Virus record (IMG/VR): IMGVR_UViG_3300044712_000429
Coordinates: 6,036 to 70,035 of that record
Source of the DNA: a virus
Length of the DNA: 64,000 nucleotides
Direction: 5' to 3' (one strand)
The notes beneath the pieces were generated by a model, which was not told where the DNA came from, ran no database searches, and saw only the letters and a program-made list of their open reading frames with translations. Both the position numbers and the translations under genes were made by a program. Numbering within the stretch: position 1 is the first letter of the stretch; each line of letters starts with the position of its first letter. Below are positions 1-64,000 of the stretch, piece after piece.

Positions 1-1
1 G

Positions 2-229
2 TCGGCATACGCTGTCGGCGCGACGGTGGGTTTCACCCCGTCGATACCGATTGAGATTGACCGCTCGTGGCAGGCGAACACCGCCGCCTCGTCCACCACC
101 GGGAGTCTCACCATCGAGTCTCTGGTCGTGGTTGCAGCAGACCCGAGGAAGGGTGCTGCTATCGTGAAGAACCAGACCACCAACGCACTCAGCTACGTCG
201 GCATCTCTGAACCTTCGGGAGGATTTTGA
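2..229 (+). CDS. Hypothetical protein, 5'-truncated by window edge
   Basis: Frame open from base 2 to TGA 229, overlapping the next ATG. Confidence 0.6.
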   Translation, partial: SAYAVGATVGFTPSIPIEIDRSWQANTAASSTTGSLTIESLVVVAADPRKGAAIVKNQTTNALSYVGISEPSGGF

Positions 230-477
230 TGACCACCACTGTGACGAACTGGTCGCTTGACTATGAGCAGCTCCCCGGCTGTCGCTTGAACCTGAATGCA
301 TTCCGCTTCTTTGGTGTGCATCCGAACGAGACCGGCACCTACGTGCTGTCACACCCTGGTCGAGGTGGGATTCTGGTGCGCGGAGGGACGAAGACAGACC
401 TCACAACGAAGGTCGGGGACTTCCCGGCAGACCTGAAAGCGGTAACACAACCCTTGTTTACACGCAAGAAACTCTGA
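229..477 (+). CDS. Hypothetical protein
   Basis: GGAGG RBS, TGATG coupling to upstream ORF. Confidence 0.6.
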   Translation: MTTTVTNWSLDYEQLPGCRLNLNAFRFFGVHPNETGTYVLSHPGRGGILVRGGTKTDLTTKVGDFPADLKAVTQPLFTRKKL

Positions 478-513
478 TACACTCTCGCGCACTCTGACAA
501 GGGGAACACCCAC

Positions 514-873
514 ATGGCTGCTGGCGAACTCGTAGGGCGCTGCTTTCACGCACGCACCATCGCCCACATTCTTCATTTGAAGACGCGCTCTTTTGCAGCC
601 CATAAGGCACTAAACGAGTTCTACGACGCCATCGTCCCGCTGACCGACAGCTTTGCCGAGGCGTACCAGGGTGAGTACGGTCTCATCGAAGACTATCCGG
701 TCAAGTTCGCGTCATACTCTGACGCTCTCGTATTGCTCTCTGAGCTGAACGACTGGATCGCGGCGAACCGCTTCGACTGCTGCGACAAGGGTGACACGTA
801 TCTGCAAAACATCATTGACGAGATCGTCGCCTTGATCAGCAGCACCACCTACAAACTGAAATTCCTCAAGTGA
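514..873 (+). CDS. DUF5856-like ferritin/Dps-fold protein
   Basis: HILHLKTRSFAAHKALNEFYD...D.FAEAYQG motif and C-terminal YKLKFL. Confidence 0.75.
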   Translation: MAAGELVGRCFHARTIAHILHLKTRSFAAHKALNEFYDAIVPLTDSFAEAYQGEYGLIEDYPVKFASYSDALVLLSELNDWIAANRFDCCDKGDTYLQNIIDEIVALISSTTYKLKFLK

Positions 874-880
874 GCTGACC

Positions 881-3016
881 ATGCCTGTTGACGCCGCGAA
901 ATCGCAAGAGAACTGGCTCCGCTTCCAGTACTGCCGTGATCGCGGCCACTTGGACTTCATCACGAAGGCTGACCGCTGCGAGCAGTTCTTCGTCGGCGAG
1001 CAGTGGAGCAAGGACGACCTTGCGCGGCTGAAGGAACAGCGCCGTCCGGCGATGACGATCAACAAGATTCTCTCGACCATGAGCAACATCCTGGGCGAGC
1101 AGATTCATAACCGCACCGAGATTCTGTTCCGGCCCAAGAACGGCTCACCCGCCGAGGTGGCCGAGGCGCTGACGAAGATATGGATGCACGTCAGTCAGGA
1201 GAACCAGCTTCCGTGGGTGCGCTCCGACGTGTTCTGTGATGGCCTTGTCAGGTCGCGTGGCTTCTACGACGTGCGCTTGAAGTTCAACGACTCCATGGAA
1301 GGTGAGCTGCAGATCACGCAGCTCAACTCGAAGAACGTCGTGATTGACCCCGACGCCGACGCCTACGATCCTGACACGTGGAATGACGTGTTCATCACGA
1401 AGTGGCTCTCGGGTCAGGACATCGCAATCCTCTACAACGAAGAAGATGGCGAGTACCTCGCCAACCGGGAGGGCAGCTCCTATGTGTACGGCTTCGACTC
1501 CCTTGAGCGCACGCGTGACCGCTTCGGCGGCCTCATGCCTGTTGCGGGTTACTACGACGTGGGCGACAAACAGAACGTGCGACGTAACGTACGCGTCCTT
1601 GAGCGACAGTACCGAAAGCTGGACAAGCAACTCCACTTTGTTGACATCGAGACCGGAGACATGCGCCCCGTCCCCATGGGATGGGATCGAAATCGCATTG
1701 CCAACCTTCTTGAGAAAGCGGGTGGGAATCTCTCTACGACGAAGAAGCTGGTTAAGCGCATTCGGTGGTGTGTCACCGCTGACAACGTCGTCCTCCACGA
1801 TGACTGGTCACCTTACAAGCATCTCACCCCGGTGCCGTACTTCCCCTACTTCCGTTACGGCAAGACCGTCGGGGTGGTGGAGAACCTCCTGGGGCCGCAG
1901 GAAATCCTGAACAAGGTTTCGTCGCAGGAGCTGCACATCGTCAACACCACCGCGAACAGCGGGTGGGTGGTGGAAGCCGGGTCGCTGGTCAACATGACCA
2001 TCGAAGAACTGGAAGCGAAGGGTGCTCAAACCGGCCTCGTGCTGGAGTACCAGAAGGGTTTCAACCCGCCCGAGAAGATCACGCCGAATAGCACACCTAC
2101 CGGCCTTGACCGTATCAGCTACAAGGCCGAGGAGCACATCAAGGGTATCTCTGGCGTGTCGGACTCCATGCAGGGTTTCGACCGCGAGGACGTTGCGGCC
2201 AAGGCTATCGCCTACAAGCAGGCTCGCGGCTCCGTGAACCAGACGAAGGTGCTCGACAACCTCGAACGCACGGACTACATCCTTGCGCGGAACTGCCTGG
2301 ACATCATTCAGGAGTTCTACACCGAGCCTCGCATCATCAACATCATCGGCGCGGACGTGACGCAGGCTCCGGAAGAAGTCCGCATCAACCAGTTCGATGA
2401 GACCACTGGGAAGATCGCCAACGATCTGACCCTTGGTGAGTACGACATCACGATCACGACCTCCCCGCACCGCGCCAGCCTCGAAGACAGCCAGTTCGAA
2501 CAGGCTCGGGCCATGCGCGAAATCGGTGTGGCGATTCCGGATAGCGTTCTCATCGAGAACAGCCGCCTCATGCGCCGTGCTGACATCATCAAGCAGATGG
2601 GGGATGACAAGAACTCCCCCGAAGCACAGGCGGCGGCGCAACTCGACCAGCGCGCACGTGAAGCGGAGGTCTCCGGTATGGAAGGTGACGCCGCGAAGAA
2701 GCACGCCGAGGCCGCGAAGATCGCTCAGGAAGCACAGGGTGGTGATCAGGCTGAGATCGCAAAGATGCAGGCCGAGCTTCAGATGGAGCGCGAGCGTCTT
2801 GACATGGAGCTGCAGAAGATGCGCGAAGAGATGGCGCTCAAGCAGCAGGAAATGATGCAGAAGTTGCACCTGAAGGCCGCAGAGCACCAGCAAGACGCGG
2901 CCATCAAGCAAGCCGACGCTGAGCAGAACGCTCAGCTTCGAGAGCAGGACGCTGCTGCGGAGCGCGCAAGAAAGCTCCGTGAAGGCAGTGAATCAGCAGA
3001 ACCCGCTAACGCCTAA
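881..3016 (+). CDS. Portal protein (P22/N4-like)
   Basis: 711 aa; GEQW...RRPAMTINKI N-terminus, PYFPY..GKTVGVVENL..PQ..LNK..S core, C-terminal coiled coil; upstream of scaffold and capsid. Confidence 0.92.
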   Translation: MPVDAAKSQENWLRFQYCRDRGHLDFITKADRCEQFFVGEQWSKDDLARLKEQRRPAMTINKILSTMSNILGEQIHNRTEILFRPKNGSPAEVAEALTKIWMHVSQENQLPWVRSDVFCDGLVRSRGFYDVRLKFNDSMEGELQITQLNSKNVVIDPDADAYDPDTWNDVFITKWLSGQDIAILYNEEDGEYLANREGSSYVYGFDSLERTRDRFGGLMPVAGYYDVGDKQNVRRNVRVLERQYRKLDKQLHFVDIETGDMRPVPMGWDRNRIANLLEKAGGNLSTTKKLVKRIRWCVTADNVVLHDDWSPYKHLTPVPYFPYFRYGKTVGVVENLLGPQEILNKVSSQELHIVNTTANSGWVVEAGSLVNMTIEELEAKGAQTGLVLEYQKGFNPPEKITPNSTPTGLDRISYKAEEHIKGISGVSDSMQGFDREDVAAKAIAYKQARGSVNQTKVLDNLERTDYILARNCLDIIQEFYTEPRIINIIGADVTQAPEEVRINQFDETTGKIANDLTLGEYDITITTSPHRASLEDSQFEQARAMREIGVAIPDSVLIENSRLMRRADIIKQMGDDKNSPEAQAAAQLDQRAREAEVSGMEGDAAKKHAEAAKIAQEAQGGDQAEIAKMQAELQMERERLDMELQKMREEMALKQQEMMQKLHLKAAEHQQDAAIKQADAEQNAQLREQDAAAERARKLREGSESAEPANA

Positions 3017-3033
3017 CCCCAAGGAGAAGCACG

Positions 3034-4098
3034 ATGTCCGCACTGATGATGAAGATGTTGCAACCCTACTGCAAACCCCTTGAAGAAGGTGCTGACGGTG
3101 GTGGTGGTGCTGTTGATCGCGGCGACGAGGTTGTGACCTCGAAGCTCGCCAACGGTGAAGAGGATGCCCAGGCCGCGAAGGAAGCTGCCGAGAAGGCCGC
3201 TGCCGACGAAGCAGCCGCTGCGGAGAAGCTCGCCGAGGAAGCGGCTGCGCGCAAGGCTGCTGATGAAGCCGCCGCTGCTGCTGCGAAGGAAGAACAGGCC
3301 CGGGATGAGAAGACCGGCAAGTTCGCCAAGAGGGACGACGCCCATATCCCCAAGGCACGCTTCGATGAAGCGGTGAACAAGGAGCGTCAGGCGCGTGAAG
3401 CCGCCGAGAACAAGCTCATCGAACTGCAGAAGCAGCTCAAGACGGTGGATCGTGCGGCTGATAACGAGAAGCTGGAAACCGAGATCACTGCGCTGGAGCA
3501 GCAGCACACCAAGCTCATGCTCGACGGCGAGAGTGACAAGGCTGCTGCGGTGATGAAGGAGATCAGGCTGAAAGAGCGCCAGATCGGCATTGCCACCAGC
3601 ACCGCAATGTCCGAGGCTGCGAAAGAGCAGGCTCGTGAGGACATTCGCTTCGACATGGCTGTCGAGAAGCTGGAAGAGACCTATCCGGAATTCAACCCGA
3701 AGCACGAGAAGTTCGACCGCGACCTCGTGACCATGGTGGTCGCGCTCCAGGGCCACAAGATCGGTGAAGGTCTGTCGCCCTCCAAGGCGCTGATCGCCGC
3801 TGCTGAAGACGTGATGAAGCGCCTCGTCGGCGACGGCGGCAAACCCAAGGAAGAGAAGAAGGAGGACGAATCGCTCTCCGCTGCCAAGGGTGCCACGGAT
3901 CGCAAGGCTGCTGCAGTCGAGAAGAACCTCGACACCGCGAAGCGTCAACCGGCCAGCACCTCCGTTGCCGGGAAGGACAGCGACAAGGGTGGTGAGAAGG
4001 CCGTGGGTTACGGTGAGAAGGGGATGATCATCACCCCCGAAGAGTTCGCAGCCATGCCGGAGTCTACCAAGTCCAAGTTGCGTGGAGACGTACTGTGA
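3034..4098 (+). CDS. Capsid scaffolding protein
   Basis: Ala/Glu/Lys-rich coiled coil, IPKARFDEAVNKER motif, C-terminal EEFAAMPESTKSKLRGD; AAGGAG RBS; between portal and capsid. Confidence 0.82.
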   Translation: MSALMMKMLQPYCKPLEEGADGGGGAVDRGDEVVTSKLANGEEDAQAAKEAAEKAAADEAAAAEKLAEEAAARKAADEAAAAAAKEEQARDEKTGKFAKRDDAHIPKARFDEAVNKERQAREAAENKLIELQKQLKTVDRAADNEKLETEITALEQQHTKLMLDGESDKAAAVMKEIRLKERQIGIATSTAMSEAAKEQAREDIRFDMAVEKLEETYPEFNPKHEKFDRDLVTMVVALQGHKIGEGLSPSKALIAAAEDVMKRLVGDGGKPKEEKKEDESLSAAKGATDRKAAAVEKNLDTAKRQPASTSVAGKDSDKGGEKAVGYGEKGMIITPEEFAAMPESTKSKLRGDVL

Positions 4099-4841
4099 AT
4101 GCTCCCACCATAACCATCGCAGACATCCACAGCAAGATCAAAGCCGCGACCTACACTTTGCTGAGTGATGGTCGCACGACGATCTGTCAACTTACGCTGG
4201 AAAATGGCTATACCGTGATCGGCAAGTCGGCTTGCGTCAGCGCGGAGAACTACAACCAAGCTCTTGGTGAGAAGTTCGCTTTCGAAGATGCCGTGAATGC
4301 GATTTGGCCCCTCGAAGGCTACCTGCTGAAGGAACGTCTCTTCCGCGAAGATCGTGGTGACGTGAATTCGTTCGCACAGGAGCAAGCAACTGCCACCCGA
4401 GCGCACATGATTGATGTGTATGCAGCACTGGGTGTTCGTTTCGGTGATAACCCGTTTCATCGCATCGAAGCTCTGGTTGCCAATCAGCCGCAGGATGTAC
4501 AAGCCCACCCGCTCGACAAGATCGCTCGCCTCTGCCACGAGGTGAACCGCGCCTACTGCCAAGCTCTCGGCGACGATAGCCAGGTGTCTTGGGAAGACGC
4601 TCCTGAGTGGCAGCGCGAGTCGGAGCGCATGGGGGTCGACATGCACCTCATGGGTGACTTCGGCCCCGAGGCGAGCCACATCGGCTGGATGAACCAGAAG
4701 ATCAGGGACGGCTGGACATACGGCCCGGTGAAGGACGCCGAGAAGAAGGAACACCCGTGCATGGTGGCCTTCGAACTTCTGCCGCGTGAGCAGCAAGCCA
4801 AGGATCACATCTTTCGTGCCATCGTGCACTGCTTCAAATAG
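4095..4841 (+). CDS. N4 Gp49/Sf6 gp66 (PF13876-like) domain fused to a RyR domain
   Basis: N-term TTICQLTLENGYTVIGKSACVSAENYN..LG....A...IWPLEGYLL; C-term HEVNRAYC...W...SH..WM..KI.DGW.YGPVKD..KKEHPCMV.F..LP..QQ.KD. Confidence 0.85.
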   Translation: MNAPTITIADIHSKIKAATYTLLSDGRTTICQLTLENGYTVIGKSACVSAENYNQALGEKFAFEDAVNAIWPLEGYLLKERLFREDRGDVNSFAQEQATATRAHMIDVYAALGVRFGDNPFHRIEALVANQPQDVQAHPLDKIARLCHEVNRAYCQALGDDSQVSWEDAPEWQRESERMGVDMHLMGDFGPEASHIGWMNQKIRDGWTYGPVKDAEKKEHPCMVAFELLPREQQAKDHIFRAIVHCFK

Positions 4842-4849
4842 GAGACATC

Positions 4850-5287
4850 ATGTCTGAAATCTCGCAAGTACTGGGTCGCACCACCGTCGTCCGCGACGCC
4901 GACACCAACAAGTTCATCGCTCTTCGGGATGATCACGGCAACGACGTTGTGACGGCGGCTGACTTCGCCACTGCTGCGTCGGTTTCAGACCTCCAAGCCA
5001 CCGTGGTGTACGAAACCACGGTCAACACCGTTGCGCCGGTCATCACTCCCGGCGCTGGTGTGGCTGGCACGGTCGAGTTCTCATGTACCACGGGTACGTG
5101 GAGCCATCTGCCTCTCTCCTACGCCTACCAGTGGCAGGCTGACGCCGTGGACATTCCCGACGAAACGGCCAACACCTACACCACCGTGGTGGGCGATGCG
5201 GGTAAGGAAATCACGTGCGTCGTCACCGCGACGAACGTCAAGGGCGCTGGCTCCCCGGTCAGCAGCAACGGCGTCACACCCTCGTAA
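4850..5287 (+). CDS. Virion protein with C-terminal Ig-like domain
   Basis: NTVAPVIT..G...SCTTGTW...SYAYQWQ...YT.V.GD.GKEITCVVTATN..G pattern. Confidence 0.75.
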   Translation: MSEISQVLGRTTVVRDADTNKFIALRDDHGNDVVTAADFATAASVSDLQATVVYETTVNTVAPVITPGAGVAGTVEFSCTTGTWSHLPLSYAYQWQADAVDIPDETANTYTTVVGDAGKEITCVVTATNVKGAGSPVSSNGVTPS

Positions 5288-5296
5288 GGAGCGGTC

Positions 5297-5896
5297 ATGA
5301 AACGCATCACCAACAGCTACACCTCTGTCGCGGCCAGCGTCACCGGCTTCGCTTCCAACGTAACCGCCGACGTGTGGGCGCTGACCGCCAATGTCCCGGG
5401 TGATGATCTCGCCCACAAGCTCACCATCAAGGGTGACGCGGCTACCGACCACTCAGCCAAGACAGCCGTCATCGTCGGCCTGGACGAGAACGGTGCCGCG
5501 CAGAGCGAGACCGTCAACCTGCCCAACGGTGTGGCGACGGTCACCAGCACCAAGTACTGGTCTCGCGTCACCTCGGTCACGCCGAGCGCCACCATCGGAC
5601 TCGACACCATGGACATCGGTTGGGCGGCAGAGTCCGTCGCGCCGTGGATTCCCGTGGCGAACTTCAGCATCCCCGGGGTCTTCAACCTCGGTTTCGTCGT
5701 GAAGCCCACAGCCGGTGCGCCCACCTATACCGTCCAAAGCTCCTATGACGACAGCTACCCGGTGGATCATGCGACCGTTGCGGCCATTGCAAACGCCGTG
5801 GCTACGGGCGCCTACACCGCTGCGATCTCCAGCATGCGGGTCAAATTCACCGCAGCCGGTGCACTCACCCTGACCGCGATGGTGGCCCACCTCTAA
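5297..5896 (+). CDS. Putative virion structural protein
   Basis: AAGGAG RBS, Thr/Ala/Val-rich beta-type composition, head module. Confidence 0.65.
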   Translation: MKRITNSYTSVAASVTGFASNVTADVWALTANVPGDDLAHKLTIKGDAATDHSAKTAVIVGLDENGAAQSETVNLPNGVATVTSTKYWSRVTSVTPSATIGLDTMDIGWAAESVAPWIPVANFSIPGVFNLGFVVKPTAGAPTYTVQSSYDDSYPVDHATVAAIANAVATGAYTAAISSMRVKFTAAGALTLTAMVAHL

Positions 5897-5933
5897 AAAT
5901 CTCTTGCGCGGCTCTAATATTCTCTGTTAGAGT
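5891..5933 (+). promoter_or_regulatory. Putative capsid-gene promoter with phased CTCT boxes
   Basis: TTGCGC-18-TAGAGT with extended -10 TG; CTCT at 5891, 5901, 5912, 5922. Confidence 0.5.
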
Positions 5934-6115
5934 CGCGCCAGTAGCAAAAACCACTTGGGGTTTGTACCAAGGCCGTCCAGCTAGGGACGAAAAAACCAGC
6001 CGCCTCGTCAGCGTCAAAGGTCGTCGTTTCGCCGCTGTCAGCGACAAGACAGATGCATGAAGCCGCAAGAGAGCTTCGGAACCGCACGACCTTTACAACT
6101 GATTAGGAGCCAATC

Positions 6116-7243
6116 ATGGCAAACACCAATTTTGGTCTATTGACCAATGAACAGAAGACCATCTGGTCGATGGACTTCTGGAAGCAGGCCCGCAACTTCT
6201 CCTTCGTCAACAAGTTCCTCGGCAAGGACAGCAACTCGATGGTGCAACACATCGATGAGCTGAAGAAGACCGAGAAGGGCGCACGCGCCGTCATCACCCT
6301 CGTCGCCGACATGGAAGGCGATGGCGTGGTCGGAGACCGCACCCTGAAGGGCAACGAAGAAGTCCTCAAGTCGTACGACCAGGTGATCCGGATCGACCAG
6401 ATGCGGAACGCGAACCACAACGAAGGTCGCATGGCCGAGCAGAAGTCCATCGTCACCTTCCGCGAGCAGTCCCGCGACAAGCTGGCCTACTGGTTGGCTG
6501 ACCGTATCGACCAACTGGCCTTCCTGACCCTGTCCGGCGTCGCCTACTCGCAGACCAACAAGGGCGCTGCCCGTGTCGGCTCCGATCTGACGAACCTCGA
6601 ATTCGCGGCTGACATCACCGCCCCGTCCTCGAAGCGCAACCTGACCTGGGATCAAGGCACCAGCACCCTGCAAGTCAACGCAGGCACTGGCGGCATCGTG
6701 GCTGGCGCCATCGGCACCGGCGACTACCCGTGTTGGGACATGTTCGTCCAGGCAAAAGCCTACGCCAAGGACAACTACATCCGTGGCACCGTCAGCAAGG
6801 AAGGCGAAGAGCTGTATCACATCTTCCTCACGCCCCAGGCGATGGCGAAGCTGAAGCTCGATCCGGTCTACCGCGACAACCTGCGCTACGCCCAACAGCG
6901 TGGTTCGGCCAACGAACTCTTCACTGGTTCGAGCGTCAAGATCGACGGCCTGATGCTGCACGAGTTCCGTCACGTCTACAACACTGCGGGTGCCGCTGCT
7001 GGCTCCAAGTGGGGTGCTGGTGGAAACGTCGACGGCTGTCAGATTCTGATGTGCGGCGCGCAAGCGATGGGTATGGCAGACATCGGCAACCCCGAGTGGG
7101 ACGAGATGTCCGATGACTACGGCAACAGCTTCGGTATCGCTGTCGCAAAAATCCTCGGCTTCAAGAAGCCCCAGTTCTACACCCAGTACTCGGGCGGCAC
7201 CGTGCAAGACCACGGCGTCATCTCGATCTACACCGCTCAGTAA
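6116..7243 (+). CDS. Major capsid protein, N4-gp56/DUF4043 type
   Basis: TNFGLLT.EQ..IWS.DFWKQARN.SF.NKFLG..NSMVQHI.ELKKTEKGARAVITL..D..GDGV.GD.TL.GNEE; AGGAG RBS. Confidence 0.93.
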   Translation: MANTNFGLLTNEQKTIWSMDFWKQARNFSFVNKFLGKDSNSMVQHIDELKKTEKGARAVITLVADMEGDGVVGDRTLKGNEEVLKSYDQVIRIDQMRNANHNEGRMAEQKSIVTFREQSRDKLAYWLADRIDQLAFLTLSGVAYSQTNKGAARVGSDLTNLEFAADITAPSSKRNLTWDQGTSTLQVNAGTGGIVAGAIGTGDYPCWDMFVQAKAYAKDNYIRGTVSKEGEELYHIFLTPQAMAKLKLDPVYRDNLRYAQQRGSANELFTGSSVKIDGLMLHEFRHVYNTAGAAAGSKWGAGGNVDGCQILMCGAQAMGMADIGNPEWDEMSDDYGNSFGIAVAKILGFKKPQFYTQYSGGTVQDHGVISIYTAQ

Positions 7244-7254
7244 GGAGAAAGACC

Positions 7255-7707
7255 ATGACTGCAAAGATCGCAGCCCGTACCGCCCAGTGGCCGCTTGCGG
7301 CTGAGTTCACCTTCAACTTCGATGACACGATGAAGGACACAGCCGGGGTCACCCGTGACTTCGGCTCCCTGGCTGGCGGCTCGTCCGCTGCCACCTTCTA
7401 CGCCTTCGAACCGATCCCGCTGCCCGTGGGTGCCACCGTCATCGGTGGTCACGTGGTGACGGACACCGCGTTCGACACGGCTGGTTACGACGTGAAGGTG
7501 GGTGACAGCGCCTCGGTTGACCGCTACCTCGGCTCGACCGACAAGAAGGGCACCGGCCTGACCGAGCTGGTTCCGACCGGCTACGTCGGCGTCGGTGAAA
7601 ACCTTCGTGTTTCGGTCTCGACCGATGACGCCTGCACCACCGGCAAGATGACCGTTCGTGTGCTCTACACGATTGCGAATCGCGCCAACGAAAACACGAT
7701 CAACTGA
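7255..7707 (+). CDS. Putative capsid decoration/minor head protein
   Basis: Directly after capsid gene, strong RBS, LP.GA.V.GG.V.TDTAF...VGD...RYL pattern. Confidence 0.7.
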   Translation: MTAKIAARTAQWPLAAEFTFNFDDTMKDTAGVTRDFGSLAGGSSAATFYAFEPIPLPVGATVIGGHVVTDTAFDTAGYDVKVGDSASVDRYLGSTDKKGTGLTELVPTGYVGVGENLRVSVSTDDACTTGKMTVRVLYTIANRANENTIN

Positions 7708-7720
7708 TCGTGCCAACCAA

Positions 7721-7744
7721 GCAACGGGGCTTCGGCCCCGTTGC
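7721..7744 (+). terminator. Stem-loop after head genes, probable terminator or processing site
   Basis: GCAACGGGGC-TTCG-GCCCCGTTGC, perfect 10-bp stem with UUCG loop; weak U tract. Confidence 0.7.
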
Positions 7745-7765
7745 TCTACCTACTGGAGAAAACTC

Positions 7766-8164
7766 ATGCCCGAATTCATTCTGAATCGCACCCACGTCCT
7801 CGACGGCAAGGGTCACAAGATTCGCTTTACCAAGGGTCAGCCCACCTACGTGCCGCCCGAACTTATCCGCGAAGCTATCGGCATCGGTGCCGAGTGCCTG
7901 GACGAAACCGTCAAGCCCTTCGGCGACGACGAGGACGAGGACGGCAAGATCGACCCGAACAAGATGACGCCGGAAGACAAGGAAAAGGTGTTCTTCGCCG
8001 CCTTCGAGCTTCTGATCGAGCGTAATGGCCGCGATGACTTCGGCGGCGACGGCAAACCCGCCATGGACGCCCTGAAGAAGCTGATCGACTTCAACTTCGT
8101 CAAGAAGGAGCGTGACGCGGCATTCCAGAAGTTCCGTGAGCAGAAGGAAGCCGCGAAGGACTGA
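7766..8164 (+). CDS. Hypothetical protein
   Basis: GGAG RBS before ATG 7766, phage-like codon usage. Confidence 0.75.
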   Translation: MPEFILNRTHVLDGKGHKIRFTKGQPTYVPPELIREAIGIGAECLDETVKPFGDDEDEDGKIDPNKMTPEDKEKVFFAAFELLIERNGRDDFGGDGKPAMDALKKLIDFNFVKKERDAAFQKFREQKEAAKD

Positions 8165-8856
8165 TGATGAAGAACTCCGGTGAACTGATCGACCGCTTCC
8201 GTGCGGACATCGTTGACGTAGCCAAACCCTACCTCTGGTCGGACGAAGAGGTGGTGAACTACGCGGACGATGCCTACCGCATGTTCATCAGGCTCACCGG
8301 GGGCATCGCAGATTTCACCAGTGATCTCACGAAGATTCAACTGGTGACCGGGGAGGACATCGTGGAACCCCACGAGTCCATCCTCCGCGTCATGACGGCG
8401 ACTCTCGCCTCGACAGGTAACGAGATCGAGGTTCTGAACGCCACCGACCTCCCCATGCTGTTCCAGAGCAACGTCGACTACGGCTCGCTGCGCACCTTGT
8501 CCATGAAGAACCTCCCCGGCGCGGTGCGCTGGCTGATCATGGGTATGGAGCGCAACAAGGCCAAGGTCGTTCAGATTCCGATTGCCGATGACGAGATCAA
8601 CATGTTCGTCTATCGACTGCCCAAAGACCACATCACCGACGAGAAGCACGAACTCGGCGACATCGCTGAAGAGCACCACATCCACTTGCTCAAGGGGATG
8701 AAGGGGTTGGCTTACCTAAAGCAAGACGCTGAGACCTTCGACAAGACGAAGGCTGCTGAGTCAGAAGCTGCGTTCCGCGCCTACTGCGCCCAGTGCAAGG
8801 CCGAGTGGGAGCGGTACAAACACAAAACCCGAGTCGTCGCGTACGGCGGTCTCTGA
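8164..8856 (+). CDS. Putative head-tail adaptor protein
   Basis: ELI..FR.D..D...PYLWSD.E...Y..DA N-terminus typical of adaptors; position. Confidence 0.7.
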   Translation: MMKNSGELIDRFRADIVDVAKPYLWSDEEVVNYADDAYRMFIRLTGGIADFTSDLTKIQLVTGEDIVEPHESILRVMTATLASTGNEIEVLNATDLPMLFQSNVDYGSLRTLSMKNLPGAVRWLIMGMERNKAKVVQIPIADDEINMFVYRLPKDHITDEKHELGDIAEEHHIHLLKGMKGLAYLKQDAETFDKTKAAESEAAFRAYCAQCKAEWERYKHKTRVVAYGGL

Positions 8857-8994
8857 TGAACACGCAAAAGCCCCAGGCGGCGGTGGGTGCGTGTGGGCGA
8901 CTGAGTGCTTGCCTCAAAACACCGTCAGCACAGGCGCACGCTAACTCCATGGTGTGCGGCCTGTTGCACCTATTCGAAACCTAGAGGAATAGTC

Positions 8995-9393
8995 ATGTCC
9001 GAGTTCAACCGCCGCGAGTCCGATAAACACCTCGACATCGAGCAAATGATTATCGAGGAGCCTGATCCGAAGCAGCGGGCCTTCCTCGTGGTGTTGAACT
9101 CGATCAACCAGTCGTTGCAAGCCAACACGGTTCTTACGCAGACCGTCAGCAGCAAGCTGGAAAAACATCTGACCAACTTCGAAGAGCACGCCCGGGAAGA
9201 GGAGGCTCTCATGAACAAGGGTCGCGGGGCATGGAAGGTGGCCGCATGGGTCATCGGCATCGCCCAGGTGATCGGTGTAGCCGTGTGGGTGGACGCACGC
9301 TCGGAGCTGATGGGGGTGCACAACAACATCGCCACGCTAACCATGACCGATGCGAATCATGACCACCGCCTCAAGGCTTTGGAAAAGAAATGA
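8995..9393 (+). CDS. Lysis-region membrane protein (coiled coil plus one TM helix)
   Basis: RR motif, coiled coil, TM AWKVAAWVIGIAQVIGVAVWV; GAGG RBS. Confidence 0.65.
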   Translation: MSEFNRRESDKHLDIEQMIIEEPDPKQRAFLVVLNSINQSLQANTVLTQTVSSKLEKHLTNFEEHAREEEALMNKGRGAWKVAAWVIGIAQVIGVAVWVDARSELMGVHNNIATLTMTDANHDHRLKALEKK

Positions 9394-9875
9394 ATGGGAT
9401 CATTCGCCGTCAGAAGTCTCAGCCGTGGGGTACTCCCGGCAAGCTGACGCTCGCCACCGGCTGGTCGTGCGACACGCTGGAGCTGCCTTGGGCTGGTAAC
9501 CAGCGCGGCATCTCCTGCACCAAGGCCGACAGCTACCACGGCTGGATATGGCGCTCGCCGACGATGGGTCGTGACGTGATCCGGCTGGAGAACAAGAACG
9601 GTCGCTTCGACTGCCTGATCCACAACGGCAACTTCGCCGGGGATCAGATCGTTGATCTTGACCATAACGGAAAGCCTGACTTCCTCTCGAATGTCCACGG
9701 CTGCACCCTGGTTGGGACGGGCTACGGCATGGTGCAGCGCCCTGACGGAAAGATGCAGTTCGGCATCCTGAAGAGCAAGGACACCCTCACAGAATTTCTC
9801 GCTCAGCTTGGAGCGGGGCCACACGTCTTCCACTACATGTGGGAGCTGGATTGCAAACCGGGAGATGACGTATGA
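9390..9875 (+). CDS. DUF5675-like protein, putative endolysin
   Basis: GT.GKL...CDTLELPW..NQ..ISC...R...LIH.GN...GC.LVG motif; next to holin. Confidence 0.7.
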   Translation: MNGIIRRQKSQPWGTPGKLTLATGWSCDTLELPWAGNQRGISCTKADSYHGWIWRSPTMGRDVIRLENKNGRFDCLIHNGNFAGDQIVDLDHNGKPDFLSNVHGCTLVGTGYGMVQRPDGKMQFGILKSKDTLTEFLAQLGAGPHVFHYMWELDCKPGDDV

Positions 9876-10402
9876 ACGACTTCCTCGAAAAGATCGCGCC
9901 GACAGTCGCCACGGCACTGCTCGGCCCTCTCGGTGGAGTCGCCGTTGCCGGTCTCACCAAGATTCTCGGCATCGAAGACGGCACCGTGAAGGATGTCGCC
10001 AAGGCCATCAGCGACGGTCGCATCACGCCGGATCAGATCGCACAGATCAAGGAACTCGAACTCAAGTACAAGAACGACGAGGCCGAGCGCGGCTTCAAGT
10101 ACGCCGACCTCGCCTTCAAGGATCGTGACTCCGCACGCCGCGCCAACGTCGACGGCGGTGTCCAGAAGCACATGTTCTGGATGAGCATCATCCTCCTCGT
10201 CCTCACCCTCGGCTGCGAGGTGTGGGTGCTGTTCAACGGCTATCCCGACGACAAGCTGCCCGAGGTGGTGGTCGGTCGCATCCTGGGCCTGATGGACGCA
10301 GTCTGCATGATGGTGCTGACCTACTGGTACGGCACCACGAGCAACTCCCTTGCCAAGACGAATCTGCTGGCGCAATCAACCCCTCCCGCGAAGGTGAGCT
10401 GA
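9872..10402 (+). CDS. Holin-like membrane protein
   Basis: KIAPTVATALLGPLGG...DRDSARR...two TM helices...YWYGTTS. Confidence 0.75.
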   Translation: MNDFLEKIAPTVATALLGPLGGVAVAGLTKILGIEDGTVKDVAKAISDGRITPDQIAQIKELELKYKNDEAERGFKYADLAFKDRDSARRANVDGGVQKHMFWMSIILLVLTLGCEVWVLFNGYPDDKLPEVVVGRILGLMDAVCMMVLTYWYGTTSNSLAKTNLLAQSTPPAKVS

Positions 10403-10403
10403 C

Positions 10404-11018
10404 ATGGGTGCAATCAAGGACTTCACGATCCTGCAAGGCAAGACCTTCGAGCACGTATTGCGATGGGAGGCTCTTCCGTTCGTCTACAAGGCGATCACCG
10501 CAATCACGCAGACTTTGCCCTGCCGCATCACAGCAACAGCGCACGGCATGCTCGATGGCTGGCGCGTTGCGGTGGTGTCCGTCAAGGGTATGACGCAGAT
10601 CAACGCCGAGAACTCGCCGCCGAAAGCGAAGGACTTCCATCGAGCCACGGTGATCGACGCGAACACCGTCGAGCTGAACGACGTGAACTCGGCTGACTAC
10701 AAGCCCTACACCTCGGGCGGCTACCTGCAGTTCTACACCCCGGTCGATCTCACCGGATACACGGCGCGCATGAAGATCAAGGATCGCGTCGGCGGCACCG
10801 TGCTGGCATCCAGCGAGGTGGCTGACACACCGCTCGACACCATCACCATCACGCTGGACGATGTGGAGGCAACCATCACCATCACCATCAGCGCGACCGA
10901 CACGGCTGCGCTCACCTGGACGAAGGGTGTCTATGATCTCGAACTGGTGAGCAGCGGGGGTGTGGTCACGCAGCTTCTCAGCGGAAAGATCGCGGTCGAA
11001 AAAGAAGTCACGGTCTGA
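10404..11018 (+). CDS. Virion structural protein (BppU-like N-terminal motif)
   Basis: I.QG.TF...PVDLTGYTARM.I...I.I.A.DT..L....GVYDLEL....G.VT.LL.G. Confidence 0.7.
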   Translation: MGAIKDFTILQGKTFEHVLRWEALPFVYKAITAITQTLPCRITATAHGMLDGWRVAVVSVKGMTQINAENSPPKAKDFHRATVIDANTVELNDVNSADYKPYTSGGYLQFYTPVDLTGYTARMKIKDRVGGTVLASSEVADTPLDTITITLDDVEATITITISATDTAALTWTKGVYDLELVSSGGVVTQLLSGKIAVEKEVTV

Positions 11019-11020
11019 TC

Positions 11021-11599
11021 GTGTCCGATGAAAGCGTACTGATCGAACGGAAGCTCACCGACGTAGTATCGGTCGAGCATCCTTCCATCGTCACGCAGGT
11101 TGTCATCGAGAGCGAGGTTGTCTCCGACGAGTCGATAACGACGCTCCTCATTGATCAGGGTGACGGCATCGTCCTCGTTGAAGAGGATGTCACCTCGGTG
11201 GTTGCAGTCGGTGCGCAGGGGCCGCAGGGTATCCCGGGCATCAGCGCCACCTCCACCACCTACCTCGCTGCTGAAGTCATCAGCGGTCATCGCATGGTGG
11301 TGCTCAACACCTCGCTCGGCGTCGAATATGCCGACAACACTACGCTTGATCACTCCACCCGGGTGCTCGGCTTGAGTCTGAACGCCGCAAGCATCGGCGA
11401 CCCCGTAACGATCGCACACGACGTGGAGGTGACAGAGCCTTCATGGAACTGGGTAGATGGGCCAATCTTCCTCGGCGAAGACGGCGCTCTGATACAATCG
11501 GCGCCAGTCTCACCGGCTCTGTTTTCGCTGTGCGTTGGCTTCTCCCTCTCACCAACACGTATGTACGTGAAAGTCGATCCACCAGTCATCCTAGCGTAG
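11021..11599 (+). CDS. Fibre-like structural protein with short collagen triplet
   Basis: GAQGPQGIPG repeat, then a capsid-fibre-like C-terminal domain. Confidence 0.65.
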   Translation: MSDESVLIERKLTDVVSVEHPSIVTQVVIESEVVSDESITTLLIDQGDGIVLVEEDVTSVVAVGAQGPQGIPGISATSTTYLAAEVISGHRMVVLNTSLGVEYADNTTLDHSTRVLGLSLNAASIGDPVTIAHDVEVTEPSWNWVDGPIFLGEDGALIQSAPVSPALFSLCVGFSLSPTRMYVKVDPPVILA

Positions 11600-11609
11600 G
11601 AGTTCCACC

Positions 11610-12125
11610 ATGGCAGCGAAAAAATATTTGGCAATGATCGCAGGGCGCATCGCAGAAGTCGCCGGAATCACAAGCTCGGCAGGCGCTGCGGACGATGGGA
11701 AGATTCCCGCCCTGGACTCCTCGGGTCGCCTCGATCCCACCTTCATGCCTGTCGGCATCGGTGCCGACACCGCGACGATCACCGCATCCGAGAACCTCTC
11801 GGGCGGCGACTACGTCAACACCTGGGATGACGGCGGCACGCTGAAAGCACGCAAGGCTGACGCCACCACATCAGGCAAGGAGTCTGACGGCTTCGTCCTT
11901 GACGCTGTCAGTTCTGGACAACCGGCACTGGTGTATTTCGAAGGTCGCAACACAGCCCTTTCGGGTCTCACCATCGGCGCACGCTACTACCTGTCGGCTG
12001 CGATCCCGGGCGCACCCACGGTAACCCCGCCCTCTGCTTCCGGCAACGTGGTTCAGTACCTCGGTCGTGCGATCAGCACCACTAGCATGGCCTTCGAGGC
12101 CACTGATGGTGTGATCCTCGCGTAA
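11610..12125 (+). CDS. Fibre/decoration-like structural protein
   Basis: SAGAADDGKIPALD..GRLD; GLTIGARYYLS...G motif; AGGAG RBS. Confidence 0.7.
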   Translation: MAAKKYLAMIAGRIAEVAGITSSAGAADDGKIPALDSSGRLDPTFMPVGIGADTATITASENLSGGDYVNTWDDGGTLKARKADATTSGKESDGFVLDAVSSGQPALVYFEGRNTALSGLTIGARYYLSAAIPGAPTVTPPSASGNVVQYLGRAISTTSMAFEATDGVILA

Positions 12126-12421
12126 TGGCTGAACGTCGCCCACTTGTCCTGATCGGCGGTCGCCTGCGGGAGCTTCCTGCGGGTGACACGACGGCGGGTG
12201 CAACAGGTGGCGGCGGTGGCGGTGATGTCTACGAGCCGATGCTTGACCCGGGCGGCATAGATGTTCAAGTCGGCGAACCTGTCTACGCGATGACTGTGGG
12301 TGGTGAACTTCTGGCAACGATGTCGGGTGAGTTGATCCACTACAGCGATGCACCCACCGTGAACCTGCCTGACTTCGTGACGAACGATGACGGCGACCTG
12401 ATGCTGAGTGTGAGGGCTTAA
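12125..12421 (+). CDS. Small structural protein
   Basis: MAERRPLVL..G.L.ELP.GD start; coupled to upstream stop. Confidence 0.65.
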   Translation: MAERRPLVLIGGRLRELPAGDTTAGATGGGGGGDVYEPMLDPGGIDVQVGEPVYAMTVGGELLATMSGELIHYSDAPTVNLPDFVTNDDGDLMLSVRA

Positions 12422-12423
12422 TC

Positions 12424-12999
12424 ATGTACCACAAGGAATCGGCCCTCGGCCAGCAACACAAGGCACACAACTGGGAATATGCAGATGCCGCTACGCGAGC
12501 TGCAGACATCAGCGTCCTCGCGGCAGACATCGGAAAGCTCGCGCTCCAACTGGATAACTTCTCCCTGTGGATTCTGCAGGACGCAGCGCCGACATGGGTG
12601 GCGGCAGGAGTTGCGGATCACGGCTACCTCGCCGGTCTCGCGGACGATGACCACACCCTGTATGCGCTGACGAATCCGACGCACGCTGCTGTCACCTACA
12701 ACGCGAGCGGAACCTCGACGGTTACGGTGAATGGCCGCAACGAAATCTTCAGCGCCACGGCTGCGACAGGCGGCACCACCTGGGCAATCTCTGGCGCTGC
12801 TGCGACAGGCAAGCTCTCGTCATTCACGCTTGAACTGACCAACGGCGGCTCGCAGACTCAGACGTGGCCCGCCTCGGTGAAGTGGGATGGAGGCACTGCG
12901 CCAACGCTGACGGCGGCGGGTCTCGACATCCTGTGCTTCTACACCCGCGACGGCGGCACCACATGGCGCGGGTTCCTCGCGGCGAAGGACAGCAAGTGA
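12424..12999 (+). CDS. Fibre protein, N-terminus paralogous to 14008..16773
   Basis: WEYADAA.R.A...D.GKLALQL...SLW; C-terminal TWPASVKW.GGTAPTLT..G.D.L.F.T.DGGTTW.G. Confidence 0.75.
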   Translation: MYHKESALGQQHKAHNWEYADAATRAADISVLAADIGKLALQLDNFSLWILQDAAPTWVAAGVADHGYLAGLADDDHTLYALTNPTHAAVTYNASGTSTVTVNGRNEIFSATAATGGTTWAISGAAATGKLSSFTLELTNGGSQTQTWPASVKWDGGTAPTLTAAGLDILCFYTRDGGTTWRGFLAAKDSK

Positions 13000-13712
13000 T
13001 CGAGCGCCTGCTCATGGCGGCGGCGAAGAAGCGTGCCTCCGGTGGCGGCGGTCCCGCTGATCCGTTCGACGCCTTTGTCAAGCTGAACTCGGACTTTCGT
13101 AGTGCCTCGTCGCTGATCGACAAGAAGGGGCATACGTGGGAGTACCCCGGCACGCCCAACTTCAATGCTGACGGGCTGTTGTTCAACGGCGGTAGCTACT
13201 CCAGTGAACAGGCGACCATTGCCAATAGCGCGGACTTCCTCCTCGGTACTGCTGACTGGACGGTGGAGGTGTGGTTCAAGCTGTTCAGTGCGGGTGTCAG
13301 CTTTCAAACATTGATTCGCCTGAACTCTACCAACGGCGGCTTCTCCAACATCGCCCCGGTATTCACGGATCAAGGAAACGCGGGGATTTCTACCTACAGC
13401 GCCCCCGATCCCGGCAGCACCTCGTGGCAAGGAGGCGGGCAACTGAACATGGCATACGACACCATGATGCACTGGGCCTGTATGCGGCGCGGAGGGAACA
13501 TCCTGCACTCGTACAACGGTGCTGCCTCGTTGCTCTATGCAATCGGCGGAGCCGCCATGTTGCAGAGCGGGACGCAGCTTAAATCCGTCCATTTGGGCAA
13601 CTGGGAGTCCAGCGCCATCAGCGCCCGTATCGCCCAAGTGCGCGTGACCATCGGCGCTGACCGATACGCGCCTGTAGCCGGACAGCCATTCACCCCTGAC
13701 GCGAATTTCTGA
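12996..13712 (+). CDS. LamG/concanavalin-A-like domain virion protein
   Basis: GTG start overlapping upstream stop; F.LGT.DWTVEVW...H.A..R.G...VRVT.G..RY...FTP. Confidence 0.75.
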   Translation: MIERLLMAAAKKRASGGGGPADPFDAFVKLNSDFRSASSLIDKKGHTWEYPGTPNFNADGLLFNGGSYSSEQATIANSADFLLGTADWTVEVWFKLFSAGVSFQTLIRLNSTNGGFSNIAPVFTDQGNAGISTYSAPDPGSTSWQGGGQLNMAYDTMMHWACMRRGGNILHSYNGAASLLYAIGGAAMLQSGTQLKSVHLGNWESSAISARIAQVRVTIGADRYAPVAGQPFTPDANF

Positions 13713-13726
13713 AAGCGAGCAAAGCC

Positions 13727-14005
13727 ATGAGAGAGAAAGCTGGCGTAGTCATGACCGACGAAGAAATCCGGCGACTGCATCCGAACGTGAGCTTCGGCCC
13801 GAACACCTTTGCGGAACTGGGCTGGACAGAAGTGGTTGACGTTCAGTCTCCAGTGGTTCTGCATGACTACCGTTTCCTGCGGCAGACGGCCTACGGCTCG
13901 ATCAACGAGCAACTCGACATGCTGTACTGGGATCACGTGAATGGCACCAGCAACTGGGCTGATCACATCGCCGCTGTGAAGGCGGCATACCCGAAAGTGA
14001 GCTAA
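13727..14005 (+). CDS. Small fibre-associated protein
   Basis: LR..AY.SI.EQLDML.WD...W.DHI.AVKAAYPK motif. Confidence 0.6.
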   Translation: MREKAGVVMTDEEIRRLHPNVSFGPNTFAELGWTEVVDVQSPVVLHDYRFLRQTAYGSINEQLDMLYWDHVNGTSNWADHIAAVKAAYPKVS

Positions 14006-14007
14006 TC

Positions 14008-16773
14008 ATGCTGCATAAAGACACTCCGCTAGAAGACCGCCACCCCACCCATGCCTGGGAGTACGCGGACGCGGCTGCCAGGACTGCCGCCACCGGGTTT
14101 GTCTCGGGCGATGTCGGCAAGCTCGCGCTTCAACTGAACGACTACAGCCTGTGGATGCTGACGGCGACTACTCCGACGTGGCAGGCTTTCGGTGCATCGG
14201 GCGTTGACGGTGCTGCAGGAGTGGGGCAGCTTTTCACGTGCGGCTTCCCGGTTAATTCCTCGGGGGCATACCTGTGCACGCTGACCTACAACGAGACTAC
14301 TCGCACGGTCACGATCACACCGACAGCGGCAACCTTCAAGGTGTGGGCGGCGAACGTCGAATACACCAAGACCGGGGCGCAGAGCATCGTCCATGCGGCC
14401 ACGCAGGGCGGTCACTTCATTTACTACGACGAGACCGGCACCCTGGTAACCAACACCTCCCCGTGGGACTTGCTCAAGCACGCGCCGGTCTGCTACGTGC
14501 ATTGGGACGCGACGAACTCTCGCGGCATCCCCTTCGAGGAGCGGCACCACGCAGGGCGCGACGTGTGGTGGCACCGCAACCAGCACTTCGCTGAAGGCAC
14601 CAAGGCCACCAGCGGCTTCGGCATCAGCGGCTACACCCTGAGCGACGGCAGCGCAGACTCGATGGTCACGTGGGCCATGGCAACGGGTCGTGTCGAGGAC
14701 GAGGACATTCGCGTCGACACCCAGGTGCTGGCCGACAACGGCCCCTACACGATTCTCGAACGCAGCGGGGCGGCGGGTGACTGGCGCATCTCTCGCACTA
14801 GCACCCTCCCTTTCACCTACACCGGGAACGCGCTGCAGTACAACCAGAACACCGGGGCGACGTGGCAGCGCACGAACGTCACCGAAGACTACTTCGTCAA
14901 TATGTGGGTGTTTGGCCTGAGCGCGTTGCCGACCACGGACATGACGCCAAGCCCCACGGCCACGCAGCAGATCGTCATCGTCCCCGGTCAGGCGATCTTT
15001 TCGTCGCAGGGGGCGGCTGAAGCGGAGAGCGTGTCCAGCCTCGCGTGGGGTACGGTGCCGTTCCAAGAGATGGTGCCGCTCTACCGCATCACGATGCGGT
15101 ACAACGCCTCTGCTCCGAGCGCCTACACGAACACGGCACGGTGCGCGATCTACAGCGTCACGCGCATCATTGGCACCTCGGTCACAGTCACTCAGGCTGG
15201 CTCAGCGCAGCACGGCTCGCTGTCCGGTCTACTCAACGATGACCACACCCAGTATGCCAAGAGCAGTGGTGCGGGTCGGGCAGACTTCAATTTCAACACC
15301 CCTAGCGATGGGCAGGTGGCCAAGTACGACAACGCCACTGGGAAGTGGATCAATGGGGCAGCTACCTCAGCGCCACCTCAGATCACTGGCACCGCAAGCG
15401 GCTCGATCACCGCAGGTAAACCCTGCGTCGTGAAGTCGGACGGCACGATTGCCCAGGCTGCGGTGTCGGCGTCCTCAAACACGACGAAGGTGACTTTCGG
15501 AAGTCTCTGGTACGTTCACGCAATGGCGGCAAACGCTGACGGATCGAAGATAGTTGTTGCCTACAGCGACGGCGGTACGAGCTATTACGGGCGCGTCGTT
15601 GTCGGTACGGTGTCAGGAGGTGTAATCACCTTCGGCACACCCGTCACCTTCGTTTCCGAGGATGTGAGTGGCCGTCAGCTTGGCGTCAGCTTCGACACGG
15701 TAGCGGGTAACTGGGTGGTGGCGTGGGGTGGGGCAACGCAGAACAAGGCTGTTGCGGTGTCCGTGTCAGGCACAGTACCTACGGTTGGAACCCCCATAGT
15801 CCTCGGCAGTTCTCACTCCAGTGTTGGGTGCGACGTTGTTTATGACAGCTTCAGCGCGAAGCATGTGGCACTCTATCTGAACAGCGCGGACAGTATGCCC
15901 ACCGCAGTGCCAATCACGCTTGCGACCATGACGCTGACTGCGGGTACTGCTTTGGCACTGCACACCGTTGCCGGGGTCAGCAACGGTGCAGTGGATATAC
16001 ATTCGATGAACGACGGCAGGGCGGTTGCGGCTTGGGTTGAAACCTCTACAGGGAAGACCAAAGCCTGCGTCGTGCGGGTCAACAGCACCGGCATGCTATT
16101 GGATGCTGGCCCAGTAGCAACCATCGTCAACCACAACTCGAACGTAGCCTACCACCCGAACCTGATCACGGTCACTCCGAAAGGGGTGATCGCTTCGGTT
16201 CGCAGCAATTCGACAGACAGCAGCAAACTGTGGATTTCTCTTGCCCAAGTGAATGGTAACGTCATTCAAGCGGGACAGAGTGCGCTGATGTTGAACAACG
16301 CGATTGCTTACCCGGCTGTCGCATCAGTAGGTGAGCAGATTTATTGCTGGTATCGAGATGACGGCAACTCCTACTACGTGACGCAGAAGAGCGGTCACGT
16401 GGTGGATGGTGCCTACATCAACGATGACACGAGGGTAGCTATCAGCCTCAACCATAACCACGAACGTGTCTGTATCGCTGGCAGTCTGATCGCTGTCGGA
16501 ATCTATGACGGTGCTAACGGTGTTGTGACTCTCGTGACCCCGCTCGGCCCGAACGCCACCACGGAAAACTTCGTAGGGCTGGCCAACGCCTCTGTCACCG
16601 ATGGACAGACGGTCACGGTGGATTCCATCGGAGGCACGAACTCCTCACAGTCTGGTTTGACCACCGGCAGGAAGTACTACATCGACCCGTGCAGCGTGTC
16701 CGCGCTCGCTACGTCAGGTTCGATACTCGTTGGAACAGCACTTTCCGCAACCAAGATTCACGTAAAGGGGTAG
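14008..16773 (+). CDS. Large fibre/receptor-binding protein
   Basis: 921 aa, Gly/Ser/Thr-rich, repeated V.VSG...T.GTPV beta units, C-terminal GLTTG.KYY motif. Confidence 0.8.
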   Translation: MLHKDTPLEDRHPTHAWEYADAAARTAATGFVSGDVGKLALQLNDYSLWMLTATTPTWQAFGASGVDGAAGVGQLFTCGFPVNSSGAYLCTLTYNETTRTVTITPTAATFKVWAANVEYTKTGAQSIVHAATQGGHFIYYDETGTLVTNTSPWDLLKHAPVCYVHWDATNSRGIPFEERHHAGRDVWWHRNQHFAEGTKATSGFGISGYTLSDGSADSMVTWAMATGRVEDEDIRVDTQVLADNGPYTILERSGAAGDWRISRTSTLPFTYTGNALQYNQNTGATWQRTNVTEDYFVNMWVFGLSALPTTDMTPSPTATQQIVIVPGQAIFSSQGAAEAESVSSLAWGTVPFQEMVPLYRITMRYNASAPSAYTNTARCAIYSVTRIIGTSVTVTQAGSAQHGSLSGLLNDDHTQYAKSSGAGRADFNFNTPSDGQVAKYDNATGKWINGAATSAPPQITGTASGSITAGKPCVVKSDGTIAQAAVSASSNTTKVTFGSLWYVHAMAANADGSKIVVAYSDGGTSYYGRVVVGTVSGGVITFGTPVTFVSEDVSGRQLGVSFDTVAGNWVVAWGGATQNKAVAVSVSGTVPTVGTPIVLGSSHSSVGCDVVYDSFSAKHVALYLNSADSMPTAVPITLATMTLTAGTALALHTVAGVSNGAVDIHSMNDGRAVAAWVETSTGKTKACVVRVNSTGMLLDAGPVATIVNHNSNVAYHPNLITVTPKGVIASVRSNSTDSSKLWISLAQVNGNVIQAGQSALMLNNAIAYPAVASVGEQIYCWYRDDGNSYYVTQKSGHVVDGAYINDDTRVAISLNHNHERVCIAGSLIAVGIYDGANGVVTLVTPLGPNATTENFVGLANASVTDGQTVTVDSIGGTNSSQSGLTTGRKYYIDPCSVSALATSGSILVGTALSATKIHVKG

Positions 16774-16776
16774 AGC

Positions 16777-17040
16777 ATGAAAATCGTCCGCAGGATCGAC
16801 AACAAGGTGGTGGTGTATTGCTTTGCCGATGACGCCGCCGAATGCACCATCGACGAAACCGGGATGCACGGTCTCGTCAGGGCGGCAGACATCTTCCCCG
16901 AGTCCCACGAGATCATCACCGGGGTCGAAGCGCCCCCGGCTGACTGGGTGGGCAACGCCTACTCGTGGGACGGCTCGTGGGTGATCGCTGACCAGCCGCT
17001 GCTTGACCGTGTGGCGCAGTACCGCGCACAGGCGATGTGA
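16777..17040 (+). CDS. Putative fibre assembly chaperone
   Basis: Small ORF after fibre with P.DW.GN.Y.WDG.W motif. Confidence 0.6.
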   Translation: MKIVRRIDNKVVVYCFADDAAECTIDETGMHGLVRAADIFPESHEIITGVEAPPADWVGNAYSWDGSWVIADQPLLDRVAQYRAQAM

Positions 17041-18224
17041 TGAAACCCGTCGAACTCAGTCACTTCAAGGGTGTCCGCAACGACGTGGCGCCCGAGCGGT
17101 TCGAGAAGGGTGACCTCCAAATCTGCTCGAACATCGAGCTGGACGAGACAGGGAAACCTTACCGGCGCGGTGGCACCACGGCGCTTGATGCTGTCCCGCT
17201 ACACAGCCTGTGGGCGAACGACGAGCTGGCCTACGGCGTGCGTCAAGGGACGCTGCAGCAGCTCAACGCGGACTTCACCTGGAGCGACCTCGGAATTCCG
17301 GTATCGGGTGAGCGGGTAGCCTACAAGCGGGTGGCGAACGACGTGTTCTTCAGCGACGGCCTGAGCAACGGCATCGTCGGTACGGACGGCTACCGTCCGT
17401 GGGGAATCGCCGTGCCGCCGCAGCCAACCTTCGTCAAGGGTTTCGGCTCGATCTCCCCCGGCAAGTACATCGTGACGATGACATACGTGCGTCGTGATGG
17501 CAAGGAGAGCGGTGCGTCGCCGGTCTACACGATAGACGTGGAGCAGGGTGAGGGTCTGTTGTTCACGCTGCCGGTGAGCGCCGATCCATGGGTCGAGACC
17601 AAGAACCTGTACCTCTCCGACTGCAACGGCGAGGTGCCTTACCTCATCGCCACTCTGAACAACTCTGACACTACGGCGGGTGTGTGGCAGCTCCCCGCTG
17701 GCCGCACCCGGGCGGTGCGTACTTTGCGCATGGGGCCACCCCCTGCAGGACACGTGGTGGGGCTGTACAACGGGCGCATGTATGTCGCTGAAAACAACTA
17801 CTTGTGGTACAGTCAGCCCTACGAATTCGAGCTGGTACACCGCGCCATGAACTTCCTCGGTTTCTCCTCCCCCGTGCGAACGTTTGCCCCAGTCTCTGAC
17901 GGAGTCTTTATCGGCTCTGATGATGAGACCATCTTCATGCACGGCAGTGATCCGAAGAACTTCGTGCGCAAGCAAGTGGCCCCTTACGGGACGGTGTTGG
18001 GGACGGAAGTGGAAATCCCCGAGTACTACTTCGGCAAGGGTGACCGACAGTCTCCAATCATCGCCTGGATGTCCACGCACGGTCTGTGCGCCGGGTTCAA
18101 CGGTGGAGATTTCATGAATCTGACAGGGGGCCACTACGTGCCGCCTGAAGGTGTGGCGAAGGGCGCAAGCCTGCTCAAAGTACGCGGCGCTTCGCCGCAG
18201 CTCGTAACAACTCTCTTTTCGTAA
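17037..18224 (+). CDS. Putative tail nozzle/head-closure protein
   Basis: FKG.RN...N..LD..G...RR.G start, Y.GR.YVA....LWYS.P...E motif. Confidence 0.6.
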   Translation: MMKPVELSHFKGVRNDVAPERFEKGDLQICSNIELDETGKPYRRGGTTALDAVPLHSLWANDELAYGVRQGTLQQLNADFTWSDLGIPVSGERVAYKRVANDVFFSDGLSNGIVGTDGYRPWGIAVPPQPTFVKGFGSISPGKYIVTMTYVRRDGKESGASPVYTIDVEQGEGLLFTLPVSADPWVETKNLYLSDCNGEVPYLIATLNNSDTTAGVWQLPAGRTRAVRTLRMGPPPAGHVVGLYNGRMYVAENNYLWYSQPYEFELVHRAMNFLGFSSPVRTFAPVSDGVFIGSDDETIFMHGSDPKNFVRKQVAPYGTVLGTEVEIPEYYFGKGDRQSPIIAWMSTHGLCAGFNGGDFMNLTGGHYVPPEGVAKGASLLKVRGASPQLVTTLFS

Positions 18225-18236
18225 AGGAACTGAACC

Positions 18237-19010
18237 ATGGCAATCAAACTCTCCACCGCGCTGGTGAACTTCATGATGGGTGTCGGCAGCTTCAAGGACG
18301 CATTCGCCGACTGCGCAATCGACATCTACACGGGTGCTCAACCGGCCAACGCCGACGCAGCTCCCACCGGCACCAAGCTCGTCACGCTGACCAACAGCAG
18401 CGGCGCGCTGACCAGTGAAGTGGCTTCGAGCGGCACCTTCAAGCTGTCCAGCGGCTCGGCGGGTTCCGTCGACACCGTGACGGTGAACAGCATCGACATC
18501 CTGGGCGGCTCGGTCGCATACGCCACCTCGCTGGCCGTCACCGCCACCAACGTCGCCGCGCAGATCAACCGCAACCAGAAGAACAAGCTCTTCACTGCGG
18601 CGGCTTCCGGCAACGATGTCGTCATCACTGCCATTCCCGGCCTCGGCACGCTGCCGAACACCTGGGTGGTCGACGGCACCACCACCACGCTGGTCGAAGG
18701 CGCCCACGTAAATATGGCTGGCGGCGTGAACGCGGCCAACGGCCTGAACCTCGATGACGTGGTAGGCGGCGTGATCAGCAAGCGCACCACCGAAACGTGG
18801 TCGGGTACGAACGTGGCTGACGGCACTGCTGGCTGGTTCCGCGTGCGCCGCACAGGTGACTCCGGCGCTGTGGATGCTGCTGCCACACAGATTCGCTACG
18901 ACGGCGCTGTGGCGACCAGCGGTGCGCAGATGAACATCGGCTCACTGTCCTTCACCAACGGCGCTCCGTCGTTGATCAACAGCGCCTCGTTCACCCTGCC
19001 GATGGCCTAA
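18237..19010 (+). CDS. Virion structural (tail) protein
   Basis: IYTG.QPA.AD.A.TGT.L...W.GT..A.GTAGWFR...R.DG.V..SGA motif. Confidence 0.7.
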   Translation: MAIKLSTALVNFMMGVGSFKDAFADCAIDIYTGAQPANADAAPTGTKLVTLTNSSGALTSEVASSGTFKLSSGSAGSVDTVTVNSIDILGGSVAYATSLAVTATNVAAQINRNQKNKLFTAAASGNDVVITAIPGLGTLPNTWVVDGTTTTLVEGAHVNMAGGVNAANGLNLDDVVGGVISKRTTETWSGTNVADGTAGWFRVRRTGDSGAVDAAATQIRYDGAVATSGAQMNIGSLSFTNGAPSLINSASFTLPMA

Positions 19011-19013
19011 GTC

Positions 19014-20378
19014 GTGGCGTTCGATCCCTACTTCGGTAACGTACCCCTACTGCTCCACGGAAACGGCGCCAACGCTGGCGTCGTTTTCACGGACTCAGCA
19101 GTGGGTCGTACGATGACTGCTGTAGGGAACGCGCAGACCATCACGGGTACAAGGAAGTTCGGCACTGCGTCGATGTTCTTCGACGGCACGGGTGACGCTG
19201 TAACCGCCACCGACTCGGCAACACTGGAGATCGGTGCGCGGGACTTCACTATCGAAGGATGGCTATGGTTCGACGCGCTACCCACGGCGGGGAACCAGTC
19301 GTGGTTCTATGGAAAGTATTCGAGCGGTGTTGATCAACGCTCGGTGTCGTTCTACATCAACAACAGCGCCGGTACGTACAGTCTCAATTGTCTGCTGAAC
19401 CCGACAGGATTGAGTGCTGCGAACGTTGTCACTTCCGTCAACTTCGCAAGCGCACCGCCAGTATTCACCTTTCTGCATCTTGCTGTCACACGCAAGAGCG
19501 GTACGGTACGCTTCTTCGTGAACGGTGTGCAACTCGGTGCTGATCAAACGAACAACACCACCGCGTTCGATGGAACGTCGGATATTTCTATCGGCGGCAC
19601 GCACGTGGGAGCGAACGACCTCACGGGTTACATCGATGACTTCCGTCTGACAATCGGTGCTGCTCGATACATCGCCAACTTCACGCCGCCGACTGAAGAG
19701 CTTCCCGAGATCGGCACGGTGTGGGTTGATAACTTCAACGGCACCAACGGCAGCGCCACCTTCAACACCGCAGACCAAATGCCGCAGACATACTCGGCTG
19801 TTGGGGGTAATGCGCAATACAGCACAGCGGCAGGTAATCCGAAGTTCGGGACTGCCGCGCTGCTGCTCGATGGCAACGGTGATTACCTAACCCTACCTGT
19901 CACCGAGCATTTCAACTTCGGTACAGGTGACTTCACAGTTGAGTTTCATCTGCGGCGCAAGGGTGACAGTGCGATCTACGGTGCGTCCTCGCTCATCATC
20001 GACGGTCGTACAAACAGCATCACCTCTGGTCGAATGTCGATGGGTATGGGTGGCCCCGAAGGAACAGTGACTGGTGGTGTGACGATCCCGGCGAACACGC
20101 TTTACATGTACGTTCCCAACGGAACAGCCCCTGCGCTCGTCGCTCCGTCGCCGATGGTATTGAACCAGTATTACCACATTGCCTTCCAGAAGAAGGCGAG
20201 TGTGCTGACGCTATTCATCGACGGTGTGGAAGTCGGCTCTGTTGCAGACACGAACTCATGGTCGCTGAGCGGCTCACAACTCGGTGCACGCTACGCCATC
20301 AGTGGTAGCAACTGGAGCGGCTTCAACGGCAACTTTGACGCCCTGCGGATCACCAAAGGTTACGCGAGGTACTCATGA
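19014..20378 (+). CDS. Tandem LamG-domain virion protein
   Basis: DPYF.NV.LLLHG.G, two copies of KFG...FDG.GD...DFT.E...G.ID..R.T.G.ARY. Confidence 0.8.
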   Translation: MAFDPYFGNVPLLLHGNGANAGVVFTDSAVGRTMTAVGNAQTITGTRKFGTASMFFDGTGDAVTATDSATLEIGARDFTIEGWLWFDALPTAGNQSWFYGKYSSGVDQRSVSFYINNSAGTYSLNCLLNPTGLSAANVVTSVNFASAPPVFTFLHLAVTRKSGTVRFFVNGVQLGADQTNNTTAFDGTSDISIGGTHVGANDLTGYIDDFRLTIGAARYIANFTPPTEELPEIGTVWVDNFNGTNGSATFNTADQMPQTYSAVGGNAQYSTAAGNPKFGTAALLLDGNGDYLTLPVTEHFNFGTGDFTVEFHLRRKGDSAIYGASSLIIDGRTNSITSGRMSMGMGGPEGTVTGGVTIPANTLYMYVPNGTAPALVAPSPMVLNQYYHIAFQKKASVLTLFIDGVEVGSVADTNSWSLSGSQLGARYAISGSNWSGFNGNFDALRITKGYARYS

Positions 20379-21007
20379 GCTTCACACCTCCGATCATTGC
20401 ACCCACCGTATTCCTTGAGATTACGGGGACGATGGCGGCAACCCTGCCGGTTGTCCAGTTCTCCAATGACCCGCCGCTCAATGCAGAACTGACGCTCGTC
20501 ACCGCCTCCATCGAGGCGTACCACGGGATCATGATCGACGCCGCGCTGCCGGTAGTCGAAATGGAATCTGCTGGTGTCGCAGGTACGGCGATGGATGTCG
20601 TTGCCAAGCTCACCACGGTAGACGTGGCCCTGGCTGGCGGCGCGTTCTCCATCGACGCAGCCTTGACTACGGTAGAGGCAAGTGTCGACGCGATGGTGGG
20701 CAACCTGCTCAATATCGACGGTCGCCTGCCGCTGCTCGAAGACAGCATGGCCGGTGACGTGTGGAACCTGCTCACGATCAACGCACGCCTACCTCGTCCA
20801 TCCAGCAGCCTCGCGGCGCTGCGCGGGAACCTGCTCGTGCTCGATGCTGACCTGACCAAGACTCGCGCTCTGCTCGACGGTCACACGGGTCGTGCCTGTG
20901 AGATCGACGCCGAGCTGACAGCCATCGCTGCTTCTCTGGTCGTGTTCCAGCGCGTCGAGGGTAGCGTGTCTGCGCACATGACGAAACTGCGTGGAGAACT
21001 GCGGTGA
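20375..21007 (+). CDS. Structural protein with short internal repeats
   Basis: Recurrent I.A.L units; ATGA coupling. Confidence 0.6.
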   Translation: MSFTPPIIAPTVFLEITGTMAATLPVVQFSNDPPLNAELTLVTASIEAYHGIMIDAALPVVEMESAGVAGTAMDVVAKLTTVDVALAGGAFSIDAALTTVEASVDAMVGNLLNIDGRLPLLEDSMAGDVWNLLTINARLPRPSSSLAALRGNLLVLDADLTKTRALLDGHTGRACEIDAELTAIAASLVVFQRVEGSVSAHMTKLRGELR

Positions 21008-21462
21008 GCCAGCTCCTGACCCAAGTGACGAACACGGTGACCGCTGCTGTCACCACGTTCAATGACTACCCCTTCAACAGCATGACGAAGTTCCGTGGCG
21101 CCTACCTCGGCGCGAGCGATGCGGGGCTGACCCTGCTCGATGACGCCACCAGCGTGGAACCGATCGTTGGCACCATGGGTACGGGCCTGCTCGACTTCGG
21201 CACCGTGCAGCAGAAGCGTTGCTCGGACTTCTACCTGTCGATGCGCAGCCTGGGCGACGTGACCCTGCGCGTGGCGACGGACGAGGGTGCGAAGTTCGAG
21301 TACGTGATCAAGCCGCTCGACATCTCCACGATCAAGACAAGGCGCTCGCCCATCGGCAAAGGTCTCAAGGGAACGTACTGGTACTTCGAGCTGGAATGCT
21401 CGGACGAATTCGATTTCGATGCAATGAACATCGCCGCAGTGCCGGTGAGTAGGAGACTGTAA
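21004..21462 (+). CDS. Putative tail protein
   Basis: Y.FNS......YLG....GL..L; R..IGKGLKG.YW.FEL. Confidence 0.6.
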   Translation: MSQLLTQVTNTVTAAVTTFNDYPFNSMTKFRGAYLGASDAGLTLLDDATSVEPIVGTMGTGLLDFGTVQQKRCSDFYLSMRSLGDVTLRVATDEGAKFEYVIKPLDISTIKTRRSPIGKGLKGTYWYFELECSDEFDFDAMNIAAVPVSRRL

Positions 21463-23270
21463 TGGCAAACAGCATGACCGTGTCTGCGGCGAAGACTGCG
21501 AACGCACAACTGATCGCGGAAACTACCGAAGAGGCCAAGGAATTCAAGGACAAGATTGAAGAGCTTGTCTCCGAGCAGTACGTGTTCCCGGTGCTGAACC
21601 TCGTCACCAATCCGGTGGATACCGCCAACATCGTTGGTCGCGTGGACACGATCCCGGTGCCGAACGACTACGCCTTCGGAGCCTTCACCAAGGCTGCTCC
21701 CGAGGCACCCACGTTCGACACCATCGCAGTACCCGACTTCGGCCCGATCCCCGAGCTGATCATCAGCGCCCCGGTGGTGAACATGCCGGTGGCACCCAAC
21801 ACGAACCTCCCGGGCGCACCTGGTGCTGCACCAACGCTGAACGTCGTGGCGCTACCCGACGCCCCGGTGGTGACACTACCTGACGTGCCTAGCTTCCAGA
21901 ACGTCAGCATCCCTGCTGTGCCGTCGTACTCGATCCCGACGTACAACGCCGTGTTCCCCGACGATGATCTTCTGGCACCGTCCTTCACCTTCACCTTTGA
22001 CGAGCAGGCGTATCAGAGCGACATGCTCGATGCGCTGAAGGCAGAGCTGATGGACAACCTGCTCAACGGTGGTTACGGCATCAACACCGCCGACGAGCAG
22101 TTGCTGTGGGAGCGCGCACGCGAGCGTGAGATGCTCGCCGCCGAGACAACGATCCAACAGGCCACTGCCGACGCCGCGAGTCGTGGCTTCCCCATGCCGC
22201 CCGGGGCGCTGTTGGCTGTGATCGAAGGTGCACAGCAAGCGGCACTGGAAAAGATCAGCAGCGTGAACCGTGACATCGCCCTCAAGCGCGCCGACATGTA
22301 TGTGGAGAACCGCAAGTTCACCATCCAGCAAGTGCGCGAGACCGAGCAGATGCTGATCACCTACTTTGGCTACATGATGGAGCGTGCGCTGAACGCAGCG
22401 AAATACACCTCCGAGATGGGCAAGCACATCTACGACGCGCTGGTGGCCCGCTATCAAGCTCGCGTGGCCGGTGCGCAGGCGGCGTCCCAAGCCTACGAGG
22501 TTCAGCTCAAGGCCGGTCTCGCCGCGCTCGAAGCCTACAAGGTGGAGATGGAGGGAGCACGCCTCGCGGTGGATGTGCAAAAGCTGGTGGCTGACGTTTA
22601 CAACGCACAACTCGATGGTGTGAAGACCTTCGTGGATGTCTATCGCACACAGATGGAGGCGTCGAAGGTGGCCTCCGAGATAGAACGCCTGAAACTCGAA
22701 GCGTTCCGCATCTCGGTCGACACCTACTCTGCCCAGGTGGCGGCGAAGTCGGCTGAGTTCGGCATGTACAAGGCGCAGATCGAAGGCGAGATGAGCAAGG
22801 TTGAAATCTACAAGGCCCAAGTCGGCGCCTATGCTGAACAGGTGCAAGCCTACAGCTCAGGTGCCTCGGCCAAGCGTGTGGTGCTGGATGCTCAGATCGA
22901 AGCGGCACGGCTGGAACTGGAAACCTTCAACGGCCAGATCAAGACGTACACCACTGCGCTTGAAGCGGACAAGATTTACCTCGACTCCCTGCTCGGCAAG
23001 CACAACGCCGACACGCAGCGTTACAGCGCCCGTGTCCAGGCGCAAGCCGCCATCGCCGCGTCAACCGCATCGGCCACCAAGTCGAACGCGGACATGGTAT
23101 TGGCGAAGGCGAAGGTGGCCGGTGACTACGCTACCGCAACGGCAGCACAACTCACATCCCAGTCGACGCTTACGGGCAACCTTGCGTTCGGCATGTACAA
23201 GAACTACCAAGCAGTCATCACAGGCGCTGTGAACCAGACAGCCTTCGTCGGCGCAGAAATTCAGCAATAA
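21462..23270 (+). CDS. Putative internal virion/ejection protein
   Basis: Pro-rich N-terminal region, ASRGF.MPPG motif, long coiled coil. Confidence 0.65.
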   Translation: MANSMTVSAAKTANAQLIAETTEEAKEFKDKIEELVSEQYVFPVLNLVTNPVDTANIVGRVDTIPVPNDYAFGAFTKAAPEAPTFDTIAVPDFGPIPELIISAPVVNMPVAPNTNLPGAPGAAPTLNVVALPDAPVVTLPDVPSFQNVSIPAVPSYSIPTYNAVFPDDDLLAPSFTFTFDEQAYQSDMLDALKAELMDNLLNGGYGINTADEQLLWERAREREMLAAETTIQQATADAASRGFPMPPGALLAVIEGAQQAALEKISSVNRDIALKRADMYVENRKFTIQQVRETEQMLITYFGYMMERALNAAKYTSEMGKHIYDALVARYQARVAGAQAASQAYEVQLKAGLAALEAYKVEMEGARLAVDVQKLVADVYNAQLDGVKTFVDVYRTQMEASKVASEIERLKLEAFRISVDTYSAQVAAKSAEFGMYKAQIEGEMSKVEIYKAQVGAYAEQVQAYSSGASAKRVVLDAQIEAARLELETFNGQIKTYTTALEADKIYLDSLLGKHNADTQRYSARVQAQAAIAASTASATKSNADMVLAKAKVAGDYATATAAQLTSQSTLTGNLAFGMYKNYQAVITGAVNQTAFVGAEIQQ

Positions 23271-23280
23271 GGAAAAGATC

Positions 23281-24675
23281 ATGGCTACCTCAAAGAAGAA
23301 GATCGCTCTCGAAAACGCCAAGAACGCAGAGGACGTGTTCAAGGCTCGCGCCGCAGCCGACTCCGTGCGCGGCTCACAGGAAGCCGCAGCCGCTGCGAAA
23401 GCTGCTGCCGCCGCTGGAGCGGACGGAATCCCCGGCTCACTGCGTTCCTTCTTCAACAAGGTGCCTGTCGGTGCAGCCGCGAAGGAACTTGGTAAAGAGA
23501 TTGGCCTCGCCGGGGCGAAGGCACTACCTGTCGCAGGTAACGTGGTCTCTGGCGGTCTCGCTGCCAAGGGTGTCTATGACATGGTCACTGACCCTTCTCA
23601 GCGCACCCTTGGTCGTGCCGCAGAGACCGCGCTGGATGCTATCGGTGCAATCCCTGTCTTGGGTAACGCATCGAACGCTCTGCGCTTTGGCAGCAAGGCC
23701 GCTCAGGTGGGTGCAATCGCAGCCGGTGGCCTTCGCTCCGCACTGGGTACGGACGAAGCAATCCCTCCGGTATCTGTGAATCCTGCCGAGGTTGCCGCCC
23801 TGCGTGCAGAGCGCCCCGCACAAGCAGCCGCAGGAGCACAACCTGCCAGCCTTCAACCCGCCCCGGCTCCGACTCTTGAACAGAACATCGACGCTCGCGC
23901 CGGTCGCGTGGAAGACCTTCGTGGTGCCGTGTCGGACGCTCAGACCGCTTACGATAACTCGCGCCTACAGGGTGCAATCGATTCGTACGCGCAGCGGATT
24001 CCCGGCATGGCCGCGTTCGCCTTGGCGAGCCAAGGTATCCGCTCGGCACCGGAAGCAGCCACGTTGAAGAGCGCAACACGTGACTATGCAATGGCGCGCA
24101 GCGATGCAGCCCACGATGACAAGGTTGGTCTGGAACTGGGTACGCTTCGCTCTCAGCAATCCCTTGCCCAGGCGAAGATGCACCATGACATGCTGAACAA
24201 CACGGCAGATCGTGTGGGCAAGTTCGAGGCGCGTTCCACTGTCGGGCCTGATGGGAAGACGAACCCCGACGCTGCAGCGTTCAACTCTGACGTTCGCCGC
24301 ATTGCCTCCGACGACGCCGCGCTTGCCGGTGAGACTACCCCGACACTGGCGCTGGCGCGACTGCAAGGCGCTGTGGATGACACGAACGCCATGCGCAACT
24401 ACAACGACGTGGCATCGGTTAATCGCCGCATGAGTACAGCCCCGAAGGTGCTACCGGGTGCCGACACCGTAGGGTTCCGCGACGCGCTGCCGGGAGGCGC
24501 TGGACTGGGTGCAGCTATTCGCGCCAAGCTCACTCGCACCCCCAACGAGGTCTACACCGTTCGCACACCTGACGGACAAGAGCAACGCATCCTCTCCACC
24601 GATCTTTCCGGTGGTGACTCGACACTTCGCGCACGCTATGCGAAACAAGCAGGGCTGACACAAGGGAATCGTTAA
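23281..24675 (+). CDS. Putative ejection protein
   Basis: Ala-rich, between coiled-coil protein and giant protein. Confidence 0.6.
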   Translation: MATSKKKIALENAKNAEDVFKARAAADSVRGSQEAAAAAKAAAAAGADGIPGSLRSFFNKVPVGAAAKELGKEIGLAGAKALPVAGNVVSGGLAAKGVYDMVTDPSQRTLGRAAETALDAIGAIPVLGNASNALRFGSKAAQVGAIAAGGLRSALGTDEAIPPVSVNPAEVAALRAERPAQAAAGAQPASLQPAPAPTLEQNIDARAGRVEDLRGAVSDAQTAYDNSRLQGAIDSYAQRIPGMAAFALASQGIRSAPEAATLKSATRDYAMARSDAAHDDKVGLELGTLRSQQSLAQAKMHHDMLNNTADRVGKFEARSTVGPDGKTNPDAAAFNSDVRRIASDDAALAGETTPTLALARLQGAVDDTNAMRNYNDVASVNRRMSTAPKVLPGADTVGFRDALPGGAGLGAAIRAKLTRTPNEVYTVRTPDGQEQRILSTDLSGGDSTLRARYAKQAGLTQGNR

Positions 24676-27600
24676 TGGGACTCATACTCGACACTGCCCC
24701 TCTCGGTCTCCGCGCCGGAGCGTTCAGCGGGAACGGTAACGTCGCACCGCCCCCGCGTGGTGAGATCGAGAAAGGATTCAACCTCGGCGTAGGTGGCGTG
24801 GCTTCCGGCCTTCAAGGCTCTGTTGCCACGCTTCAAGACGCCCTCGGTTATCACGACGAGGCGCTGGCTCGCTACGCTGCTGCACGCCTTGAAGCTGAGC
24901 GCATGGCGCGTGAGAACCCGCTAGCCGTGCAGAACTTCACCGACATCAACAGCCTCGGTGACGCCGGGAACTGGGCAGCGGGTGCGCTCGGCCAAGCCGT
25001 GCCGTCCATCGCCACAGGTATTGGTGGTGCTGTCGCCGGTCGCCTGGGCCTCGGTGCCGCAGCGAAGTTCGCCAAGAATCGCGGCTCGGCTGCAGTGTCC
25101 CAAGCCCTGAGCAACCCGACACTGAACACCGCCGTAGGTGCTGGCCTCGGCATGCTTCCGCAAGAAATGGGTGAGAGCGCCATGAGCTTGTATGGCGACC
25201 CCACTGCAATGGCGAACACGACGCCCGTGGATCGCCTCGGCATCAACCTTGGAAAGGGGGTGGTCAATTCTGCGCTCGAATCCATCGTACCGGCCTACAC
25301 CATCGGCAAGGTGGTGAAGCCCGGTGTGATCAAGGGCGGCATGGGTGGCGCGGCGGCGCACGTGGGGAAGATTGCAGGCATAGACGCTGCTGGTGAGTTC
25401 CTGACTGAAGGCGCTCAGAACGTGGTGGGAGACCTTGCGCACGGGGTGGCGAACCCTGCGAACAAGGTGGACTGGAAGGAAGCCTTCAACGCCGGTATGG
25501 CAGGCGCTGTAGGTGGCGCGGCGATGGGTGGTGCCGGTGGTATCGCCGGTATCGCCAAGGACAAGCTCAGCAAGACTCCTGAGCCGAAAGTCACGAAGGC
25601 CGTGGACGACAACCGCAAGTGGACACAGCACTCGGAGCTTGACGGCCTCACCACGCCGCAGGAAGCCCCTCGGGGCTTGCGCAAGAACGGCACGGACGAC
25701 GAGCTGCTGGCGTGGCAGGGGCAAGACGACGTGGCGCGCACGCAGAAGGCCGTGAAACTCGCCAAGGACATGGTAAGCGATCCCGCTGCGCCGCAGGACG
25801 TGAAGCAAGCCTCGGCTGACTTCCTGACGGAAGCCGAGAACGGCAACGCCCAGGCATGGGCTGAGTACTCCGCTGCCTTGGGCCATCGCCGCGACATCGT
25901 GAAGACCACGGAGAAGGTGGAAGACTTCGCCTCGAAGGTGGGCGAGCTTCTGGCGAAGGGTGTCAAGAAGGTGGAAGGCACCAAGCAGAGCTTGATGCAG
26001 AACACCACGGCGAAGAACTACACCCCCACTGAAGCGGACTTGGACTTCGCACAGCGCCTGTTCTCGCGTGACAACATGCAGGGCTTGGACAAGAAGCTGG
26101 ATGACAAGTCAAAGGCAATGTTCGCCAAGTACCTGCGCGGTTACATCGAGAGCGGCTTCGGTGCGGAACATAATGACGGTGAGGTCGTAGTCCCCGACCA
26201 GCTCAGCGAGCTGCTTGGTGAACACACGGCAAAGGCGATCACCAACGCTGCTGACATCCTGCGCCGTGACCACGGCTTCAAGATGGACAAGACCTACGTT
26301 GAGCGTGTGAAGCAAGTGGCTGAAGTGGTCTCTGGTCACGCCACGGCGCGCAAGGCTGACAAGCAGATCATCAGTGACAACCTCACTTCCGAGGCGTACG
26401 ACACACTGCACGCTTCAAGGCTCGGTGACGTGGCGCAGATGGCGAAGGAGCAGGCGCTCGGCCTCGGTAAGCATACGGACAAGCTGAAGGCGCTCCTCGG
26501 CCCGAACACCGACGCGGTGTTGCAAGCGTTCCATGACAAGTACAAGCGCGAGTCTCCCGGTACGGTCGACCTTGGTCGCCAGCAAGTGGAGGATGACGAA
26601 GGTGTTGTTCACACAGGGCATGAAGGTGAATCCTCTGTGTCCGAGGACAAGGTCACTTATCACGGGCGCGATGCAAAGAAGGGTGGCCTCTATGACATGG
26701 AGAACCCCGAGCATCGTGACTGGCACGGCAAGAACCTTGCGGACATCGCCGCTCGCAAGGGTGCCACCACACGCTCCATCGGCGCTGCGGACTATCTGCT
26801 GAACAGTGGGATGAAACCAGAGCAGGCCCAGGCTGAACTTGAAAAGCTCCTCGGCGCACCTCTTCCGGCCTCGGCCAAGGAGCGCAAGCCTGTGCTGGAC
26901 GCACTGAACAAGCGTTACCGTGGCATTGAAGCGACGGTGCATGCCGGTGAAGAGGCTGACCCGCTGACCATCACACACGACGAGATGAAGTCCCTGCGCG
27001 ACGGTGGTGACAAGAAGAACCGTCACATCGGCTTGGGTCGCCTGACACTGGTGGCGAAGGACGGCAAGGAGTTCCACACGTCTTCGCAGCGCCTCATCCA
27101 GCTCATGGAGAAGAAGACGAACGCCGACATCAGCGCCACCGAACAAGGTGGTGTTGAAGCGAAGCGCCGTCAGTTCTCAGCAGCTCTGGCGTCGATCATG
27201 CAGAGCGAGAACTTCGATCACATTCGCTACACGGACAAGCAAGGTGTGACGCACGATCTTGCGAAGGGTGAGTCGTTGCCCAAGGACTTCGTGCTGTTCA
27301 ACTTTGGCCTGGGCAAGTCCGTCACCCTCGGTGAGGCTGAGCAAGGTCGCAGCGATGAGCAGCAAGCCAAGAAGGAAGCTGCCGACGAGCGCCGCCGTGT
27401 GTTGAAGGAGCGCAACAGCGAGCTGAACGGCTATCAAGTCACGCGCTATCCGAGCAAGGAAGCTGCTGCAAAGAAAGCTGCCGAGCTGTCCAAGGCGAAG
27501 GACAAGGACTACGTTCCTGTCCTTGGTGCCAACGGCAAGTGGCTCGTTGAGCAGCGCCGTGCCGCGAAGCGTGGCTACACGGACGGTGTGGACACGAATA

Positions 27601-30600
27601 ACCTTGCTGATTACACACGTGCTGAGCTGACGGAAGAGATTGGCAAGGCAACTGCCGGTATCGCCAACGCACAGAACGAAGGGCATCGCGCTGCGCTTGA
27701 GTCCCGCCTGGATAAGCTGAATGAAGAGCTGGCCCTGCGTCCCGATGACGAAGACAGCGGACCTCGGCGCGGTGACGCACAGATGTCTGCTGTGGTCACT
27801 GAGGACGCGGCAGTTGTGTCCGGTAAGAAGGCGTACGACGCAACGCTTGCCAAGCTCGCCGATGTGAACGAAAAGCTCCTGACGGTGAAGAACATCGTTG
27901 AGCGCAAGACACTGCGCGCTCTGCGCTCGGACTTGAACGCACAGCTTCGTCGCATGGAGTCCGAGAAGGAAGCGGGTTCAATCTCTGCGTCCGATACAGC
28001 GAATCAGCGCCGCCCCGACCTCGCCAAGCCGTTCGCTCAAGAGTTCGGCGATACGGCTGTGCAGAACGCCGCCTCTGGCAAGACGAACACGAACACCAAG
28101 TCTCCTTACGCAGGCAAGGCTACTCCGTCACTGGACGAAGGTGTTGTGTTCTCCGAAAACGCTGCTGAGCAGCAAGAATCCCAAGTCCATGTGCGCGACG
28201 AAGAGACCAAGCTCGACGTACAGGGTAAGCACAGCCGCAATCAACAGAGCGCCACTGAGCGCATCGGCACGCTGAAGGGGATCATCAGCACCACGGAGCA
28301 GCGCCTCGCCAAGGGTCGAGAGCTGCTGGCCAAGGCCGCACCCAAGAGCCGTGAGGCGATCATCGAAAACGGCAAGCGCCTCGCTGGTGTGCTGGCGAAG
28401 GCTCAGCGCGAGCTGGCCGAGGTGGAAGAGAACCTGAAGGTGCTCGACAAGAAACCAAGCGCCACGACAAACAGCGCAGAAGTCACCGTCACCCCTGAAG
28501 TAGAGGCGGCGATCCGCGAGTACGCGGAGCGGGTGCTAGGCCCGAAGTTCAAGGTCATCATCAAGGATATGGCCATCGCCGGTGAGTGGTCTCCCAAGGG
28601 TGCCATGCGTATTGCCACCACCGCCGTAGACCCCTACGGCGTGGCCCACCACGAGTCCATCCACGAGCTGTTCAAGCGCCTGCGCGATCACGGTGACGCA
28701 CGCACTCTCGAAGTGTTGAACAACCTGTCGACCAACAAGATCATCCGGCGCAAGCTCGAACAGCTTCTCGCCGGTCACCCCGAGGCAATCAAGCAGCTCT
28801 CTGATCCTGAAGAGTTCGCCGCGTACGTCTATCAGTTCCACGCAGCCGGTGTGCTTGAGCTAGGCCCGAAGGCCGAAGGTCTGTTCGCCAAGATCAAGAA
28901 CTTCATCAAGGGTGTGCTCGGTGTCCTGACGGAAGACCAGAAGGCCGAGCAAATCCTCATCGCCTTCAACCAGGGTGCGGCCAACGACATGAGCTTCTTC
29001 GGCCAAGCCATGAACGCCATGGACTCGATGAACGCGGAGTGGGGCAAGGTGACGACCAACCTGAGCGGCTACGTGGATAAGGCCAACGCCTTCCTCGGTT
29101 CCGTGGAAGGTCGCCTCGTCGGGAACAAGAACCCGCACCTCGACACCCTCGGTCGCCTGTTCGTGAACGTGGTCGGTGAGAAGGGTCAGCAAGGTCACCT
29201 TCAAGCCGTGCGCCAGAAGATCGACCAGATGGACTCCGGTCTCAAGCGTGCCATCGAGCGCGCCTACGGCCCCGACGAGGAGATAGACCCGAAGGATGTG
29301 GAGATGGCGATGGAGGCGATGCAGAAAGGCATCACAGCCCCTGACCGCATCGCTCGCAAGATTCAAGACGAGATACAGGGTCTCAAGCCGGGTGGCATGA
29401 CCAGCGACGGTCGCAAGTCCTTCTTCCTGCGCATGCACGAGTACCTGAAGGACTCTGGCGTATCCGTGTGGGACAACGAGAAGGACGCCTGGGTGCCGGT
29501 GAGCTACGTGGAGAACTACTTCCCGCGTGCATGGGACACGGAGAAGCTGGCATCAAACGGTGAGCAGTTCATCGCTTTGCTGCTGCAGCACCACACCAAG
29601 GACTTGCAGGGTATCGCCGACAAGGTGAATGCCGAGAGCAAGGCAGCGAAGCCGCTGACACCGGAGGACATCGCTCACGCGATCCTTCAGCGCCTGACCA
29701 CGAGCAATGGCCAGAACGACCTGGGCGAGACCAACTCGTCCATGGGCTTCGCGCCGTTCATGAAGGCGGTCAACAAGCGCACCCTGAACTTCATCGACAT
29801 GCGTGTGTTCGCCGAGTTCCAAGAGAAGGACTTCACCCATATCCTGTCCGGCTACATCCGTCAGGCTGTGAAGCGCGCCGAGTACGTGAAGCGTTTCGGC
29901 CTCGCCGGTGAGGTGGTAGAGAGCAACATGCGGCAGGCTCACGAGTGGGAACTCAACAAGGATGCTGACGGGATGGGTGTGAAAGACCTCGTCGGCAAGG
30001 CCAAGAGCGCATACCGCTTCGAGAGGGATGCGGCGATTAAGGCTGGCAAGAAGCCGCCAAGCGAGTGGCAAGACCTGATCCCGCGCATCATGAAGGACAA
30101 CGGGGTTGATGACCAAGGCGTGTCCGAGCTGACGAAGCGTGTGAACGAGCGCATGGTGAGCTATGCCAAGGCGATCTCTGCCATGGAAGGCACCCTCGGC
30201 GCTGACGCCTCTGACCTGACCAAGACTGTCAGCAGCTACATGATGGCCTACCAGAACTGGCGCAACCTCGGCTACGTCCTGTTTGCAAACATCATCGACC
30301 CCATGGGGACGATCATCAACGGCGGCGAAGTGAATGACGCCTTCGCCACACTGCGCGCCGGTCTCACAAGCATCGTCAAGGGCAAGGACTACAAGACCGA
30401 CGCGATCAAGCTGGCCGAGTACGTAGGCACCATCGACGCGAACCACTTCCACGGGATGCTCGGTGAGATGTACGGCTCACAGTTCACGGCCAAGGGTGCT
30501 GCATGGCTGAACGACAAGCTGTTCCAGTTCAACGGTATGGAAGCCTACAACCGTGGCGTCCGCGCCCAGGCGACGATGGTGGCGAAGAAGTTCATCGAGA

Positions 30601-31214
30601 AGCACGTCACCACACCGAACCAGCACAGCGCACGCTACATCGAAGAACTCTACGGTGAGAACGTCAAGGCCAGCGACATCAAGATGAAGGATGGCCAGCT
30701 CGACATCACCGATGACAAGAACCGCGTGGCCTTGATGCGGTGGGTTGACGGCGCCATCCTGCGCCCCACAGCCGCACAGCGCACCACATGGGGTAGCGAT
30801 CCGCTGTACCAGCTCTTCTTCCAGTTCAAGACCTTCACCTACGCCATGCACCGCGTGATCCTGCGCCGCGCCTACATCGAGGCTCAGCATGGGAACTACT
30901 CCCCGGCGCTGACGCTGGTGGCGGGTTACGTGCCGGTGATGATTGCTGCAGACCTGTTCAAGGGTCTGGTCACCAATCTAGGCGATGAGCCGGAGTGGAT
31001 GAAGGGTCTCGGCCCCGCAGGCGTGCTTAGCAACGGCGTACAGCGTGCGGGACTGGCAGGCATCTATCAGTTCGGCCTGGACGCCGCAGACAACCCCTTG
31101 AGGGCTGCTGGCCCCATGGTTGGGCAGATCGGTGACGCCTTCAAAGACCCGCTCGGCCTCACAGGGTTGAAGGCGCTACCGCTCAGCCCACAGGTGCGTG
31201 GGGCTGTCGACTGA
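24675..31214 (+). CDS. Large ejection/internal virion protein with zincin-like motif
   Basis: 2179 aa; Gly/Ala-rich N-terminal membrane-type region, HHESIH plus EEFAA, NYFPR.WD and FFQFKTF motifs typical of podovirus ejection proteins. Confidence 0.8.
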   Translation: MGLILDTAPLGLRAGAFSGNGNVAPPPRGEIEKGFNLGVGGVASGLQGSVATLQDALGYHDEALARYAAARLEAERMARENPLAVQNFTDINSLGDAGNWAAGALGQAVPSIATGIGGAVAGRLGLGAAAKFAKNRGSAAVSQALSNPTLNTAVGAGLGMLPQEMGESAMSLYGDPTAMANTTPVDRLGINLGKGVVNSALESIVPAYTIGKVVKPGVIKGGMGGAAAHVGKIAGIDAAGEFLTEGAQNVVGDLAHGVANPANKVDWKEAFNAGMAGAVGGAAMGGAGGIAGIAKDKLSKTPEPKVTKAVDDNRKWTQHSELDGLTTPQEAPRGLRKNGTDDELLAWQGQDDVARTQKAVKLAKDMVSDPAAPQDVKQASADFLTEAENGNAQAWAEYSAALGHRRDIVKTTEKVEDFASKVGELLAKGVKKVEGTKQSLMQNTTAKNYTPTEADLDFAQRLFSRDNMQGLDKKLDDKSKAMFAKYLRGYIESGFGAEHNDGEVVVPDQLSELLGEHTAKAITNAADILRRDHGFKMDKTYVERVKQVAEVVSGHATARKADKQIISDNLTSEAYDTLHASRLGDVAQMAKEQALGLGKHTDKLKALLGPNTDAVLQAFHDKYKRESPGTVDLGRQQVEDDEGVVHTGHEGESSVSEDKVTYHGRDAKKGGLYDMENPEHRDWHGKNLADIAARKGATTRSIGAADYLLNSGMKPEQAQAELEKLLGAPLPASAKERKPVLDALNKRYRGIEATVHAGEEADPLTITHDEMKSLRDGGDKKNRHIGLGRLTLVAKDGKEFHTSSQRLIQLMEKKTNADISATEQGGVEAKRRQFSAALASIMQSENFDHIRYTDKQGVTHDLAKGESLPKDFVLFNFGLGKSVTLGEAEQGRSDEQQAKKEAADERRRVLKERNSELNGYQVTRYPSKEAAAKKAAELSKAKDKDYVPVLGANGKWLVEQRRAAKRGYTDGVDTNNLADYTRAELTEEIGKATAGIANAQNEGHRAALESRLDKLNEELALRPDDEDSGPRRGDAQMSAVVTEDAAVVSGKKAYDATLAKLADVNEKLLTVKNIVERKTLRALRSDLNAQLRRMESEKEAGSISASDTANQRRPDLAKPFAQEFGDTAVQNAASGKTNTNTKSPYAGKATPSLDEGVVFSENAAEQQESQVHVRDEETKLDVQGKHSRNQQSATERIGTLKGIISTTEQRLAKGRELLAKAAPKSREAIIENGKRLAGVLAKAQRELAEVEENLKVLDKKPSATTNSAEVTVTPEVEAAIREYAERVLGPKFKVIIKDMAIAGEWSPKGAMRIATTAVDPYGVAHHESIHELFKRLRDHGDARTLEVLNNLSTNKIIRRKLEQLLAGHPEAIKQLSDPEEFAAYVYQFHAAGVLELGPKAEGLFAKIKNFIKGVLGVLTEDQKAEQILIAFNQGAANDMSFFGQAMNAMDSMNAEWGKVTTNLSGYVDKANAFLGSVEGRLVGNKNPHLDTLGRLFVNVVGEKGQQGHLQAVRQKIDQMDSGLKRAIERAYGPDEEIDPKDVEMAMEAMQKGITAPDRIARKIQDEIQGLKPGGMTSDGRKSFFLRMHEYLKDSGVSVWDNEKDAWVPVSYVENYFPRAWDTEKLASNGEQFIALLLQHHTKDLQGIADKVNAESKAAKPLTPEDIAHAILQRLTTSNGQNDLGETNSSMGFAPFMKAVNKRTLNFIDMRVFAEFQEKDFTHILSGYIRQAVKRAEYVKRFGLAGEVVESNMRQAHEWELNKDADGMGVKDLVGKAKSAYRFERDAAIKAGKKPPSEWQDLIPRIMKDNGVDDQGVSELTKRVNERMVSYAKAISAMEGTLGADASDLTKTVSSYMMAYQNWRNLGYVLFANIIDPMGTIINGGEVNDAFATLRAGLTSIVKGKDYKTDAIKLAEYVGTIDANHFHGMLGEMYGSQFTAKGAAWLNDKLFQFNGMEAYNRGVRAQATMVAKKFIEKHVTTPNQHSARYIEELYGENVKASDIKMKDGQLDITDDKNRVALMRWVDGAILRPTAAQRTTWGSDPLYQLFFQFKTFTYAMHRVILRRAYIEAQHGNYSPALTLVAGYVPVMIAADLFKGLVTNLGDEPEWMKGLGPAGVLSNGVQRAGLAGIYQFGLDAADNPLRAAGPMVGQIGDAFKDPLGLTGLKALPLSPQVRGAVD

Positions 31215-31355
31215 TCACTTCTTATCCCTCATCGTCGCCAACAGGATCAAGGCGGCGATGAGGAATACCCACCAAGGGATTCCAGAGACACTCCCCGAGG
31301 GCATGAAGACGGCAAAAGCGGAGGGTGAAAACAGGAGAAATGGGAGGGCACGCAT
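31215..31355 (-). CDS. 46-aa membrane peptide, not in ORF track
   Basis: MRALPFLLFSPSAFAVFMPSGSVSGIPWWVFLIAALILLATMRDKK; stop abuts the stop of the convergent gene. Confidence 0.5.
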   Translation of the reverse strand: MRALPFLLFSPSAFAVFMPSGSVSGIPWWVFLIAALILLATMRDKK

Positions 31356-31423
31356 GTTAGTGTCCACTAACCTTGGGCCTTCACTCTACCTGAAAATCTC
31401 ATGCCATTGTCCTCAAAACAGGC

Positions 31424-31731
31424 AAAGTTCGGAACTTTTGAGGCAAAGTTCCGATCTTCGGAACCGCTTAACACGTTGAAACAGTTGGGGAAAGCAGCAA
31501 AAAGTTCCAAAGTTCCGAAGTTTAGGGTCAGTCGTTACAGAAAAAGGAAAGTTGATTTTCGGATGGACCCAACTATGTGTTCTCTATATAGAGTTGGGTC
31601 GAAATTTCGGAACTTTGGAACTTTTATTGCCTTTCCCCCTGTGTAGTCAATGAGTTACCCGGTTCCGAAGTTCGTAACCAGGGTTCCGAAGTTTCGCAAG
31701 CCCTTGTTCCTGTGGTTAAAATTTCGGAACC
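31424..31731. repeat. Palindromic GTTCCGAA iteron-like element A (origin-like)
   Basis: Arms AAAGTTCCAAAGTTCCGAAGTTT 31501-31523 and AAATTTCGGAACTTTGGAACTTTT 31602-31625 around hairpin GACCCAACT 31566/AGTTGGGTC 31592; more GTTCCGAA/TTCGGAAC copies outside. Confidence 0.85.
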
Positions 31732-31895
31732 GCCGTTTTTCAGAATATGTCAATGCCGTAAACCCTGTGCTGGCGCGGGTGTCGCTCTGAGCGAGTATTT
31801 GAGAAGTTGAGAAGTATTAGAGAATTAGATTCCCTGAGACCCCTTGAAACCCTTGTGGCGCAAGGCTTCCCGGGTTATGACAAAAGGCGACACGA

Positions 31896-31943
31896 GGATT
31901 GTGATTCCGGCTGTCGTGGGTTCGAGTCCCATCAGCCACCCCA
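31896..31943 (+). mobile_element. Putative attP core: 3' part of tRNA-His(GTG)
   Basis: GGATTGTGATTCCGGCTGTCGTGGGTTCGAGTCCCATCAGCCACCCCA = anticodon loop, T arm, acceptor 3' strand and CCA; no D arm or 5' acceptor strand upstream. Confidence 0.85.
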
Positions 31944-32224
31944 GTAAACGCAAGGGTTCCAGGGTAGGTAGCATGACAAATGCACCCTAATACTTTTGGC
32001 TCTTTCACTCTCTTTCGATCGTTTTTGCTGGAAGTCTGACGCGGGTATTAGGGACTGCTCTGGCAGACTGAGGGGCTGCTCGCTACCCTCGCAGGCAAGA
32101 AAATAGGTCGGCTCGAATACAGCCCTTTAGAGCCGCTGAAAGTCTGTCGGAGGCAGCGCCACAGCCGCACCCCTGTGGATAACTCCGTGGCGGGGCCGTG
32201 GAACAGCCGTGAAACACTATTTCG

Positions 32225-32482
32225 TCAGTTCTCGAAACCGCCTTGGGTAGGGGTTTTGCGCAAACCGTCGCTATGGGCAAATATCTGACCCATGGAGTCG
32301 TTGGCCTTGACGGTGAATCCAGACCCACGGGGAACGGCGGTGAAGATGTCACAGCCGTTCTGGCACCACTTGGAGTTACCCTTGATCTTCAGGATGGTCC
32401 CACACTTGGGACAGGGTTTGTCAGGGGAATTCACGGAAGTCTCCGATCTCGGGCTTCGGTTTGGTGTAGTGCTTGGACTCAT
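32225..32482 (-). CDS. Small zinc-ribbon protein
   Basis: CPKCG...WCQNGC; GAAGG RBS. Confidence 0.45.
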   Translation of the reverse strand: MSPSTTPNRSPRSETSVNSPDKPCPKCGTILKIKGNSKWCQNGCDIFTAVPRGSGFTVKANDSMGQIFAHSDGLRKTPTQGGFEN

Positions 32483-32641
32483 CACCTTCCCTGAAGGTCT
32501 CCCACCATGAGCGGTTCCATGTTTCCAGACTGGAGCAAAAGGACACCTCATGCCTACCGCATACGGTGCATGTTCGGTCGTAAGGGTTGCGGTAGTGCCA
32601 CCTGTGACAACCGAACAGGAGTCAAAAGAATTTGCGAAGAG

Positions 32642-32905
32642 TCACTTCATCTCCTCCAACTGGCGCTTGATTTCCTCAAGCATGGAGGGATGCATCACCA
32701 AGGTGTCCCGTATGCGATAAACCTGTCGGCTCGGGACTTGGGTCTGAGCCATGTGGGTGGCAGTCTTCTGCCACGGACGCCAAGGCCACGTGAAGAGGCG
32801 TTCCTTCCAGCTACGTATCCGCGTGCGCTCTTCGTCAGGGCCAGCCTCGGTGAGGAGTGCGTTGGTGGCGATGTTGAATCCGAATGCTTTGTATGGTGTC
32901 TTCAC
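32642..32905 (-). CDS. Hypothetical protein
   Basis: GTGA coupling, RSWKERLF.WPWRPW motif. Confidence 0.7.
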   Translation of the reverse strand: MKTPYKAFGFNIATNALLTEAGPDEERTRIRSWKERLFTWPWRPWQKTATHMAQTQVPSRQVYRIRDTLVMHPSMLEEIKRQLEEMK

Positions 32906-33309
32906 GGCCTCTTCCTCGGCAGGCGCATCCTGACAACCGACTTCGAAGTGCCTTGACGAGCCATAGGCTTATAGCCCCGCTTCTCGTAGAAGCCGACAGC
33001 TTTCTTGGTCGCCAGCACGGTGACCGGCAGCTTGAAGACGGAGGCCATGTGTTCAAGGTTGTCCATGAGCAGGGAGCCGCAGCCAGCTTCAATGCTGCCC
33101 AGGCTGAAGATGTGGAACCTGTCCTTATAGGCGATGTAGCTGGCCACAGCGGCGATGCCACGGTTGTCCACCAGCGCGCGCACAGCAAGGCTTGTGTCCT
33201 CGCGCAGGGCCGCGCACATCATCTCGGCATTGTCAGAGTTCGGAACCCACTCCCGCATGTACTTGCGTGCTGTGGAGAAGTCCTCTCCGGTGATTTCAAC
33301 GATCTTCAT
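32902..33309 (-). CDS. GNAT-family acetyltransferase
   Basis: G.GS.LM and A.GFYEK.GY acetyl-CoA-binding motifs. Confidence 0.8.
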   Translation of the reverse strand: MKIVEITGEDFSTARKYMREWVPNSDNAEMMCAALREDTSLAVRALVDNRGIAAVASYIAYKDRFHIFSLGSIEAGCGSLLMDNLEHMASVFKLPVTVLATKKAVGFYEKRGYKPMARQGTSKSVVRMRLPRKRP

Positions 33310-33515
33310 GCCGCCTCTCGCTCGATCTCAAGGTTGATGTCGGATTCCTTCACGGCCATCTCCAAAGTTCCGCGAGTGGTTTTCGGAGCAGTGAGTTCGA
33401 TGAAATGGGTGAAGTGCTCCTTGTACCGTCCCGTGTAGGGGCGAATGTTCATGATCGTGGACTTGCCATCAGGCAGACCACTGAACCACGTGGTGAGCTT
33501 GTCGCCGACTTTCAC
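33306..33515 (-). CDS. Hypothetical protein
   Basis: Coupled ORF within the operon. Confidence 0.6.
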   Translation of the reverse strand: MKVGDKLTTWFSGLPDGKSTIMNIRPYTGRYKEHFTHFIELTAPKTTRGTLEMAVKESDINLEIEREAA

Positions 33516-33802
33516 TTGACGTTCTCCACGTGGATGATTCCATCACCCAGGCGGCGCAGTTCCACCTTCGGCCCAAGGCCGAGGAGAATCTTCCCGTTGT
33601 TGATGTCGATGATGGGTCGCTCGGGTGTACCGGCAACACGACGCGTACCCGCCTCGCTCGTGAGAAGGGTGAGCGAGCCGTCGTCGTTGCACTCAAGGTG
33701 CCAGTTCTGACCATGCTTGAAGCCGCACTCGGTGAGAATGGCGCCTTCAAGCCAGAGGCGCGGTTTGCCGCGATTGCTGCCGATGTTTCGTGTGTAGCTC
33801 AT
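33512..33802 (-). CDS. SymE/AbrB-fold-like protein, apparently two units
   Basis: PRLWLEG..L..CGF..G........G.L.L resembles SymE; second unit PIIDI...LG..V......G.I.V. Confidence 0.55.
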   Translation of the reverse strand: MSYTRNIGSNRGKPRLWLEGAILTECGFKHGQNWHLECNDDGSLTLLTSEAGTRRVAGTPERPIIDINNGKILLGLGPKVELRRLGDGIIHVENVK

Positions 33803-34014
33803 TTGTTATTCTCCACTTTGGCGATGTCGCGCTGAAGCTGGCGCGCACTGTTGTCATCTCGTGGCGTACGTGCCACCGGGATCGCCCACCGTCCACACGG
33901 TGAGCGAATCTTGGCGTGACCCGAAGGGTATTCAACCGTCCAGCCACGCTTGACGGCGTCATTCACCACCTTCTGCACAGCCTTGTTGGTTGATGCCTTC
34001 GAGGGTTTGCTCAC
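33799..34014 (-). CDS. HicA-like protein
   Basis: A.KRGW.V....GH.KI.SP.G.......TP.D......L.RDI pattern of phage HicA-like proteins. Confidence 0.65.
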   Translation of the reverse strand: MSKPSKASTNKAVQKVVNDAVKRGWTVEYPSGHAKIRSPCGRWAIPVARTPRDDNSARQLQRDIAKVENNK

Positions 34015-34607
34015 GCGGCTTCTCCAAAGGAAAGGATGCTGGCGTGCACCAGCGGCACCGCCTCGCGTTGTCGATTGCGCCTGCGAATGTCGGCTTGCTC
34101 CGGTGCCTGCATCTGCTTGATCTGTTCGAGAAGCTGCAGAACATCCTTCGGCTCCACGATCAGTTCCTGTGCCTCGGGTTGACCCTTCCTCTGGAAGATC
34201 GGGAACTCGAACGGGTTGTAGGACTGAAGATCGACCTCGACGCTGCGTGGCCTTGTCTCAGACCAGTCAAAGAACACCGGCATCTCGTGAAAGACCTTGA
34301 GGTTCGGGTTCATTGCAAACACCCGAATTACATCGAACGGTGGCCCGTCGAACTCATCCCTACCATGATGCATTTCGTTGTACCACTGGCTTGCGGAACG
34401 AGCTTGGTGTTCCCGCATGGGATGAATCTTCGACTGAGCATGCATGATCAGGTTTGTACCCTGATGCTCAAGCATCATCTCAAACCGACCGTACTCGATG
34501 TTCTCTTGGATGGAGATACGCCACCCTCGTTGACCGAGGGTGAAGGTATCGCTGCGCCAGCCATCGAAGCGGACTTCGCTGCGCGGATTAACCAGCAAAC
34601 GAGCCAT
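34011..34607 (-). CDS. Hypothetical protein
   Basis: Start reassigned to MARLLVNP; coupled to downstream ORF. Confidence 0.7.
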   Translation of the reverse strand: MARLLVNPRSEVRFDGWRSDTFTLGQRGWRISIQENIEYGRFEMMLEHQGTNLIMHAQSKIHPMREHQARSASQWYNEMHHGRDEFDGPPFDVIRVFAMNPNLKVFHEMPVFFDWSETRPRSVEVDLQSYNPFEFPIFQRKGQPEAQELIVEPKDVLQLLEQIKQMQAPEQADIRRRNRQREAVPLVHASILSFGEAA

Positions 34608-34785
34608 CTGCAATGCTCGCCTTGAGGTCTTCGATGGAACGCTTGATGCTACGCACCACGTCCTCAGCCGCAGCCAGTTCACGCATCTTCTTGACCAAGG
34701 CGTTCTTGGCCTTCTCGGTGCGCTCCTTGACGATTTCCGCTTGGGCTTCGTCTTCCACTTTCTTGATGTCAAACAGGCTACTCAT
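34588..34785 (-). CDS. Small coiled-coil protein
   Basis: MSSLFDIKKV, GGAG RBS. Confidence 0.65.
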   Translation of the reverse strand: MSSLFDIKKVEDEAQAEIVKERTEKAKNALVKKMRELAAAEDVVRSIKRSIEDLKASIADGSFAG

Positions 34786-34955
34786 GATTTTCTCCAGGTG
34801 ATGGTGATGATGGGAATAAAGCGATGCCACCACTTGGTGGCTCGCAGGCGCTGCTTGGCTTTCTCGACCGCTTCGCGGTAACGCTCGCGTTCGAGTTCGT
34901 CCTTGGCTGCTTGAAGTACGCGATCAGCAAAGGTGTCATCAGATCGGAAGCTCAT
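34782..34955 (-). CDS. 57-aa hypothetical protein, not in ORF track
   Basis: MSFRSDDTFADRVLQAAK..., ATGA overlaps at both ends. Confidence 0.6.
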   Translation of the reverse strand: MSFRSDDTFADRVLQAAKDELERERYREAVEKAKQRLRATKWWHRFIPIITITWRKS

Positions 34956-35212
34956 GGCCTACCCCTATGGTGGAAGTAGCGCCGGTAGAACCACATCGAG
35001 AACACGATGCCGAATGGCCCACCGGAGAGGAACCCGACGATGTCCCATCCGGCTGCACCCGGGGCGAGCTTGAACAACACCAAGTTCGCCATGCCGATGC
35101 ACAGGCTGTTGATGAAGGCTGCGATGTGGTGTCCTCGATTCACGAGCTGGCTTTGCAAGCCGAGCGTGAAGACGAGGATGAAGGTGCTGCCGAAGAGGGT
35201 GAGTGGTGTCAC
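34952..35212 (-). CDS. Small multi-TM membrane protein
   Basis: About three hydrophobic segments; GTGA overlap with ligase stop. Confidence 0.65.
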   Translation of the reverse strand: MTPLTLFGSTFILVFTLGLQSQLVNRGHHIAAFINSLCIGMANLVLFKLAPGAAGWDIVGFLSGGPFGIVFSMWFYRRYFHHRGRP

Positions 35213-36102
35213 GACATGTCCTTCGGATCGCGCCAACCAAGGAACACTGGATGACGCGGTGCATCCTTCATCCCGACCGGGAAGTACTTAACCTTGGCAA
35301 TTTTGCCGAGATGAGAATCTCGACGCGACCAGATCGCAGCGCGCTCATCATCTGTGAATCCTGTGCCAACGCTAAAGTCAGCTCCGGTGGGATTACGAAG
35401 AACCAAGGCTCCGAGGTCTCCGCGTCCTGTCTTGCCAGCTTGGTGAGAGCTTCGCTTAGTGCGGCCAAGCTCATTGGTGGTTGCGACGTTTCCATTGTGC
35501 ATGCGCTCCTCGAAGCCGATGACTTCGTACTCAGCATCCACGAAGCGTTTCAGCTTCAGGAGATACCCTTCCTTGACGGTGCTGCGACCCCGCTTGTAGG
35601 GTGCATTCGGGTCACGCAGGATCAGACCTTCGTAGCCCTGGTTGAGCAGCTTCTCTTCGAGTTCGAGCAGCGTGTCGAGACAGCCAATGTGATATTGGTC
35701 GTGGCGACGAAGGATGGGGTTGGCACCCCACTTGCCGTAGAACTCGTTGGTGATGGCGAGGTTGCGCTTCAGATACGGCGCGCTCAGATCGCGCACGTGA
35801 TCGAACACGTAGAAGCGGAGGTCGTAGTTCACCTTGTCCTGGGACATGACGTGGCTGACCGTATCGCGGTAGACGGTCTTGCTTGTCGGCTCACCGACGA
35901 TCAACTCACCGTCAAGGTGTTCGAAGGTATCGAGCAGGTTCTGCACGAAGACGTTCGGTATCGGCTTGTTGGAGCGGCTGTACACCGTCCCGCCGCGCAC
36001 TACGGCGCGCACGCCGTCGAGCTTGGCGCTGGCCAGCAGCGGGAAGCGGAGCTTGTCGAGTTCCGCGTCGGTGGCGAGCATGCACTTGAAGAGGTCAGAC
36101 AT
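35209..36102 (-). CDS. ATP-dependent DNA ligase
   Basis: Motifs KLDGVR, LDGEL, FYVFD, EGLILR, LLKLK; OB domain VGTGF, PRHPVF. Confidence 0.95.
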   Translation of the reverse strand: MSDLFKCMLATDAELDKLRFPLLASAKLDGVRAVVRGGTVYSRSNKPIPNVFVQNLLDTFEHLDGELIVGEPTSKTVYRDTVSHVMSQDKVNYDLRFYVFDHVRDLSAPYLKRNLAITNEFYGKWGANPILRRHDQYHIGCLDTLLELEEKLLNQGYEGLILRDPNAPYKRGRSTVKEGYLLKLKRFVDAEYEVIGFEERMHNGNVATTNELGRTKRSSHQAGKTGRGDLGALVLRNPTGADFSVGTGFTDDERAAIWSRRDSHLGKIAKVKYFPVGMKDAPRHPVFLGWRDPKDMS

Positions 36103-36445
36103 GAAGAAAATCCTTTATGCGTTGTCTTGATGCTGCGCCGAAGTCGCGCAACAAACCTTCTGGATCGTCAATAACGATTAGTTGCTTGGCAAATTTGTCA
36201 GCCCAAATCTCCGCTTGCATACGACCCGATCTGCCGGGGCGCATGCTGCCGGGACGAATGATTCGGCCTTGCTTCTCCAAGTTGTAATAACGAGCAGTGA
36301 TGGAGGAGTACGCCAAATGGGGATGACGAGCACGAATTTCGTCGCTGATGCAGCCGAGCAAACCAAAGCTCATTACTGTTTCATAAACGAGATTCTCTAA
36401 AGCTGTTGTATCAATCGAATCTCTGGCGAGATAAGAAGTGATCAT
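36095..36445 (-). CDS. Winged-HTH-like protein
   Basis: G...DEI......YSSITAR...L...G.I...G..R.GRSGR...IW. Confidence 0.55.
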   Translation of the reverse strand: MITSYLARDSIDTTALENLVYETVMSFGLLGCISDEIRARHPHLAYSSITARYYNLEKQGRIIRPGSMRPGRSGRMQAEIWADKFAKQLIVIDDPEGLLRDFGAASRQRIKDFLHV

Positions 36446-36783
36446 TTGGACAACTCGTTGTGAGCGGTGAAGTGAACCCCACCGGGCAAGTCCGCTTCCT
36501 TGACGAAGATGCCGTCCACGATGCGACCCTTGCGATCCTTGATCGTGTTCCATGCTTCCTCGATGCACTCTTCGATGGTCAGGCCGCACTGAGCGGAGAG
36601 CATCACCAGGACGACCACCGTGTCACCGATGCCATCCATGATCAGCTCGGGCTTGCCCTTGGCGAGACCCTCGGCCAGCTCGCCGACCTCTTCCATCAGC
36701 TTCACGAACTGCTTCTCGGGGCGCGTGCCTTGGATGATGTTGCGATCCATGCCCCACTTACGGATATCGTCAAATCTGCTCAT
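36442..36783 (-). CDS. MazG-like NTP pyrophosphohydrolase
   Basis: KLMEEVGELA...DGIGD..VVL; AWN.IKDRKG..VDG.FVKE. Confidence 0.9.
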   Translation of the reverse strand: MSRFDDIRKWGMDRNIIQGTRPEKQFVKLMEEVGELAEGLAKGKPELIMDGIGDTVVVLVMLSAQCGLTIEECIEEAWNTIKDRKGRIVDGIFVKEADLPGGVHFTAHNELSK

Positions 36784-36973
36784 TTTTGTGAATCACCTTG
36801 TAGATGCACGGACGGCCATTGCGCTGTTCGTGCTGGTTGAGAATCTGTGCGGCGTCGTTGGCGGCGAGCATGGAACCCGCGCTTTCAACGATCTGCTTGC
36901 GTATCGGGTTCACGATCAGGAACTGATCAGAGGGATGAACGGCGCTCGGGTTCAGAGGCGGGAGGTACTTCAC
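36770..36973 (-). CDS. Hypothetical protein
   Basis: GTG start coupled to upstream stop, GAGG RBS. Confidence 0.5.
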   Translation of the reverse strand: MKYLPPLNPSAVHPSDQFLIVNPIRKQIVESAGSMLAANDAAQILNQHEQRNGRPCIYKVIHKNEQI

Positions 36974-37320
36974 GCTGAGCACCTCATGCCTTGAGTGAAG
37001 AAGCGCATCACCAACTCCTTGATCTTTTCGTGGGCCTGAGTAACCGAAGGCCACGTACCGGCAATGAGCTGCTCCCCGAACCACCTGCCGAACGGGGCGC
37101 TGACCTCGTAGTCGAAGACGCCGGGGTAGTCGAACTCCAGGTCGACGAATCGTTGCGCGTGGGTGGTAATGAACTCGGCGTATTTCGAGATGTCCTCGAC
37201 GGTCTCGCACCAGCCTTCGCACTTGGCGGCGGCAGCGGCAATCACTTTGTCGTATCCGCTATCGTGCAAACCTTCGCAGATGAACATGGCGGTGCAGGGG
37301 ATTCGAATGTCGATACTCAT
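36970..37320 (-). CDS. Hypothetical protein
   Basis: ATGA-coupled ORF. Confidence 0.6.
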   Translation of the reverse strand: MSIDIRIPCTAMFICEGLHDSGYDKVIAAAAAKCEGWCETVEDISKYAEFITTHAQRFVDLEFDYPGVFDYEVSAPFGRWFGEQLIAGTWPSVTQAHEKIKELVMRFFTQGMRCSA

Positions 37321-37994
37321 TTCGCAAGCCTTATGTCGATGACTTTCTTCTTGCTGCCGTGTGCGGGGAATCCGATCACGGCCCGTTCCTTTGATGCGTC
37401 GTGGCAGATGCCACAGTTCCAGCACATCACGTCGTCCCGGTAGGTCGCGGGGCAGACGATGACCTTGCGACCACCGGCTGTGTAGAGCGTCTTCTCCGTA
37501 GTGGTAGAGGGCAGCACCACGGCCTGGGGCAAGTCCGTGATGTCTGTCACTCTATCAGACACCGTCAGAGAGTCGCACGAAACGTTGACGGTAAATCCCG
37601 CCGCCGTCGCTGCTTCCATCATGGACAGGTTCTCCACGGTCAGCGGGTAGTGCGTGTAGGTGAAGCCTCGTTTGCCCATATTCGCTTGCACGAGCTGATA
37701 GAAAGCATCAGAGTCGAGTTTACGTCCGTCCCCAGGCAGATCGCCTGCTTGGTTGTGCCGCCACAACTGGCGACCGGGCAGGCGACGGATTTGATCACAG
37801 AACTCAGGCCAGTCCACCCCACGGTCACCGCGCTCAACAGCACGCCAATGCATAACCATAGGGCCAAACTTTGCATAGCACGTATCGTACTGTGCGCAGT
37901 CCGGAGGACAGGTACTGGGTTCGGTGGTGCTGACAGGGATTGGCCCGGTCTTAGCATTACTGCTTGACCGCGACAGGTGTGCTCGATACGACAT
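37317..37994 (-). CDS. Cys-rich conserved phage protein (DUF7227/gp88-like)
   Basis: S.N.KTGPIPVS....TCP..C....CYA; RHNQAGD; GFTYTH; CPA......C..C..C; GFPAHG. Confidence 0.65.
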   Translation of the reverse strand: MSYRAHLSRSSSNAKTGPIPVSTTEPSTCPPDCAQYDTCYAKFGPMVMHWRAVERGDRGVDWPEFCDQIRRLPGRQLWRHNQAGDLPGDGRKLDSDAFYQLVQANMGKRGFTYTHYPLTVENLSMMEAATAAGFTVNVSCDSLTVSDRVTDITDLPQAVVLPSTTTEKTLYTAGGRKVIVCPATYRDDVMCWNCGICHDASKERAVIGFPAHGSKKKVIDIRLAK

Positions 37995-38682
37995 TGTTCT
38001 TCTCTTCGAAAAGTGCGTAGGTGCGGGGGAACAGGCTCTGGATGATGTTCGCCACTTCATGGGCGTACTCGCGGATTTCCCATTGCGCTGCAGGGTGGTC
38101 GCGCAGCGTCAGGAAGCCGAGCCAGTTGCGAAGGTTCGCTGAGGCACGCATGCGGGAGTAGCGAGCCACCGGCACCGGCAGACGCGCCAGTTCCTTGGGG
38201 ATGCCAGCGGCGATGCCTTGTTCATAGACCCTTTGTGCATGGATATACAGGTCGTCAAGGGATTCCAGCCACCTTGCTGCTGTCGCGGGGGTCAATGAAG
38301 CACCCGTGCCTTGTGCCTGCTTGTTAGCTGAATGAAGATTGGCAAACAGGCGATCACCTGAAGGCATGTAGTTCTCATCCGGCAGCGGGATGTAGCGTGC
38401 GCTCATCTCGTTGTAGGACTGGGTGCGGTGACGGTGCCACTCGCGGAACACGAAGATCGGTGCCTTGACCTCGATGATCAGACCGGCCATCTCGAACGGT
38501 GTCGAGTGGTTGTTCATGTACAGGTGGCGCAGCAGACCGGCGTCACCCTTGGGGTGGCCTTCATACGGCTCCCAACTGATGAAGCCCTTGTCGACGGACA
38601 TGCGCGCCGCTTCGATGATGCGTTCGTCGCTGCCCCAGTGTTCAACGAGGTCAACGTAGCCGTGATCCAGAATCTTTGTCAT
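37957..38682 (-). CDS. thyX: FAD-dependent thymidylate synthase
   Basis: H.TPFE, RHRTQSYNEMSARY signature, E.AR..., NLRNW..FL.LR....AQWEIR. Confidence 0.96.
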   Translation of the reverse strand: MTKILDHGYVDLVEHWGSDERIIEAARMSVDKGFISWEPYEGHPKGDAGLLRHLYMNNHSTPFEMAGLIIEVKAPIFVFREWHRHRTQSYNEMSARYIPLPDENYMPSGDRLFANLHSANKQAQGTGASLTPATAARWLESLDDLYIHAQRVYEQGIAAGIPKELARLPVPVARYSRMRASANLRNWLGFLTLRDHPAAQWEIREYAHEVANIIQSLFPRTYALFEEKNNVVSSTPVAVKQ

Positions 38683-38683
38683 G

Positions 38684-38848
38684 TCAGTAGGGCTTTCGCG
38701 GAGAGACTTCGGCCACCATCTTGTGGTTCCCCATGGCAAGGGGTTCCAACGGCTTGAGCGAGATGGTCACGATGAGATCGAGCGACTCGGCGTACTTGAT
38801 GAGTTGCTCGGCTTTTTCTTCGATGAGTTCGACTTCCTTGGATTTCAT
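38684..38848 (-). CDS. 54-aa hypothetical protein, not in ORF track
   Basis: MKSKEVELIEEKAEQ..., GAGGAG RBS. Confidence 0.55.
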   Translation of the reverse strand: MKSKEVELIEEKAEQLIKYAESLDLIVTISLKPLEPLAMGNHKMVAEVSPRKPY

Positions 38849-39123
38849 GTGTACTCCTCTATGGGATAGGTTCTCGGGCCGCTGATGTTTCCCGCAGCAG
38901 CGTTTGCTCCTTTCTTGGAAGGTGCGCCCGAGAATGAGGTGGGTGGAAAGAGTTCGGACAGGTCGCCGGAGCGCGCTTGCATCTTTGCGAAAAAGCCGCG
39001 TGCACGCTGTTCGTCATCGAACCGTGCAAAGGACAGGTTGCCTTCCCGAGGAACAACCAGCACATTCCATTGCTTTGGATGCGCGAGCTTCCCGGGTGGT
39101 CTACCCAAATGCCAGGTGGTCAT
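38845..39123 (-). CDS. Hypothetical protein
   Basis: Coupled ORF; N-terminus resembles 41574..41771. Confidence 0.6.
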   Translation of the reverse strand: MTTWHLGRPPGKLAHPKQWNVLVVPREGNLSFARFDDEQRARGFFAKMQARSGDLSELFPPTSFSGAPSKKGANAAAGNISGPRTYPIEEYT

Positions 39124-39593
39124 AGGTAGTACTCATCGCCGTCGAATTTCACTTCGCCGCGAGACCACAGGAGCTTCAGGTGTTCCTTGAACTTATGGAA
39201 GTCCTTGTACTCGGTGGTTCTGTCACCCGCCTTCAGTTCGTTCAGCAGGTATTCACGGGTGGCGCCACCGATCTTGCCGATGGCTGGTTCCCCTGGCGAA
39301 ATGTTGGGGCGGGGAGCGCCTGTGACCCCTTCGTTGTCACCCGACTGTTCAGCACCCTTGGCGCTGCTCCCCGTTGAAGTGGTGCGGGTGGTGGGGTGCG
39401 AAGAGTGCCTCGCCTCATCGTTATCCACCTTTTTGCCGGAATCCGTATTAGCTCCGGTCTCACGCCCCGCATTCAGTCTGGTGGACGATTCCACATCGTC
39501 CACCCATGTCTTTGGACGTGTCAGCCGGTTGATCGCATCCTTCGCGTCCTCTGGTGTGTCGCACGTCACTTGGATTGTGATTCGCATGCTCAT
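39120..39593 (-). CDS. Hypothetical protein
   Basis: ATGA-coupled ORF. Confidence 0.6.
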   Translation of the reverse strand: MSMRITIQVTCDTPEDAKDAINRLTRPKTWVDDVESSTRLNAGRETGANTDSGKKVDNDEARHSSHPTTRTTSTGSSAKGAEQSGDNEGVTGAPRPNISPGEPAIGKIGGATREYLLNELKAGDRTTEYKDFHKFKEHLKLLWSRGEVKFDGDEYYL

Positions 39594-39835
39594 TTTTCGA
39601 GTCCTTCCATACGGAAGCGAAGTTCGTCAAGCTCTCGGGTCAGCTTGTCGATTCGATCCCACGGCATTTCATCTTCGCCCAGGCCGTCGCGTACTGGCGG
39701 CAACATGTCGTCGCGGTAGTTTCCAGCCAGCCACATATCGACAAGCTCGATGCCTCGGCTTACGGTCAGTTCCCCGGCTTGCATGGCACGGAGCATTTCG
39801 CGGAGTTCACATCCGTCTCTGTCTTTCACAGCCAT
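39590..39835 (-). CDS. Hypothetical protein
   Basis: Start reassigned to MAVKDRDG. Confidence 0.55.
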   Translation of the reverse strand: MAVKDRDGCELREMLRAMQAGELTVSRGIELVDMWLAGNYRDDMLPPVRDGLGEDEMPWDRIDKLTRELDELRFRMEGLEK

Positions 39836-40269
39836 GTCACATCCACTCCGCATTCGTTGAAGAGCTTGAGAGATCGCCCGGTATGTTCTTTCCAACGCTC
39901 AGCGAACTCGTCCGAAGGGCGAGGGCAATACACCTCGACTATCCCCGCTTGAACAATCGCACGAGCGCAGTCCATGCACGGGAAGTGGGTGACGATGATT
40001 GCGCTTCCGAGCAGAGGAGTACCCACCCTCGCGGCGTTCGTAATGGCGTTGAGTTCAGCATGGGAGAACCAGAAGTACTTCTCCGGTCGTTCTCTGCCGC
40101 GAGAATCTTCATCAGCCGCGCAACCGCGAGGCGCTCCGTTGTAGCCGAGGGAGCGGACTTCCTGCGACGGGCCGAGGATGACCGCGCCAACCTGCGTGCT
40201 TTCATCCTTGCTGAACTTTGCGGCTGCACGGGCAATCTCCAGATACTTGAGGGCTTTGATGGGGGTCAT
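39826..40269 (-). CDS. dCMP deaminase
   Basis: SKD.STQVGAVI, GYNG.PRG, HAELNAI, PCMDCARAI zinc motifs. Confidence 0.95.
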   Translation of the reverse strand: MTPIKALKYLEIARAAAKFSKDESTQVGAVILGPSQEVRSLGYNGAPRGCAADEDSRGRERPEKYFWFSHAELNAITNAARVGTPLLGSAIIVTHFPCMDCARAIVQAGIVEVYCPRPSDEFAERWKEHTGRSLKLFNECGVDVTWL

Positions 40270-40457
40270 TTCGTCATCTTCTCGAATTGTTTTTCGGTGA
40301 TTTCCTTACCTTGCCCATCGACGATGCAGACATCGAATGTGCTGAACAAAGCACCTTGGGATTCCAGATCAACAACACGGTCGATGTTGTGCTGATAGGT
40401 CTGGTCATCGTCTGTTTCAACGTCGTACACTTTGATGATGCGGACGTAGGTGGTCAT
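40266..40457 (-). CDS. Hypothetical protein
   Basis: Coupled ORF. Confidence 0.55.
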   Translation of the reverse strand: MTTYVRIIKVYDVETDDDQTYQHNIDRVVDLESQGALFSTFDVCIVDGQGKEITEKQFEKMTK

Positions 40458-40648
40458 GATTGCGCGACGTAGCCGACGAGGTTGTACAGATCAGCCCAGG
40501 ACTTGCCACACGTGTGACATGTGACTTCTTGATGGGCGCTGCCGCCGTCGATCTCCACACTGCCGCCGTGAATGTGTTCGGAATCGCAGAAGGGACAATG
40601 GGTGCCTTTGTGCGAGAGATACTCGCCGTCGCTCATGGGTAGGTTCAT
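40454..40648 (-). CDS. Small zinc-ribbon protein
   Basis: CPFC...CHTCGKSW. Confidence 0.6.
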   Translation of the reverse strand: MNLPMSDGEYLSHKGTHCPFCDSEHIHGGSVEIDGGSAHQEVTCHTCGKSWADLYNLVGYVAQS

Positions 40649-40887
40649 GCTGTCACCTTCGCCGCCATCAGCGCGTGCTCGGAATCGAGCATCACGTTGC
40701 CCAGGTGGTCGTCCCACCTGTAGTTCACCGGCTCGTCGGACTCGATGACGCAGAAGTCTTCGGGCATCGTCCAGACACGGAAACGTTGCTCGGCTGACTT
40801 GTGGGCTTCGTCGTACGTGGCGAAGGCTTGGCTGTTGGTCGAGGGTTCAGCCTGACCTTTGAACTTGAATGCCGGTTTGAAGCTCAT
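40645..40887 (-). CDS. Hypothetical protein
   Basis: MSFKP...N...FAT..EA...V.ES.EPVNYRW; GGAG RBS. Confidence 0.65.
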   Translation of the reverse strand: MSFKPAFKFKGQAEPSTNSQAFATYDEAHKSAEQRFRVWTMPEDFCVIESDEPVNYRWDDHLGNVMLDSEHALMAAKVTA

Positions 40888-41399
40888 GTTTGTTTCTCCA
40901 ATGAAGCGATGTATCTGGAACCCGCCCGGTACTGGTAACCGTTGATGGTAATCAGCCAACTGGAGGGGCTGCGGCGTTTCACGATCTTGATTTCTTGCCC
41001 TTCACGATCCACATACCTTGTACCGGCGACGGCTGCACGCAGACGCGCATGTCGTGCATACACGCGCTGGCGCCATTCATAGGCGTAGGTGTTCTCAGGC
41101 GCTGTGCACATCATCAGGTAGGACTCAGGACAGGAGAGCTGGTATGGCCCTGCTGTCTCATGTACATCCTTGTAGCCCCACCAGTCCTTGTCACTCCCGG
41201 TGTAACCCTTACCTGCGTTGTGTGGCCCTCGCATCATGACGAGGCAAATGGAACGCTTGCCGTCTTCATGCTCCATGACCATCCACAGGTTGTTGCCGAC
41301 GCAGCAGTGCTTGATGATCTTCGCCCCACCCTTGTTCTCGACGAGGTGTGCGATCAAGTCCTTGCGTTCGAGCCATCGTGAAGAAAAGAGCCAGCCCAT
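40884..41399 (-). CDS. DUF6927-like protein
   Basis: MGW start; WGYKD..E..GP....CP..........A.EWR. Confidence 0.65.
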   Translation of the reverse strand: MGWLFSSRWLERKDLIAHLVENKGGAKIIKHCCVGNNLWMVMEHEDGKRSICLVMMRGPHNAGKGYTGSDKDWWGYKDVHETAGPYQLSCPESYLMMCTAPENTYAYEWRQRVYARHARLRAAVAGTRYVDREGQEIKIVKRRSPSSWLITINGYQYRAGSRYIASLEKQT

Positions 41400-41572
41400 T
41401 ATTTCCTCCGTGATTCCAAAAGATCAGGTCGATCTGCACGACGCGTCACCATGCAACCGTGTAGAGGTGAGTACGTAGTGCGCTCTTTCCTTTCCTGTTC
41501 CTGTTGCGCCCACGACCCTTTCCACGAACTGATTGGGCGCTGCTTGCCGTTCACCACTGGGCCGTAACCCAT
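41399..41572 (-). CDS. 57-aa hypothetical protein, not in ORF track
   Basis: AAGGAG RBS, TAATG overlap with next gene. Confidence 0.5.
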   Translation of the reverse strand: MGYGPVVNGKQRPISSWKGSWAQQEQERKERTTYSPLHGCMVTRRADRPDLLESRRK

Positions 41573-41573
41573 T

Positions 41574-41771
41574 TCAATCTCCTTGAGGACGCAGTAGATA
41601 CATGTGTTTGTCGTGGCTGCGAGACTTCATCCTGTCCATATAGGCTTCGGCTGTGTGTGGCGTATCAAAGCGCATCACTGTCGTGAGCATTCTTGGAGGA
41701 TCGTTCACGACAGTCCATTTGGTTTTGTGCCACAACGGAACAGGGTTCTGTTCTTGATGCCACGTAGCCAT
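41574..41771 (-). CDS. Hypothetical protein
   Basis: AAGGAG RBS. Confidence 0.65.
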   Translation of the reverse strand: MATWHQEQNPVPLWHKTKWTVVNDPPRMLTTVMRFDTPHTAEAYMDRMKSRSHDKHMYLLRPQGD

Positions 41772-41941
41772 TTGAATCTCCTTGTTGGTGCCTGCTACAA
41801 CCCACCACGTTGGCGCGTGTAGGGAGCAGGGCTAACCGAGTACGCTGGTTTCTCGCGGTTGGATCGCGTCAGTTAAGTTTTTGGAGGCAACCGACGTTCC
41901 AACTGCCGAGGTTTAGTTCCCACTCTCGGCTTGGGGTTCAG

Positions 41942-42457
41942 TTACGCCGCTTCACGAAGGTATTTGAATTCCTTCCATCCATTACCTTCGTACTTGCCGT
42001 TGAGTTCATGCTCGATGACTCGGGCGACATCCTCGCTGACATCCGTCCATTTCTCCGGATGATCCTCGTTGCATCGCTCGTAAATCTTGTCGGCAGGGAT
42101 GTCCGTCTTATTGTGACGGCGCAGATCGGATGCTTCGGCATAGTCACCAATGAGAGCAATACGATCACCGGCCCATCGACCGATCGTTCGATGTGCGATG
42201 GTTTGGTACTCTTCAGGCATTGGCCCCGGCGTACAGTTGTGCTCGGGGAACGTGCGTTCCGGCCCGTGCCAGTTCTCGTCCAGATCGAAGTCGCCGCCAC
42301 CGCGAGCTTCAGGCATGGCTGCACATAGAATGATCAGCGCAGCCCCGGTGCCGGGATGATTGGCAAGTTGCTCCCACAGTTTCAAACCCGTACCGAGTTT
42401 GTGGGGTGTGATGTATTCCTTCTTGGTTAGATTGACCACCTTCCAGTACTGTCCCAT
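41942..42457 (-). CDS. Conserved phage hypothetical protein
   Basis: MGQY.K.VNL.KKEY..PH....GLKL.E...GRWAGDRI..IGDY; AGGAG RBS. Confidence 0.75.
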   Translation of the reverse strand: MGQYWKVVNLTKKEYITPHKLGTGLKLWEQLANHPGTGAALIILCAAMPEARGGGDFDLDENWHGPERTFPEHNCTPGPMPEEYQTIAHRTIGRWAGDRIALIGDYAEASDLRRHNKTDIPADKIYERCNEDHPEKWTDVSEDVARVIEHELNGKYEGNGWKEFKYLREAA

Positions 42458-42466
42458 CTCGTTCTC

Positions 42467-42628
42467 CTAAAGATGACAGCCGACTTCTTTGCAGGTTTGG
42501 AACGCCGACAACACTTCAGCGTGTTCCGGCTTCTTCAGGAGCGCCATGAATTGCTCCATGGCTTTTTGACGGCGCTCCTGCTCGCGCTTTGCCCACTTCG
42601 CAGCGGGGCTGGTGGTGTCTTGGCTCAT
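42467..42628 (-). CDS. 53-aa hypothetical protein, not in ORF track
   Basis: ATGA overlap with the DUF932 stop. Confidence 0.5.
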   Translation of the reverse strand: MSQDTTSPAAKWAKREQERRQKAMEQFMALLKKPEHAEVLSAFQTCKEVGCHL

Positions 42629-43578
42629 GTCAGCAACTTCATCAGCTCGTCGTAAGCGCGCTGCTTGGTGATGAAGCCGTCACCGAACCATGCGCTGTCC
42701 AGGCGATTGCCTTGGTTGCGTGCACGGCGATGCTGGTCGAGGTATTCGGTCACGGCGTTCACCAGACCCCATCCGGTCTGACCGGCGATGTCGGCGCCGA
42801 TGGCCTTGCCTGCGAACAGCTCTTCCACCTTGGCGATGTGGCCGTTGTTGACGCTGTCCTTGAGCGGGTCGTTGGTCAGCGGGAAGATGCGGGTCAGCAC
42901 CTCGTGCGCCTTGACCGTGTCGAGCTGCAGCCACGCCAAATCGTCCATGGACTTGGCGAACTTGTCCCACTGCTCGAAGCCAGCACCCAGTTCAGCCTTC
43001 ACGTCGCCTTCGTTGAAGTCGCGGAAGTGCGGGATCGTCACCCGGGCCGAATGGTTGGAGAAGGACTGCTGCAGGGTGTTGTTGCACACCACTCTGACAG
43101 ACGTGAACTGTGCCAGCGTGGAGAACGTCAGATCGTAGGACGTAGCGAGCATCAAGTAGCTGTCCACCTTGTCGACGCCGAGCACTTCGTGCACGTTGCC
43201 GGTTTTGGCGAGCGCCCATACCCGCTGGCCGTCACGCAGGGAGCCTGCGGTCTCGATGGTCATGCCGAAGTCCGCAATGAGGTCGCGGAAAAACTCGAGA
43301 ATTTGCTTCGGCTGCACCGGCTTGTAGCGGTCGGAGACAACGGCGTAAGGACGGTGATCCGTGTCACGGGCCAGGACAAACTTGTCCTTGTAGTTGGTCA
43401 GCGACATACCGCCGAGGCCGTCGTCGTTGCGATACTGCACCGGGCGCTTGCTGACTTGCCAGTCAAGCCCTGCGGCATGCTGCCACTCTTCGATACTGCT
43501 GCCGGGGCTGAGGTTATTACCAAGGCCGTGCCACGGGACTTGGCCGACGTAGGCCATCTGTTCGACTTCATGTGCCAT
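42625..43578 (-). CDS. DUF932 (TIGR03299-like) protein
   Basis: PWHGLG, AGLDW.V, VSDRY..VQP, ETAGSL..G.RVW.LA, TSVRVVCNNTL, WG..NAVTEY.D. Confidence 0.9.
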   Translation of the reverse strand: MAHEVEQMAYVGQVPWHGLGNNLSPGSSIEEWQHAAGLDWQVSKRPVQYRNDDGLGGMSLTNYKDKFVLARDTDHRPYAVVSDRYKPVQPKQILEFFRDLIADFGMTIETAGSLRDGQRVWALAKTGNVHEVLGVDKVDSYLMLATSYDLTFSTLAQFTSVRVVCNNTLQQSFSNHSARVTIPHFRDFNEGDVKAELGAGFEQWDKFAKSMDDLAWLQLDTVKAHEVLTRIFPLTNDPLKDSVNNGHIAKVEELFAGKAIGADIAGQTGWGLVNAVTEYLDQHRRARNQGNRLDSAWFGDGFITKQRAYDELMKLLT

Positions 43579-43792
43579 TTCGTTTCTCCAGTTCTTCGTT
43601 GATGAAGCGTGCGGTCTTCTGCCACGCCTCGGGGTTGATGATGTGGTTCTCAGGCCAGCCGCTCATGTCGGCCTCGCTGACTTGCTTCGCATAGCGACCG
43701 ATGGCTTCCATGATGAACAACTGACTCATCGCCCCGGTGGGGCTGAAGGTCATCAGACGCGTGACCAGCTCGATGTTGGTTTCAGTCGACAT
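43568..43792 (-). CDS. Hypothetical protein
   Basis: TN.E.V..LM.FS..GA..Q.FI motif. Confidence 0.65.
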   Translation of the reverse strand: MSTETNIELVTRLMTFSPTGAMSQLFIMEAIGRYAKQVSEADMSGWPENHIINPEAWQKTARFINEELEKRNGT

Positions 43793-44144
43793 CGAGGTTC
43801 ACCCGCACGTTGTTCTCGATGAACTCCTTGACGACCTTTTCGATCCGCTCGACATTGTGCTCGTTCATGATTTCCTTCACCCTGTCATCGAAGTAGCGAG
43901 CGTCCGTGGGATCGTAGTCTTGGAGCTTGTCATCGATCAGTTCTTTGACACGTTCTTCGGTGAGCACGCTGTCATCCTTTGCTGCGTAAAGCTCGTGCAG
44001 CTTGTTCGCAGCTTCGGTGGAGTCTTTCTCCAAGGCGGCGAGGCGCGGCTCAAGCTGTGCCATGACCGAACGTGTGAGCACGTTGATCAGCGCGGCGAAG
44101 AGGTCGTTGACGACCAGCAGTTCTTCTACATGGGGTGCGTTCAT
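43782..44144 (-). CDS. Hypothetical coiled-coil protein
   Basis: AAGGAG RBS, coupled. Confidence 0.65.
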   Translation of the reverse strand: MNAPHVEELLVVNDLFAALINVLTRSVMAQLEPRLAALEKDSTEAANKLHELYAAKDDSVLTEERVKELIDDKLQDYDPTDARYFDDRVKEIMNEHNVERIEKVVKEFIENNVRVNLDVD

Positions 44145-44653
44145 GCTGTTGCTCCTTTCGGCCAGCCAGCGGCGACCAGGGTAGCCACCACGTTCGAGAT
44201 AGCGGGGAGGTTGTCGGTCTTGCCGCCGTCACGGTCGGCAGGCAGGTATTCCTTGAACTCGGGAAGGCGTGCTTCGGCCACCTTCAACGTGCTGCAACCT
44301 TCGATGAGGGCCTTGAGTCGTTCCTTCAGTTCGTTGCGTTGCAGACGCTGCTCAGCGGACTTGTCTTGCAGGGCGCCCAGTTCGTCGTAGATGGGGCACT
44401 TTTCATCGAACCCCCAGTCGCTCGGGCGAACCATGTAAAGGTTCGGGAAACGACCCGGCATGTAGGTGTATTTGAAGTCGAGTAGCGGGCGCGCTTCGGG
44501 GTTCTTCCACGCGGCCTTGATCTCTGCAGGGCAGATGTTGTCGATGATCCATGCCTGAAGACGATCACTGATCATCTCCTCGTAATCAATCTTCGGTACG
44601 TCGTCCATGACAGCGCGAACGAACGCTTCCTTGTCGGTCTTGGTGAGTCTCAT
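44141..44653 (-). CDS. Nmad5-like (nucleotide modification associated domain 5) protein
   Basis: MRLTK.DKEAFVRAVMDDVP.IDY...I.GC.TLK.A...LPEF..YLP...L..AGWPK. Confidence 0.75.
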   Translation of the reverse strand: MRLTKTDKEAFVRAVMDDVPKIDYEEMISDRLQAWIIDNICPAEIKAAWKNPEARPLLDFKYTYMPGRFPNLYMVRPSDWGFDEKCPIYDELGALQDKSAEQRLQRNELKERLKALIEGCSTLKVAEARLPEFKEYLPADRDGGKTDNLPAISNVVATLVAAGWPKGATA

Positions 44654-45621
44654 TTCTTGCTCCTTGAGTGCGGTTGAATTACGTCAGTGGCTCGTTGTTT
44701 CATGTATTCCTCAGTCTGTGTCAGAGTCTTGTGACCGAGGAGAAGCTGTGCCTTGCGTGGGTCAAGCATGTCCGTGGCGACCTTGCCGCGAATGTCATGC
44801 TCGTGGAATCGCTGGTTCCCAGTCGATACATATGCGTCCATCGCTCGTCGCCAAGCCGATGCGAAACCATTCGAGCTGAACGCTGTCCCCCATTTGGTTA
44901 CGAATAAGTGCGGCGATTTGTGAGTGAAGCGGTCGAGTATCCGCTTCACTTCCGGCGTGATCTGGATGGCCAGTGTCTTTCCGGTCTTCAGGGTTTTGAC
45001 CCGCAGGAGGTTGTCGCTGAAGTCCGTTTTCTTCAGCAGGAGCATGTCCTGATTTCTCAGCCCGAGCAGGAGCTTTAGCTCTAGGTAGTTTCTTAACCAT
45101 TGCGGACACTCCTTTTTGAATGCCTCGATCTCTTCGTCAGTGACGTAGCGATCACGCGGCGTTTCGCTATTTCGTATTCCCGGGACTGAGCAGGGGTTGC
45201 TTCCCACAAGCTCCCAAAGTATTGCCTTGTTGAATGCATGGCTGAGGAGCGCCACTTCGCGGTTGCCTCGCGTTTTCGCTTTGCGAGTCGCAATGTAGTC
45301 GGCCACGTGCATCGGCTTGACTGCAGATAGCGCCATGCCACCAAAGAACGCACGAAGGAACCGAATCTCCTGTCGGTTATCCTCCTGCGTGCGAGGAGCT
45401 TTGTGCGGTACGACTTCAAGGAGGTATCTGTCGAGCAAATCGGAGACAGAAACACATTGCGCGGGTGATCCCAAAATGTCAGCCCACCTAGCCATCGCTT
45501 TCGCGTAATCACGATCCAGCTTCTCCCACTTGTTCGTACCTGGATGGACGTAGTAGTACGCCCCATCCTTGAAATAGACGCGCTCAGGAAGATCGCGTCG
45601 ATGAATTCTTGGGCGACCCAC
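44650..45621 (-). CDS. int: Tyrosine integrase
   Basis: Catalytic set GLR, KTG, HDIR, LLGH, Y; N-terminal LP.RVY....AYYY arm-binding-type region. Confidence 0.93.
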   Translation of the reverse strand: MGRPRIHRRDLPERVYFKDGAYYYVHPGTNKWEKLDRDYAKAMARWADILGSPAQCVSVSDLLDRYLLEVVPHKAPRTQEDNRQEIRFLRAFFGGMALSAVKPMHVADYIATRKAKTRGNREVALLSHAFNKAILWELVGSNPCSVPGIRNSETPRDRYVTDEEIEAFKKECPQWLRNYLELKLLLGLRNQDMLLLKKTDFSDNLLRVKTLKTGKTLAIQITPEVKRILDRFTHKSPHLFVTKWGTAFSSNGFASAWRRAMDAYVSTGNQRFHEHDIRGKVATDMLDPRKAQLLLGHKTLTQTEEYMKQRATDVIQPHSRSKK

Positions 45622-45868
45622 TTTGCAGCTCCTTCAGAGCTTGATGATTCGGCTTAGACGGTGTCAGAGTCTTGTACACAGGGGTGGCCCCGTCGCGCTG
45701 AACGCGAGGCCATCCATCAGCTCCCAAGAGGAAGATCACGCCGTTGGAGCGCAGCCACATGGCAATCTTGCTGCGCTGCCGGTAGCCGCTCCAGGCGACG
45801 AGGTCATCTCTACTTAGGACGAACGAAGACGGTGAACTTCTCGAATTCGATTTCGACACAATCGTCAT
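45584..45868 (-). CDS. DUF4224-like protein, probable excisionase
   Basis: LS.DDL...SGY........WL..NG..F....DG.PRV...PN; overlaps int start; exact start uncertain. Confidence 0.75.
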   Translation of the reverse strand: MTIVSKSNSRSSPSSFVLSRDDLVAWSGYRQRSKIAMWLRSNGVIFLLGADGWPRVQRDGATPVYKTLTPSKPNHQALKELQSGSPKNSSTRSS

Positions 45869-46256
45869 GCTCTATGATCCCCACCGGAAACTTGCTCGAA
45901 AAACGAGCGGGTGGTGGAATCGGCTTTGAGGGGTCGATCTTTTGTTCGTTCCACGTGTACGCGTACCGTGCAAAAGACAGTTCGCTTCGAGGAGCTGGAT
46001 AACGAGTGAGCAGTCCTCTGCGCCACATGAAGCCAAGCGTATCGGATAGCTTGTTCGTCGCTGTACGCACATCGCGGTTGCTTCTCCCGAACTCTGCAAG
46101 AGCCTCTTCGCGTATTTCATGGATGTCCATGAGTTCGACGCAAGTAATGGGTTCAGTTTTTCCACGAAGGTGCGCTTCAACCAGTTGATAAATCGTCCGT
46201 TCAGAACGTATCGCCACGATGCTTCTCCCGCAAGCTGTCATCCACCACCGGCTCAA
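45810..46256 (-). CDS. Putative winged-helix DNA-binding protein
   Basis: P.TC.EL...LS..LG.MWRRGLL.R helix/wing pattern. Confidence 0.5.
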   Translation of the reverse strand: MSRWWMTACGRSIVAIRSERTIYQLVEAHLRGKTEPITCVELMDIHEIREEALAEFGRSNRDVRTATNKLSDTLGFMWRRGLLTRYPAPRSELSFARYAYTWNEQKIDPSKPIPPPARFSSKFPVGIIEHDDCVEIEFEKFTVFVRPK

Positions 46257-46387
46257 CCAGCTTTCTTCTTACGACCCTTAACGCTCTTCACAACGTTGGC
46301 CGCAAGGCCACCGATGAGAACTGCGGTAAAGGCAAGCTGGTAGGTAAGCCCCGCGACTCTCGAAGCGGTATGGAGGAACTTCAGCAT
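46253..46387 (-). CDS. Small membrane peptide
   Basis: GAGG RBS; hydrophobic segment with basic tail. Confidence 0.5.
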   Translation of the reverse strand: MLKFLHTASRVAGLTYQLAFTAVLIGGLAANVVKSVKGRKKKAG

Positions 46388-46392
46388 GCTTA

Positions 46393-46809
46393 CTACCTCG
46401 TTGTGGTCTGCGTGATCCACTGAGCGATAGCCTTGCGAGGCACAAGACGATCTCTGAATTGCTGAGCCGAGAATTCCAACTCCCATTCTTGGTCACGCAG
46501 GATAATGCCGCCATCCGGACAGCCAATTACCACTGCTACCGTCCGCTCCAAGCTGTGCTTGAAGTCCTCGTGATGCTCATTGATCCACTTCGCCTGGAGA
46601 GGTGAGAGCAGTTCCATAGGCTTCACGATTGCCCTTTGCGGCGTCTTGGGCAGGAACTTGTACTCCACCCACAGGTCACCCTTCGAACCACTGTAGTAGT
46701 CGTCGGGTGTTCCCGAGGTGTATTGATTGCTCATCTTCTCGTGTTTGAACCGTGGAGGCAGGTGCTTGTGCACACCGGAGCGAAACGTGTTTTCAGGCTT
46801 GACGGCCAT
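46393..46809 (-). CDS. VRR-NUC/Holliday-junction-resolvase-like nuclease
   Basis: E..F; G.PD...WVEYK; LS.LQ..W. Confidence 0.8.
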   Translation of the reverse strand: MAVKPENTFRSGVHKHLPPRFKHEKMSNQYTSGTPDDYYSGSKGDLWVEYKFLPKTPQRAIVKPMELLSPLQAKWINEHHEDFKHSLERTVAVVIGCPDGGIILRDQEWELEFSAQQFRDRLVPRKAIAQWITQTTTR

Positions 46810-47381
46810 TACGACTCCGATGCAGTCTGAGTAGACTTTATCACGAGAGATTCGCGTTGTTTCAGAAGCTCATGCAAATATCCTTGCACGTTGAAGAGCA
46901 GGGCGCAGAGGTCTTCCTCCATGTTCTGACCGGCCATCGCGTCGTTGACCCTGAAGCCACGGTGACGCTTCCACCAGTGCAGGAAGTGGCGCCAGCCACC
47001 CTTCATGTAGGTGGAGAGCGGCAGACCCTTCTGCCAGTTATCAGAGTCCCTGATAGAGCCATCAGTTTGCTTGCGGTGCGCGTTCATGTACTCGCAGAAC
47101 CGCTCGAACACGAGGGGTGAAAAGAACCCCTCGGGATCGTAGCGACCTACGTCGGGTGAGCGCGTCGCGCCGGTCTCGAACTGGCGAACGGTTTCGGGTA
47201 GAAGGTTTGTGCGCCACATCATGATGTCGCTGACCCCATCCACCGTTTCCCACTTGAAGTCGCTGATCGGGCCTGTAGCCTTCAAACCGCTACGAAGTTG
47301 CACTTCGACTCGGGTATCGGAATCGAGCATTCGTGGTGGACACCCTTCATTGAGGAACCAGCCATCCCTCACGCTGCCCAT
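46809..47381 (-). CDS. dATP/dGTP diphosphohydrolase (DUF5664-like) with extra N-terminal domain
   Basis: RQFETGATR; DNWQKG.P...Y.....RH; ED.CA..FN; AAGGAG RBS before ATG 47381. Confidence 0.75.
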   Translation of the reverse strand: MGSVRDGWFLNEGCPPRMLDSDTRVEVQLRSGLKATGPISDFKWETVDGVSDIMMWRTNLLPETVRQFETGATRSPDVGRYDPEGFFSPLVFERFCEYMNAHRKQTDGSIRDSDNWQKGLPLSTYMKGGWRHFLHWWKRHRGFRVNDAMAGQNMEEDLCALLFNVQGYLHELLKQRESLVIKSTQTASES

Positions 47382-47911
47382 CGCACGGCTCCTTCGTCGG
47401 CGAAGATTTTCTGCAGCGTCTTGGCCTGGGAGATCGCGTCGGCCAGTGCGCTGTGGGCGATGGTCGGCTTCACCGACATCTTTTTCCACTTGTCGCGGCC
47501 CACCATGTTCTTGATGGTACGCATGTCCATCTCGTTGTAGAAGGCCCACGGCGCTTGCACACCGAACTTCGCGTACAGGCCGGTGAGGATCGGGAAGTCG
47601 AAGCTCGCGCCGTTGCACCAGACGCGCTTATTCTGCCAGTTGAAGGCTTCGGTCAGCTCGTTCAGTGCCTGACCCAATGGCAGGGCTTTGTTGGCTGTTA
47701 GAGCCTCCTGTGCTTTCTTGGACTGGTCAAGCCACCACATCACGGTGTCTGCGTCCATGTGACACCCGCAGGCTTGCGAATCGCGGGGGTCGATACTGAC
47801 TTCAAATTCCTTGATGATGCGCGTGGAGTCGAACTCGACGGCACCGATGGTCAAGACGATGCATCCAGCGGTCTTGCCCAGTGTTTCTGTGTCGAACATG
47901 ATGTCAGACAT
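47369..47911 (-). CDS. DEDDh 3'-5' exonuclease (DUF5051-like)
   Basis: MFDTETLG, TV.WW, WCNGASFD, D.RT, HSALADA. Confidence 0.9.
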   Translation of the reverse strand: MSDIMFDTETLGKTAGCIVLTIGAVEFDSTRIIKEFEVSIDPRDSQACGCHMDADTVMWWLDQSKKAQEALTANKALPLGQALNELTEAFNWQNKRVWCNGASFDFPILTGLYAKFGVQAPWAFYNEMDMRTIKNMVGRDKWKKMSVKPTIAHSALADAISQAKTLQKIFADEGAVRWAA

Positions 47912-48063
47912 TGCGTGCTGCTCCTTCGTTGTTATTGTTACGGGGACTTCAGATAGGCGCGGACTATTTGAAACCTCGACATTTGCTATCTGAAGGCTCT
48001 CATAAGAGAGTTTAGAAAATGTCAGAGTGTGTTCGTTTACGACAAACAGGTAAACAAACTGAA

Positions 48064-48093
48064 TATTCCCCCATCCCTAAAGATGGGGGAATA
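48064..48093 (-). terminator. Intrinsic terminator
   Basis: TATTCCCCCATC-6nt-GATGGGGGAATA 12-bp stem, followed on - strand by TTCAGTTTGTTT. Confidence 0.75.
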
Positions 48094-48111
48094 CTTCCCG
48101 CCCTGGCCTTG

Positions 48112-48375
48112 TTAGGCGACGCCGACCGGCGCGGTCAGGCTGGCGAGCTTGGCGTTCAGACCGGCAAGGGTCTTCTCGACAGCGGCCTTGGCCTTGTTGA
48201 CGGTCTTGAGGGTGCCAGCGTGCGCCTTGGTGGCGGCGCTGAGAGCCTTGTCGGCTTCCTTGATCTTGGCGGTTTCGGCAGCGACTGCGGCCTTGGCGTT
48301 CTTGATTTCGGACTTCAGGGTGGCAACAGCGGCCTTCTTGTCAGCGGCGCTGAGAACTGCGGATTGACGTGCCAT
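48112..48375 (-). CDS. Lys/Ala-rich basic protein
   Basis: AAGGAG RBS; histone-like/coiled-coil composition. Confidence 0.7.
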   Translation of the reverse strand: MARQSAVLSAADKKAAVATLKSEIKNAKAAVAAETAKIKEADKALSAATKAHAGTLKTVNKAKAAVEKTLAGLNAKLASLTAPVGVA

Positions 48376-48583
48376 GATGGTACTTCTCCTTGAGGATTTG
48401 AAGATATGAATGCCGATGAAGCTCGGCGGCTTTCTGGATCAATTTGTCGAGGATCACTCCCCGGCGTCGACTACCAGCTTCGACTTCCAACGCGTACATG
48501 ACCTCCTCCTCGGTCAACTCGCCTAGAACCTTGGCGAGTGACCGGGAGGATTTCAGTGCTTGGCGGATGTGCCAATCACGCAC
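48341..48583 (-). CDS. Hypothetical protein
   Basis: GTG start; LTEEEV..AL..E....RR....KL. Confidence 0.55.
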   Translation of the reverse strand: MRDWHIRQALKSSRSLAKVLGELTEEEVMYALEVEAGSRRRGVILDKLIQKAAELHRHSYLQILKEKYHHGTSIRSSQRR

Positions 48584-49421
48584 GCTTGCCAACGGACTTG
48601 GCTGCGGCCTTGCCCTGGGGCTTGGCACGCTTGGCGACGACCTTTTCCTCGAACTCGGACACGTCCGGCTCGGTCTGGAGCATCGCCATGGCGTCGTCAC
48701 GCAACATCATGACTTCGGCCAGTTGCTTGTCGTTCAGCTCGATGGCGTCACCGCAACGTACCGAGCTGTAGTCGCTCTCGGCAAAGGTGAATTCGGTCAT
48801 GACGCCGAACGGGGGCTTGTTGAAAGCCATCGCCACATCACGCACGTATTCACCGAACGGCTTGAGCGCCGTCGAGGACAGGGACATTGGGCGAACTTCG
48901 CCGTCAGCACACAGGATCGCCAGCTTGATACCGTTCTTGCAGGCTTTCCCGTTACCCTTGGCGGCGCTCTTCCATTGGTTGGCCCAACAGTTGGCACACG
49001 CCATGCCGCCGTCTTCCGGCTGCGGGTCGGGGGAGTTCTCGCTGCGCATCAATTCGTCGTTTTTGACGACGCCGATGGCGAAGCAGTTCGGCGGGACGAT
49101 GTTGTCCTTGTCGAAGTCTCCCTCGTAGTACGCGTTGGTCGAAACGAACCCAACGATGACACCCTTGAAGCTGTCGACCTTGGTCTCGTCGGGGAAGCGG
49201 AACTGCTTCGACTGCGTGACCTGGATCGCCTTGCCGGTAGGTGCGGCCAGCCTCGTGCCGAGAGCCGCGACTTCTGCGGCCATCTGCTCCTGGTAGTTCG
49301 TGGGAAGCTGAGCGTTCGCACGGGCCAGGGAGGTGGAGCTGGATTTTGCTGCATTGGCTGCTTTCGCTGCCTTCACGGTTTCGGGGGTCACCGTGACCTT
49401 TCCTTTCGGCTTCACAGCCAT
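48576..49421 (-). CDS. Putative ssDNA-binding/annealing protein
   Basis: N.YYEG.FD.....PP.CFA; C..C..N.W.SA..G.GKACKN motif; in replication cluster. Confidence 0.6.
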   Translation of the reverse strand: MAVKPKGKVTVTPETVKAAKAANAAKSSSTSLARANAQLPTNYQEQMAAEVAALGTRLAAPTGKAIQVTQSKQFRFPDETKVDSFKGVIVGFVSTNAYYEGDFDKDNIVPPNCFAIGVVKNDELMRSENSPDPQPEDGGMACANCWANQWKSAAKGNGKACKNGIKLAILCADGEVRPMSLSSTALKPFGEYVRDVAMAFNKPPFGVMTEFTFAESDYSSVRCGDAIELNDKQLAEVMMLRDDAMAMLQTEPDVSEFEEKVVAKRAKPQGKAAAKSVGKRA

Positions 49422-49452
49422 GGTATTGCTCCTTAGTTGGTTTGGATGAAAA

Positions 49453-49863
49453 CTACGCGACGCTCGTGTGGTTGATGCCGCGTTTGGTGAAGGCTTCCGT
49501 ACCGGGTAGGTCGGTGCCTTTCAACTCCCTCGCTTCGCGCCAAGCCGGTGTGGTCAGCGGTTGCGCAAGGAACAGGTGCCAGAGCTTGTTGCGCGAGATG
49601 TGCGCGACCAGCTTGGCGATGTCGGTGATCTTGGGGACAGCCACTTCGGAGACTGTCAGAGTGGCGTGCTTGGAGCCACCCTTGGTTTGCTTCGTGGCGT
49701 CGAGCATGTCGAGCGCCTTGATGGCCAGCTCGTCGTACTCATCCTTGAGCGGCTTGTCCTGTGCAGCCAGCACTTTGCGCTGCTTACGCAGCTCTTCCAT
49801 GCGCTCGGCGATGTCGCCGATGGTCTCGTAGGTGGGAACGACTTTCAATGCGGCTTTCGCCAT
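49453..49863 (-). CDS. Conserved replication-cluster protein
   Basis: AAGGAG RBS; coiled coil followed by PG.E.F motif. Confidence 0.65.
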   Translation of the reverse strand: MAKAALKVVPTYETIGDIAERMEELRKQRKVLAAQDKPLKDEYDELAIKALDMLDATKQTKGGSKHATLTVSEVAVPKITDIAKLVAHISRNKLWHLFLAQPLTTPAWREARELKGTDLPGTEAFTKRGINHTSVA

Positions 49864-49929
49864 GGTCTTGCTCCTTGTGTGAACGAATCTTAGCACACTC
49901 TGTGAGAGATTATCAGAGCGGTGCGTAAA

Positions 49930-51903
49930 CTATTTTTGAGGCACTCCACAGTCAGCCATGATCGCCTTCGCCTCGGCGATATACCAGGCGTAGTTCAAAT
50001 CCTTGGGCAGCTTGTCCGGCAGTTCCATGCAGAGCTTCGCACCCTCGGTCTTCGGCACCTTGTTGCCCGAGCCGACGTAGGTGATCGCTGGCATGGTCTT
50101 GGTGGTCATGTACCAGCGTGCCACGCGGCCAAAGGAGGTGCCTCCTTGACCCACTTCCCGGGGCGCAGGGCGGCTCTTGCGCTTCTCGGGCTTGCTGGTT
50201 CTGCCCGGATATGTCCAGCCGCCTTCCACGGCCTCCCAATCGTCTACTAGCACCGTCTTGGTGTGCTGGATACCACCACCCTTGACGTTGCGGATTGCCA
50301 CGAACTTGCGCATGTCGATGCACTTCATGATTGAGGTCTCGACAGCCAGCCCCGTGGAGAGGTACTCGGCCACGGCATCCGAGCAGACCTCCATGGTGGG
50401 GTTCTTCATCTCCTGCACTCCGGCCACCGCGTACAGTCCTTTGCGCTTTACCTTGGCCTTGCCAGCCGGAACGATGTGCACACCTTTGGGGTCGATGAGG
50501 GTGGCTTCGCGTGCCGGTGACACGGCGTAGTAGTTGTTCACGTCCTTTGCGGCGTACTTCACATAGGGGGTTTCTTCGTACTCGAACCCTGTTCTCTTCG
50601 AATTCTTCGCAAAAACTGCCAATACCTTGTCTCGTACTGAAGCCGGGTAATGAACGAGGACGCCGTCCGTGTTAGCCGAGCGCACCTTGACGCCACGTAT
50701 CTTTTCAAGCTCATGTATGAGGCAAAGCAGATTGAGCTGACCAGTAATAGTGACAGCAAGCAGAAGATCGGGACTATAGAAAGAGCAATAAATATTGCCC
50801 AACTTACCGAATGTGCCGTTGAGTGTAATCTTGAGACTGTTGGCGACTTTCTTGTTCCCGCTGCGTTTCGCTTCCATGCGCTGATCATAGATTTCCCTGT
50901 ACGTTGCCATGAACAACTCACCCTTGTTCCCGCCCAGGCGAGGAACCAGACCGGCCTTCATCATGATGTTGGGGTAGTACGAAGCCACGTCAAAGTCCGA
51001 CAGCAGCATGCCGTCACCTTCTTCAACGTACATCTGCACGTCGTGTGTGCTGTGCAGGCCACCGACGCCCATCTGGTAGGTGCCGTCGTTGATACGGAAC
51101 GGCTCTTCGAGAAAGCTCGGCACCTCGGGCTGACCGTTCATGCGGTTCAGCTTGAAGTGATGATCGTTGAGGAACTCGATGACTTCGTTGATCGCCGGGG
51201 ATTTGGTGACGATGAAGTCCGGCGCGGTATAGCGCACATAGCTCGGCACGAACTTGTCGCTGCTGCGAATGTTGCAGGCGTTCTTCAGGATCGCTTCGGC
51301 AATCTGTGCGTCAGACTTCGAGCGCAAGTCAATGCCGTACTCTTCGGTGAGCTGGTCACGCAGTTCGCGCTCGACGCTCATTTGCACGAAGAGCATCTCG
51401 GTGACATCAAGGTCATTGCCGCAGTAAATCTCGCACTGCTTCATCTGCGCCGGGGTCAGGTCGGTGTCGTGATGGAACGGCATGTCCATCATGGTCTTGG
51501 CACCCATGCGACCAGCGTACGTCTTCAGGCTGATCATGACGCCCGGGGCGACGTTGATGAGGTCGATGTGGTCGTACTCCATGAACTCGATCTCGCAGTC
51601 CCGGTAGGTCTGCCAGGACATCATCTGGTTCTCGATGATCGTCTGCGCCAGCGTCTTCAGATCGTCGACAGTGCAGCCCTGATAGGCAGCAGCAACGATC
51701 GGTCGGTCGAAGTTCTCGCTGTTGAAGCCCACCCACGTGTACATGGGGTTCATCAGCAGCGCATGCAGCTTTTTCATGTCCCCACGCTTGTGGAACCAGA
51801 AGAACTGCTTGGTCTTCAGCTCATGATTTTTTACGCCGACGAGGAACACTGGTTTTTTGTTGCCGATGATTTCCGTGTCGAAGATCAGGTGTTGTCTGTT
51901 CAA
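49930..51903 (-). CDS. Family B DNA polymerase
   Basis: Exo motifs FDTE, GFNS..FD, YC.ND; polymerase motifs DVASYYP, KITLNGTFGK, NTDG. Confidence 0.92.
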   Translation of the reverse strand: MNRQHLIFDTEIIGNKKPVFLVGVKNHELKTKQFFWFHKRGDMKKLHALLMNPMYTWVGFNSENFDRPIVAAAYQGCTVDDLKTLAQTIIENQMMSWQTYRDCEIEFMEYDHIDLINVAPGVMISLKTYAGRMGAKTMMDMPFHHDTDLTPAQMKQCEIYCGNDLDVTEMLFVQMSVERELRDQLTEEYGIDLRSKSDAQIAEAILKNACNIRSSDKFVPSYVRYTAPDFIVTKSPAINEVIEFLNDHHFKLNRMNGQPEVPSFLEEPFRINDGTYQMGVGGLHSTHDVQMYVEEGDGMLLSDFDVASYYPNIMMKAGLVPRLGGNKGELFMATYREIYDQRMEAKRSGNKKVANSLKITLNGTFGKLGNIYCSFYSPDLLLAVTITGQLNLLCLIHELEKIRGVKVRSANTDGVLVHYPASVRDKVLAVFAKNSKRTGFEYEETPYVKYAAKDVNNYYAVSPAREATLIDPKGVHIVPAGKAKVKRKGLYAVAGVQEMKNPTMEVCSDAVAEYLSTGLAVETSIMKCIDMRKFVAIRNVKGGGIQHTKTVLVDDWEAVEGGWTYPGRTSKPEKRKSRPAPREVGQGGTSFGRVARWYMTTKTMPAITYVGSGNKVPKTEGAKLCMELPDKLPKDLNYAWYIAEAKAIMADCGVPQK

Positions 51904-52081
51904 GGTTGTTCACCACTTTGAAAGGGTCGATGCATTCGTGAAGGACGAAGCCTTCGAAGAGTCGCCAGCCAGCCGGGGTTTGCTCCCAACGCAACCCGGG
52001 CTTGTTGCAGTATTTGCAGCCGGATTGATGGGGTTCCTCCTCATCGTCCGGCTCAAGCGGGAGATAGTCTTCAGCCGCCAT
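51821..52081 (-). CDS. Small zinc-binding protein
   Basis: CKYC...L.W......W.L......H.C. Confidence 0.55.
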   Translation of the reverse strand: MAAEDYLPLEPDDEEEPHQSGCKYCNKPGLRWEQTPAGWRLFEGFVLHECIDPFKVVNNLEQTTPDLRHGNHRQQKTSVPRRRKKS

Positions 52082-52412
52082 GTTTAGCCTCTTCCTTTTC
52101 CCAGTACTCGATCATCCACGTCACCCATGCCACACGAGTGGCGCGCATCTTGGCGTAAAACTCTTTTTCCGCCTTTTGATAGTCTCCGTACTGTTCATAG
52201 TCGAGTGAATTCGGAGCTTTGATTCCGTGCATGCAATCAAGCCATGTATCGAGCGGGTAATAGTGACACTGCGTCCCCATCAACCCTGTGACCCAAAGAC
52301 GCAAGGGATGTTCACGATTATTTGTGATTTCAGAAATCGTGCAGCAGACAAATAGCGACTGATGATTTTCGATTTTGGTGCGAACAGCACGGAGAATTTC
52401 GGAATACTTCAT
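52071..52412 (-). CDS. Hypothetical protein
   Basis: ATGA overlap with helicase stop; lower GC. Confidence 0.6.
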   Translation of the reverse strand: MKYSEILRAVRTKIENHQSLFVCCTISEITNNREHPLRLWVTGLMGTQCHYYPLDTWLDCMHGIKAPNSLDYEQYGDYQKAEKEFYAKMRATRVAWVTWMIEYWEKEEAKHGG

Positions 52413-53785
52413 GTCATCCCCAGGTAAGCGAGTAGGTTGTTCTGACGCACGTCCTTGGCCTGACACGAGCGCCACACTTGCTCGTCAATCGTGCCGCGTG
52501 CAATGACCATGATGGTCTCCGTCTTCAGCGTCTGCGTGATTCGGTAGATACGCTTATACGCTTGCAGAAAATGCTCAAGATTCGGAGTCGGGCTGGCGAA
52601 AATAGTGGTCGTCCCTCGGGTGAGAGTAAGACCGTGTCCTGCCGATTGAGGATGCGCAAAAAGAACCTTGTACTTGCCCTGTTGGTAGGCCCGAACAATC
52701 TCTTCACGTTCACCCTTACCCGTCGTTTCACCATCAATGACCGCATAGCTCCACCCTCGTTCCTTGGCTTGCTTGAGTAGTTCGTCACGCTGGTGACGCC
52801 AGTTGAAGAAGACGATGCTGTGCTTGCGAGCGTCGATTAGATCGGCGATCAGCTCATATCTGCCGGTGTCCAGCAGAGCATAGTCTTCGTCGTCAGAGTA
52901 CGACGCGCCTGAAGCGCACTGCAGCAGCTTCCCGTACAGCACCGCGCCGTTGATGGCGGTGATGCTGGTCTTCTGTTGCTTGAGCAACAGGAAGCCGTCA
53001 TTCTTGAGCTTCTGGTACTTCGCCATGTGCTTCGGCGCCAGATCGTAATAGACCGGATACTGGTGGTTCGGCGGGATGTCTACGCATTCTTCGAACACGT
53101 TACGGATCACCATGTCGCCGATAAGCGCACCGACTACAGGCTCGATCCCGGGCTTGTCGATCCATTCGAAGAAATTCGTGGGCTTGCCGCGATCATCGAG
53201 CTTGCGTTCGTAGTTGCACACCGCCGAGCGGAAGTGGAAGAACGACTCGCCGAGCTTGGCCCCGTCATCGAGCACCAGCATCTGGTGGTGAATGTCACAG
53301 ATGCCGTTCGAGGTCGGTGTGCCAGTTAGCAGGCGACGAATCTCGAAGTGCTTCTTGATCTTGTCTACCGCTTTGCTGCGAGCGGAGGTGCGATGCTTGA
53401 CGGAGGTGGATTCGTCAATGATGAGGTGTTCGAAGCGTTCGAAGAACTTCGGCTTTTGCTTCGCCAGCCAAACCGCCGCATCGATGTTTGTGACGTAGGC
53501 ATCGGCGTCCACAGCGAAGGCTTCTTCACGATTTTCTGCATACGCGAGACTCACTTTCATGTCAGGCGCGAAGGTGGCGAAGTCGTCGCCCCAGGCGCTG
53601 CGGATCAGAGACTTCGGACAGAGGACAAGTACACAACCCCCACCCTTGCGACGACGCGTGGCGAAGTCAGTGACATGCACGGGCGTCTTGCCGGTTCCGG
53701 CATCAGAAGTGTCGAAGACCCGGGGGCGCGGTTTAAGGAACGCGACCGAGGCTTTCTGGTGCTTGAACAGGGTGGGGGTTGCCAT
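52409..53785 (-). CDS. SNF2-type superfamily 2 helicase
   Basis: GTGKT, IIDES, LLTGTP, SAGHGLTL, QA..RI.R. Confidence 0.93.
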   Translation of the reverse strand: MATPTLFKHQKASVAFLKPRPRVFDTSDAGTGKTPVHVTDFATRRRKGGGCVLVLCPKSLIRSAWGDDFATFAPDMKVSLAYAENREEAFAVDADAYVTNIDAAVWLAKQKPKFFERFEHLIIDESTSVKHRTSARSKAVDKIKKHFEIRRLLTGTPTSNGICDIHHQMLVLDDGAKLGESFFHFRSAVCNYERKLDDRGKPTNFFEWIDKPGIEPVVGALIGDMVIRNVFEECVDIPPNHQYPVYYDLAPKHMAKYQKLKNDGFLLLKQQKTSITAINGAVLYGKLLQCASGASYSDDEDYALLDTGRYELIADLIDARKHSIVFFNWRHQRDELLKQAKERGWSYAVIDGETTGKGEREEIVRAYQQGKYKVLFAHPQSAGHGLTLTRGTTTIFASPTPNLEHFLQAYKRIYRITQTLKTETIMVIARGTIDEQVWRSCQAKDVRQNNLLAYLGMT

Positions 53786-53931
53786 TGCTTTCATCCTTTT
53801 TGAATAAGTCCCGCTTACCCATCGTACGGGGACACCGTGATGCTCTCTGCTCAAACGGCTGTGCACAAACCTTCGCTAGAGTTGACAGGTGTCGGGTGCC
53901 GATTGCTTACGTCCATCGGTGACGACGTTCT

Positions 53932-54702
53932 TTACTGACCTTTCCGTCGAACAGGTATCTCACCCTTGCGGCGCACGGGTGCGCTCTTGTAGGCGAACTC
54001 GCAGATGCCTTCCTTGTATGGACACCACTTGCAGGCGAAGTCCGAAGGCGAGGGCGGGAACTCGGTGGCTTCGGTCATCTTGAGACCACGGTTGTTGAAC
54101 ATCTTCAGGTGATAGAGCCATTTACTCACCGGCTTGCTCACCGAAGTGAAGTTCTTGCTACCGTCATCACCCGGAGACTGGTCGAGGTAATACAGCTCGG
54201 TGTCGACTGTCTGTACTTCGGGATGACGGATCGCACCGCACAGGCCGTAGAGCATGGTCTGCTCACCGTGCTTGATTTCGTTACCGTCCTTGCGACCGCT
54301 CTTGTAGTCCACGACGATGAGGTGGCTCTTCGTGCGCAGATAGCTCACGTCGAGCTTCACGCGCAGCCATGCGGTCTTGTAGTCGCACGGTTGCCAGTGA
54401 CGGTCGAAGCCCCACTCACCTTCGAGCGAGACCTTACCGGCCTCGTACTCGCGCTTGATGGCGTTGATCTCAAGCTCGAAGCGATGCGCTTCCTGGGGGA
54501 ACTTCCCCGCACCCTTGATGTAGTTCTCCAGCTCAAGGTGGATGCGCGTGCCACGGTCGTTGGCATGCTCGGTCTTGCCCGGGGGCAGGGGACGATCCGG
54601 CTCAGGAATCTTGTCGATGATCTTGAGCTTCGAGCGGTAGCGACACAGCTCGAATTCGGCAAGGCGCGAGTACGACCAGCTCTTGATGAGGGGCTTGGAC
54701 AT
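53932..54702 (-). CDS. PD-(D/E)XK RecB/Cas4-like exonuclease
   Basis: WSYSRL, GT.IH, KLD, VDYKSG, Q..LY, CKWCPY. Confidence 0.88.
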   Translation of the reverse strand: MSKPLIKSWSYSRLAEFELCRYRSKLKIIDKIPEPDRPLPPGKTEHANDRGTRIHLELENYIKGAGKFPQEAHRFELEINAIKREYEAGKVSLEGEWGFDRHWQPCDYKTAWLRVKLDVSYLRTKSHLIVVDYKSGRKDGNEIKHGEQTMLYGLCGAIRHPEVQTVDTELYYLDQSPGDDGSKNFTSVSKPVSKWLYHLKMFNNRGLKMTEATEFPPSPSDFACKWCPYKEGICEFAYKSAPVRRKGEIPVRRKGQ

Positions 54703-55091
54703 TACAGCGCCTTGAGTTCGGCTTCCAGCTCTTCGAGGGACTTGGCCGACAGCGCCTCACCCTTCTTCTGCTCGATGATCGCCATGATGTTCTGCTTGCG
54801 CTCCTTGTTGGCCGCAGCCAGGGCAGCAGCATCACGCTCGGTGACACGGACGGCGATGACATCTCTGACGATGTCGAACTTGAGCTGATCGAGGGTGTCA
54901 GAGCGTTTGACGGTGTCAACGAAGTCGACATCGGCAGCGTCCTTCAGGCGCTTGTGCAGCGCCTTGGCGATGTCGTTCAGGTTGACCCGGCCAGTGGTGC
55001 TGGACAGCGGCAGATCGAACAGGTCTTCGGTGGTGAGCTGACCCTTGGAGGTGTCGAAGCGGAGCTTCAGTTGCGCGGCTTTCTTGTACAT
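54702..55091 (-). CDS. Conserved phage hypothetical protein
   Basis: A...KLRF.T.KG.L..EDL.DLPL...LN.IA. Confidence 0.75.
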   Translation of the reverse strand: MYKKAAQLKLRFDTSKGQLTTEDLFDLPLSSTTGRVNLNDIAKALHKRLKDAADVDFVDTVKRSDTLDQLKFDIVRDVIAVRVTERDAAALAAANKERKQNIMAIIEQKKGEALSAKSLEELEAELKAL

Positions 55092-55100
55092 GGCGAGTCC

Positions 55101-57116
55101 TTAAAAGATGATGTTGATGGTTCGGGTGAAGTTTCCGGTGAGGCGGCAAAGCAGGCTGTTGCGTTGGGTGGACGAGAAGCCGAGGCCGTTGAGTGCCTGG
55201 GCGTCGTTGAGCACCTTTGTCTTGGAGCCGACGAGTTCGAGCACCTTGCGGTGCTTGTCGAGGTCGCTGTGCAGGAATTCATTGTAGAACCCGCGAGCGG
55301 AGCCATCGTTCAGCGCATGCTCAAGCATGAAGAACAGGTGCTTGTTGCCGACGCCTTCACCGTCCCAGTGGTTCGGTGAGTGCATGACGACGGACACCGG
55401 CTGGAACTGGTGCGTGGCGACAGCCCACACTTCTTTCGATGCCGTGCTGGTCGGAAGTAGGGGTTCAACGCGAAGCTCTTTCGTCTTGGCGTCGAAATGA
55501 ATGTTGGCGACGTGAATGTTTCCTGTTACCGGCTTCTCATAGACCATGGTGAAGACTTGGCCACCGGCTTCAATCTCAACCACGAAGCCGACGTTCTCGC
55601 GGCTGCGCTGGCTGAACTGATTCACCTTGAGTTCGTAGATGCCGGTCTTCATCCGGTTCTTGTCGGCATAGACGATGTTCTCTGCCGGATCGTTGCGCTG
55701 GCCGTCAGTACCGTTCGCATCCACGTCGAGCAGGCCGCCACAGGGCGATACTTGACGGCGGCAACCGTAATAGATGCGGTGGCCTTGCGGCTCGTGCATG
55801 TGGAAGTCCAGATCGTCCTTGTTATGCCATGCAAGGCGGCAGCACAGATCGCCTTCGATGCGGCCACCAGCGGCCTTGACACGTTCTTTGATCGAGTCAG
55901 CTACTTCGCCGTTGTACGACCAGGAGAACGGGTTGCCCCATTTGAAGAGGGGCTTCGCGGTCGGATCGACCGGGGCGATGAGGCTGACGAAGTTCGGCGT
56001 GTGCCGGTTCTCGACCATGACCTCGATGGTGTTCACACGATGCAGGATGTCCTTGAGGAACTTCTCGACCGGCACGTCCTCGACCTTGTCGAGGTTTGTT
56101 GTCGCGGCCTTGGTTGGCTTCACGTCATCGAACAAATCGCCACCGACGACGCTCTTGCGCGCCGAGCGATTGACGAACAGCACGTTGTTCACGTTGATGT
56201 CGGAGAGGCGTGCAAAGCGACGTTGCAGGGCGCTGACCAAGCCCAGTTCGTTCAGCTCGGCCTTGGCCTTGTCGATCATGGCCTGGGTGACGAGTGCCGT
56301 GGGGCGCTTGTAGTTCGTCGGTGCGACCATCGCTTCGAACTTCTTGACGGCAGCTTCCAAGTCCATGCCTTCGGACAGGTCAACCAGCAGCGTTCCGATG
56401 GAGGTGTTGCGAATGCCGGTCACGGAGCCGGGGAGATCGATCATTCCCGCCCAGGCATAGGTGTTGACGGGTTGCACGGCTTTGCGCTGAAGCTCACGGA
56501 ACTTCGACACGGTGAACTTGTGTTCTTCGCCACGGTATAGGCTGTTCTGACCAATGAGTTCGAGCACCGTATCTACGGCTTCTGGCGTGATCTCGGTCAG
56601 CGCACGGGCGAAGACTTGCTGCGCAGTGCGTGTGACGTTCAGCGCCGAGGGAATGTCCCTGCCGGGCTTGACGTACTTCGCCGGGATGTTCACGAAGAAG
56701 TGCTGCCAAGTCTTCTGACCGTCGACCAGTTGCTCGAAGGTCTTGTCCGCACCAGCGACCTTGTCCCAATGCAGGAAGGTGTCGGTGATGGCGAACATCT
56801 TGACGCGCTTGGCCAGTGCATCAGCGACGGTCTGGTAAGGTTCCACCTCTTTACCTTTGAGCGTCACGTCCCAAATGCTGACGACCTTGCCGTCCACGAT
56901 GGCAACCACGTTACCCACGGCACGGATGAAGCTCTTGCAGCAGGAGCAATCGTGTTCGGTGCGTTCGCGGTAGATCGGATTCGTGCCTTCGGGGAAGGAC
57001 GACAAGTAGGTAGCCCACAGGTCGTCGCCTAAGATGCCGGTGCGATAGAGTTGCTTGGACTTGCACATTTCCGCGAATTGCTTGGCGACAGCTTCTTTTA
57101 GTACATGGAAATTCAT
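55101..57116 (-). CDS. Large conserved phage protein with YfaP/DUF2135-like domain
   Basis: HDCSCCKSFIR; L.W...DDLD.H..EP.G..IYY...G.LDVD.N...P.ENI. Confidence 0.75.
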   Translation of the reverse strand: MNFHVLKEAVAKQFAEMCKSKQLYRTGILGDDLWATYLSSFPEGTNPIYRERTEHDCSCCKSFIRAVGNVVAIVDGKVVSIWDVTLKGKEVEPYQTVADALAKRVKMFAITDTFLHWDKVAGADKTFEQLVDGQKTWQHFFVNIPAKYVKPGRDIPSALNVTRTAQQVFARALTEITPEAVDTVLELIGQNSLYRGEEHKFTVSKFRELQRKAVQPVNTYAWAGMIDLPGSVTGIRNTSIGTLLVDLSEGMDLEAAVKKFEAMVAPTNYKRPTALVTQAMIDKAKAELNELGLVSALQRRFARLSDINVNNVLFVNRSARKSVVGGDLFDDVKPTKAATTNLDKVEDVPVEKFLKDILHRVNTIEVMVENRHTPNFVSLIAPVDPTAKPLFKWGNPFSWSYNGEVADSIKERVKAAGGRIEGDLCCRLAWHNKDDLDFHMHEPQGHRIYYGCRRQVSPCGGLLDVDANGTDGQRNDPAENIVYADKNRMKTGIYELKVNQFSQRSRENVGFVVEIEAGGQVFTMVYEKPVTGNIHVANIHFDAKTKELRVEPLLPTSTASKEVWAVATHQFQPVSVVMHSPNHWDGEGVGNKHLFFMLEHALNDGSARGFYNEFLHSDLDKHRKVLELVGSKTKVLNDAQALNGLGFSSTQRNSLLCRLTGNFTRTINIIF

Positions 57117-57225
57117 GATGTGACCTTTCGTTGATGAGAAGATGGCCCCAGGCAACCGCCACGCTGCTCACCGATACCCGCAACATGGTGGTTGAAGGAA
57201 TCCAGCGTGGCGGGCCGAGGGTTCG

Positions 57226-57390
57226 TTACTCCAGGCTCCATTCGAAGCGTTGGGATTCAGCCGTCCAGTACTTGTGTCGTTCGGACAGCCGGTTGACGTT
57301 GTCCATGTTCCCGCTGTGCCGAGCGAGCGCCTGCTCAAGCTCGGTTGACCAGATCATGAATTCGTAGAAGGCGCGCATGAGGGCGGTCAT
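57226..57390 (-). CDS. 54-aa hypothetical protein, not in ORF track
   Basis: ATGA overlap with upstream ORF. Confidence 0.5.
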   Translation of the reverse strand: MTALMRAFYEFMIWSTELEQALARHSGNMDNVNRLSERHKYWTAESQRFEWSLE

Positions 57391-57581
57391 TTCCCAAGCC
57401 TCTTGGCATTCTTCCGCGCACGCTTGGCTTGTGCTGCTTCAAGCTGAGCGATGTCCTTGGGATACACTCGCCGCACATGCCGGTTCGCACGCTCTTCCAG
57501 AGTCTGACCTGTGAGAGTCTTAGAGAGTGCGCCGAAAGCGTGCGCGAGACCGGCAATGAGTATGCGGCGAGTTGAGGTCAT
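57387..57581 (-). CDS. Small basic protein
   Basis: AGGAG RBS; C-terminal AAQAKRARKNAKRL. Confidence 0.6.
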   Translation of the reverse strand: MTSTRRILIAGLAHAFGALSKTLTGQTLEERANRHVRRVYPKDIAQLEAAQAKRARKNAKRLGK

Positions 57582-57775
57582 GAATGACTCCTGATGTACC
57601 GTCGGAAGACCAGCAGTGATTCGATGAATTGACGGCGATACATCGGCTGACGTGCGAACTTGCGCAATGCCACCCGATACATCTTTATGGATTGCCGACA
57701 GAACTCGACGGTCTTTTCCACACCGTCACGTGCCTCCATGAAAGCGAGGCGAATGGGTTCATTGGCAAAGCTCAT
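57578..57775 (-). CDS. Hypothetical protein
   Basis: Coupled ORF. Confidence 0.6.
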   Translation of the reverse strand: MSFANEPIRLAFMEARDGVEKTVEFCRQSIKMYRVALRKFARQPMYRRQFIESLLVFRRYIRSHS

Positions 57776-57777
57776 GA

Positions 57778-58596
57778 TCAGGCCGTCGCTTCAGCCTTGG
57801 GCTGGCGGTCGTTGCTGAACTTCACCAGTGCCTCGATGTCCTTGTAGAGTTCGTCAATGCGCTTGTCGAGCGCAACCGGCCTAGTCTTGATGGCTTCGAG
57901 GGACTTGATGTCGTTCTCGATGACACGGATGTGTTCGAAGATGGCCGCGTCGTTGACGTTGGCGGCGTCGACGCCGTAGATGTAGGTGACGGTGCTGACG
58001 GGTGCTTCGGCATTGATGGGCATGGTGTTCTCCTTGAGTGCGGTGGGTGTGGGAATTGCAGTTATCGCTTGCGTTTGCTCGGACGATTGACCGAGCTTGC
58101 CGTAGATTGAATCGAGTACGATCTTCTTAACCAGATCAGTTTTCTCTTCTTCAGTCTTCTCTTCTTCGGACTTCGGTGATGGTTGACTGCCGTGTTTGAT
58201 ACGATCTTTATGATAAATCCAGTACTTCACGTCATCGTTCAGTCTGCGACCTTCAGACGACTGCTTGTTTGTCGTCCAGTGCGAAAGCACGTTCTGCATC
58301 CACGGTTCTTGCATACGCGCACAAGCAACGTGCGCTTGAGAACCCGTGTAGTTGAATTCTTCGCGGTAATGCAACAGGCCACGCCAAATGACGACCGTTG
58401 TAACTGCAGCGCAGTTTGTGTAGTTGTTGAAAAGCCCACACATGAAACCGTAGACCCTCTGGCGAAACTGCTTGTAGCTAACCTCGTCTTCGATGAAATA
58501 TTTAACGTACTCAGCGAAGATGTTATAGAACTTGCGCTCGTTGACCAGAACGGTCATGAGTTCGTCCATTGACTCAGGTAGCGGAAGTTTGCTCAT
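57778..58596 (-). CDS. Hypothetical protein, possibly with an internal start at MPINAE
   Basis: 272-aa ORF; AAGGAG precedes internal ATG at 58023. Confidence 0.65.
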   Translation of the reverse strand: MSKLPLPESMDELMTVLVNERKFYNIFAEYVKYFIEDEVSYKQFRQRVYGFMCGLFNNYTNCAAVTTVVIWRGLLHYREEFNYTGSQAHVACARMQEPWMQNVLSHWTTNKQSSEGRRLNDDVKYWIYHKDRIKHGSQPSPKSEEEKTEEEKTDLVKKIVLDSIYGKLGQSSEQTQAITAIPTPTALKENTMPINAEAPVSTVTYIYGVDAANVNDAAIFEHIRVIENDIKSLEAIKTRPVALDKRIDELYKDIEALVKFSNDRQPKAEATA

Positions 58597-58726
58597 GTTT
58601 CTTCTCCAGCGTGGGGATGATCTTGAAGGTGAGCCACACTCCGAAGATCATGCCGAAGGCAAAGCCGACGACACCGGAGAAGAGGCCCACCTTCAGGATT
58701 TCCCCGAAGGTGATGGTGGCCAGCAT
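58574..58726 (-). CDS. Small membrane protein
   Basis: One long hydrophobic segment. Confidence 0.5.
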   Translation of the reverse strand: MLATITFGEILKVGLFSGVVGFAFGMIFGVWLTFKIIPTLEKKHEQTSAT

Positions 58727-58728
58727 GA

Positions 58729-59169
58729 TTACTTGCCGAGCTTCGGCAACGGGAACGGCACCTTGTTCAAGGGCTGGCACTTGCCTTCCTCGGCGGCGAA
58801 GGGCTTCTTCACGAAGTCGCTTTCGAGGTAGCAGCCGAGGGCTTGGCTGACGGTGCTGCACTTGACAGTGAACTTCTCAACTTCCTTGCCTTTGACGGAC
58901 AGGATGCTGTTGGTGGCCCAACCGTCGCCCTGGGGGCAATCCGGCGATTGCGTGCTGTCACCGTGGCTCACGATCTTGTGGTCGGTGAAGCGCGGGTTCT
59001 CGGCGCGGTAGAGCTGCGCGTTGTACTCGCCGTTGGCACGGGCTTGGTTCCGAGCGTCTTCGAGGGTGGCAAAGCTGACGGGTTCCGGTGACTTGGAACA
59101 GGCGCCGAGGGTGGCGAGGGTGATGAGGCCGAGGATGGTACAGACGAACAGTGTGACGGTGCGCTTCAT
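58729..59169 (-). CDS. Lipoprotein
   Basis: MKR, hydrophobic core, lipobox LGAC; four further Cys; GGAG RBS. Confidence 0.8.
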   Translation of the reverse strand: MKRTVTLFVCTILGLITLATLGACSKSPEPVSFATLEDARNQARANGEYNAQLYRAENPRFTDHKIVSHGDSTQSPDCPQGDGWATNSILSVKGKEVEKFTVKCSTVSQALGCYLESDFVKKPFAAEEGKCQPLNKVPFPLPKLGK

Positions 59170-59199
59170 GGTGCTTCTCCAGGTGGTGGGTGAAAGGGG

Positions 59200-59279
59200 T
59201 GGTTCCCGCAGAAGGAGTTGAACACTTCGACCTCGCCCTTGTGTGTGGTGGGCGCGCTCTATCGCTGAGCTATGCGGGA
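59200..59279 (-). ncRNA. tRNA-like RNA with non-canonical 11-nt anticodon loop
   Basis: Acceptor TCCCGCA/TGCGGGA-A-CCA, D arm GCTC/GAGC, stem CGCCC/GGGCG, loop ACCACACACAA, variable AGGTC, T arm with TTCAACT loop. Confidence 0.8.
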
Positions 59280-59286
59280 AAAAGGG

Positions 59287-59421
59287 TTACTTCAAACGAC
59301 AGAATTCCTGGCGATGCGGATAGCCGCCTTTGGCCTTGGATTTCGGTGTTGCGGGAGGGGTGTAGCCGGGGAGGTTGCGCTGGTGATGCGCGATGGTGCG
59401 GTGCTTCTTGCCTTTGCTCAT
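59287..59421 (-). CDS. 44-aa basic peptide, not in ORF track
   Basis: MSKGKKHRTIAHHQRNLPGYTPPATPKSKAKGGYPHRQEFCRLK; GGAG RBS. Confidence 0.5.
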   Translation of the reverse strand: MSKGKKHRTIAHHQRNLPGYTPPATPKSKAKGGYPHRQEFCRLK

Positions 59422-59470
59422 TTGCTACTCCATTTGTTGATAAGGACTCTGACGCTCTGACCGGACTCTA

Positions 59471-59662
59471 TCAGAGTGTTTTAGGAAGTGTCAACGATTC
59501 ATTCAGATCGTTGGTGTAGCGAGCCATGCGCTCGCGTGACTGGGCCAGCTCGAACTCAGCTTCGGTGAGGCGTGCTTGCCAGCGGCGCTGGAACTCACCT
59601 TCGTTCTGGATGAGTTGACGCATGGCGGCTGCGTGGAAGACGCGTCGAATGTCAGTACTCAT
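59471..59662 (-). CDS. Hypothetical protein
   Basis: GGAG RBS. Confidence 0.5.
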   Translation of the reverse strand: MSTDIRRVFHAAAMRQLIQNEGEFQRRWQARLTEAEFELAQSRERMARYTNDLNESLTLPKTL

Positions 59663-59924
59663 GGATGCAGAACTCCTCCAGACATTCACTCATGTCGCGG
59701 ACAGAGTCATGCATGAAGGGCATCATGGCGTCCATCCACATCGTCAGATCATGCTGCCAATCCTCGGCAGTGGCGAAGGTCAGTGCATAAGAGGGAACAC
59801 CTCCCGGGCGACCCAGGCCAATACGAAAAGCGTTTGTGTTAAACGCACTGATGGCAAAGTACTCTTCAGTATTCCCATGGCGTGCGAACTTCTCGTACAA
59901 GCTGTCGAAGGGTTGTTTAGCCAC
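59652..59924 (-). CDS. Hypothetical protein
   Basis: GAGG RBS, GTG start. Confidence 0.55.
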   Translation of the reverse strand: MAKQPFDSLYEKFARHGNTEEYFAISAFNTNAFRIGLGRPGGVPSYALTFATAEDWQHDLTMWMDAMMPFMHDSVRDMSECLEEFCIHEY

Positions 59925-60117
59925 GACGTTTCCTCACTGGGCTGTATTTCTTGCTGGTCTGAGTGAAGTTGAGTAGTCTCTGATTCACCAGCCGCATAAG
60001 GCAGATGGACAGGTAAAACGGATTCGCTGAGCGGACATGAGCGCGTTTCTCGATGTCCGCATAGCCCATTGGCTCGGTGATGATGTCGAGCAGGCGGCGT
60101 TCGGTGCTATCGGCCAT
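59917..60117 (-). CDS. Small winged-HTH-like protein
   Basis: LL..I..PM....I..........L...L.RL....L pattern. Confidence 0.45.
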   Translation of the reverse strand: MADSTERRLLDIITEPMGYADIEKRAHVRSANPFYLSICLMRLVNQRLLNFTQTSKKYSPVRKRRG

Positions 60118-60469
60118 GGCTGAGCATCGCGTCGATTTGTTCCTGGGCTTGGTCGGAAATGCCTTTGGCCATGTCGATGATTTCCTCACGCGCTTCTTTG
60201 CTTTCAGCAATGCCGAGCACGTCGAAGTGCAGCTTGATCGCATGCATGTGTGCGTCCATCATGATTCCGCAGAACTGGGCGATCTCATCGTCATTGATGT
60301 CGGTGGTCATAGCCATCACCGTACCCAGTGCCTGGACGCTGCTGTAGAGCGGAATCACGAAGCGCACGCCGTTGGTGAACGCGGCACCTTTGATGGCGGC
60401 GATGTTGTCCATGCGTTCGCACATGTTGTCTTCGATTTGCTTCATCACGATGTGTGTTTCGGATGTCAT
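60107..60469 (-). CDS. Hypothetical protein
   Basis: ATGA overlap with primase stop. Confidence 0.6.
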   Translation of the reverse strand: MTSETHIVMKQIEDNMCERMDNIAAIKGAAFTNGVRFVIPLYSSVQALGTVMAMTTDINDDEIAQFCGIMMDAHMHAIKLHFDVLGIAESKEAREEIIDMAKGISDQAQEQIDAMLSHGR

Positions 60470-62892
60470 TTCACGGCTTTCAAAGGTGCGGTGGATTTGA
60501 CCTTCGGTGTCTTGAAGGTGAGCTTTTTCTTTTCGGTTGCGGACTCCTGCATTTCGATCAGATGTTTGCGGAACTCGGGGCTGATGTGCCATTGCACTTC
60601 CACGCCGTAGGCCATGTTCCCCAGGCGCTTGATGCGCTTTGTTTCAATGCCGCAATGCCTGAGCAGGGCAGTGAACTTATTGGGTGTCTCAGGCGTGTTC
60701 CCGCAGCAGTACTGGAAGATCGTGCGAATCTCTTCGCGTGTCAGTTTCTCGTAGTGCTTTTCGTTCGACAGCAAGTCCGCAGTGATCTTGCGGATAAGCA
60801 CGGCGTATGCGCTGGCATAAGCCATGTGCGTGGTCATAGTGGCCAGCTCGGCGAGGTGAGCCTCGTCAGGCATGGATGACCAGAGTTGTTCGAGGTCGCC
60901 GTTGATGATTGCATCAGCGGTCTCTTGGATAGAGGTCACAGCCAGCTTGGCGATACGACGCCGGTCAGCCGTATCCACGATTTGACTGGCACGCGAGAGC
61001 GAGGCTGCGTAATTCGTCAGGTAGTTGGCAAAGTCCTGCAGCTCCAGGGCAATGCCTTCCTTGACTTCGGTGTCGCTGATGATGAGCTTCTTGTGCTGGT
61101 ACAGGCCAATGTTGTAGCGTCGATCCGTGGGTGGTATCCAGACTGGCTGGCGCTTGTTACTGGCGAAGATCATGCCGAAGGTGTTCGGCACCGTGTGGGA
61201 CACGGTTTGCATTTCACGGATCGTTACAGTGGGTTCCGTGATGTAGATGCGGTACTTCGCGGTGACGATGCCTTTCTCGGTGAACGCATCCACGTCGATT
61301 TCATCGTTGTAGACAAGTAGCTTGTTCTTGAGGAAGCCGTTGAAGTTATCCTGGGCTTCGGTCATGCCGATAGGCATTACGTTGCTCGGGTGCAGCAGCG
61401 GTCTTGCGATGTAGTTGAAGAACGCACCCTTGCCGGTTCCTTCGATACCGTGGAACGTCCAACAGGTGAGGGGTTTTCCGATGCGCTGGAACAGGCATGC
61501 AAACCAGTTGATGAACTCGTCCATGACTTTCTTGTCACTGCCGACGAGGCTGAAGATTGTGCGGTAGATCAGAGGGCAGGAAGATTCGAGGTTCAGGTCT
61601 TGCGGTACGGCATTGATCATGTACTCGCTGCGCTGGAACATATTGATGCGCTTGTTTTCCATGTCGATGACCCAGTCTTCCTTGGGCAGATACTCCATGT
61701 TCCAGATTGGAATGAAATCCCCGAGGGTCTTGCCGTAGCTCTTGAGCCAGTGATCAATCTGTACTTCAGAACGCGCGCGGTGCAGGACAAGGGTGTTTGT
61801 GCCTTCGTTCCACAGGCCGTTCCAGTAGGATGCGCTCTTCGCATCACGGAAGCCCAGGACGATGTCGCCTTCCGTGGTGGGTGCTGCGTTTGCAGCCTCG
61901 CGTTCAGCGATCTTTTGTGCGTAGTAGGCTGGCAGCAGCTCCTTCGTGTAGAACGCGATACTGGTGTCCTTGAAGGTGTAGATCAGCTCGAAGTTGTCCT
62001 TGAAGTGCCAGTACGCCCAACTCTTCGAGTCGTTGATGTTCAGACGCACGTAGTCTTCATCTTCACGGATGCCGGTGATGACAGCTTCACCCGGCTTGGT
62101 GCGAATCTCCAGATCACCGATGAACTTCGTTGCCGCCTTGATGGGGTTGAAACCCTTGGCAGCGCGCAGTTCGTTGAGCTTGGCGCTCATCTTTTTCTTG
62201 AGGATTTCCGGTGCGTCGTATCCCATGCGTTCGATGGGCAGCGTGGTGAGCTTGTGCTTTACCAGCTCGGTACGCACCTTGAGCGGGTTTGGAATGCTGT
62301 CCTTAAAGATGGGTGGTGCGATGTAGATCAACTTGTCGTTCTGGCACGTGGTGATGTCCAGGGGCCAGCGCAGTGTCGCGTTATCGCTGCTCAAGCTCAT
62401 CTGATCAGAGTAGTGCTTTAGGTTCAGTCCCTGCAGCCAGAGCTTGATCAATGGCGCGGGCATGGGTGCGCTGAGCAGCATGAACACGTGACATGAGATT
62501 GTTCCTGCGGTGCCAGCCGTCATGTGGCTGGATGAATACTGCACCACATAAGTGATGTCGTTCAGGCCGAGGGTGGTGAGCGCCTCGTCTACGGAGGCAC
62601 AACGGTAACGATCGAAGTCCAGGCAGACCCACTGGGTCTCACCGCCGTGGATGTGCGTGTTCTTGCGGGATTCATTGGTGAGCTGACGGATCAGCTTCCC
62701 TTTGAACAGGCAGTGGCCTTTGGCAGCATGGGCAACGACGGCCTTGTAGAACTCGGTTGGGGTTTTTGCTTGTTCGATGTGGCTGGTCATGCGCCCAACG
62801 GAGGGGTAGGGGTTCTTTTCAATTTCACCCTTATCGTTGAGGAAGAACGTTTTTGTGAGCGGCACAGATGCGCTCAGGAAATGAATTTCCAT
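60466..62892 (-). CDS. Primase-helicase (primase-like N-terminus plus SF3/DUF5906 helicase)
   Basis: LDFD..YSSSH..CHVF; Walker A GIEGTGKG, Walker B YNDEI, ASN, DRR. Confidence 0.88.
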   Translation of the reverse strand: MEIHFLSASVPLTKTFFLNDKGEIEKNPYPSVGRMTSHIEQAKTPTEFYKAVVAHAAKGHCLFKGKLIRQLTNESRKNTHIHGGETQWVCLDFDRYRCASVDEALTTLGLNDITYVVQYSSSHMTAGTAGTISCHVFMLLSAPMPAPLIKLWLQGLNLKHYSDQMSLSSDNATLRWPLDITTCQNDKLIYIAPPIFKDSIPNPLKVRTELVKHKLTTLPIERMGYDAPEILKKKMSAKLNELRAAKGFNPIKAATKFIGDLEIRTKPGEAVITGIREDEDYVRLNINDSKSWAYWHFKDNFELIYTFKDTSIAFYTKELLPAYYAQKIAEREAANAAPTTEGDIVLGFRDAKSASYWNGLWNEGTNTLVLHRARSEVQIDHWLKSYGKTLGDFIPIWNMEYLPKEDWVIDMENKRINMFQRSEYMINAVPQDLNLESSCPLIYRTIFSLVGSDKKVMDEFINWFACLFQRIGKPLTCWTFHGIEGTGKGAFFNYIARPLLHPSNVMPIGMTEAQDNFNGFLKNKLLVYNDEIDVDAFTEKGIVTAKYRIYITEPTVTIREMQTVSHTVPNTFGMIFASNKRQPVWIPPTDRRYNIGLYQHKKLIISDTEVKEGIALELQDFANYLTNYAASLSRASQIVDTADRRRIAKLAVTSIQETADAIINGDLEQLWSSMPDEAHLAELATMTTHMAYASAYAVLIRKITADLLSNEKHYEKLTREEIRTIFQYCCGNTPETPNKFTALLRHCGIETKRIKRLGNMAYGVEVQWHISPEFRKHLIEMQESATEKKKLTFKTPKVKSTAPLKAVK

Positions 62893-62968
62893 GTGATGGT
62901 TGCTCCCGGGGTTGTGCATCAAGTCTAACAGAGAGCGTCAGAGCGTGAATTAGAAGATTAGCCGATGC

Positions 62969-63193
62969 TTATAGATCGACTTGATTAACGGTATCGATTA
63001 GCAGCATTGCGTGCTTGATCGATTTGTCGATGTCGACGTTTTCACCGATGTTCGGGTTGCTGATAGCTGCGCAGAAGATTGCTGTCGACACTTGCAGAAG
63101 CTGCGCACGCTTTACAGCAGGGTTATTGATGGAGGCTTCGATGGCCTGGGCTTGCAGGGCGAGGATGTCGTCCTTGTCTTCGTTGTCGAACAT
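62969..63193 (-). CDS. Hypothetical protein
   Basis: AAGGA RBS. Confidence 0.6.
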   Translation of the reverse strand: MFDNEDKDDILALQAQAIEASINNPAVKRAQLLQVSTAIFCAAISNPNIGENVDIDKSIKHAMLLIDTVNQVDL

Positions 63194-63195
63194 GA

Positions 63196-63387
63196 TCAGT
63201 CCTTTCGGTAGATAGAGAATGAAATGCGAGCGTAACGTTGTTCATGTGTTTCATTTGGGAACAGCTTGCGAGCTGCACCCTCAGCGGCAATCTTGGTGGG
63301 GTAGCCGAAGCTCACTTCACGTACGTGCCACACAGTGACAGCGTGTTCGTGGATAGGCATCTTGATGTCTGAGTGGCTGAACATCAT
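63196..63387 (-). CDS. Hypothetical protein
   Basis: Coupled ORF. Confidence 0.55.
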   Translation of the reverse strand: MMFSHSDIKMPIHEHAVTVWHVREVSFGYPTKIAAEGAARKLFPNETHEQRYARISFSIYRKD

Positions 63388-63647
63388 TTCTTCCCCAGGA
63401 CTGCCTTGAGTATTGGCCAGCCCAGTGAGTCGAACAGCAGCGCAGCGAACGTGGCGGTCATGATGCCTGCCGTGCTGCCGCTGTGAATGCGGAACACGAA
63501 GTACCAGACGATGGCGCTACACACAACAGCGAAGACGTGGCCTTTTAGCAGCTTGATGATGAACACCATGATGCCGATGAAGGCTATGACACCGGCAAGA
63601 ATCCAGTCCATTGAGCCGTGGAACAAAGTGAACATGATTTCCTCCAT
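63384..63647 (-). CDS. Membrane protein, about 3 TM
   Basis: Hydrophobic; GGAGG RBS favours ATG at 63635. Confidence 0.65.
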   Translation of the reverse strand: MEEIMFTLFHGSMDWILAGVIAFIGIMVFIIKLLKGHVFAVVCSAIVWYFVFRIHSGSTAGIMTATFAALLFDSLGWPILKAVLGKK

Positions 63648-63690
63648 TGGTCAAAAATTGATCAAAAGTTGTTCAAAAATTGATCAAAAA
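63647..63690. repeat. Four tandem 11-bp repeats TTGNTCAAAAR
   Basis: TTGGTCAAAAA TTGATCAAAAG TTGTTCAAAAA TTGATCAAAAA. Confidence 0.9.
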
Positions 63691-63692
63691 AC

Positions 63693-64000
63693 GGTTCCGA
63701 AGTTTGGAACCCGGGTTCCGAAGTTTGGAACTTTTGAGGGGTCTGCATAAGTATATGCAAATCGGCGAATATTCGGAAAGCTCTATGTAGGAGTGGTTAC
63801 TAACGTTGCTGGTGTCATAGAAATGACTGCGGTTCGGAACTTTAGGGGGTCTGGTTCCAAAGTTCGGAACCGTGTAAGTGATTGATTACAGGAGGGAAAT
63901 GGGAAGAAAGTTCCGAAGTTCCGAAGTTTAGAGATATTCTTACGGAAAAAAGAAAATGATGGCTAGACCCAAGTCGATGTTTGTGTGTAGTGAGAGTTGG
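63693..64000. repeat. GTTCCGAA iteron-like element B, homolog of element A, cut by window edge
   Basis: GGTTCCGAAGTTTGGAAC at 63693 and 63714, GGTTCCAAAGTTCGGAACC 63853, IHF-consensus TAAGTGATTGATT 63875, AAAGTTCCGAAGTTCCGAAGTTTAG 63907, GACCCAA 63966. Confidence 0.85.

Follow-up and report, generated by a model that had tools for sequence, protein, structure and literature searches.

The PF13876 family was founded by SPO1 Acb4 (PDB entry 9e4w), a stand-alone protein of 96 residues that assembles into a homotetrameric pinwheel with its pockets at the protomer interfaces, and 3'3'-cGAMP was bound by all eight of the diverse PF13876 homologs tested (bioRxiv 10.1101/2024.12.30.630793). Phage RyR (PF02026) domains degrade or sequester 2'/3'cADPR, as described in two reports (PMC13232231; bioRxiv 10.64898/2026.06.04.730250). 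In the first of these, the mycobacteriophage protein RyDEP (DyoEdafos gp78), a 2'/3'cADPR glycosidase, was the only catalytic member of nine proteins tested: six of its eight homologs bound 2'/3'cADPR, none cleaved the signal, and two of them, H4 and H7, were shown to be sponges that bind in the nanomolar range and work in vivo (PMC13232231). Homolog H7 is the same protein as RyR Tad, gp68 of Pectobacterium phage vB_PatP_CB1 (PMC13232231; bioRxiv 10.64898/2026.06.04.730250), in which mutation of the residue pairs H129/W132, K147/H154 and K170/D171 weakened gcADPR binding about 100-fold (bioRxiv 10.64898/2026.06.04.730250). Acb4 domains also occur fused to anti-Thoeris sponges, as in Acb4-Tad2 of Pasteurella phage Pm86 and Acb4-Sequestin (gp59) of Pseudomonas phage Ab09, both shown to counter CBASS and type I Thoeris. 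Acb4-Tad2 neutralises Thoeris I as well as CBASS I; Acb4-Sequestin is a tetramer that binds gcADPR and cGAMP, with weak cGAMP binding and partial antagonism of CBASS. Characterised anti-signalling genes are described as being expressed early to mid.

The gene considered here lies at positions 4095..4841 on the plus strand of the window, a 64 000-nucleotide stretch of viral DNA, and is a single ORF of 248 amino acids plus a stop codon with a GTG start. By Pfam and an AlphaFold2 model of the whole protein (mean pLDDT 90.2), it encodes a fusion of an Acb4-like (PF13876) and an RyR/RyDEP-like (PF02026) domain, separated by a short middle segment. The start is supported by the homologs P0007, P0008 and P0010, which begin at the same position (MNAP...). 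The preliminary description had proposed coupling to the stop codon of the preceding scaffold gene through a GTGA overlap, and direct reading of the sequence bears this out: GTG at 4095–4097 overlaps the TGA at 4096–4098 of the scaffold-like ORF, the sequence around the junction reads GTACTGTGAATG, and the element as a whole (4084..4098, plus strand) includes a Shine–Dalgarno GGAG at 4084–4087, 7 nt upstream of the start. An antisense ORF is also present at 4008–4829 on the minus strand; the family matches fall in the plus frame.

The N-terminal domain, of the Acb4 / N4 gp49 family (aa 1–88; 4095..4358, plus strand; GC3 0.64), matches PF13876 over aa 6–82 with an E value of 1e-23 and a score of 84 bits (cut-off 27), covering profile positions 1–82 of 82. 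In the model it consists of a helix, three strands and a long helix (H8–13, E15–22, E28–35, E40–46 and H55–87), arranged as a three-stranded sheet with flanking helices around a dsRBD-like core. A phmmer search of PDB sequences matched Acb4 (9e4w) at an E value of 5.5e-5. The comparison with Acb4 and RyR structures that had been suggested at the outset was carried out with Foldseek and placed 9e4w on top (E value 1.3e-4, target TM score 0.66–0.77), followed by RyR Repeat12 structures; superposition of SPO1 Acb4 on aa 6–80 with VIA-align gave a Z score of 10.0 and an r.m.s.d. of 2.4 Å for 74 residues, with 26% identity. Sequence and predicted fold thus support placement of the N-terminal half in the Acb4 family, a family of sponges (bioRxiv 10.1101/2024.12.30.630793) to which the preliminary description had already pointed; RyR domains are not mentioned in two supplementary files of that preprint. 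Acb4 contacts cGAMP through K36, F48, E49, V56, Y57, F62, N63, I66, T70 and K81, the last lying beyond the alignment. Only one of the nine alignable contacts is identical (N63 to N54); five changes are conservative (K36 to R27, F48 to Y39, V56 to C47, F62 to Y53 and I66 to L57) and three are not (E49 to T40, Y57 to V48 and T70 to F61), and each of these positions varies among the aligned fusions. Since the guanine-reading pair K36/E49 is not kept, the specificity of the domain for cGAMP is uncertain.

The C-terminal domain (aa 140–248; 4512..4838, plus strand; GC3 0.83) contains an RyR match (PF02026) at aa 192–237, with an E value of 1.9e-9 and a score of 38.1 bits (cut-off 27.4). The scores of both families are above the curated thresholds, and the matches are therefore not due to chance. 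In a phmmer search of the PDB, RyR1–3 were matched at about 1e-16 and a 139-residue entry named '35tm_A RyR domain-containing protein' at 1e-9; from its molecule name and length, the latter is probably DyoEdafos RyDEP. The model shows a four-helix Repeat12-like fold (H141–157, H171–186, H191–204 and H231–247), and the structural domain spans aa 137–248, in agreement with the boundaries estimated earlier. Superposition of RyR3 R12 and the Bt-hRyR chimera (9l91 and 6uhi) on this segment gave Z scores of 9.1–9.2 and r.m.s.d. values of 2.9–3.0 Å for 112 residues; for helical folds a VIA-align Z score under about 13 may lack specificity, and the weight of the RyR assignment accordingly falls on the sequence evidence. 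The C-terminal domain is 56% identical (61/109) to the corresponding domain of RyR Tad and 68% identical to that of Erwinia phage phiEa2809 NW77_088. The ligand-pocket residues of RyR Tad, H129, W132, K147, H154, K170 and D171, correspond to H195, W198, K213, H220, K236 and D237 here, six of six being identical and equally spaced, and none of them varies across 47 aligned fusions of the same domain order. In a gap-free alignment made by eye (offset 120), the H75/D117 dyad, W78 and H100 of the published RyDEP sequence correspond to H195/D237, W198 and H220. Ser176, in a WQxxS motif and invariant in the aligned fusions, falls near the position of RyDEP Q54, a mutated pocket residue, in an approximate placement by eye; the motif also occurs in the published sequences of the non-catalytic RyDEP homologs. 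Sequence, fold and ligand residues together support placement of the C-terminal half in the RyDEP / RyR Tad family. The action of phage RyR domains on ADPR-derived Thoeris signals, mentioned in the preliminary description, was likewise found in the literature (PMC13232231; bioRxiv 10.64898/2026.06.04.730250); for His-ADPR, the type II Thoeris signal, no RyR-domain activity is reported in the accessible parts of the RyR and Thoeris literature examined.

Between the two domains, aa 89–139 (4359..4511, plus strand; GC3 0.51) form a linker with two predicted helices (aa 90–112 and 120–130) and block pLDDT values of 62–84; the string VYAALGVRFGDNPF starts at aa 108. It had been suggested that this segment could be a third module. 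Of 60 same-order fusions, however, no more than a few, those closest to the present protein, contain it, and relatives in other proteins were not detected: a search with aa 84–140 alone returned the query as the sole match at an E value of 0.01 or less among 12 candidates, and Pfam gave no match over the segment, the PHROG matches spanning aa 2–97 and 122–248. Internal duplication was also considered and rejected, as aa 86–140 scored 17 against the C-terminal domain and 20 against the N-terminal domain, values reached by 963 and 508 of 1000 shuffles, respectively. Judged from sequence and model, the stretch between the domains is a helical insert specific to this lineage and not a conserved module.

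The head-operon setting given in the preliminary description is confirmed. A P22-like portal gene (881–3016) is followed by a scaffold-like gene (3034..4098, plus strand) that encodes 354 residues rich in Ala, Glu and Lys and is translationally coupled to the fusion gene; the label 'scaffold-like' reflects its position and composition, without a family match, and homologs were found at the equivalent position in loci L004, L016 and L055 by tblastn. Downstream of the fusion gene are two further cargo ORFs on the plus strand, one for an Ig-like protein of 145 residues (4850–5287) and one for a protein of 199 residues without a family match (5297–5896), neither of which was matched in L004, L016, L055 or KPP25. 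The slot is bounded by the major capsid protein gene (PF13252; 6116..7243, plus strand). Over positions 1–9000 of the window no sigma-70-like promoter was found, against 1.9 expected, and terminator-like sites were absent from the plus strand, all nine lying on the minus strand (7.7 expected); both results are weakly informative. No other anti-defence families came to light in the window when 60 of its ORFs were scanned with Pfam and 44 with PHROGs.

Among named phages, Pseudomonas phages KPP25 and phiR18 have the most similar capsid protein (59.6% identity), and a megablast search with positions 800–7300 of the window against the phage collection found no near-identical named phage. In KPP25 the scaffold-to-capsid slot is empty, and in L004, L016 and L055, whose portals are 57–64% identical, the same modules occupy it in other arrangements. 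On this synteny, the fusion gene belongs to the accessory cargo of a KPP25-like podophage with a genome of 70 kb and fills a variable slot between the scaffold and capsid genes. The pairing itself is, by sequence search, widespread: both Pfam domains were present in all 120 sequences listed (119 hits and the query) from 1176 hits among protein clusters. Two fused orders exist, RyR-PF13876 in nine of nine checked and PF13876-RyR in three of three; a scan of genome contigs gave eight loci and no fusion of the same order. Stand-alone PF13876 and RyR genes occur in L002, L016, L032 and L036; they are adjacent and unfused in L002, L016 and L055, and the unfused pairs in L032 and L036 adjoin a Tad2-like PF11195 gene. 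Of 36 non-redundant viral loci, 16 have an RyR or PF13876 gene next to head, packaging, connector or tail genes, as do all four further loci classified by tblastn (L004, L016, L055 and L053). The same-order fusions L005–L008 and L011 lie instead among replication and recombination genes.

Several described systems are related to the protein. RyR Tad is likewise a two-domain protein with a Repeat12-like RyR domain at its C-terminus, but its N-terminal domain is not PF13876 (Pfam finds RyR only), and its gene adjoins the DNA primase gene in an N4-like anti-signalling hotspot rather than lying in a head operon. DyoEdafos RyDEP belongs to the same Pfam family as the C-terminal domain but is much more distant (phmmer E value 1e-9), is a single-domain protein and is encoded in a NARP1 NAD-salvage operon. 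SPO1 Acb4 shares family and fold with the N-terminal domain, whereas here that domain is joined to a second module and has other residues in place of E49, Y57 and T70 of the cGAMP pocket. Acb4-Sequestin and Acb4-Tad2 follow the same design of Acb4 plus an anti-Thoeris sponge; their partner domain is PF21825 or PF11195, in place of RyR, and their genes are located in an early or middle anti-defence island. The architecture itself recurs in phiEa2809 NW77_088, in which Pfam confirms the same two-domain order and whose N-terminus matches RyDEP homolog H8 as published (PMC13232231). A similar arrangement is seen in Salmonella Det7-like fusions, which by host genus and architecture may correspond to homolog H6. 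Both phiEa2809 and the Det7-like fusions differ from the present protein in having a longer, unrelated middle region, and their genes are surrounded by hypothetical ones in large genomes of the Ackermannviridae.

Taken with the analogy to the known fusions, the sequence and the model suggest that the gene probably encodes a soluble two-in-one counter-defence protein, in which two nucleotide-signal-binding modules would blunt two signalling defences from a single polypeptide, as Acb4-Tad2 and Acb4-Sequestin do. The Acb4-like domain would most likely tetramerise, with two RyR dimers expected per tetramer by analogy with Acb4-Sequestin, and bind cyclic dinucleotides of the CBASS type, although the exact ligand is not readable from its sequence, and the RyR pocket formed by H195, W198, K213, H220, K236 and D237 would most likely sequester its signal and not cleave it. 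The gene is probably co-transcribed with the head genes and coupled in translation to the scaffold gene; from this operon position and coupling, late expression at capsid level, as proposed at the outset, may be inferred. As the characterised anti-signalling genes are described as early to mid, finding this one in a head operon is unusual and might indicate a different role.

One such role would be in the virion, as an accessory or internal protein of the head that either is required for assembly or enters the particle and leaves it together with the DNA. The location between the scaffold and capsid genes, the coupling to the former and the recurrence of structural-type neighbours (16/36 and 4/4 loci) would fit this role, which we nevertheless regard as very improbable: KPP25 has nothing in the slot and relatives fill it in varying ways, same-order fusions also reside among genes for replication and recombination, the sponges or enzymes characterised in both families are soluble and oligomeric, and the RyR gene of CB1 is absent from the annotated structural proteins confirmed by mass spectrometry in the genome stretch inspected. 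More plausible, yet still unlikely, is a protein in which the RyR domain alone acts on immune signals, with PF13876 serving mainly as a tetramerisation scaffold or binding some other ligand (such as 2'3'-c-di-AMP or another cellular nucleotide). Such a division would fit the non-conservative replacement of three of nine Acb4 contacts, the guanine-specific E49 among them, and has parallels in the weak cGAMP binding and partial CBASS antagonism of Acb4-Sequestin and in the inactive N-terminal domain of RyR Tad, which is from a different family (bioRxiv 10.64898/2026.06.04.730250). Against it stand the uniform binding of 3'3'-cGAMP by the eight PF13876 homologs tested, the inhibition of CBASS in vivo by Acb4-Tad2 and the existence of stand-alone PF13876 genes beside RyR and Tad2-like genes, which an independent sponge fits better than a mere scaffold.

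The preliminary description had favoured a sponge joined to an enzyme, in which the RyR domain would be an inverting glycosidase of the RyDEP type that converts 2'/3'cADPR to ADPR while the N-terminal domain sequesters cyclic dinucleotides. The RyDEP dyad and the W78/H100 pair are present here by eye, and 35tm_A is matched at 1e-9; however, the dyad and ligand residues are equally kept in non-catalytic homologs, so that sequence cannot separate the subtypes, and WQxxS with Ser176 is shared with them in the same approximate alignment. Two sponges are likelier than a sponge and an enzyme because none of the eight RyDEP homologs cleaved the signal and two of them are sponges (PMC13232231). In addition, the C-terminal domain shows far greater similarity to RyR Tad/H7, a proven sponge (56%), and to phiEa2809/H8 (68%) than to RyDEP, and NARP1 genes, for which the ADPR formed would be a substrate source, were not found in the window by Pfam or PHROGs. 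An enzymatic C-terminal half is accordingly improbable, and a double sponge is the likelier assignment.

Capsid proteins trigger at least some Thoeris systems. With such a trigger, an antidote would be made alongside the alarm signal's cause and not early, and the head-operon position of the double sponge could be read in this light: the scaffold-to-capsid gap of KPP25-like podophages may be a slot for anti-signalling cargo, in which scaffold-coupled production of Acb4-RyR is timed and scaled to that of the capsid proteins and the resident RyR and shuffled Acb4 modules are both functional. We offer this wider reading as a tentative one, with a modest chance of being correct. Should the double sponge be confirmed, the locus would provide a concrete example of an anti-signalling gene in a late head operon, which bears on when phages neutralise CBASS and Thoeris signals. 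Each module and the principle of fusing them were already published in 2024–2026, and the finding is incremental and not surprising; what is new is that Acb4 is combined with RyR and that this combination holds a conserved slot within the head operon. If confirmed, RyR/RyDEP would be a third partner for Acb4-based fused double sponges. The same pairing extends to proteins already in the literature: RyDEP homologs H6 and H8 were cloned and tested as isolated RyR domains only (PMC13232231), and at full length both carry an Acb4-like half, confirmed by Pfam for phiEa2809, the match to H8, and judged from the published sequence for H6.

The fusion protein is encoded by a 248-residue ORF with a GTG start (positions 4095–4841, + strand) in a viral source record of 70 035 bp that has direct terminal repeats and a completeness rating of 100%; the window comprises bases 6036–70035 of this record. 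In the raw sequence, the start codon (4095–4097) overlaps the TGA stop codon (4096–4098) of the upstream 354-residue ORF, and a GGAG is located 7 nt upstream of the start. Pfam assigns residues 6–82 to PF13876 (Phage_gp49_66; E = 1e-23, 84 bits, cutoff 27) and residues 192–237 to PF02026 (RyR; E = 1.9e-9, 38.1 bits, cutoff 27.4); in PHROGs each half matches families of unknown function only. The gene is preceded by those of a P22-like portal (881–3016) and an Ala/Glu/Lys-rich scaffold-like protein (3034–4098; no family match) and is followed by those of an Ig-like 145-residue protein (4850–5287), a 199-residue protein with no family match (5297–5896) and the major capsid protein (PF13252; 6116–7243). 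Every particular of the preliminary description concerning the ORF, its GTGA overlap, its domains and its neighbors was borne out.

An AlphaFold2 model, calculated from an alignment of 47 same-order fusion homologs, has a mean pLDDT of 90.2. The modeled N-domain consists of a helix (residues 8–13), three strands (15–22, 28–35 and 40–46) and a long helix (55–87), the middle segment of a helix pair (90–112 and 120–130), and the C-domain of four helices (141–157, 171–186, 191–204 and 231–247). The pLDDT values per ten-residue block from residue 81 to 140 are 80, 82, 84, 80, 71 and 62. In a Foldseek search of the PDB, SPO1 Acb4 (9e4w) ranked top (E = 1.3e-4, target TM score 0.66–0.77), followed by RyR Repeat12 structures. 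VIA-align superposes the model on Acb4 with a Z score of 10.0 and an r.m.s.d. of 2.4 Å over 74 residues (6–80), and on human RyR3 R12 and a Bacteroides/human chimera with Z scores of 9.1–9.2 and r.m.s.d.s of 2.9–3.0 Å over 112 residues (137–248); the VIA-align search barely covers residues 81–135. Membership of the fusion protein in two recently characterized counter-defense families is well supported.

The literature links given in the preliminary description, namely that PF13876 is the Acb4 family and that phage RyR proteins act on ADPR-derived Thoeris signals, agree with the published work (bioRxiv 10.1101/2024.12.30.630793; PMC13232231; bioRxiv 10.64898/2026.06.04.730250). SPO1 Acb4 is a 96-residue tetrameric sponge of 3'3'-cGAMP; its family (PF13876) has 1331 homologs, and all eight of those tested bound this ligand, several of which 'harboured additional extensions' (bioRxiv 10.1101/2024.12.30.630793). 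Gp78 of mycobacteriophage DyoEdafos (RyDEP) is a glycosidase that opens 2'/3'cADPR by means of the catalytic dyad H75/D117; six of eight RyDEP homologs bound 2'/3'cADPR signals and none of the eight cleaved them, with two (H4 and H7) being nanomolar sponges that are effective in vivo (PMC13232231). Fedorova et al. report that gp68 of Pectobacterium phage CB1 ('RyR Tad') sequesters gcADPR via its C-terminal RyR domain and that Ab09 gp59, an Acb4–Sequestin fusion, is a tetramer with tight binding of gcADPR and weak binding of cGAMP (bioRxiv 10.64898/2026.06.04.730250). An Acb4–Tad2 fusion cancelled type I Thoeris as well as type I CBASS in a study that used fusion to Acb4 or Tad2 as its discovery principle and whose text does not mention 'ryanodine' (bioRxiv 10.1101/2025.07.12.664507). 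The design of the fusion thus has proven precedents among Acb4 fusions.

The six pocket residues of CB1 gp68 (H129, W132, K147, H154, K170 and D171) align with identical residues at equal spacing in the C-domain (H195, W198, K213, H220, K236 and D237), all of which are invariant across the 47 fusions. The C-domain is 56% identical to CB1 gp68 and 68% identical to the protein of Erwinia phage phiEa2809. RyDEP residues H75, W78, H100 and D117, aligned by eye with the printed sequence, also correspond to the C-domain, at a constant offset of 120. Since sponges possess the H75/D117-type dyad as well, sequence does not separate enzyme from sponge; given the closeness of the C-domain to the sponges and the absence of catalysis in all eight RyDEP homologs, a sponge is the better bet for the RyR domain. 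Two sponges are therefore likelier than the combination of a sponge and an enzyme that was initially proposed. Pocket residues of Acb4 were mapped to the N-domain by a phmmer alignment to 9e4w, in which the chain index equals the published numbering plus one (verified on nine residues): K36 corresponds to R27, F48 to Y39, E49 to T40, V56 to C47, Y57 to V48, F62 to Y53, N63 to N54, I66 to L57 and T70 to F61. The aromatic/hydrophobic frame is retained, but the guanine-specific glutamate and two backbone contacts are lost, so the N-domain may differ from Acb4 in ligand specificity. The most likely mechanism is double sequestration, in which the RyR domain would sequester gcADPR and the Acb4-like domain a cyclic dinucleotide.

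The middle segment had been considered as a possible third module. Across 60 fusions of this domain order that were located by their motifs, the query among them, the two motifs lie 99–123 residues apart in 53 cases and 145 or more residues apart in seven. The insert of the target is common to three homologous proteins (P0007, P0008 and P0009) and faintly shared by a fourth (P0026); those of P0087 and P0096 are unrelated to it. Searched alone, the segment yields no relatives, and alignment to both flanking domains rejected its being a copy of either. With the insert confined to a few close fusions, a conserved third module is not supported; the best reading of the segment is a helical spacer, specific to this lineage, at a junction that tolerates insertions. 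The Ackermannviridae fusions, including phiEa2809 NW77_088 (L066:3974–4807), have yet another insert, a middle region of ∼95 residues that is unrelated to that of the target and, unlike the latter, is of sufficient length to be a separate domain.

Among 5.8 billion clustered proteins, 1176 matched the fusion protein at E ≤ 1e-5; among the matches listed, all 120 rows (119 matches and the query) have both Pfam domains. When the 119 listed homologs are sorted roughly by motif, 59 have PF13876 then RyR, 22 have RyR then PF13876, 25 have the RyR motif only, eight the gp49 motif only and five neither motif; Pfam coordinates of checked proteins agree with the order in 9/9 RyR-first and 3/3 PF13876-first cases. 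Against named phages, tblastn matched 886 records, with query coverage of 80% or more in 85, among them Ackermannviridae of Erwinia and Salmonella and several Vibrio phages. Schitoviridae Klebsiella phage pKP-BM327-1.1 encodes both domains as separate, adjacent and overlapping genes. At two viral loci, small genes for PF13876 (Acb4-like), PF11195 (Tad2-like) and RyR adjoin one another in a compact island, which follows a ribonucleotide reductase gene in one case (L032:2873–3859) and is flanked by ribonucleotide reductase and terminase genes in the other (L036:1256–2236). The occurrence of both orders, of fused and unfused forms and of Tad2 company argues for two independent anti-signaling modules that are functionally coupled. 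Two viral contigs of ∼110 kb bear tandemly diversified RyR-domain genes, with seven separate matches each within 7 kb (L045:173–6937 and L054:2255–9363; tblastn identities 25–50%).

Three loci of the same lineage (L004, L016 and L055; portal 57–64% and capsid 66–70% identical) have these modules at the corresponding position behind the scaffold gene. L004 likewise has the fusion, with the capsid gene directly after it; L016 has a RyR-only gene, a PF13876-only gene and a gene for a GDSL-like 512-residue protein (6824–8362), whose lipase/acylhydrolase match is below threshold (28 bits, cutoff 32.9); L055 has RyR followed by PF13876. The L055 RyR gene (3314–3679) seems to be split over two overlapping frames (ORFs 3314–3679 and 3471–3674; two tblastn pieces), which either a frameshift or faulty assembly could explain. 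In L053, a distant contig (portal 24% identical), the portal and capsid genes enclose a gene with RyR only. In KPP25, the closest named phage (capsid 60%, portal 45% identical), the slot between the scaffold-position and capsid genes is empty, with no RyR match and a single weak PF13876-like match elsewhere (E = 1.7e-4). The slot is thus a variable cargo site and the fusion gene is accessory. The 145- and 199-residue ORFs (4850–5896) have no counterpart in L004, L016, L055 or KPP25 and may be further cargo (decoration or counter-defense proteins); the former gives a weak Ig-like/Hoc-like signal (PHROG E = 2e-12 to 3e-3).

The C-domain is 69% identical to the L016 RyR gene product, in line with the capsid (66%), and the N-domain just 46% identical to the PF13876 product. 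GC3 is 0.64 in the N-domain, 0.51 in the middle segment and 0.83 in the C-domain, compared with 0.755 ± 0.056 in the other 25 listed genes of the + strand block (514–31214). Together, these identities and contrasts suggest that the RyR module has been resident longer, the Acb4-like module and spacer having arrived separately; the strong compositional step within 4095–4838 fits a composite origin.

Location in a structural module is common for RyR/PF13876 genes but is not the rule. At 36 non-redundant viral loci, the two + strand ORFs on each side that encode 90 or more residues were scanned, 17 of 53 loci having been left out (nine near-duplicates, one equal to a named Erwinia phage, two multi-RyR arrays and four head-module loci classified beforehand). 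Neighboring genes for head, packaging, connector or tail functions (one or more) were present at 16 loci, DNA-metabolism genes only at 13 and no annotated neighbor at seven; adding the four pre-classified loci gives structural neighbors at 20 of 40. Genes for replication and recombination surround the same-order fusions of L005–L008 and L011.

The gaps between head-block genes are 17, −4, 8 and 9 nt, followed by 219 nt (5897–6115) before the capsid gene; a scan of positions 1–9000 found no σ70-like promoter and no + strand terminator-like site. This fits a fusion gene that is co-transcribed with those of the head and whose translation is coupled to that of the scaffold, an arrangement that does not indicate the amount of product. 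The 219 nt non-coding gap, the sole sizeable one in the block, resembles one of 181 nt in KPP25 and might contain a regulatory RNA element or a promoter. As immune-evasion genes are typically early-to-mid (PMC13232231), the head-operon position is atypical. Sensing of capsid proteins is reported for at least some Thoeris systems (PMC12578639), and we speculate that a sponge co-produced with capsid would coincide with the trigger.

In the printed supplementary table of the RyDEP study, the full-length sequences of H6 (Salmonella) and H8 (Erwinia) have an N-terminal half before the RyR domain, and only the RyR part was cloned (PMC13232231). Pfam detects PF13876 and RyR in the phiEa2809 protein that agrees with H8 at its N-terminus, a confirmation that covers this protein only, the H6 half being judged by eye. 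The fusion architecture is thus visible in the RyDEP study too. A literature search and searches within the available text of these papers gave no discussion of an Acb4–RyR fusion as such, and no test of the pairing as a whole protein is reported in the literature examined; its conserved head-operon slot is of modest novelty.

Elsewhere in the window, a 2179-residue virion structural protein (24675–31214) has no Pfam domain and matches phrog_30152 over its C-terminal 330 residues (E = 2e-114). A tyrosine integrase gene (PF00589) and an adjacent DUF4224 gene (44650–45868, − strand) are present in what is otherwise a KPP25-like podophage with terminal repeats, and the phage may be temperate.

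Follow-up and report, generated by a model that had tools for sequence, protein, structure and literature searches.

Two homologous iteron elements at the arm junctions of a 70-kb phage genome are probable paired replication sites for its primase-helicase

Two homologous iteron elements, here named A and B, have been located in the phage genome of IMG/VR record IMGVR_UViG_3300044712_000429, one at each junction between replication genes and particle genes. The analysis covered a stretch of 64,000 nucleotides of this record, referred to below as the window, together with related genomes. A and B are probably paired origin-type iteron sites, most likely read by the primase-helicase that the phage encodes. 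A preliminary description of this DNA had proposed a dual or bipartite origin for that protein, and this has become the best-supported reading owing to the conserved positions of the elements, the concerted change of the two copies, their origin-type build and a layout comparable to that of phage P4, while the protein that binds them is inferred.

The phage contig measures 70,035 bp, ends where the window ends, and has termini identical over 127 bp, which indicates a circle of 69,908 bp. The spacing from A to B splits this circle into 46% and 54%, so the strictly antipodal placement considered previously does not hold. Element A starts 210 bp after the stop of the gene for a giant virion protein of 2179 aa (24675-31214), and B lies 770 bp upstream of the primase-helicase gene (60466..62922, minus strand, 818 aa), with three small ORFs intervening. 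Two ORFs overlapping A (31198-31479 and 31401-31646) have no tblastn match in genomes G001-G003 and are therefore taken as not coding. Misassembly, a concern of the preliminary description, is excluded for both copies by an independent assembly (Logan contigs of run X1), in which one contig crosses A with zero differences and a second one holds the replication arm and B together. The data of this run are assembled contigs, which provide neither ends nor a depth profile. The mean depths of the two (18.7 and 23.4) are not interpretable, and the apparent joints seen among them are cross-matches of B to A or have sides shorter than 30 letters. The GC skew, suggested earlier as a guide to replication, is weak and carries no such signal: GC and AT skews track transcription, and where the strand switches and B differ in position (G008, G009 and G010) the AT skew turns at the former, which makes both skews uninformative on replication.

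The repeat that defines the elements, GTTCCGAAGTT, is found 17 times in the window when at most one mismatch is allowed, against 1.0 expected, and none of 100 shuffles reaches this number. Nine of the matches fall in A (31425-31730) and six in B (63694-63928), leaving two elsewhere. Similarly, 19 of the 32 copies of the 7-mer GTTCC[AG]A or its complement in the window are within A or B. When the genome is compared with itself by BLAST, A and B align over 129 bp at 73.6% (E 2e-10) and over 126 bp at 73.0% (E 2.5e-9), and an inverted match between them covers 83 bp at 78.3% (E 6e-11). The homology of the two elements and their offsets of 32,400 and 32,406 bp, both reported before, were correct, and the copies are direct repeats in the source genome.

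Element A (31424..31731) is an imperfect iteron palindrome of 300 bp, recognized by repeat search and direct reading and present in the independent contig. Its arms pair 31430-31479 with 31647-31696 (50 nt, 72% complementary) and 31487-31523 with 31602-31638 (37 nt, 84% complementary). The outer left iterons (31429..31464) comprise TCGGAAC at 31429-31435 on the minus strand and a dyad formed by GTTCCGA (31448-31454, plus) and TCGGAAC (31458-31464, minus). They are followed by an IHF-like site on the minus strand (31469..31481), identified by direct reading with one mismatch to WATCAANNNNTTR, and by the inner left tandem iterons GTTCCAA and GTTCCGA (31504..31518, plus), which have an 8-bp period and point toward the core. 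This core (31519..31606, about 82 bp) has a GC content of about 40%, compared with 58% for the genome, and contains a purine tract (31537-31551) and a hairpin with a 9-bp stem (31566-31600) around the palindrome CTCTATATAGAG (31582-31593), the stem halves being GACCCAACT (31566-31574) and AGTTGGGTC (31592-31600); its predicted single-strand DNA fold has a z of -6.4. On the other side, the inner right tandem iterons (31607..31621, minus) mirror those at 31504-31518, with 92 bp between the GTTCC cores, and a second IHF-like site with one mismatch (31645..31657, plus) mirrors that at 31469-31481. The outer right iterons (31662..31730) are at 31662-31668 (plus), 31683-31689 (plus) and 31724-31730 (minus), and are 91% identical over 35 bp to 63694-63731 of B. 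The window has a single perfect DnaA box, TTATCCACA (32174..32182, minus), located 440 bp from A, and its extended context CCTGTGGATAACT is that found in the DnaA-box clusters of the relative L007. Searches of Rfam gave no family at threshold, only chance matches to long-hairpin models.

Element B is a homologous iteron cluster that extends from about 63690 to past the end of the window. The parts previously listed for it, like those of A, were all found where they had been placed; two further iteron dyads at 63694..63731, in which GTTCCGAAGTTTGGAAC occurs twice, also belong to B and fell outside the limits given to it at that time. Next come an outer left iteron (63834-63840, minus) and a dyad (63854-63860, plus; 63864-63870, minus), which together span 63834..63870, an IHF site that matches the consensus WATCAANNNNTTR exactly (63875..63887, minus; one of two exact matches in the window, with 0.56 expected), two inner tandem copies of GTTCCGA with an 8-bp period (63910..63924, plus), and a core of about 38% GC (63925..64000) that runs 6 bases beyond the window. 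After position 64000 the sequence reads ...GAGTTGG|GAAATTTCGGAACCGCG. A mirror arm had been predicted there: one mirror octamer is indeed present, its iteron TCGGAAC occupying contig bases 134-140 at a distance of 86 bp from the inner GTTCC, whereas the expected GTC and a second octamer are absent. As a result, B has two iterons on one flank and one on the other, and it contains no perfect DnaA box. Four 11-bp repeats, ATTGATCAAAA, in the gap that separates B from the first leftward-operon ORF (63647..63689) constitute the lowest-GC stretch of the genome and are a possible unwinding element. B is not the very start of the leftward arm: in the interval from B to the small terminase gene there are a terminator, three repeats that resemble promoters and a few ORFs on the minus strand.

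The pairing of the elements is not particular to this phage. Conservation in relatives, which the preliminary description had left to be checked, was confirmed: of 19 near-complete relatives, at least 12 have a pair of such elements in matching positions, among them Pseudomonas phage KPP25. In ten of the 19, self-BLAST revealed one distant homologous non-coding pair of 43-200 bp, with the copies 25-43 kb apart, and common words at the expected places added the pair for two more genomes; no clear pair was seen by either search in the other seven. One copy is located 90-730 bp past the giant virion-protein gene in nine of these ten genomes, and in the same genomes the other is placed in the interval from the small terminase gene to the primase-helicase gene. 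In G007 the second copy is 10 kb inside the structural arm, and G016 has a different layout. In G008, G009, G010 and G012, the B-type copy precedes the primase-helicase start by 66-170 bp; in KPP25 it is 12 kb from that gene, and the A copy never adjoins the gene.

The iteron word varies from genome to genome (GTTCCGA, GGTACA, GTTACG, CTAGCA, GTAAGA), while both copies within one genome carry the same word and are mutual best matches in eight of ten genomes. The two copies, as their sequences indicate, evolve in concert. Both positions with the same word recur in two metagenome contigs. A first metagenome pattern scan gave no match, and a looser one gave at least 122 stretches, with homologous genes only in L240 and L244 among 80 loci examined; the viral contigs L002 and L003 have three tandem copies of the word, but no protein in common with the source phage. 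With the primase-helicase alone as query, no close relative appeared in viral contigs, and an alignment of the matches was required to reach them.

In four cultured Kochitakasuviruses, only one of 39 variable columns falls within the 91 iteron columns, where 5.2 would be expected, and both non-coding gaps are 96.7-99.1% conserved. Both elements occupy unannotated gaps in KPP25, phiR18, CRPAP1904 and YMC17/07/R4900a (six database records). No description of these elements was found among the listed papers on KPP25; the expression 'origin of replication' has no occurrence in PMC13340246, and a literature search combining two origins, bacteriophage and iterons returned plant-virus papers only.

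Several features of these modules are typical of replication origins. The gap between the inward tandem pairs is 92 bp in A and 86 bp in B of G000, 83 bp in B of G001, 86 bp in A of G002, 83 bp in L024, 85 bp in L240, 85 bp in L244 and 83 bp in L207, the outliers being L060 (74 bp) and L035 (102-113 bp). Across ten genomes, 10 of 19 exact IHF sites are inside the elements, which account for 1.06% of bases and would be expected to hold 0.2. The two elements are also the two lowest-GC 80-bp windows genome-wide in seven of ten genomes. Furthermore, L006, L007, L011 and L084, the closest relatives by primase, have perfect DnaA boxes in clusters of 3-4 at no more than 250 bp from the B-type module.

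These features bear on an alternative in which A and B would serve as arrays of operators bound by a transcription factor of the phage, or as insulators at the arm borders, and would switch or stop transcription instead of starting replication. The elements do lie at borders of transcription arms, on the minus strand the B dyads and the T-run after them receive a terminator-like score, and relatives carry further TGCCT-N7-AGGCA palindromes beside the elements. However, promoter and terminator scans of A gave nothing convincing and neither element has a convincing promoter, a promoter-like triple repeat being located instead at contig 1809-1930. Although the DNA word is kept in A, its dyads form degenerate hairpins, so it is not an RNA structure that is preserved. 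No DNA-binding family was recognized among the ORFs beside B, and a fixed AT-rich gap of about 85 bp between inward tandem repeats, accompanied by IHF sites and DnaA-box clusters, is an origin trait. Taking both sides together, we regard a transcriptional function as unlikely.

If A and B are indeed paired origin sites, the most likely reader of the iterons at both copies is the primase-helicase. This protein is present in all 19 genomes and combines a primase-like N-terminal part, an SF3 helicase core similar to that of NrS-1 (E 1e-40) and a conserved C-terminal domain. The N-terminus gives leads only, to archaeo-eukaryotic-type (AEP) primases. The C-terminal 200 aa have a confidently predicted fold (pLDDT 91.3) whose last elements run strand-helix-helix-strand-strand, as they would in a winged helix. 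A Foldseek search with this domain returned no match at E <= 0.001, the winged-helix matches having E values of 0.1-0.9; in a wide structural search, only NrS-1 exceeded Z 5, and profile searches of PDB and Pfam found NrS-1 only. Atlas leads for the domain were DUF3874 and Pox_D5. No DnaB-type helicase or loader was named in PHROG and Pfam scans of the submitted ORFs.

At matched helicase-core identity, pairs of phages of the same and of different iteron classes show only a weak difference in the putative winged-helix region, with identities of 0.42 versus 0.36 (12 versus 109 non-independent pairs) and, in a second comparison, 0.60 versus 0.48 (2 versus 18 non-independent pairs). The rank correlation between element likeness and protein identity is weak for all nine proteins or protein parts compared (0.09-0.28), the C-terminal domain having been recovered in seven genomes only. 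By eye, the wing sequences sort by iteron class, and these classes may correspond to clades.

The position of A also touches on integration. A 3' part of a tRNA-His gene, the probable attP core, is located at 31896..31943 on the plus strand, with 90-94% identity to tRNA-His genes and phage sites; no whole tRNA was found. It begins 165 bp past the last iteron of A, in agreement with the distance given previously. The contigs of run X1 break at this fragment and depth jumps there. Such a location, with the same neighbourhood in G003, the direct-repeat arrangement of the copies in the source genome and an attP-like layout with IHF sites would suit recombination sites, either arm-type sites for the integrase (encoded at 44650-45621, 12.7 kb from the fragment) beside the attP core, or recombinase sites that split the genome into circles of 32.4 and 37.5 kb with one origin each. 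An identity as attP arm-type sites was rejected: B has no tRNA fragment alongside, G002 and G003 possess both elements and no homologue of the source-phage integrase by tblastn, and the tRNA-His fragment accompanies the A copy in only 2 of 19 genomes. In addition, the two copies are in direct orientation in five genomes and inverted in five, a misfit with a fixed deletion or resolution reaction. The separable half-genomes that had been raised as an alternative receive no support from run X1, whose contigs show no A/B hybrid joint, although rare forms are dropped from contigs, which makes this evidence weak. A recombination function of either kind is accordingly considered highly improbable. 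An origin at the edge of a prophage, another earlier suggestion, is possible for the source genome and G003 only. A search of bacterial genome contigs yielded 17 loci, 16 of them on contigs of metagenome-assembled genomes, and no clear integrated prophage close to the source phage was among them.

Packaging sites read by the small terminase represent a further explanation, which we consider quite improbable. The pac site of phage P1 has repeats on both sides of the cleavage region and an IHF site between them, and the flanking repeats, central region and IHF site of the present elements would fit such a design. In G000-G003, L006, L007, L011 and L084, the B-type copy is 0.95-2.2 kb from the small terminase gene, and headful packaging has been predicted for Kochitakasuvirus from its large terminase (PMC13119210). 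Nevertheless, a single packaging series would not be expected to involve two copies 25-43 kb apart, and in five genomes (G004, G008, G009, G010 and G012) 2.4-4.5 kb separate the small terminase gene from the B-type copy, which there adjoins the start of the primase-helicase gene. Four relatives have DnaA-box clusters on the flanks of the module, and the elements vary with the small terminase no more closely than with other proteins (rho 0.21).

Finally, A and B could be centromere-like or genome-organizing sites whose copies are paired by a partition or condensing protein, with no role in initiation. Two dispersed copies with a common word, concerted evolution and free orientation would be compatible with this, but PHROG and Pfam scans of the submitted ORFs gave no ParA, ParB or SMC-type gene, and such a function would not account for the AT-rich core or the DnaA boxes. 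Moreover, KPP25-type phages are described as lytic (PMC4859162 and PMC13119210), a lifestyle that gives little use for partition. This explanation is hardly probable.

According to the preferred interpretation, that of paired origin sites for the primase-helicase, A and B would be two copies of one origin-type module, each with at least two tandem 8-bp iterons per side facing an AT-rich core of about 85 bp, and with IHF bending sites beside them. A single phage-encoded protein would recognize the same iteron word at both copies, and the primase-helicase would do so through the conserved domain that follows its SF3 helicase core. As in the model for SaPI Rep, the protein may load on both flanks, melt the core and prime synthesis. 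B, upstream of the primase-helicase operon, would be the likelier firing origin, since forks starting there would run with transcription in both arms. Forks from A would run against transcription, and this speaks against a role of A as a main origin. Located where the two arms converge, A may fire as a second origin, assist B in cis much as crr does for P4 ori, or be a place where forks stall at the DNA-bound initiator, as proposed for oriR of SPP1. A more speculative extension, which we put forward only tentatively, is that one initiator marks both the start of replication, with B firing, and its end, where initiator bound to the mirror-symmetric A would trap or break the converging forks; this would bring about the change to concatemer synthesis or join A to B, folding the genome into its two arms. 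If this were true, the 'ori' and the 'ter' of a 70-kb phage chromosome would be copies of one module that remain alike through concerted evolution.

With these elements, a widespread family of phages with genomes of 62-72 kb gains its first concrete origin candidates that can be tested. KPP25, phiR18, CRPAP1904 and YMC17/07/R4900a, all candidates for therapy against Pseudomonas aeruginosa, belong to this family. The elements are also places where engineered phage genomes should stay uncut. Because the copies sit at the arm junctions and change their word jointly, they offer a natural system for the co-evolution of an initiator with its sites and for the role of the second site. Whether a second origin-like site serves as second origin, enhancer or fork trap is a question common to P4 crr and SPP1 oriR.

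Among known systems, the closest match to a single copy is the origin of SaPIs. Self-loading helicases of the Rep/PriRep type use an origin with a central AT-rich region and at least two opposed iterons on each side (PMC9371898), and this architecture is that of one A- or B-type copy; A has this build and relatives are built alike. SaPIs differ in having one origin, directly after rep, instead of two copies upstream of or far from the gene, and iterons of 5-6 bp instead of 7-8 bp. The IHF sites of the source phage and the DnaA boxes of some relatives are likewise unlike SaPIs. The only solved relative of the primase-helicase is the NrS-1 primase-polymerase-helicase (PDB 6k9c), to which its C-terminal 160 residues can be aligned over 136 residues (Z 6.9, rmsd 5.5), with a sequence identity between the proteins of 10-14%.

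Satellite phage P4 (GenBank NC_001609) shares with the source phage the presence, in one replicon, of two separated clusters of the same 8-bp repeat in both orientations. In P4, ori is upstream of the alpha operon and crr at its far end, a layout that the source phage repeats at a larger scale, with the clusters separated by 32.4 kb (25-43 kb in relatives) compared with 4.5 kb. The distance to the attP core is about 200 bp in both, 194 bp for crr and 165 bp for A, although the order differs, since the source phage shows A, attP and arm while P4 shows attP, crr and alpha. In both cases, the initiator or its candidate is a primase fused to an SF3 helicase and a C-terminal domain. Nonetheless, the alpha primase is of the DnaG type (PMC2777425), whereas the source-phage protein gives AEP-type leads only, and the profile of its C-terminal 200 aa shows no detected likeness to the alpha C-terminus (probability 0.8%). 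Since only the SF3 helicase class is common to both, the source phage may work like P4 without belonging to the P4 family.

A third comparison is offered by SPP1, whose oriL and oriR are bound by gp38 (PMC6316719 and PMC3485210). SPP1 resembles the source phage in having two far-apart sites with repeats and an AT-rich unwinding region, one among replication genes and one in the late region. SPP1 relies on a separate origin-binding protein, a helicase loader and a DnaB-type helicase, whereas the candidate here is a self-loading primase-helicase, and its oriL is inside gene 38, whereas both sites of the source phage are non-coding. SPP1 is also transcribed in one direction, while the copies described here are at the two junctions of oppositely transcribed arms. 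For SPP1, it has been proposed (PMC6316719 and PMC3485210) that the initiator bound to the second site stalls the fork and thereby brings about the switch to concatemer synthesis, and this proposal provides a ready model for element A.

Elements A (31424-31731) and B (from about 63690 to past the window end) are homologous non-coding iteron clusters, and the best available explanation for them is that they would act as a dual or bipartite origin for the primase-helicase. This reading, which was the main proposal of the preliminary description and is drawn from sequence comparison, would extend to the whole phage family. All the parts listed there for both elements are found in place. Allowing at most one mismatch, the window has 17 occurrences of the word GTTCCGAAGTT (1.0 expected), 15 of which fall inside A or B. 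A is an imperfect palindrome centred at about 31562; when the genome is compared with itself, it aligns to B over 83-129 bp with 73-78% identity (E 2.5e-9 to 6e-11). The offset between them is indeed 32,400-32,406 bp, which corresponds to 46% of the circle. Past the window end, where GTC and a mirror arm had been expected, one mirror octamer is present (…GAGTTGG GAAATTTCGGAAC CGCG), but neither GTC nor the second octamer is found. B also reaches further left than had been described, with two additional repeat dyads (63694-63731) that show a 91% match to the outer right pair of A. Directly adjoining both B and the leftward operon's first ORF are four 11-bp ATTGATCAAAA repeats (63647-63689), two of which contain GATC. 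No other stretch of the genome is as low in GC, and among the ten genomes compared these repeats appear in the phage under study only.

Misassembly does not account for the pair, as the Logan contigs of an independently assembled sequencing run (X1), possibly that of the source sample, cross A without any difference, and one of 33.8 kb comprises the replication arm plus B. These contigs are interrupted only at a tRNA-His fragment, where depth is 432 versus about 20. The contig mean depths, 18.7 for the structural arm and 23.4 for the replication arm with B, are not interpretable. The fragment (31896-31943), the 3' part of a tRNA-His gene and a probable attP core, is separated from the integrase gene (44650-45621) by 12.7 kb. 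In the relative G003, the same fragment is found beside the A-type element, yet this genome holds no homologue of that integrase. Two viral contigs (L002 and L003), which have no protein in common with the phage under study, carry at approximately 960-1060 three tandem AGTTCCNA units amid short-period repeats GGCA(C/T)C and GCCACTT, and this 8-bp word may serve other replicons too.

The window covers bases 6036-70035 of a 70,035-bp record that has 127 identical bases at both ends, indicating a circular assembly of 69,908 bp. Its plus-strand arm, from 2.0 kb of the contig to 31214 of the window, encodes the small and large terminases, the portal, the major head protein, and a 2179-aa virion protein. 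The minus-strand arm (window 32.0-63.65 kb) includes the genes for ligase, ThyX, dCMP deaminase, integrase, excisionase, DNA polymerase, helicase, a PD-(D/E)XK nuclease, and the 818-aa primase-helicase. In this arm, nucleotide-metabolism and modification genes are encoded in a row (36442-44653, minus strand) for MazG-like, DUF7227, ThyX, dCMP deaminase, DUF932, and Nmad5 domain proteins, a run that hints at modified bases in the phage DNA. Just before the window and upstream of the small terminase gene, the phage contig carries 2.7 copies of a 46-bp unit (L001:1809-1930), each with a minus-strand promoter-like site (TTGTCA, 18 nt, AAAAAT). These repeats look like a triple early promoter, whose transcripts would head toward B and reach a strong terminator at contig 476-453. 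Among cultured phages, the Pseudomonas podoviruses KPP25 and phiR18 (genus Kochitakasuvirus) are the nearest, with 36% identity in the primase-helicase. The two ends of the KPP25 record duplicate 426 bp (1-426 and 63688-64113, 99.8% identical). This duplication, probably an assembly overlap, falls within the giant structural protein gene, whose annotation runs across the record start.

An alignment built from primase-helicase relatives gave 80 viral loci, and 18 near-complete relatives were taken in full. When each genome is compared with itself by BLAST, 10 of the 19, including that of the phage under study, show a single pair of short homologous stretches that are non-coding and far apart, with 25-43 kb between the copies. 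G017 and G018 join them as carriers on the strength of shared words at both expected positions, and the paired elements can be regarded as a family trait. At least one element is present in each of G004, G014, and G016, and none was detected by self-BLAST and shared-word comparison in G005, G011, G013, and G015. The A-type copy is located 90-730 bp past the giant virion-protein gene in nine of the ten pairs; in G007 it lies two genes earlier than that position, and in KPP25 one further structural gene follows it. The B-type copy is invariably found between the genes for the small terminase and the primase-helicase, at 66-170 bp from the start of the latter in G008, G009, G010, and G012, at 770 bp in the phage under study, and at 12 kb in KPP25. 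Both positions are repeated, with the GTTCCRA word, in two metagenome contigs, immediately upstream of the primase-helicase homologue in L240 and 55 bp past the giant virion-protein homologue in L244. Other repeats occur in these genomes. TGCCT-N7-AGGCA palindromes, which may be operators of another protein, cluster beside iteron elements in G001 (10738-11260, L085; 4 of 4) and G003 (12324-12423, L093; 2 of 3), and none occurs in the phage under study. Between the primase-helicase and terminase genes of G003, an ORF with about 40 copies of a 15-nt unit (…GATTGGCACCGCGCA…; ~36000-36600, L094) looks like a pentapeptide-repeat protein gene.

The iteron word changes from genome to genome (GTTCCGA in the phage under study, GTTCC(G/A)AT in G001, GTTCCAA in G002, GGTACA in G003, GTTACG/GTCACG in KPP25, CTAGCA in G007, and GTAAGA in G008), but within any one genome both copies use the identical word. 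Among the 20 elements compared, the two copies are reciprocal best matches in 8 of 10 genomes, with scores of 64-156, compared to 29-59 for the best match between genomes; only the close kin G008 and G009 deviate. By their longest match, the copies are direct in five genomes and inverted in five, and function is therefore independent of orientation. Neither this comparison nor the X1 contigs lend support to the idea that the elements bound separable half-genomes.

Each copy consists of tandem 8-bp iterons, two per side and pointing inward (the right side of B has a single one), around a core of about 80 bp with 38-40% GC, compared to 58% in the genome. The inner GTTCC-to-GTTCC gap is 92 bp in A, 86 bp in B, and 83-86 bp in six more elements with the same word, L060 (74 bp) and L035 (102-113 bp) being outliers. 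The core starts with a purine tract, and that of A holds a hairpin with a 9-bp stem. Folded as single-stranded DNA, A has a z of -6.4 and B has only weak values (-2.5 and -1.0), which indicates that the hairpin is not a shared requirement. An IHF-type site is located on each side between the inner and outer iterons, exact in B and one base off at both sites in A. Across ten genomes, 10 of the 19 exact IHF consensus sites fall within the elements, where 0.2 would be expected from their 1.06% share of the bases; their lower GC accounts for some of this excess but not all of it. In 7 of these 10 genomes, the two elements are the 80-bp windows with the lowest GC anywhere in the sequence.

In L006, L007, L011, and L084, the relatives closest to the phage under study by primase-helicase (45-47% identity), clusters of 3-4 perfect DnaA boxes occur no more than 250 bp from the B-type module, which in all four sits between the genes for the small terminase and the primase-helicase. 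Of the 10 perfect boxes in the 19 genomes, 4 are within 450 bp of an element, among them the only one of the window (32174-32182), at 440 bp from A. Conservation of both gaps is 96.7-99.1% among the four cultured Kochitakasuviruses, in which only 1 of the 39 variable columns of the B-type gap falls within its 91 iteron columns (5.2 expected). The two gaps lack annotation in all 6 Kochitakasuvirus records, and a literature search, whose reach did not include the original KPP25 paper, returned no printed description of these elements. Operator or insulator arrays would be a possible alternative, because the protein that binds the iterons is itself deduced, but an origin is the better fit for the fixed AT-rich gap, the IHF sites, and the DnaA boxes. 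Arm sites of the integrase are ruled out as the general explanation.

In a dual origin, forks from B would follow the direction of transcription in both arms and converge near A, whereas forks from A would run head-on into both. For this reason, B would be the likelier main origin, and A might then be a partner, a late origin, or a fork trap. GC and AT skews are of no help in deciding which copy does what. The elements could also be read as a packaging site with the layout of the P1 pac type. Such a site would suit the copy near the small terminase gene, as well as the headful packaging predicted for Kochitakasuvirus in PMC13119210, but it would be at odds with two copies and with the clade whose B-type copy abuts the primase-helicase gene.

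The candidate reader of the dual origin is the primase-helicase, found in all 19 genomes. Approximately between residues 400 and 690, it matches the helicase domain of the NrS-1 primase-polymerase (E 1e-40). For its N-terminus, nothing beyond leads to archaeo-eukaryotic-type primases is obtained. The last 110 residues hold the conserved motif RDEL..IF.Y.VG..P.SPNKFTSLLKHH, and the last 200 are predicted confidently (pLDDT 91.3), with a model that ends in a strand (106-110), two helices (111-122 and 129-138), and two strands (144-148 and 151-159). This predicted order is that of a winged helix, a fold that structural searches leave unconfirmed: Foldseek ranks NrS-1 itself first for the C-terminal model (E 0.04) and returns plasmid initiators and winged-helix DNA binders at no better than E 0.1-0.9, and a wide structural search gives NrS-1 at Z 6.9 and no other match above Z 5. 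Profile comparison of this C-terminus with that of P4 alpha reveals no likeness, and the statistical links of iteron class to the primase-helicase or to any other protein are weak. Since the fold is unconfirmed by these searches and the links are weak, it is from protein build and precedent that the primase-helicase is postulated to bind the iterons.

The build of a single copy is that described for SaPI origins, which, in excerpts of PMC9371898, have an AT-rich centre and at least two iterons per side facing opposite ways, read by the terminal winged helix of a self-loading helicase thought to load as two hexamers. A design combining prim/pol, SF3 helicase, and winged helix has been argued for pRN1 ORF904 and P4 alpha (PMC2777425, in part). 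The two-site layout matches the ori and crr of P4, whose GenBank features place ori, with 8-bp repeats, upstream of the alpha operon, and crr (“cis required region”) at the opposite end of that operon, 194 bp away from the attP core. It also matches the oriL and oriR of SPP1, which, according to portions of PMC6316719 and PMC3485210, are alike in build, with oriR-bound gp38 proposed to stall the fork and bring about the switch to concatemer synthesis.
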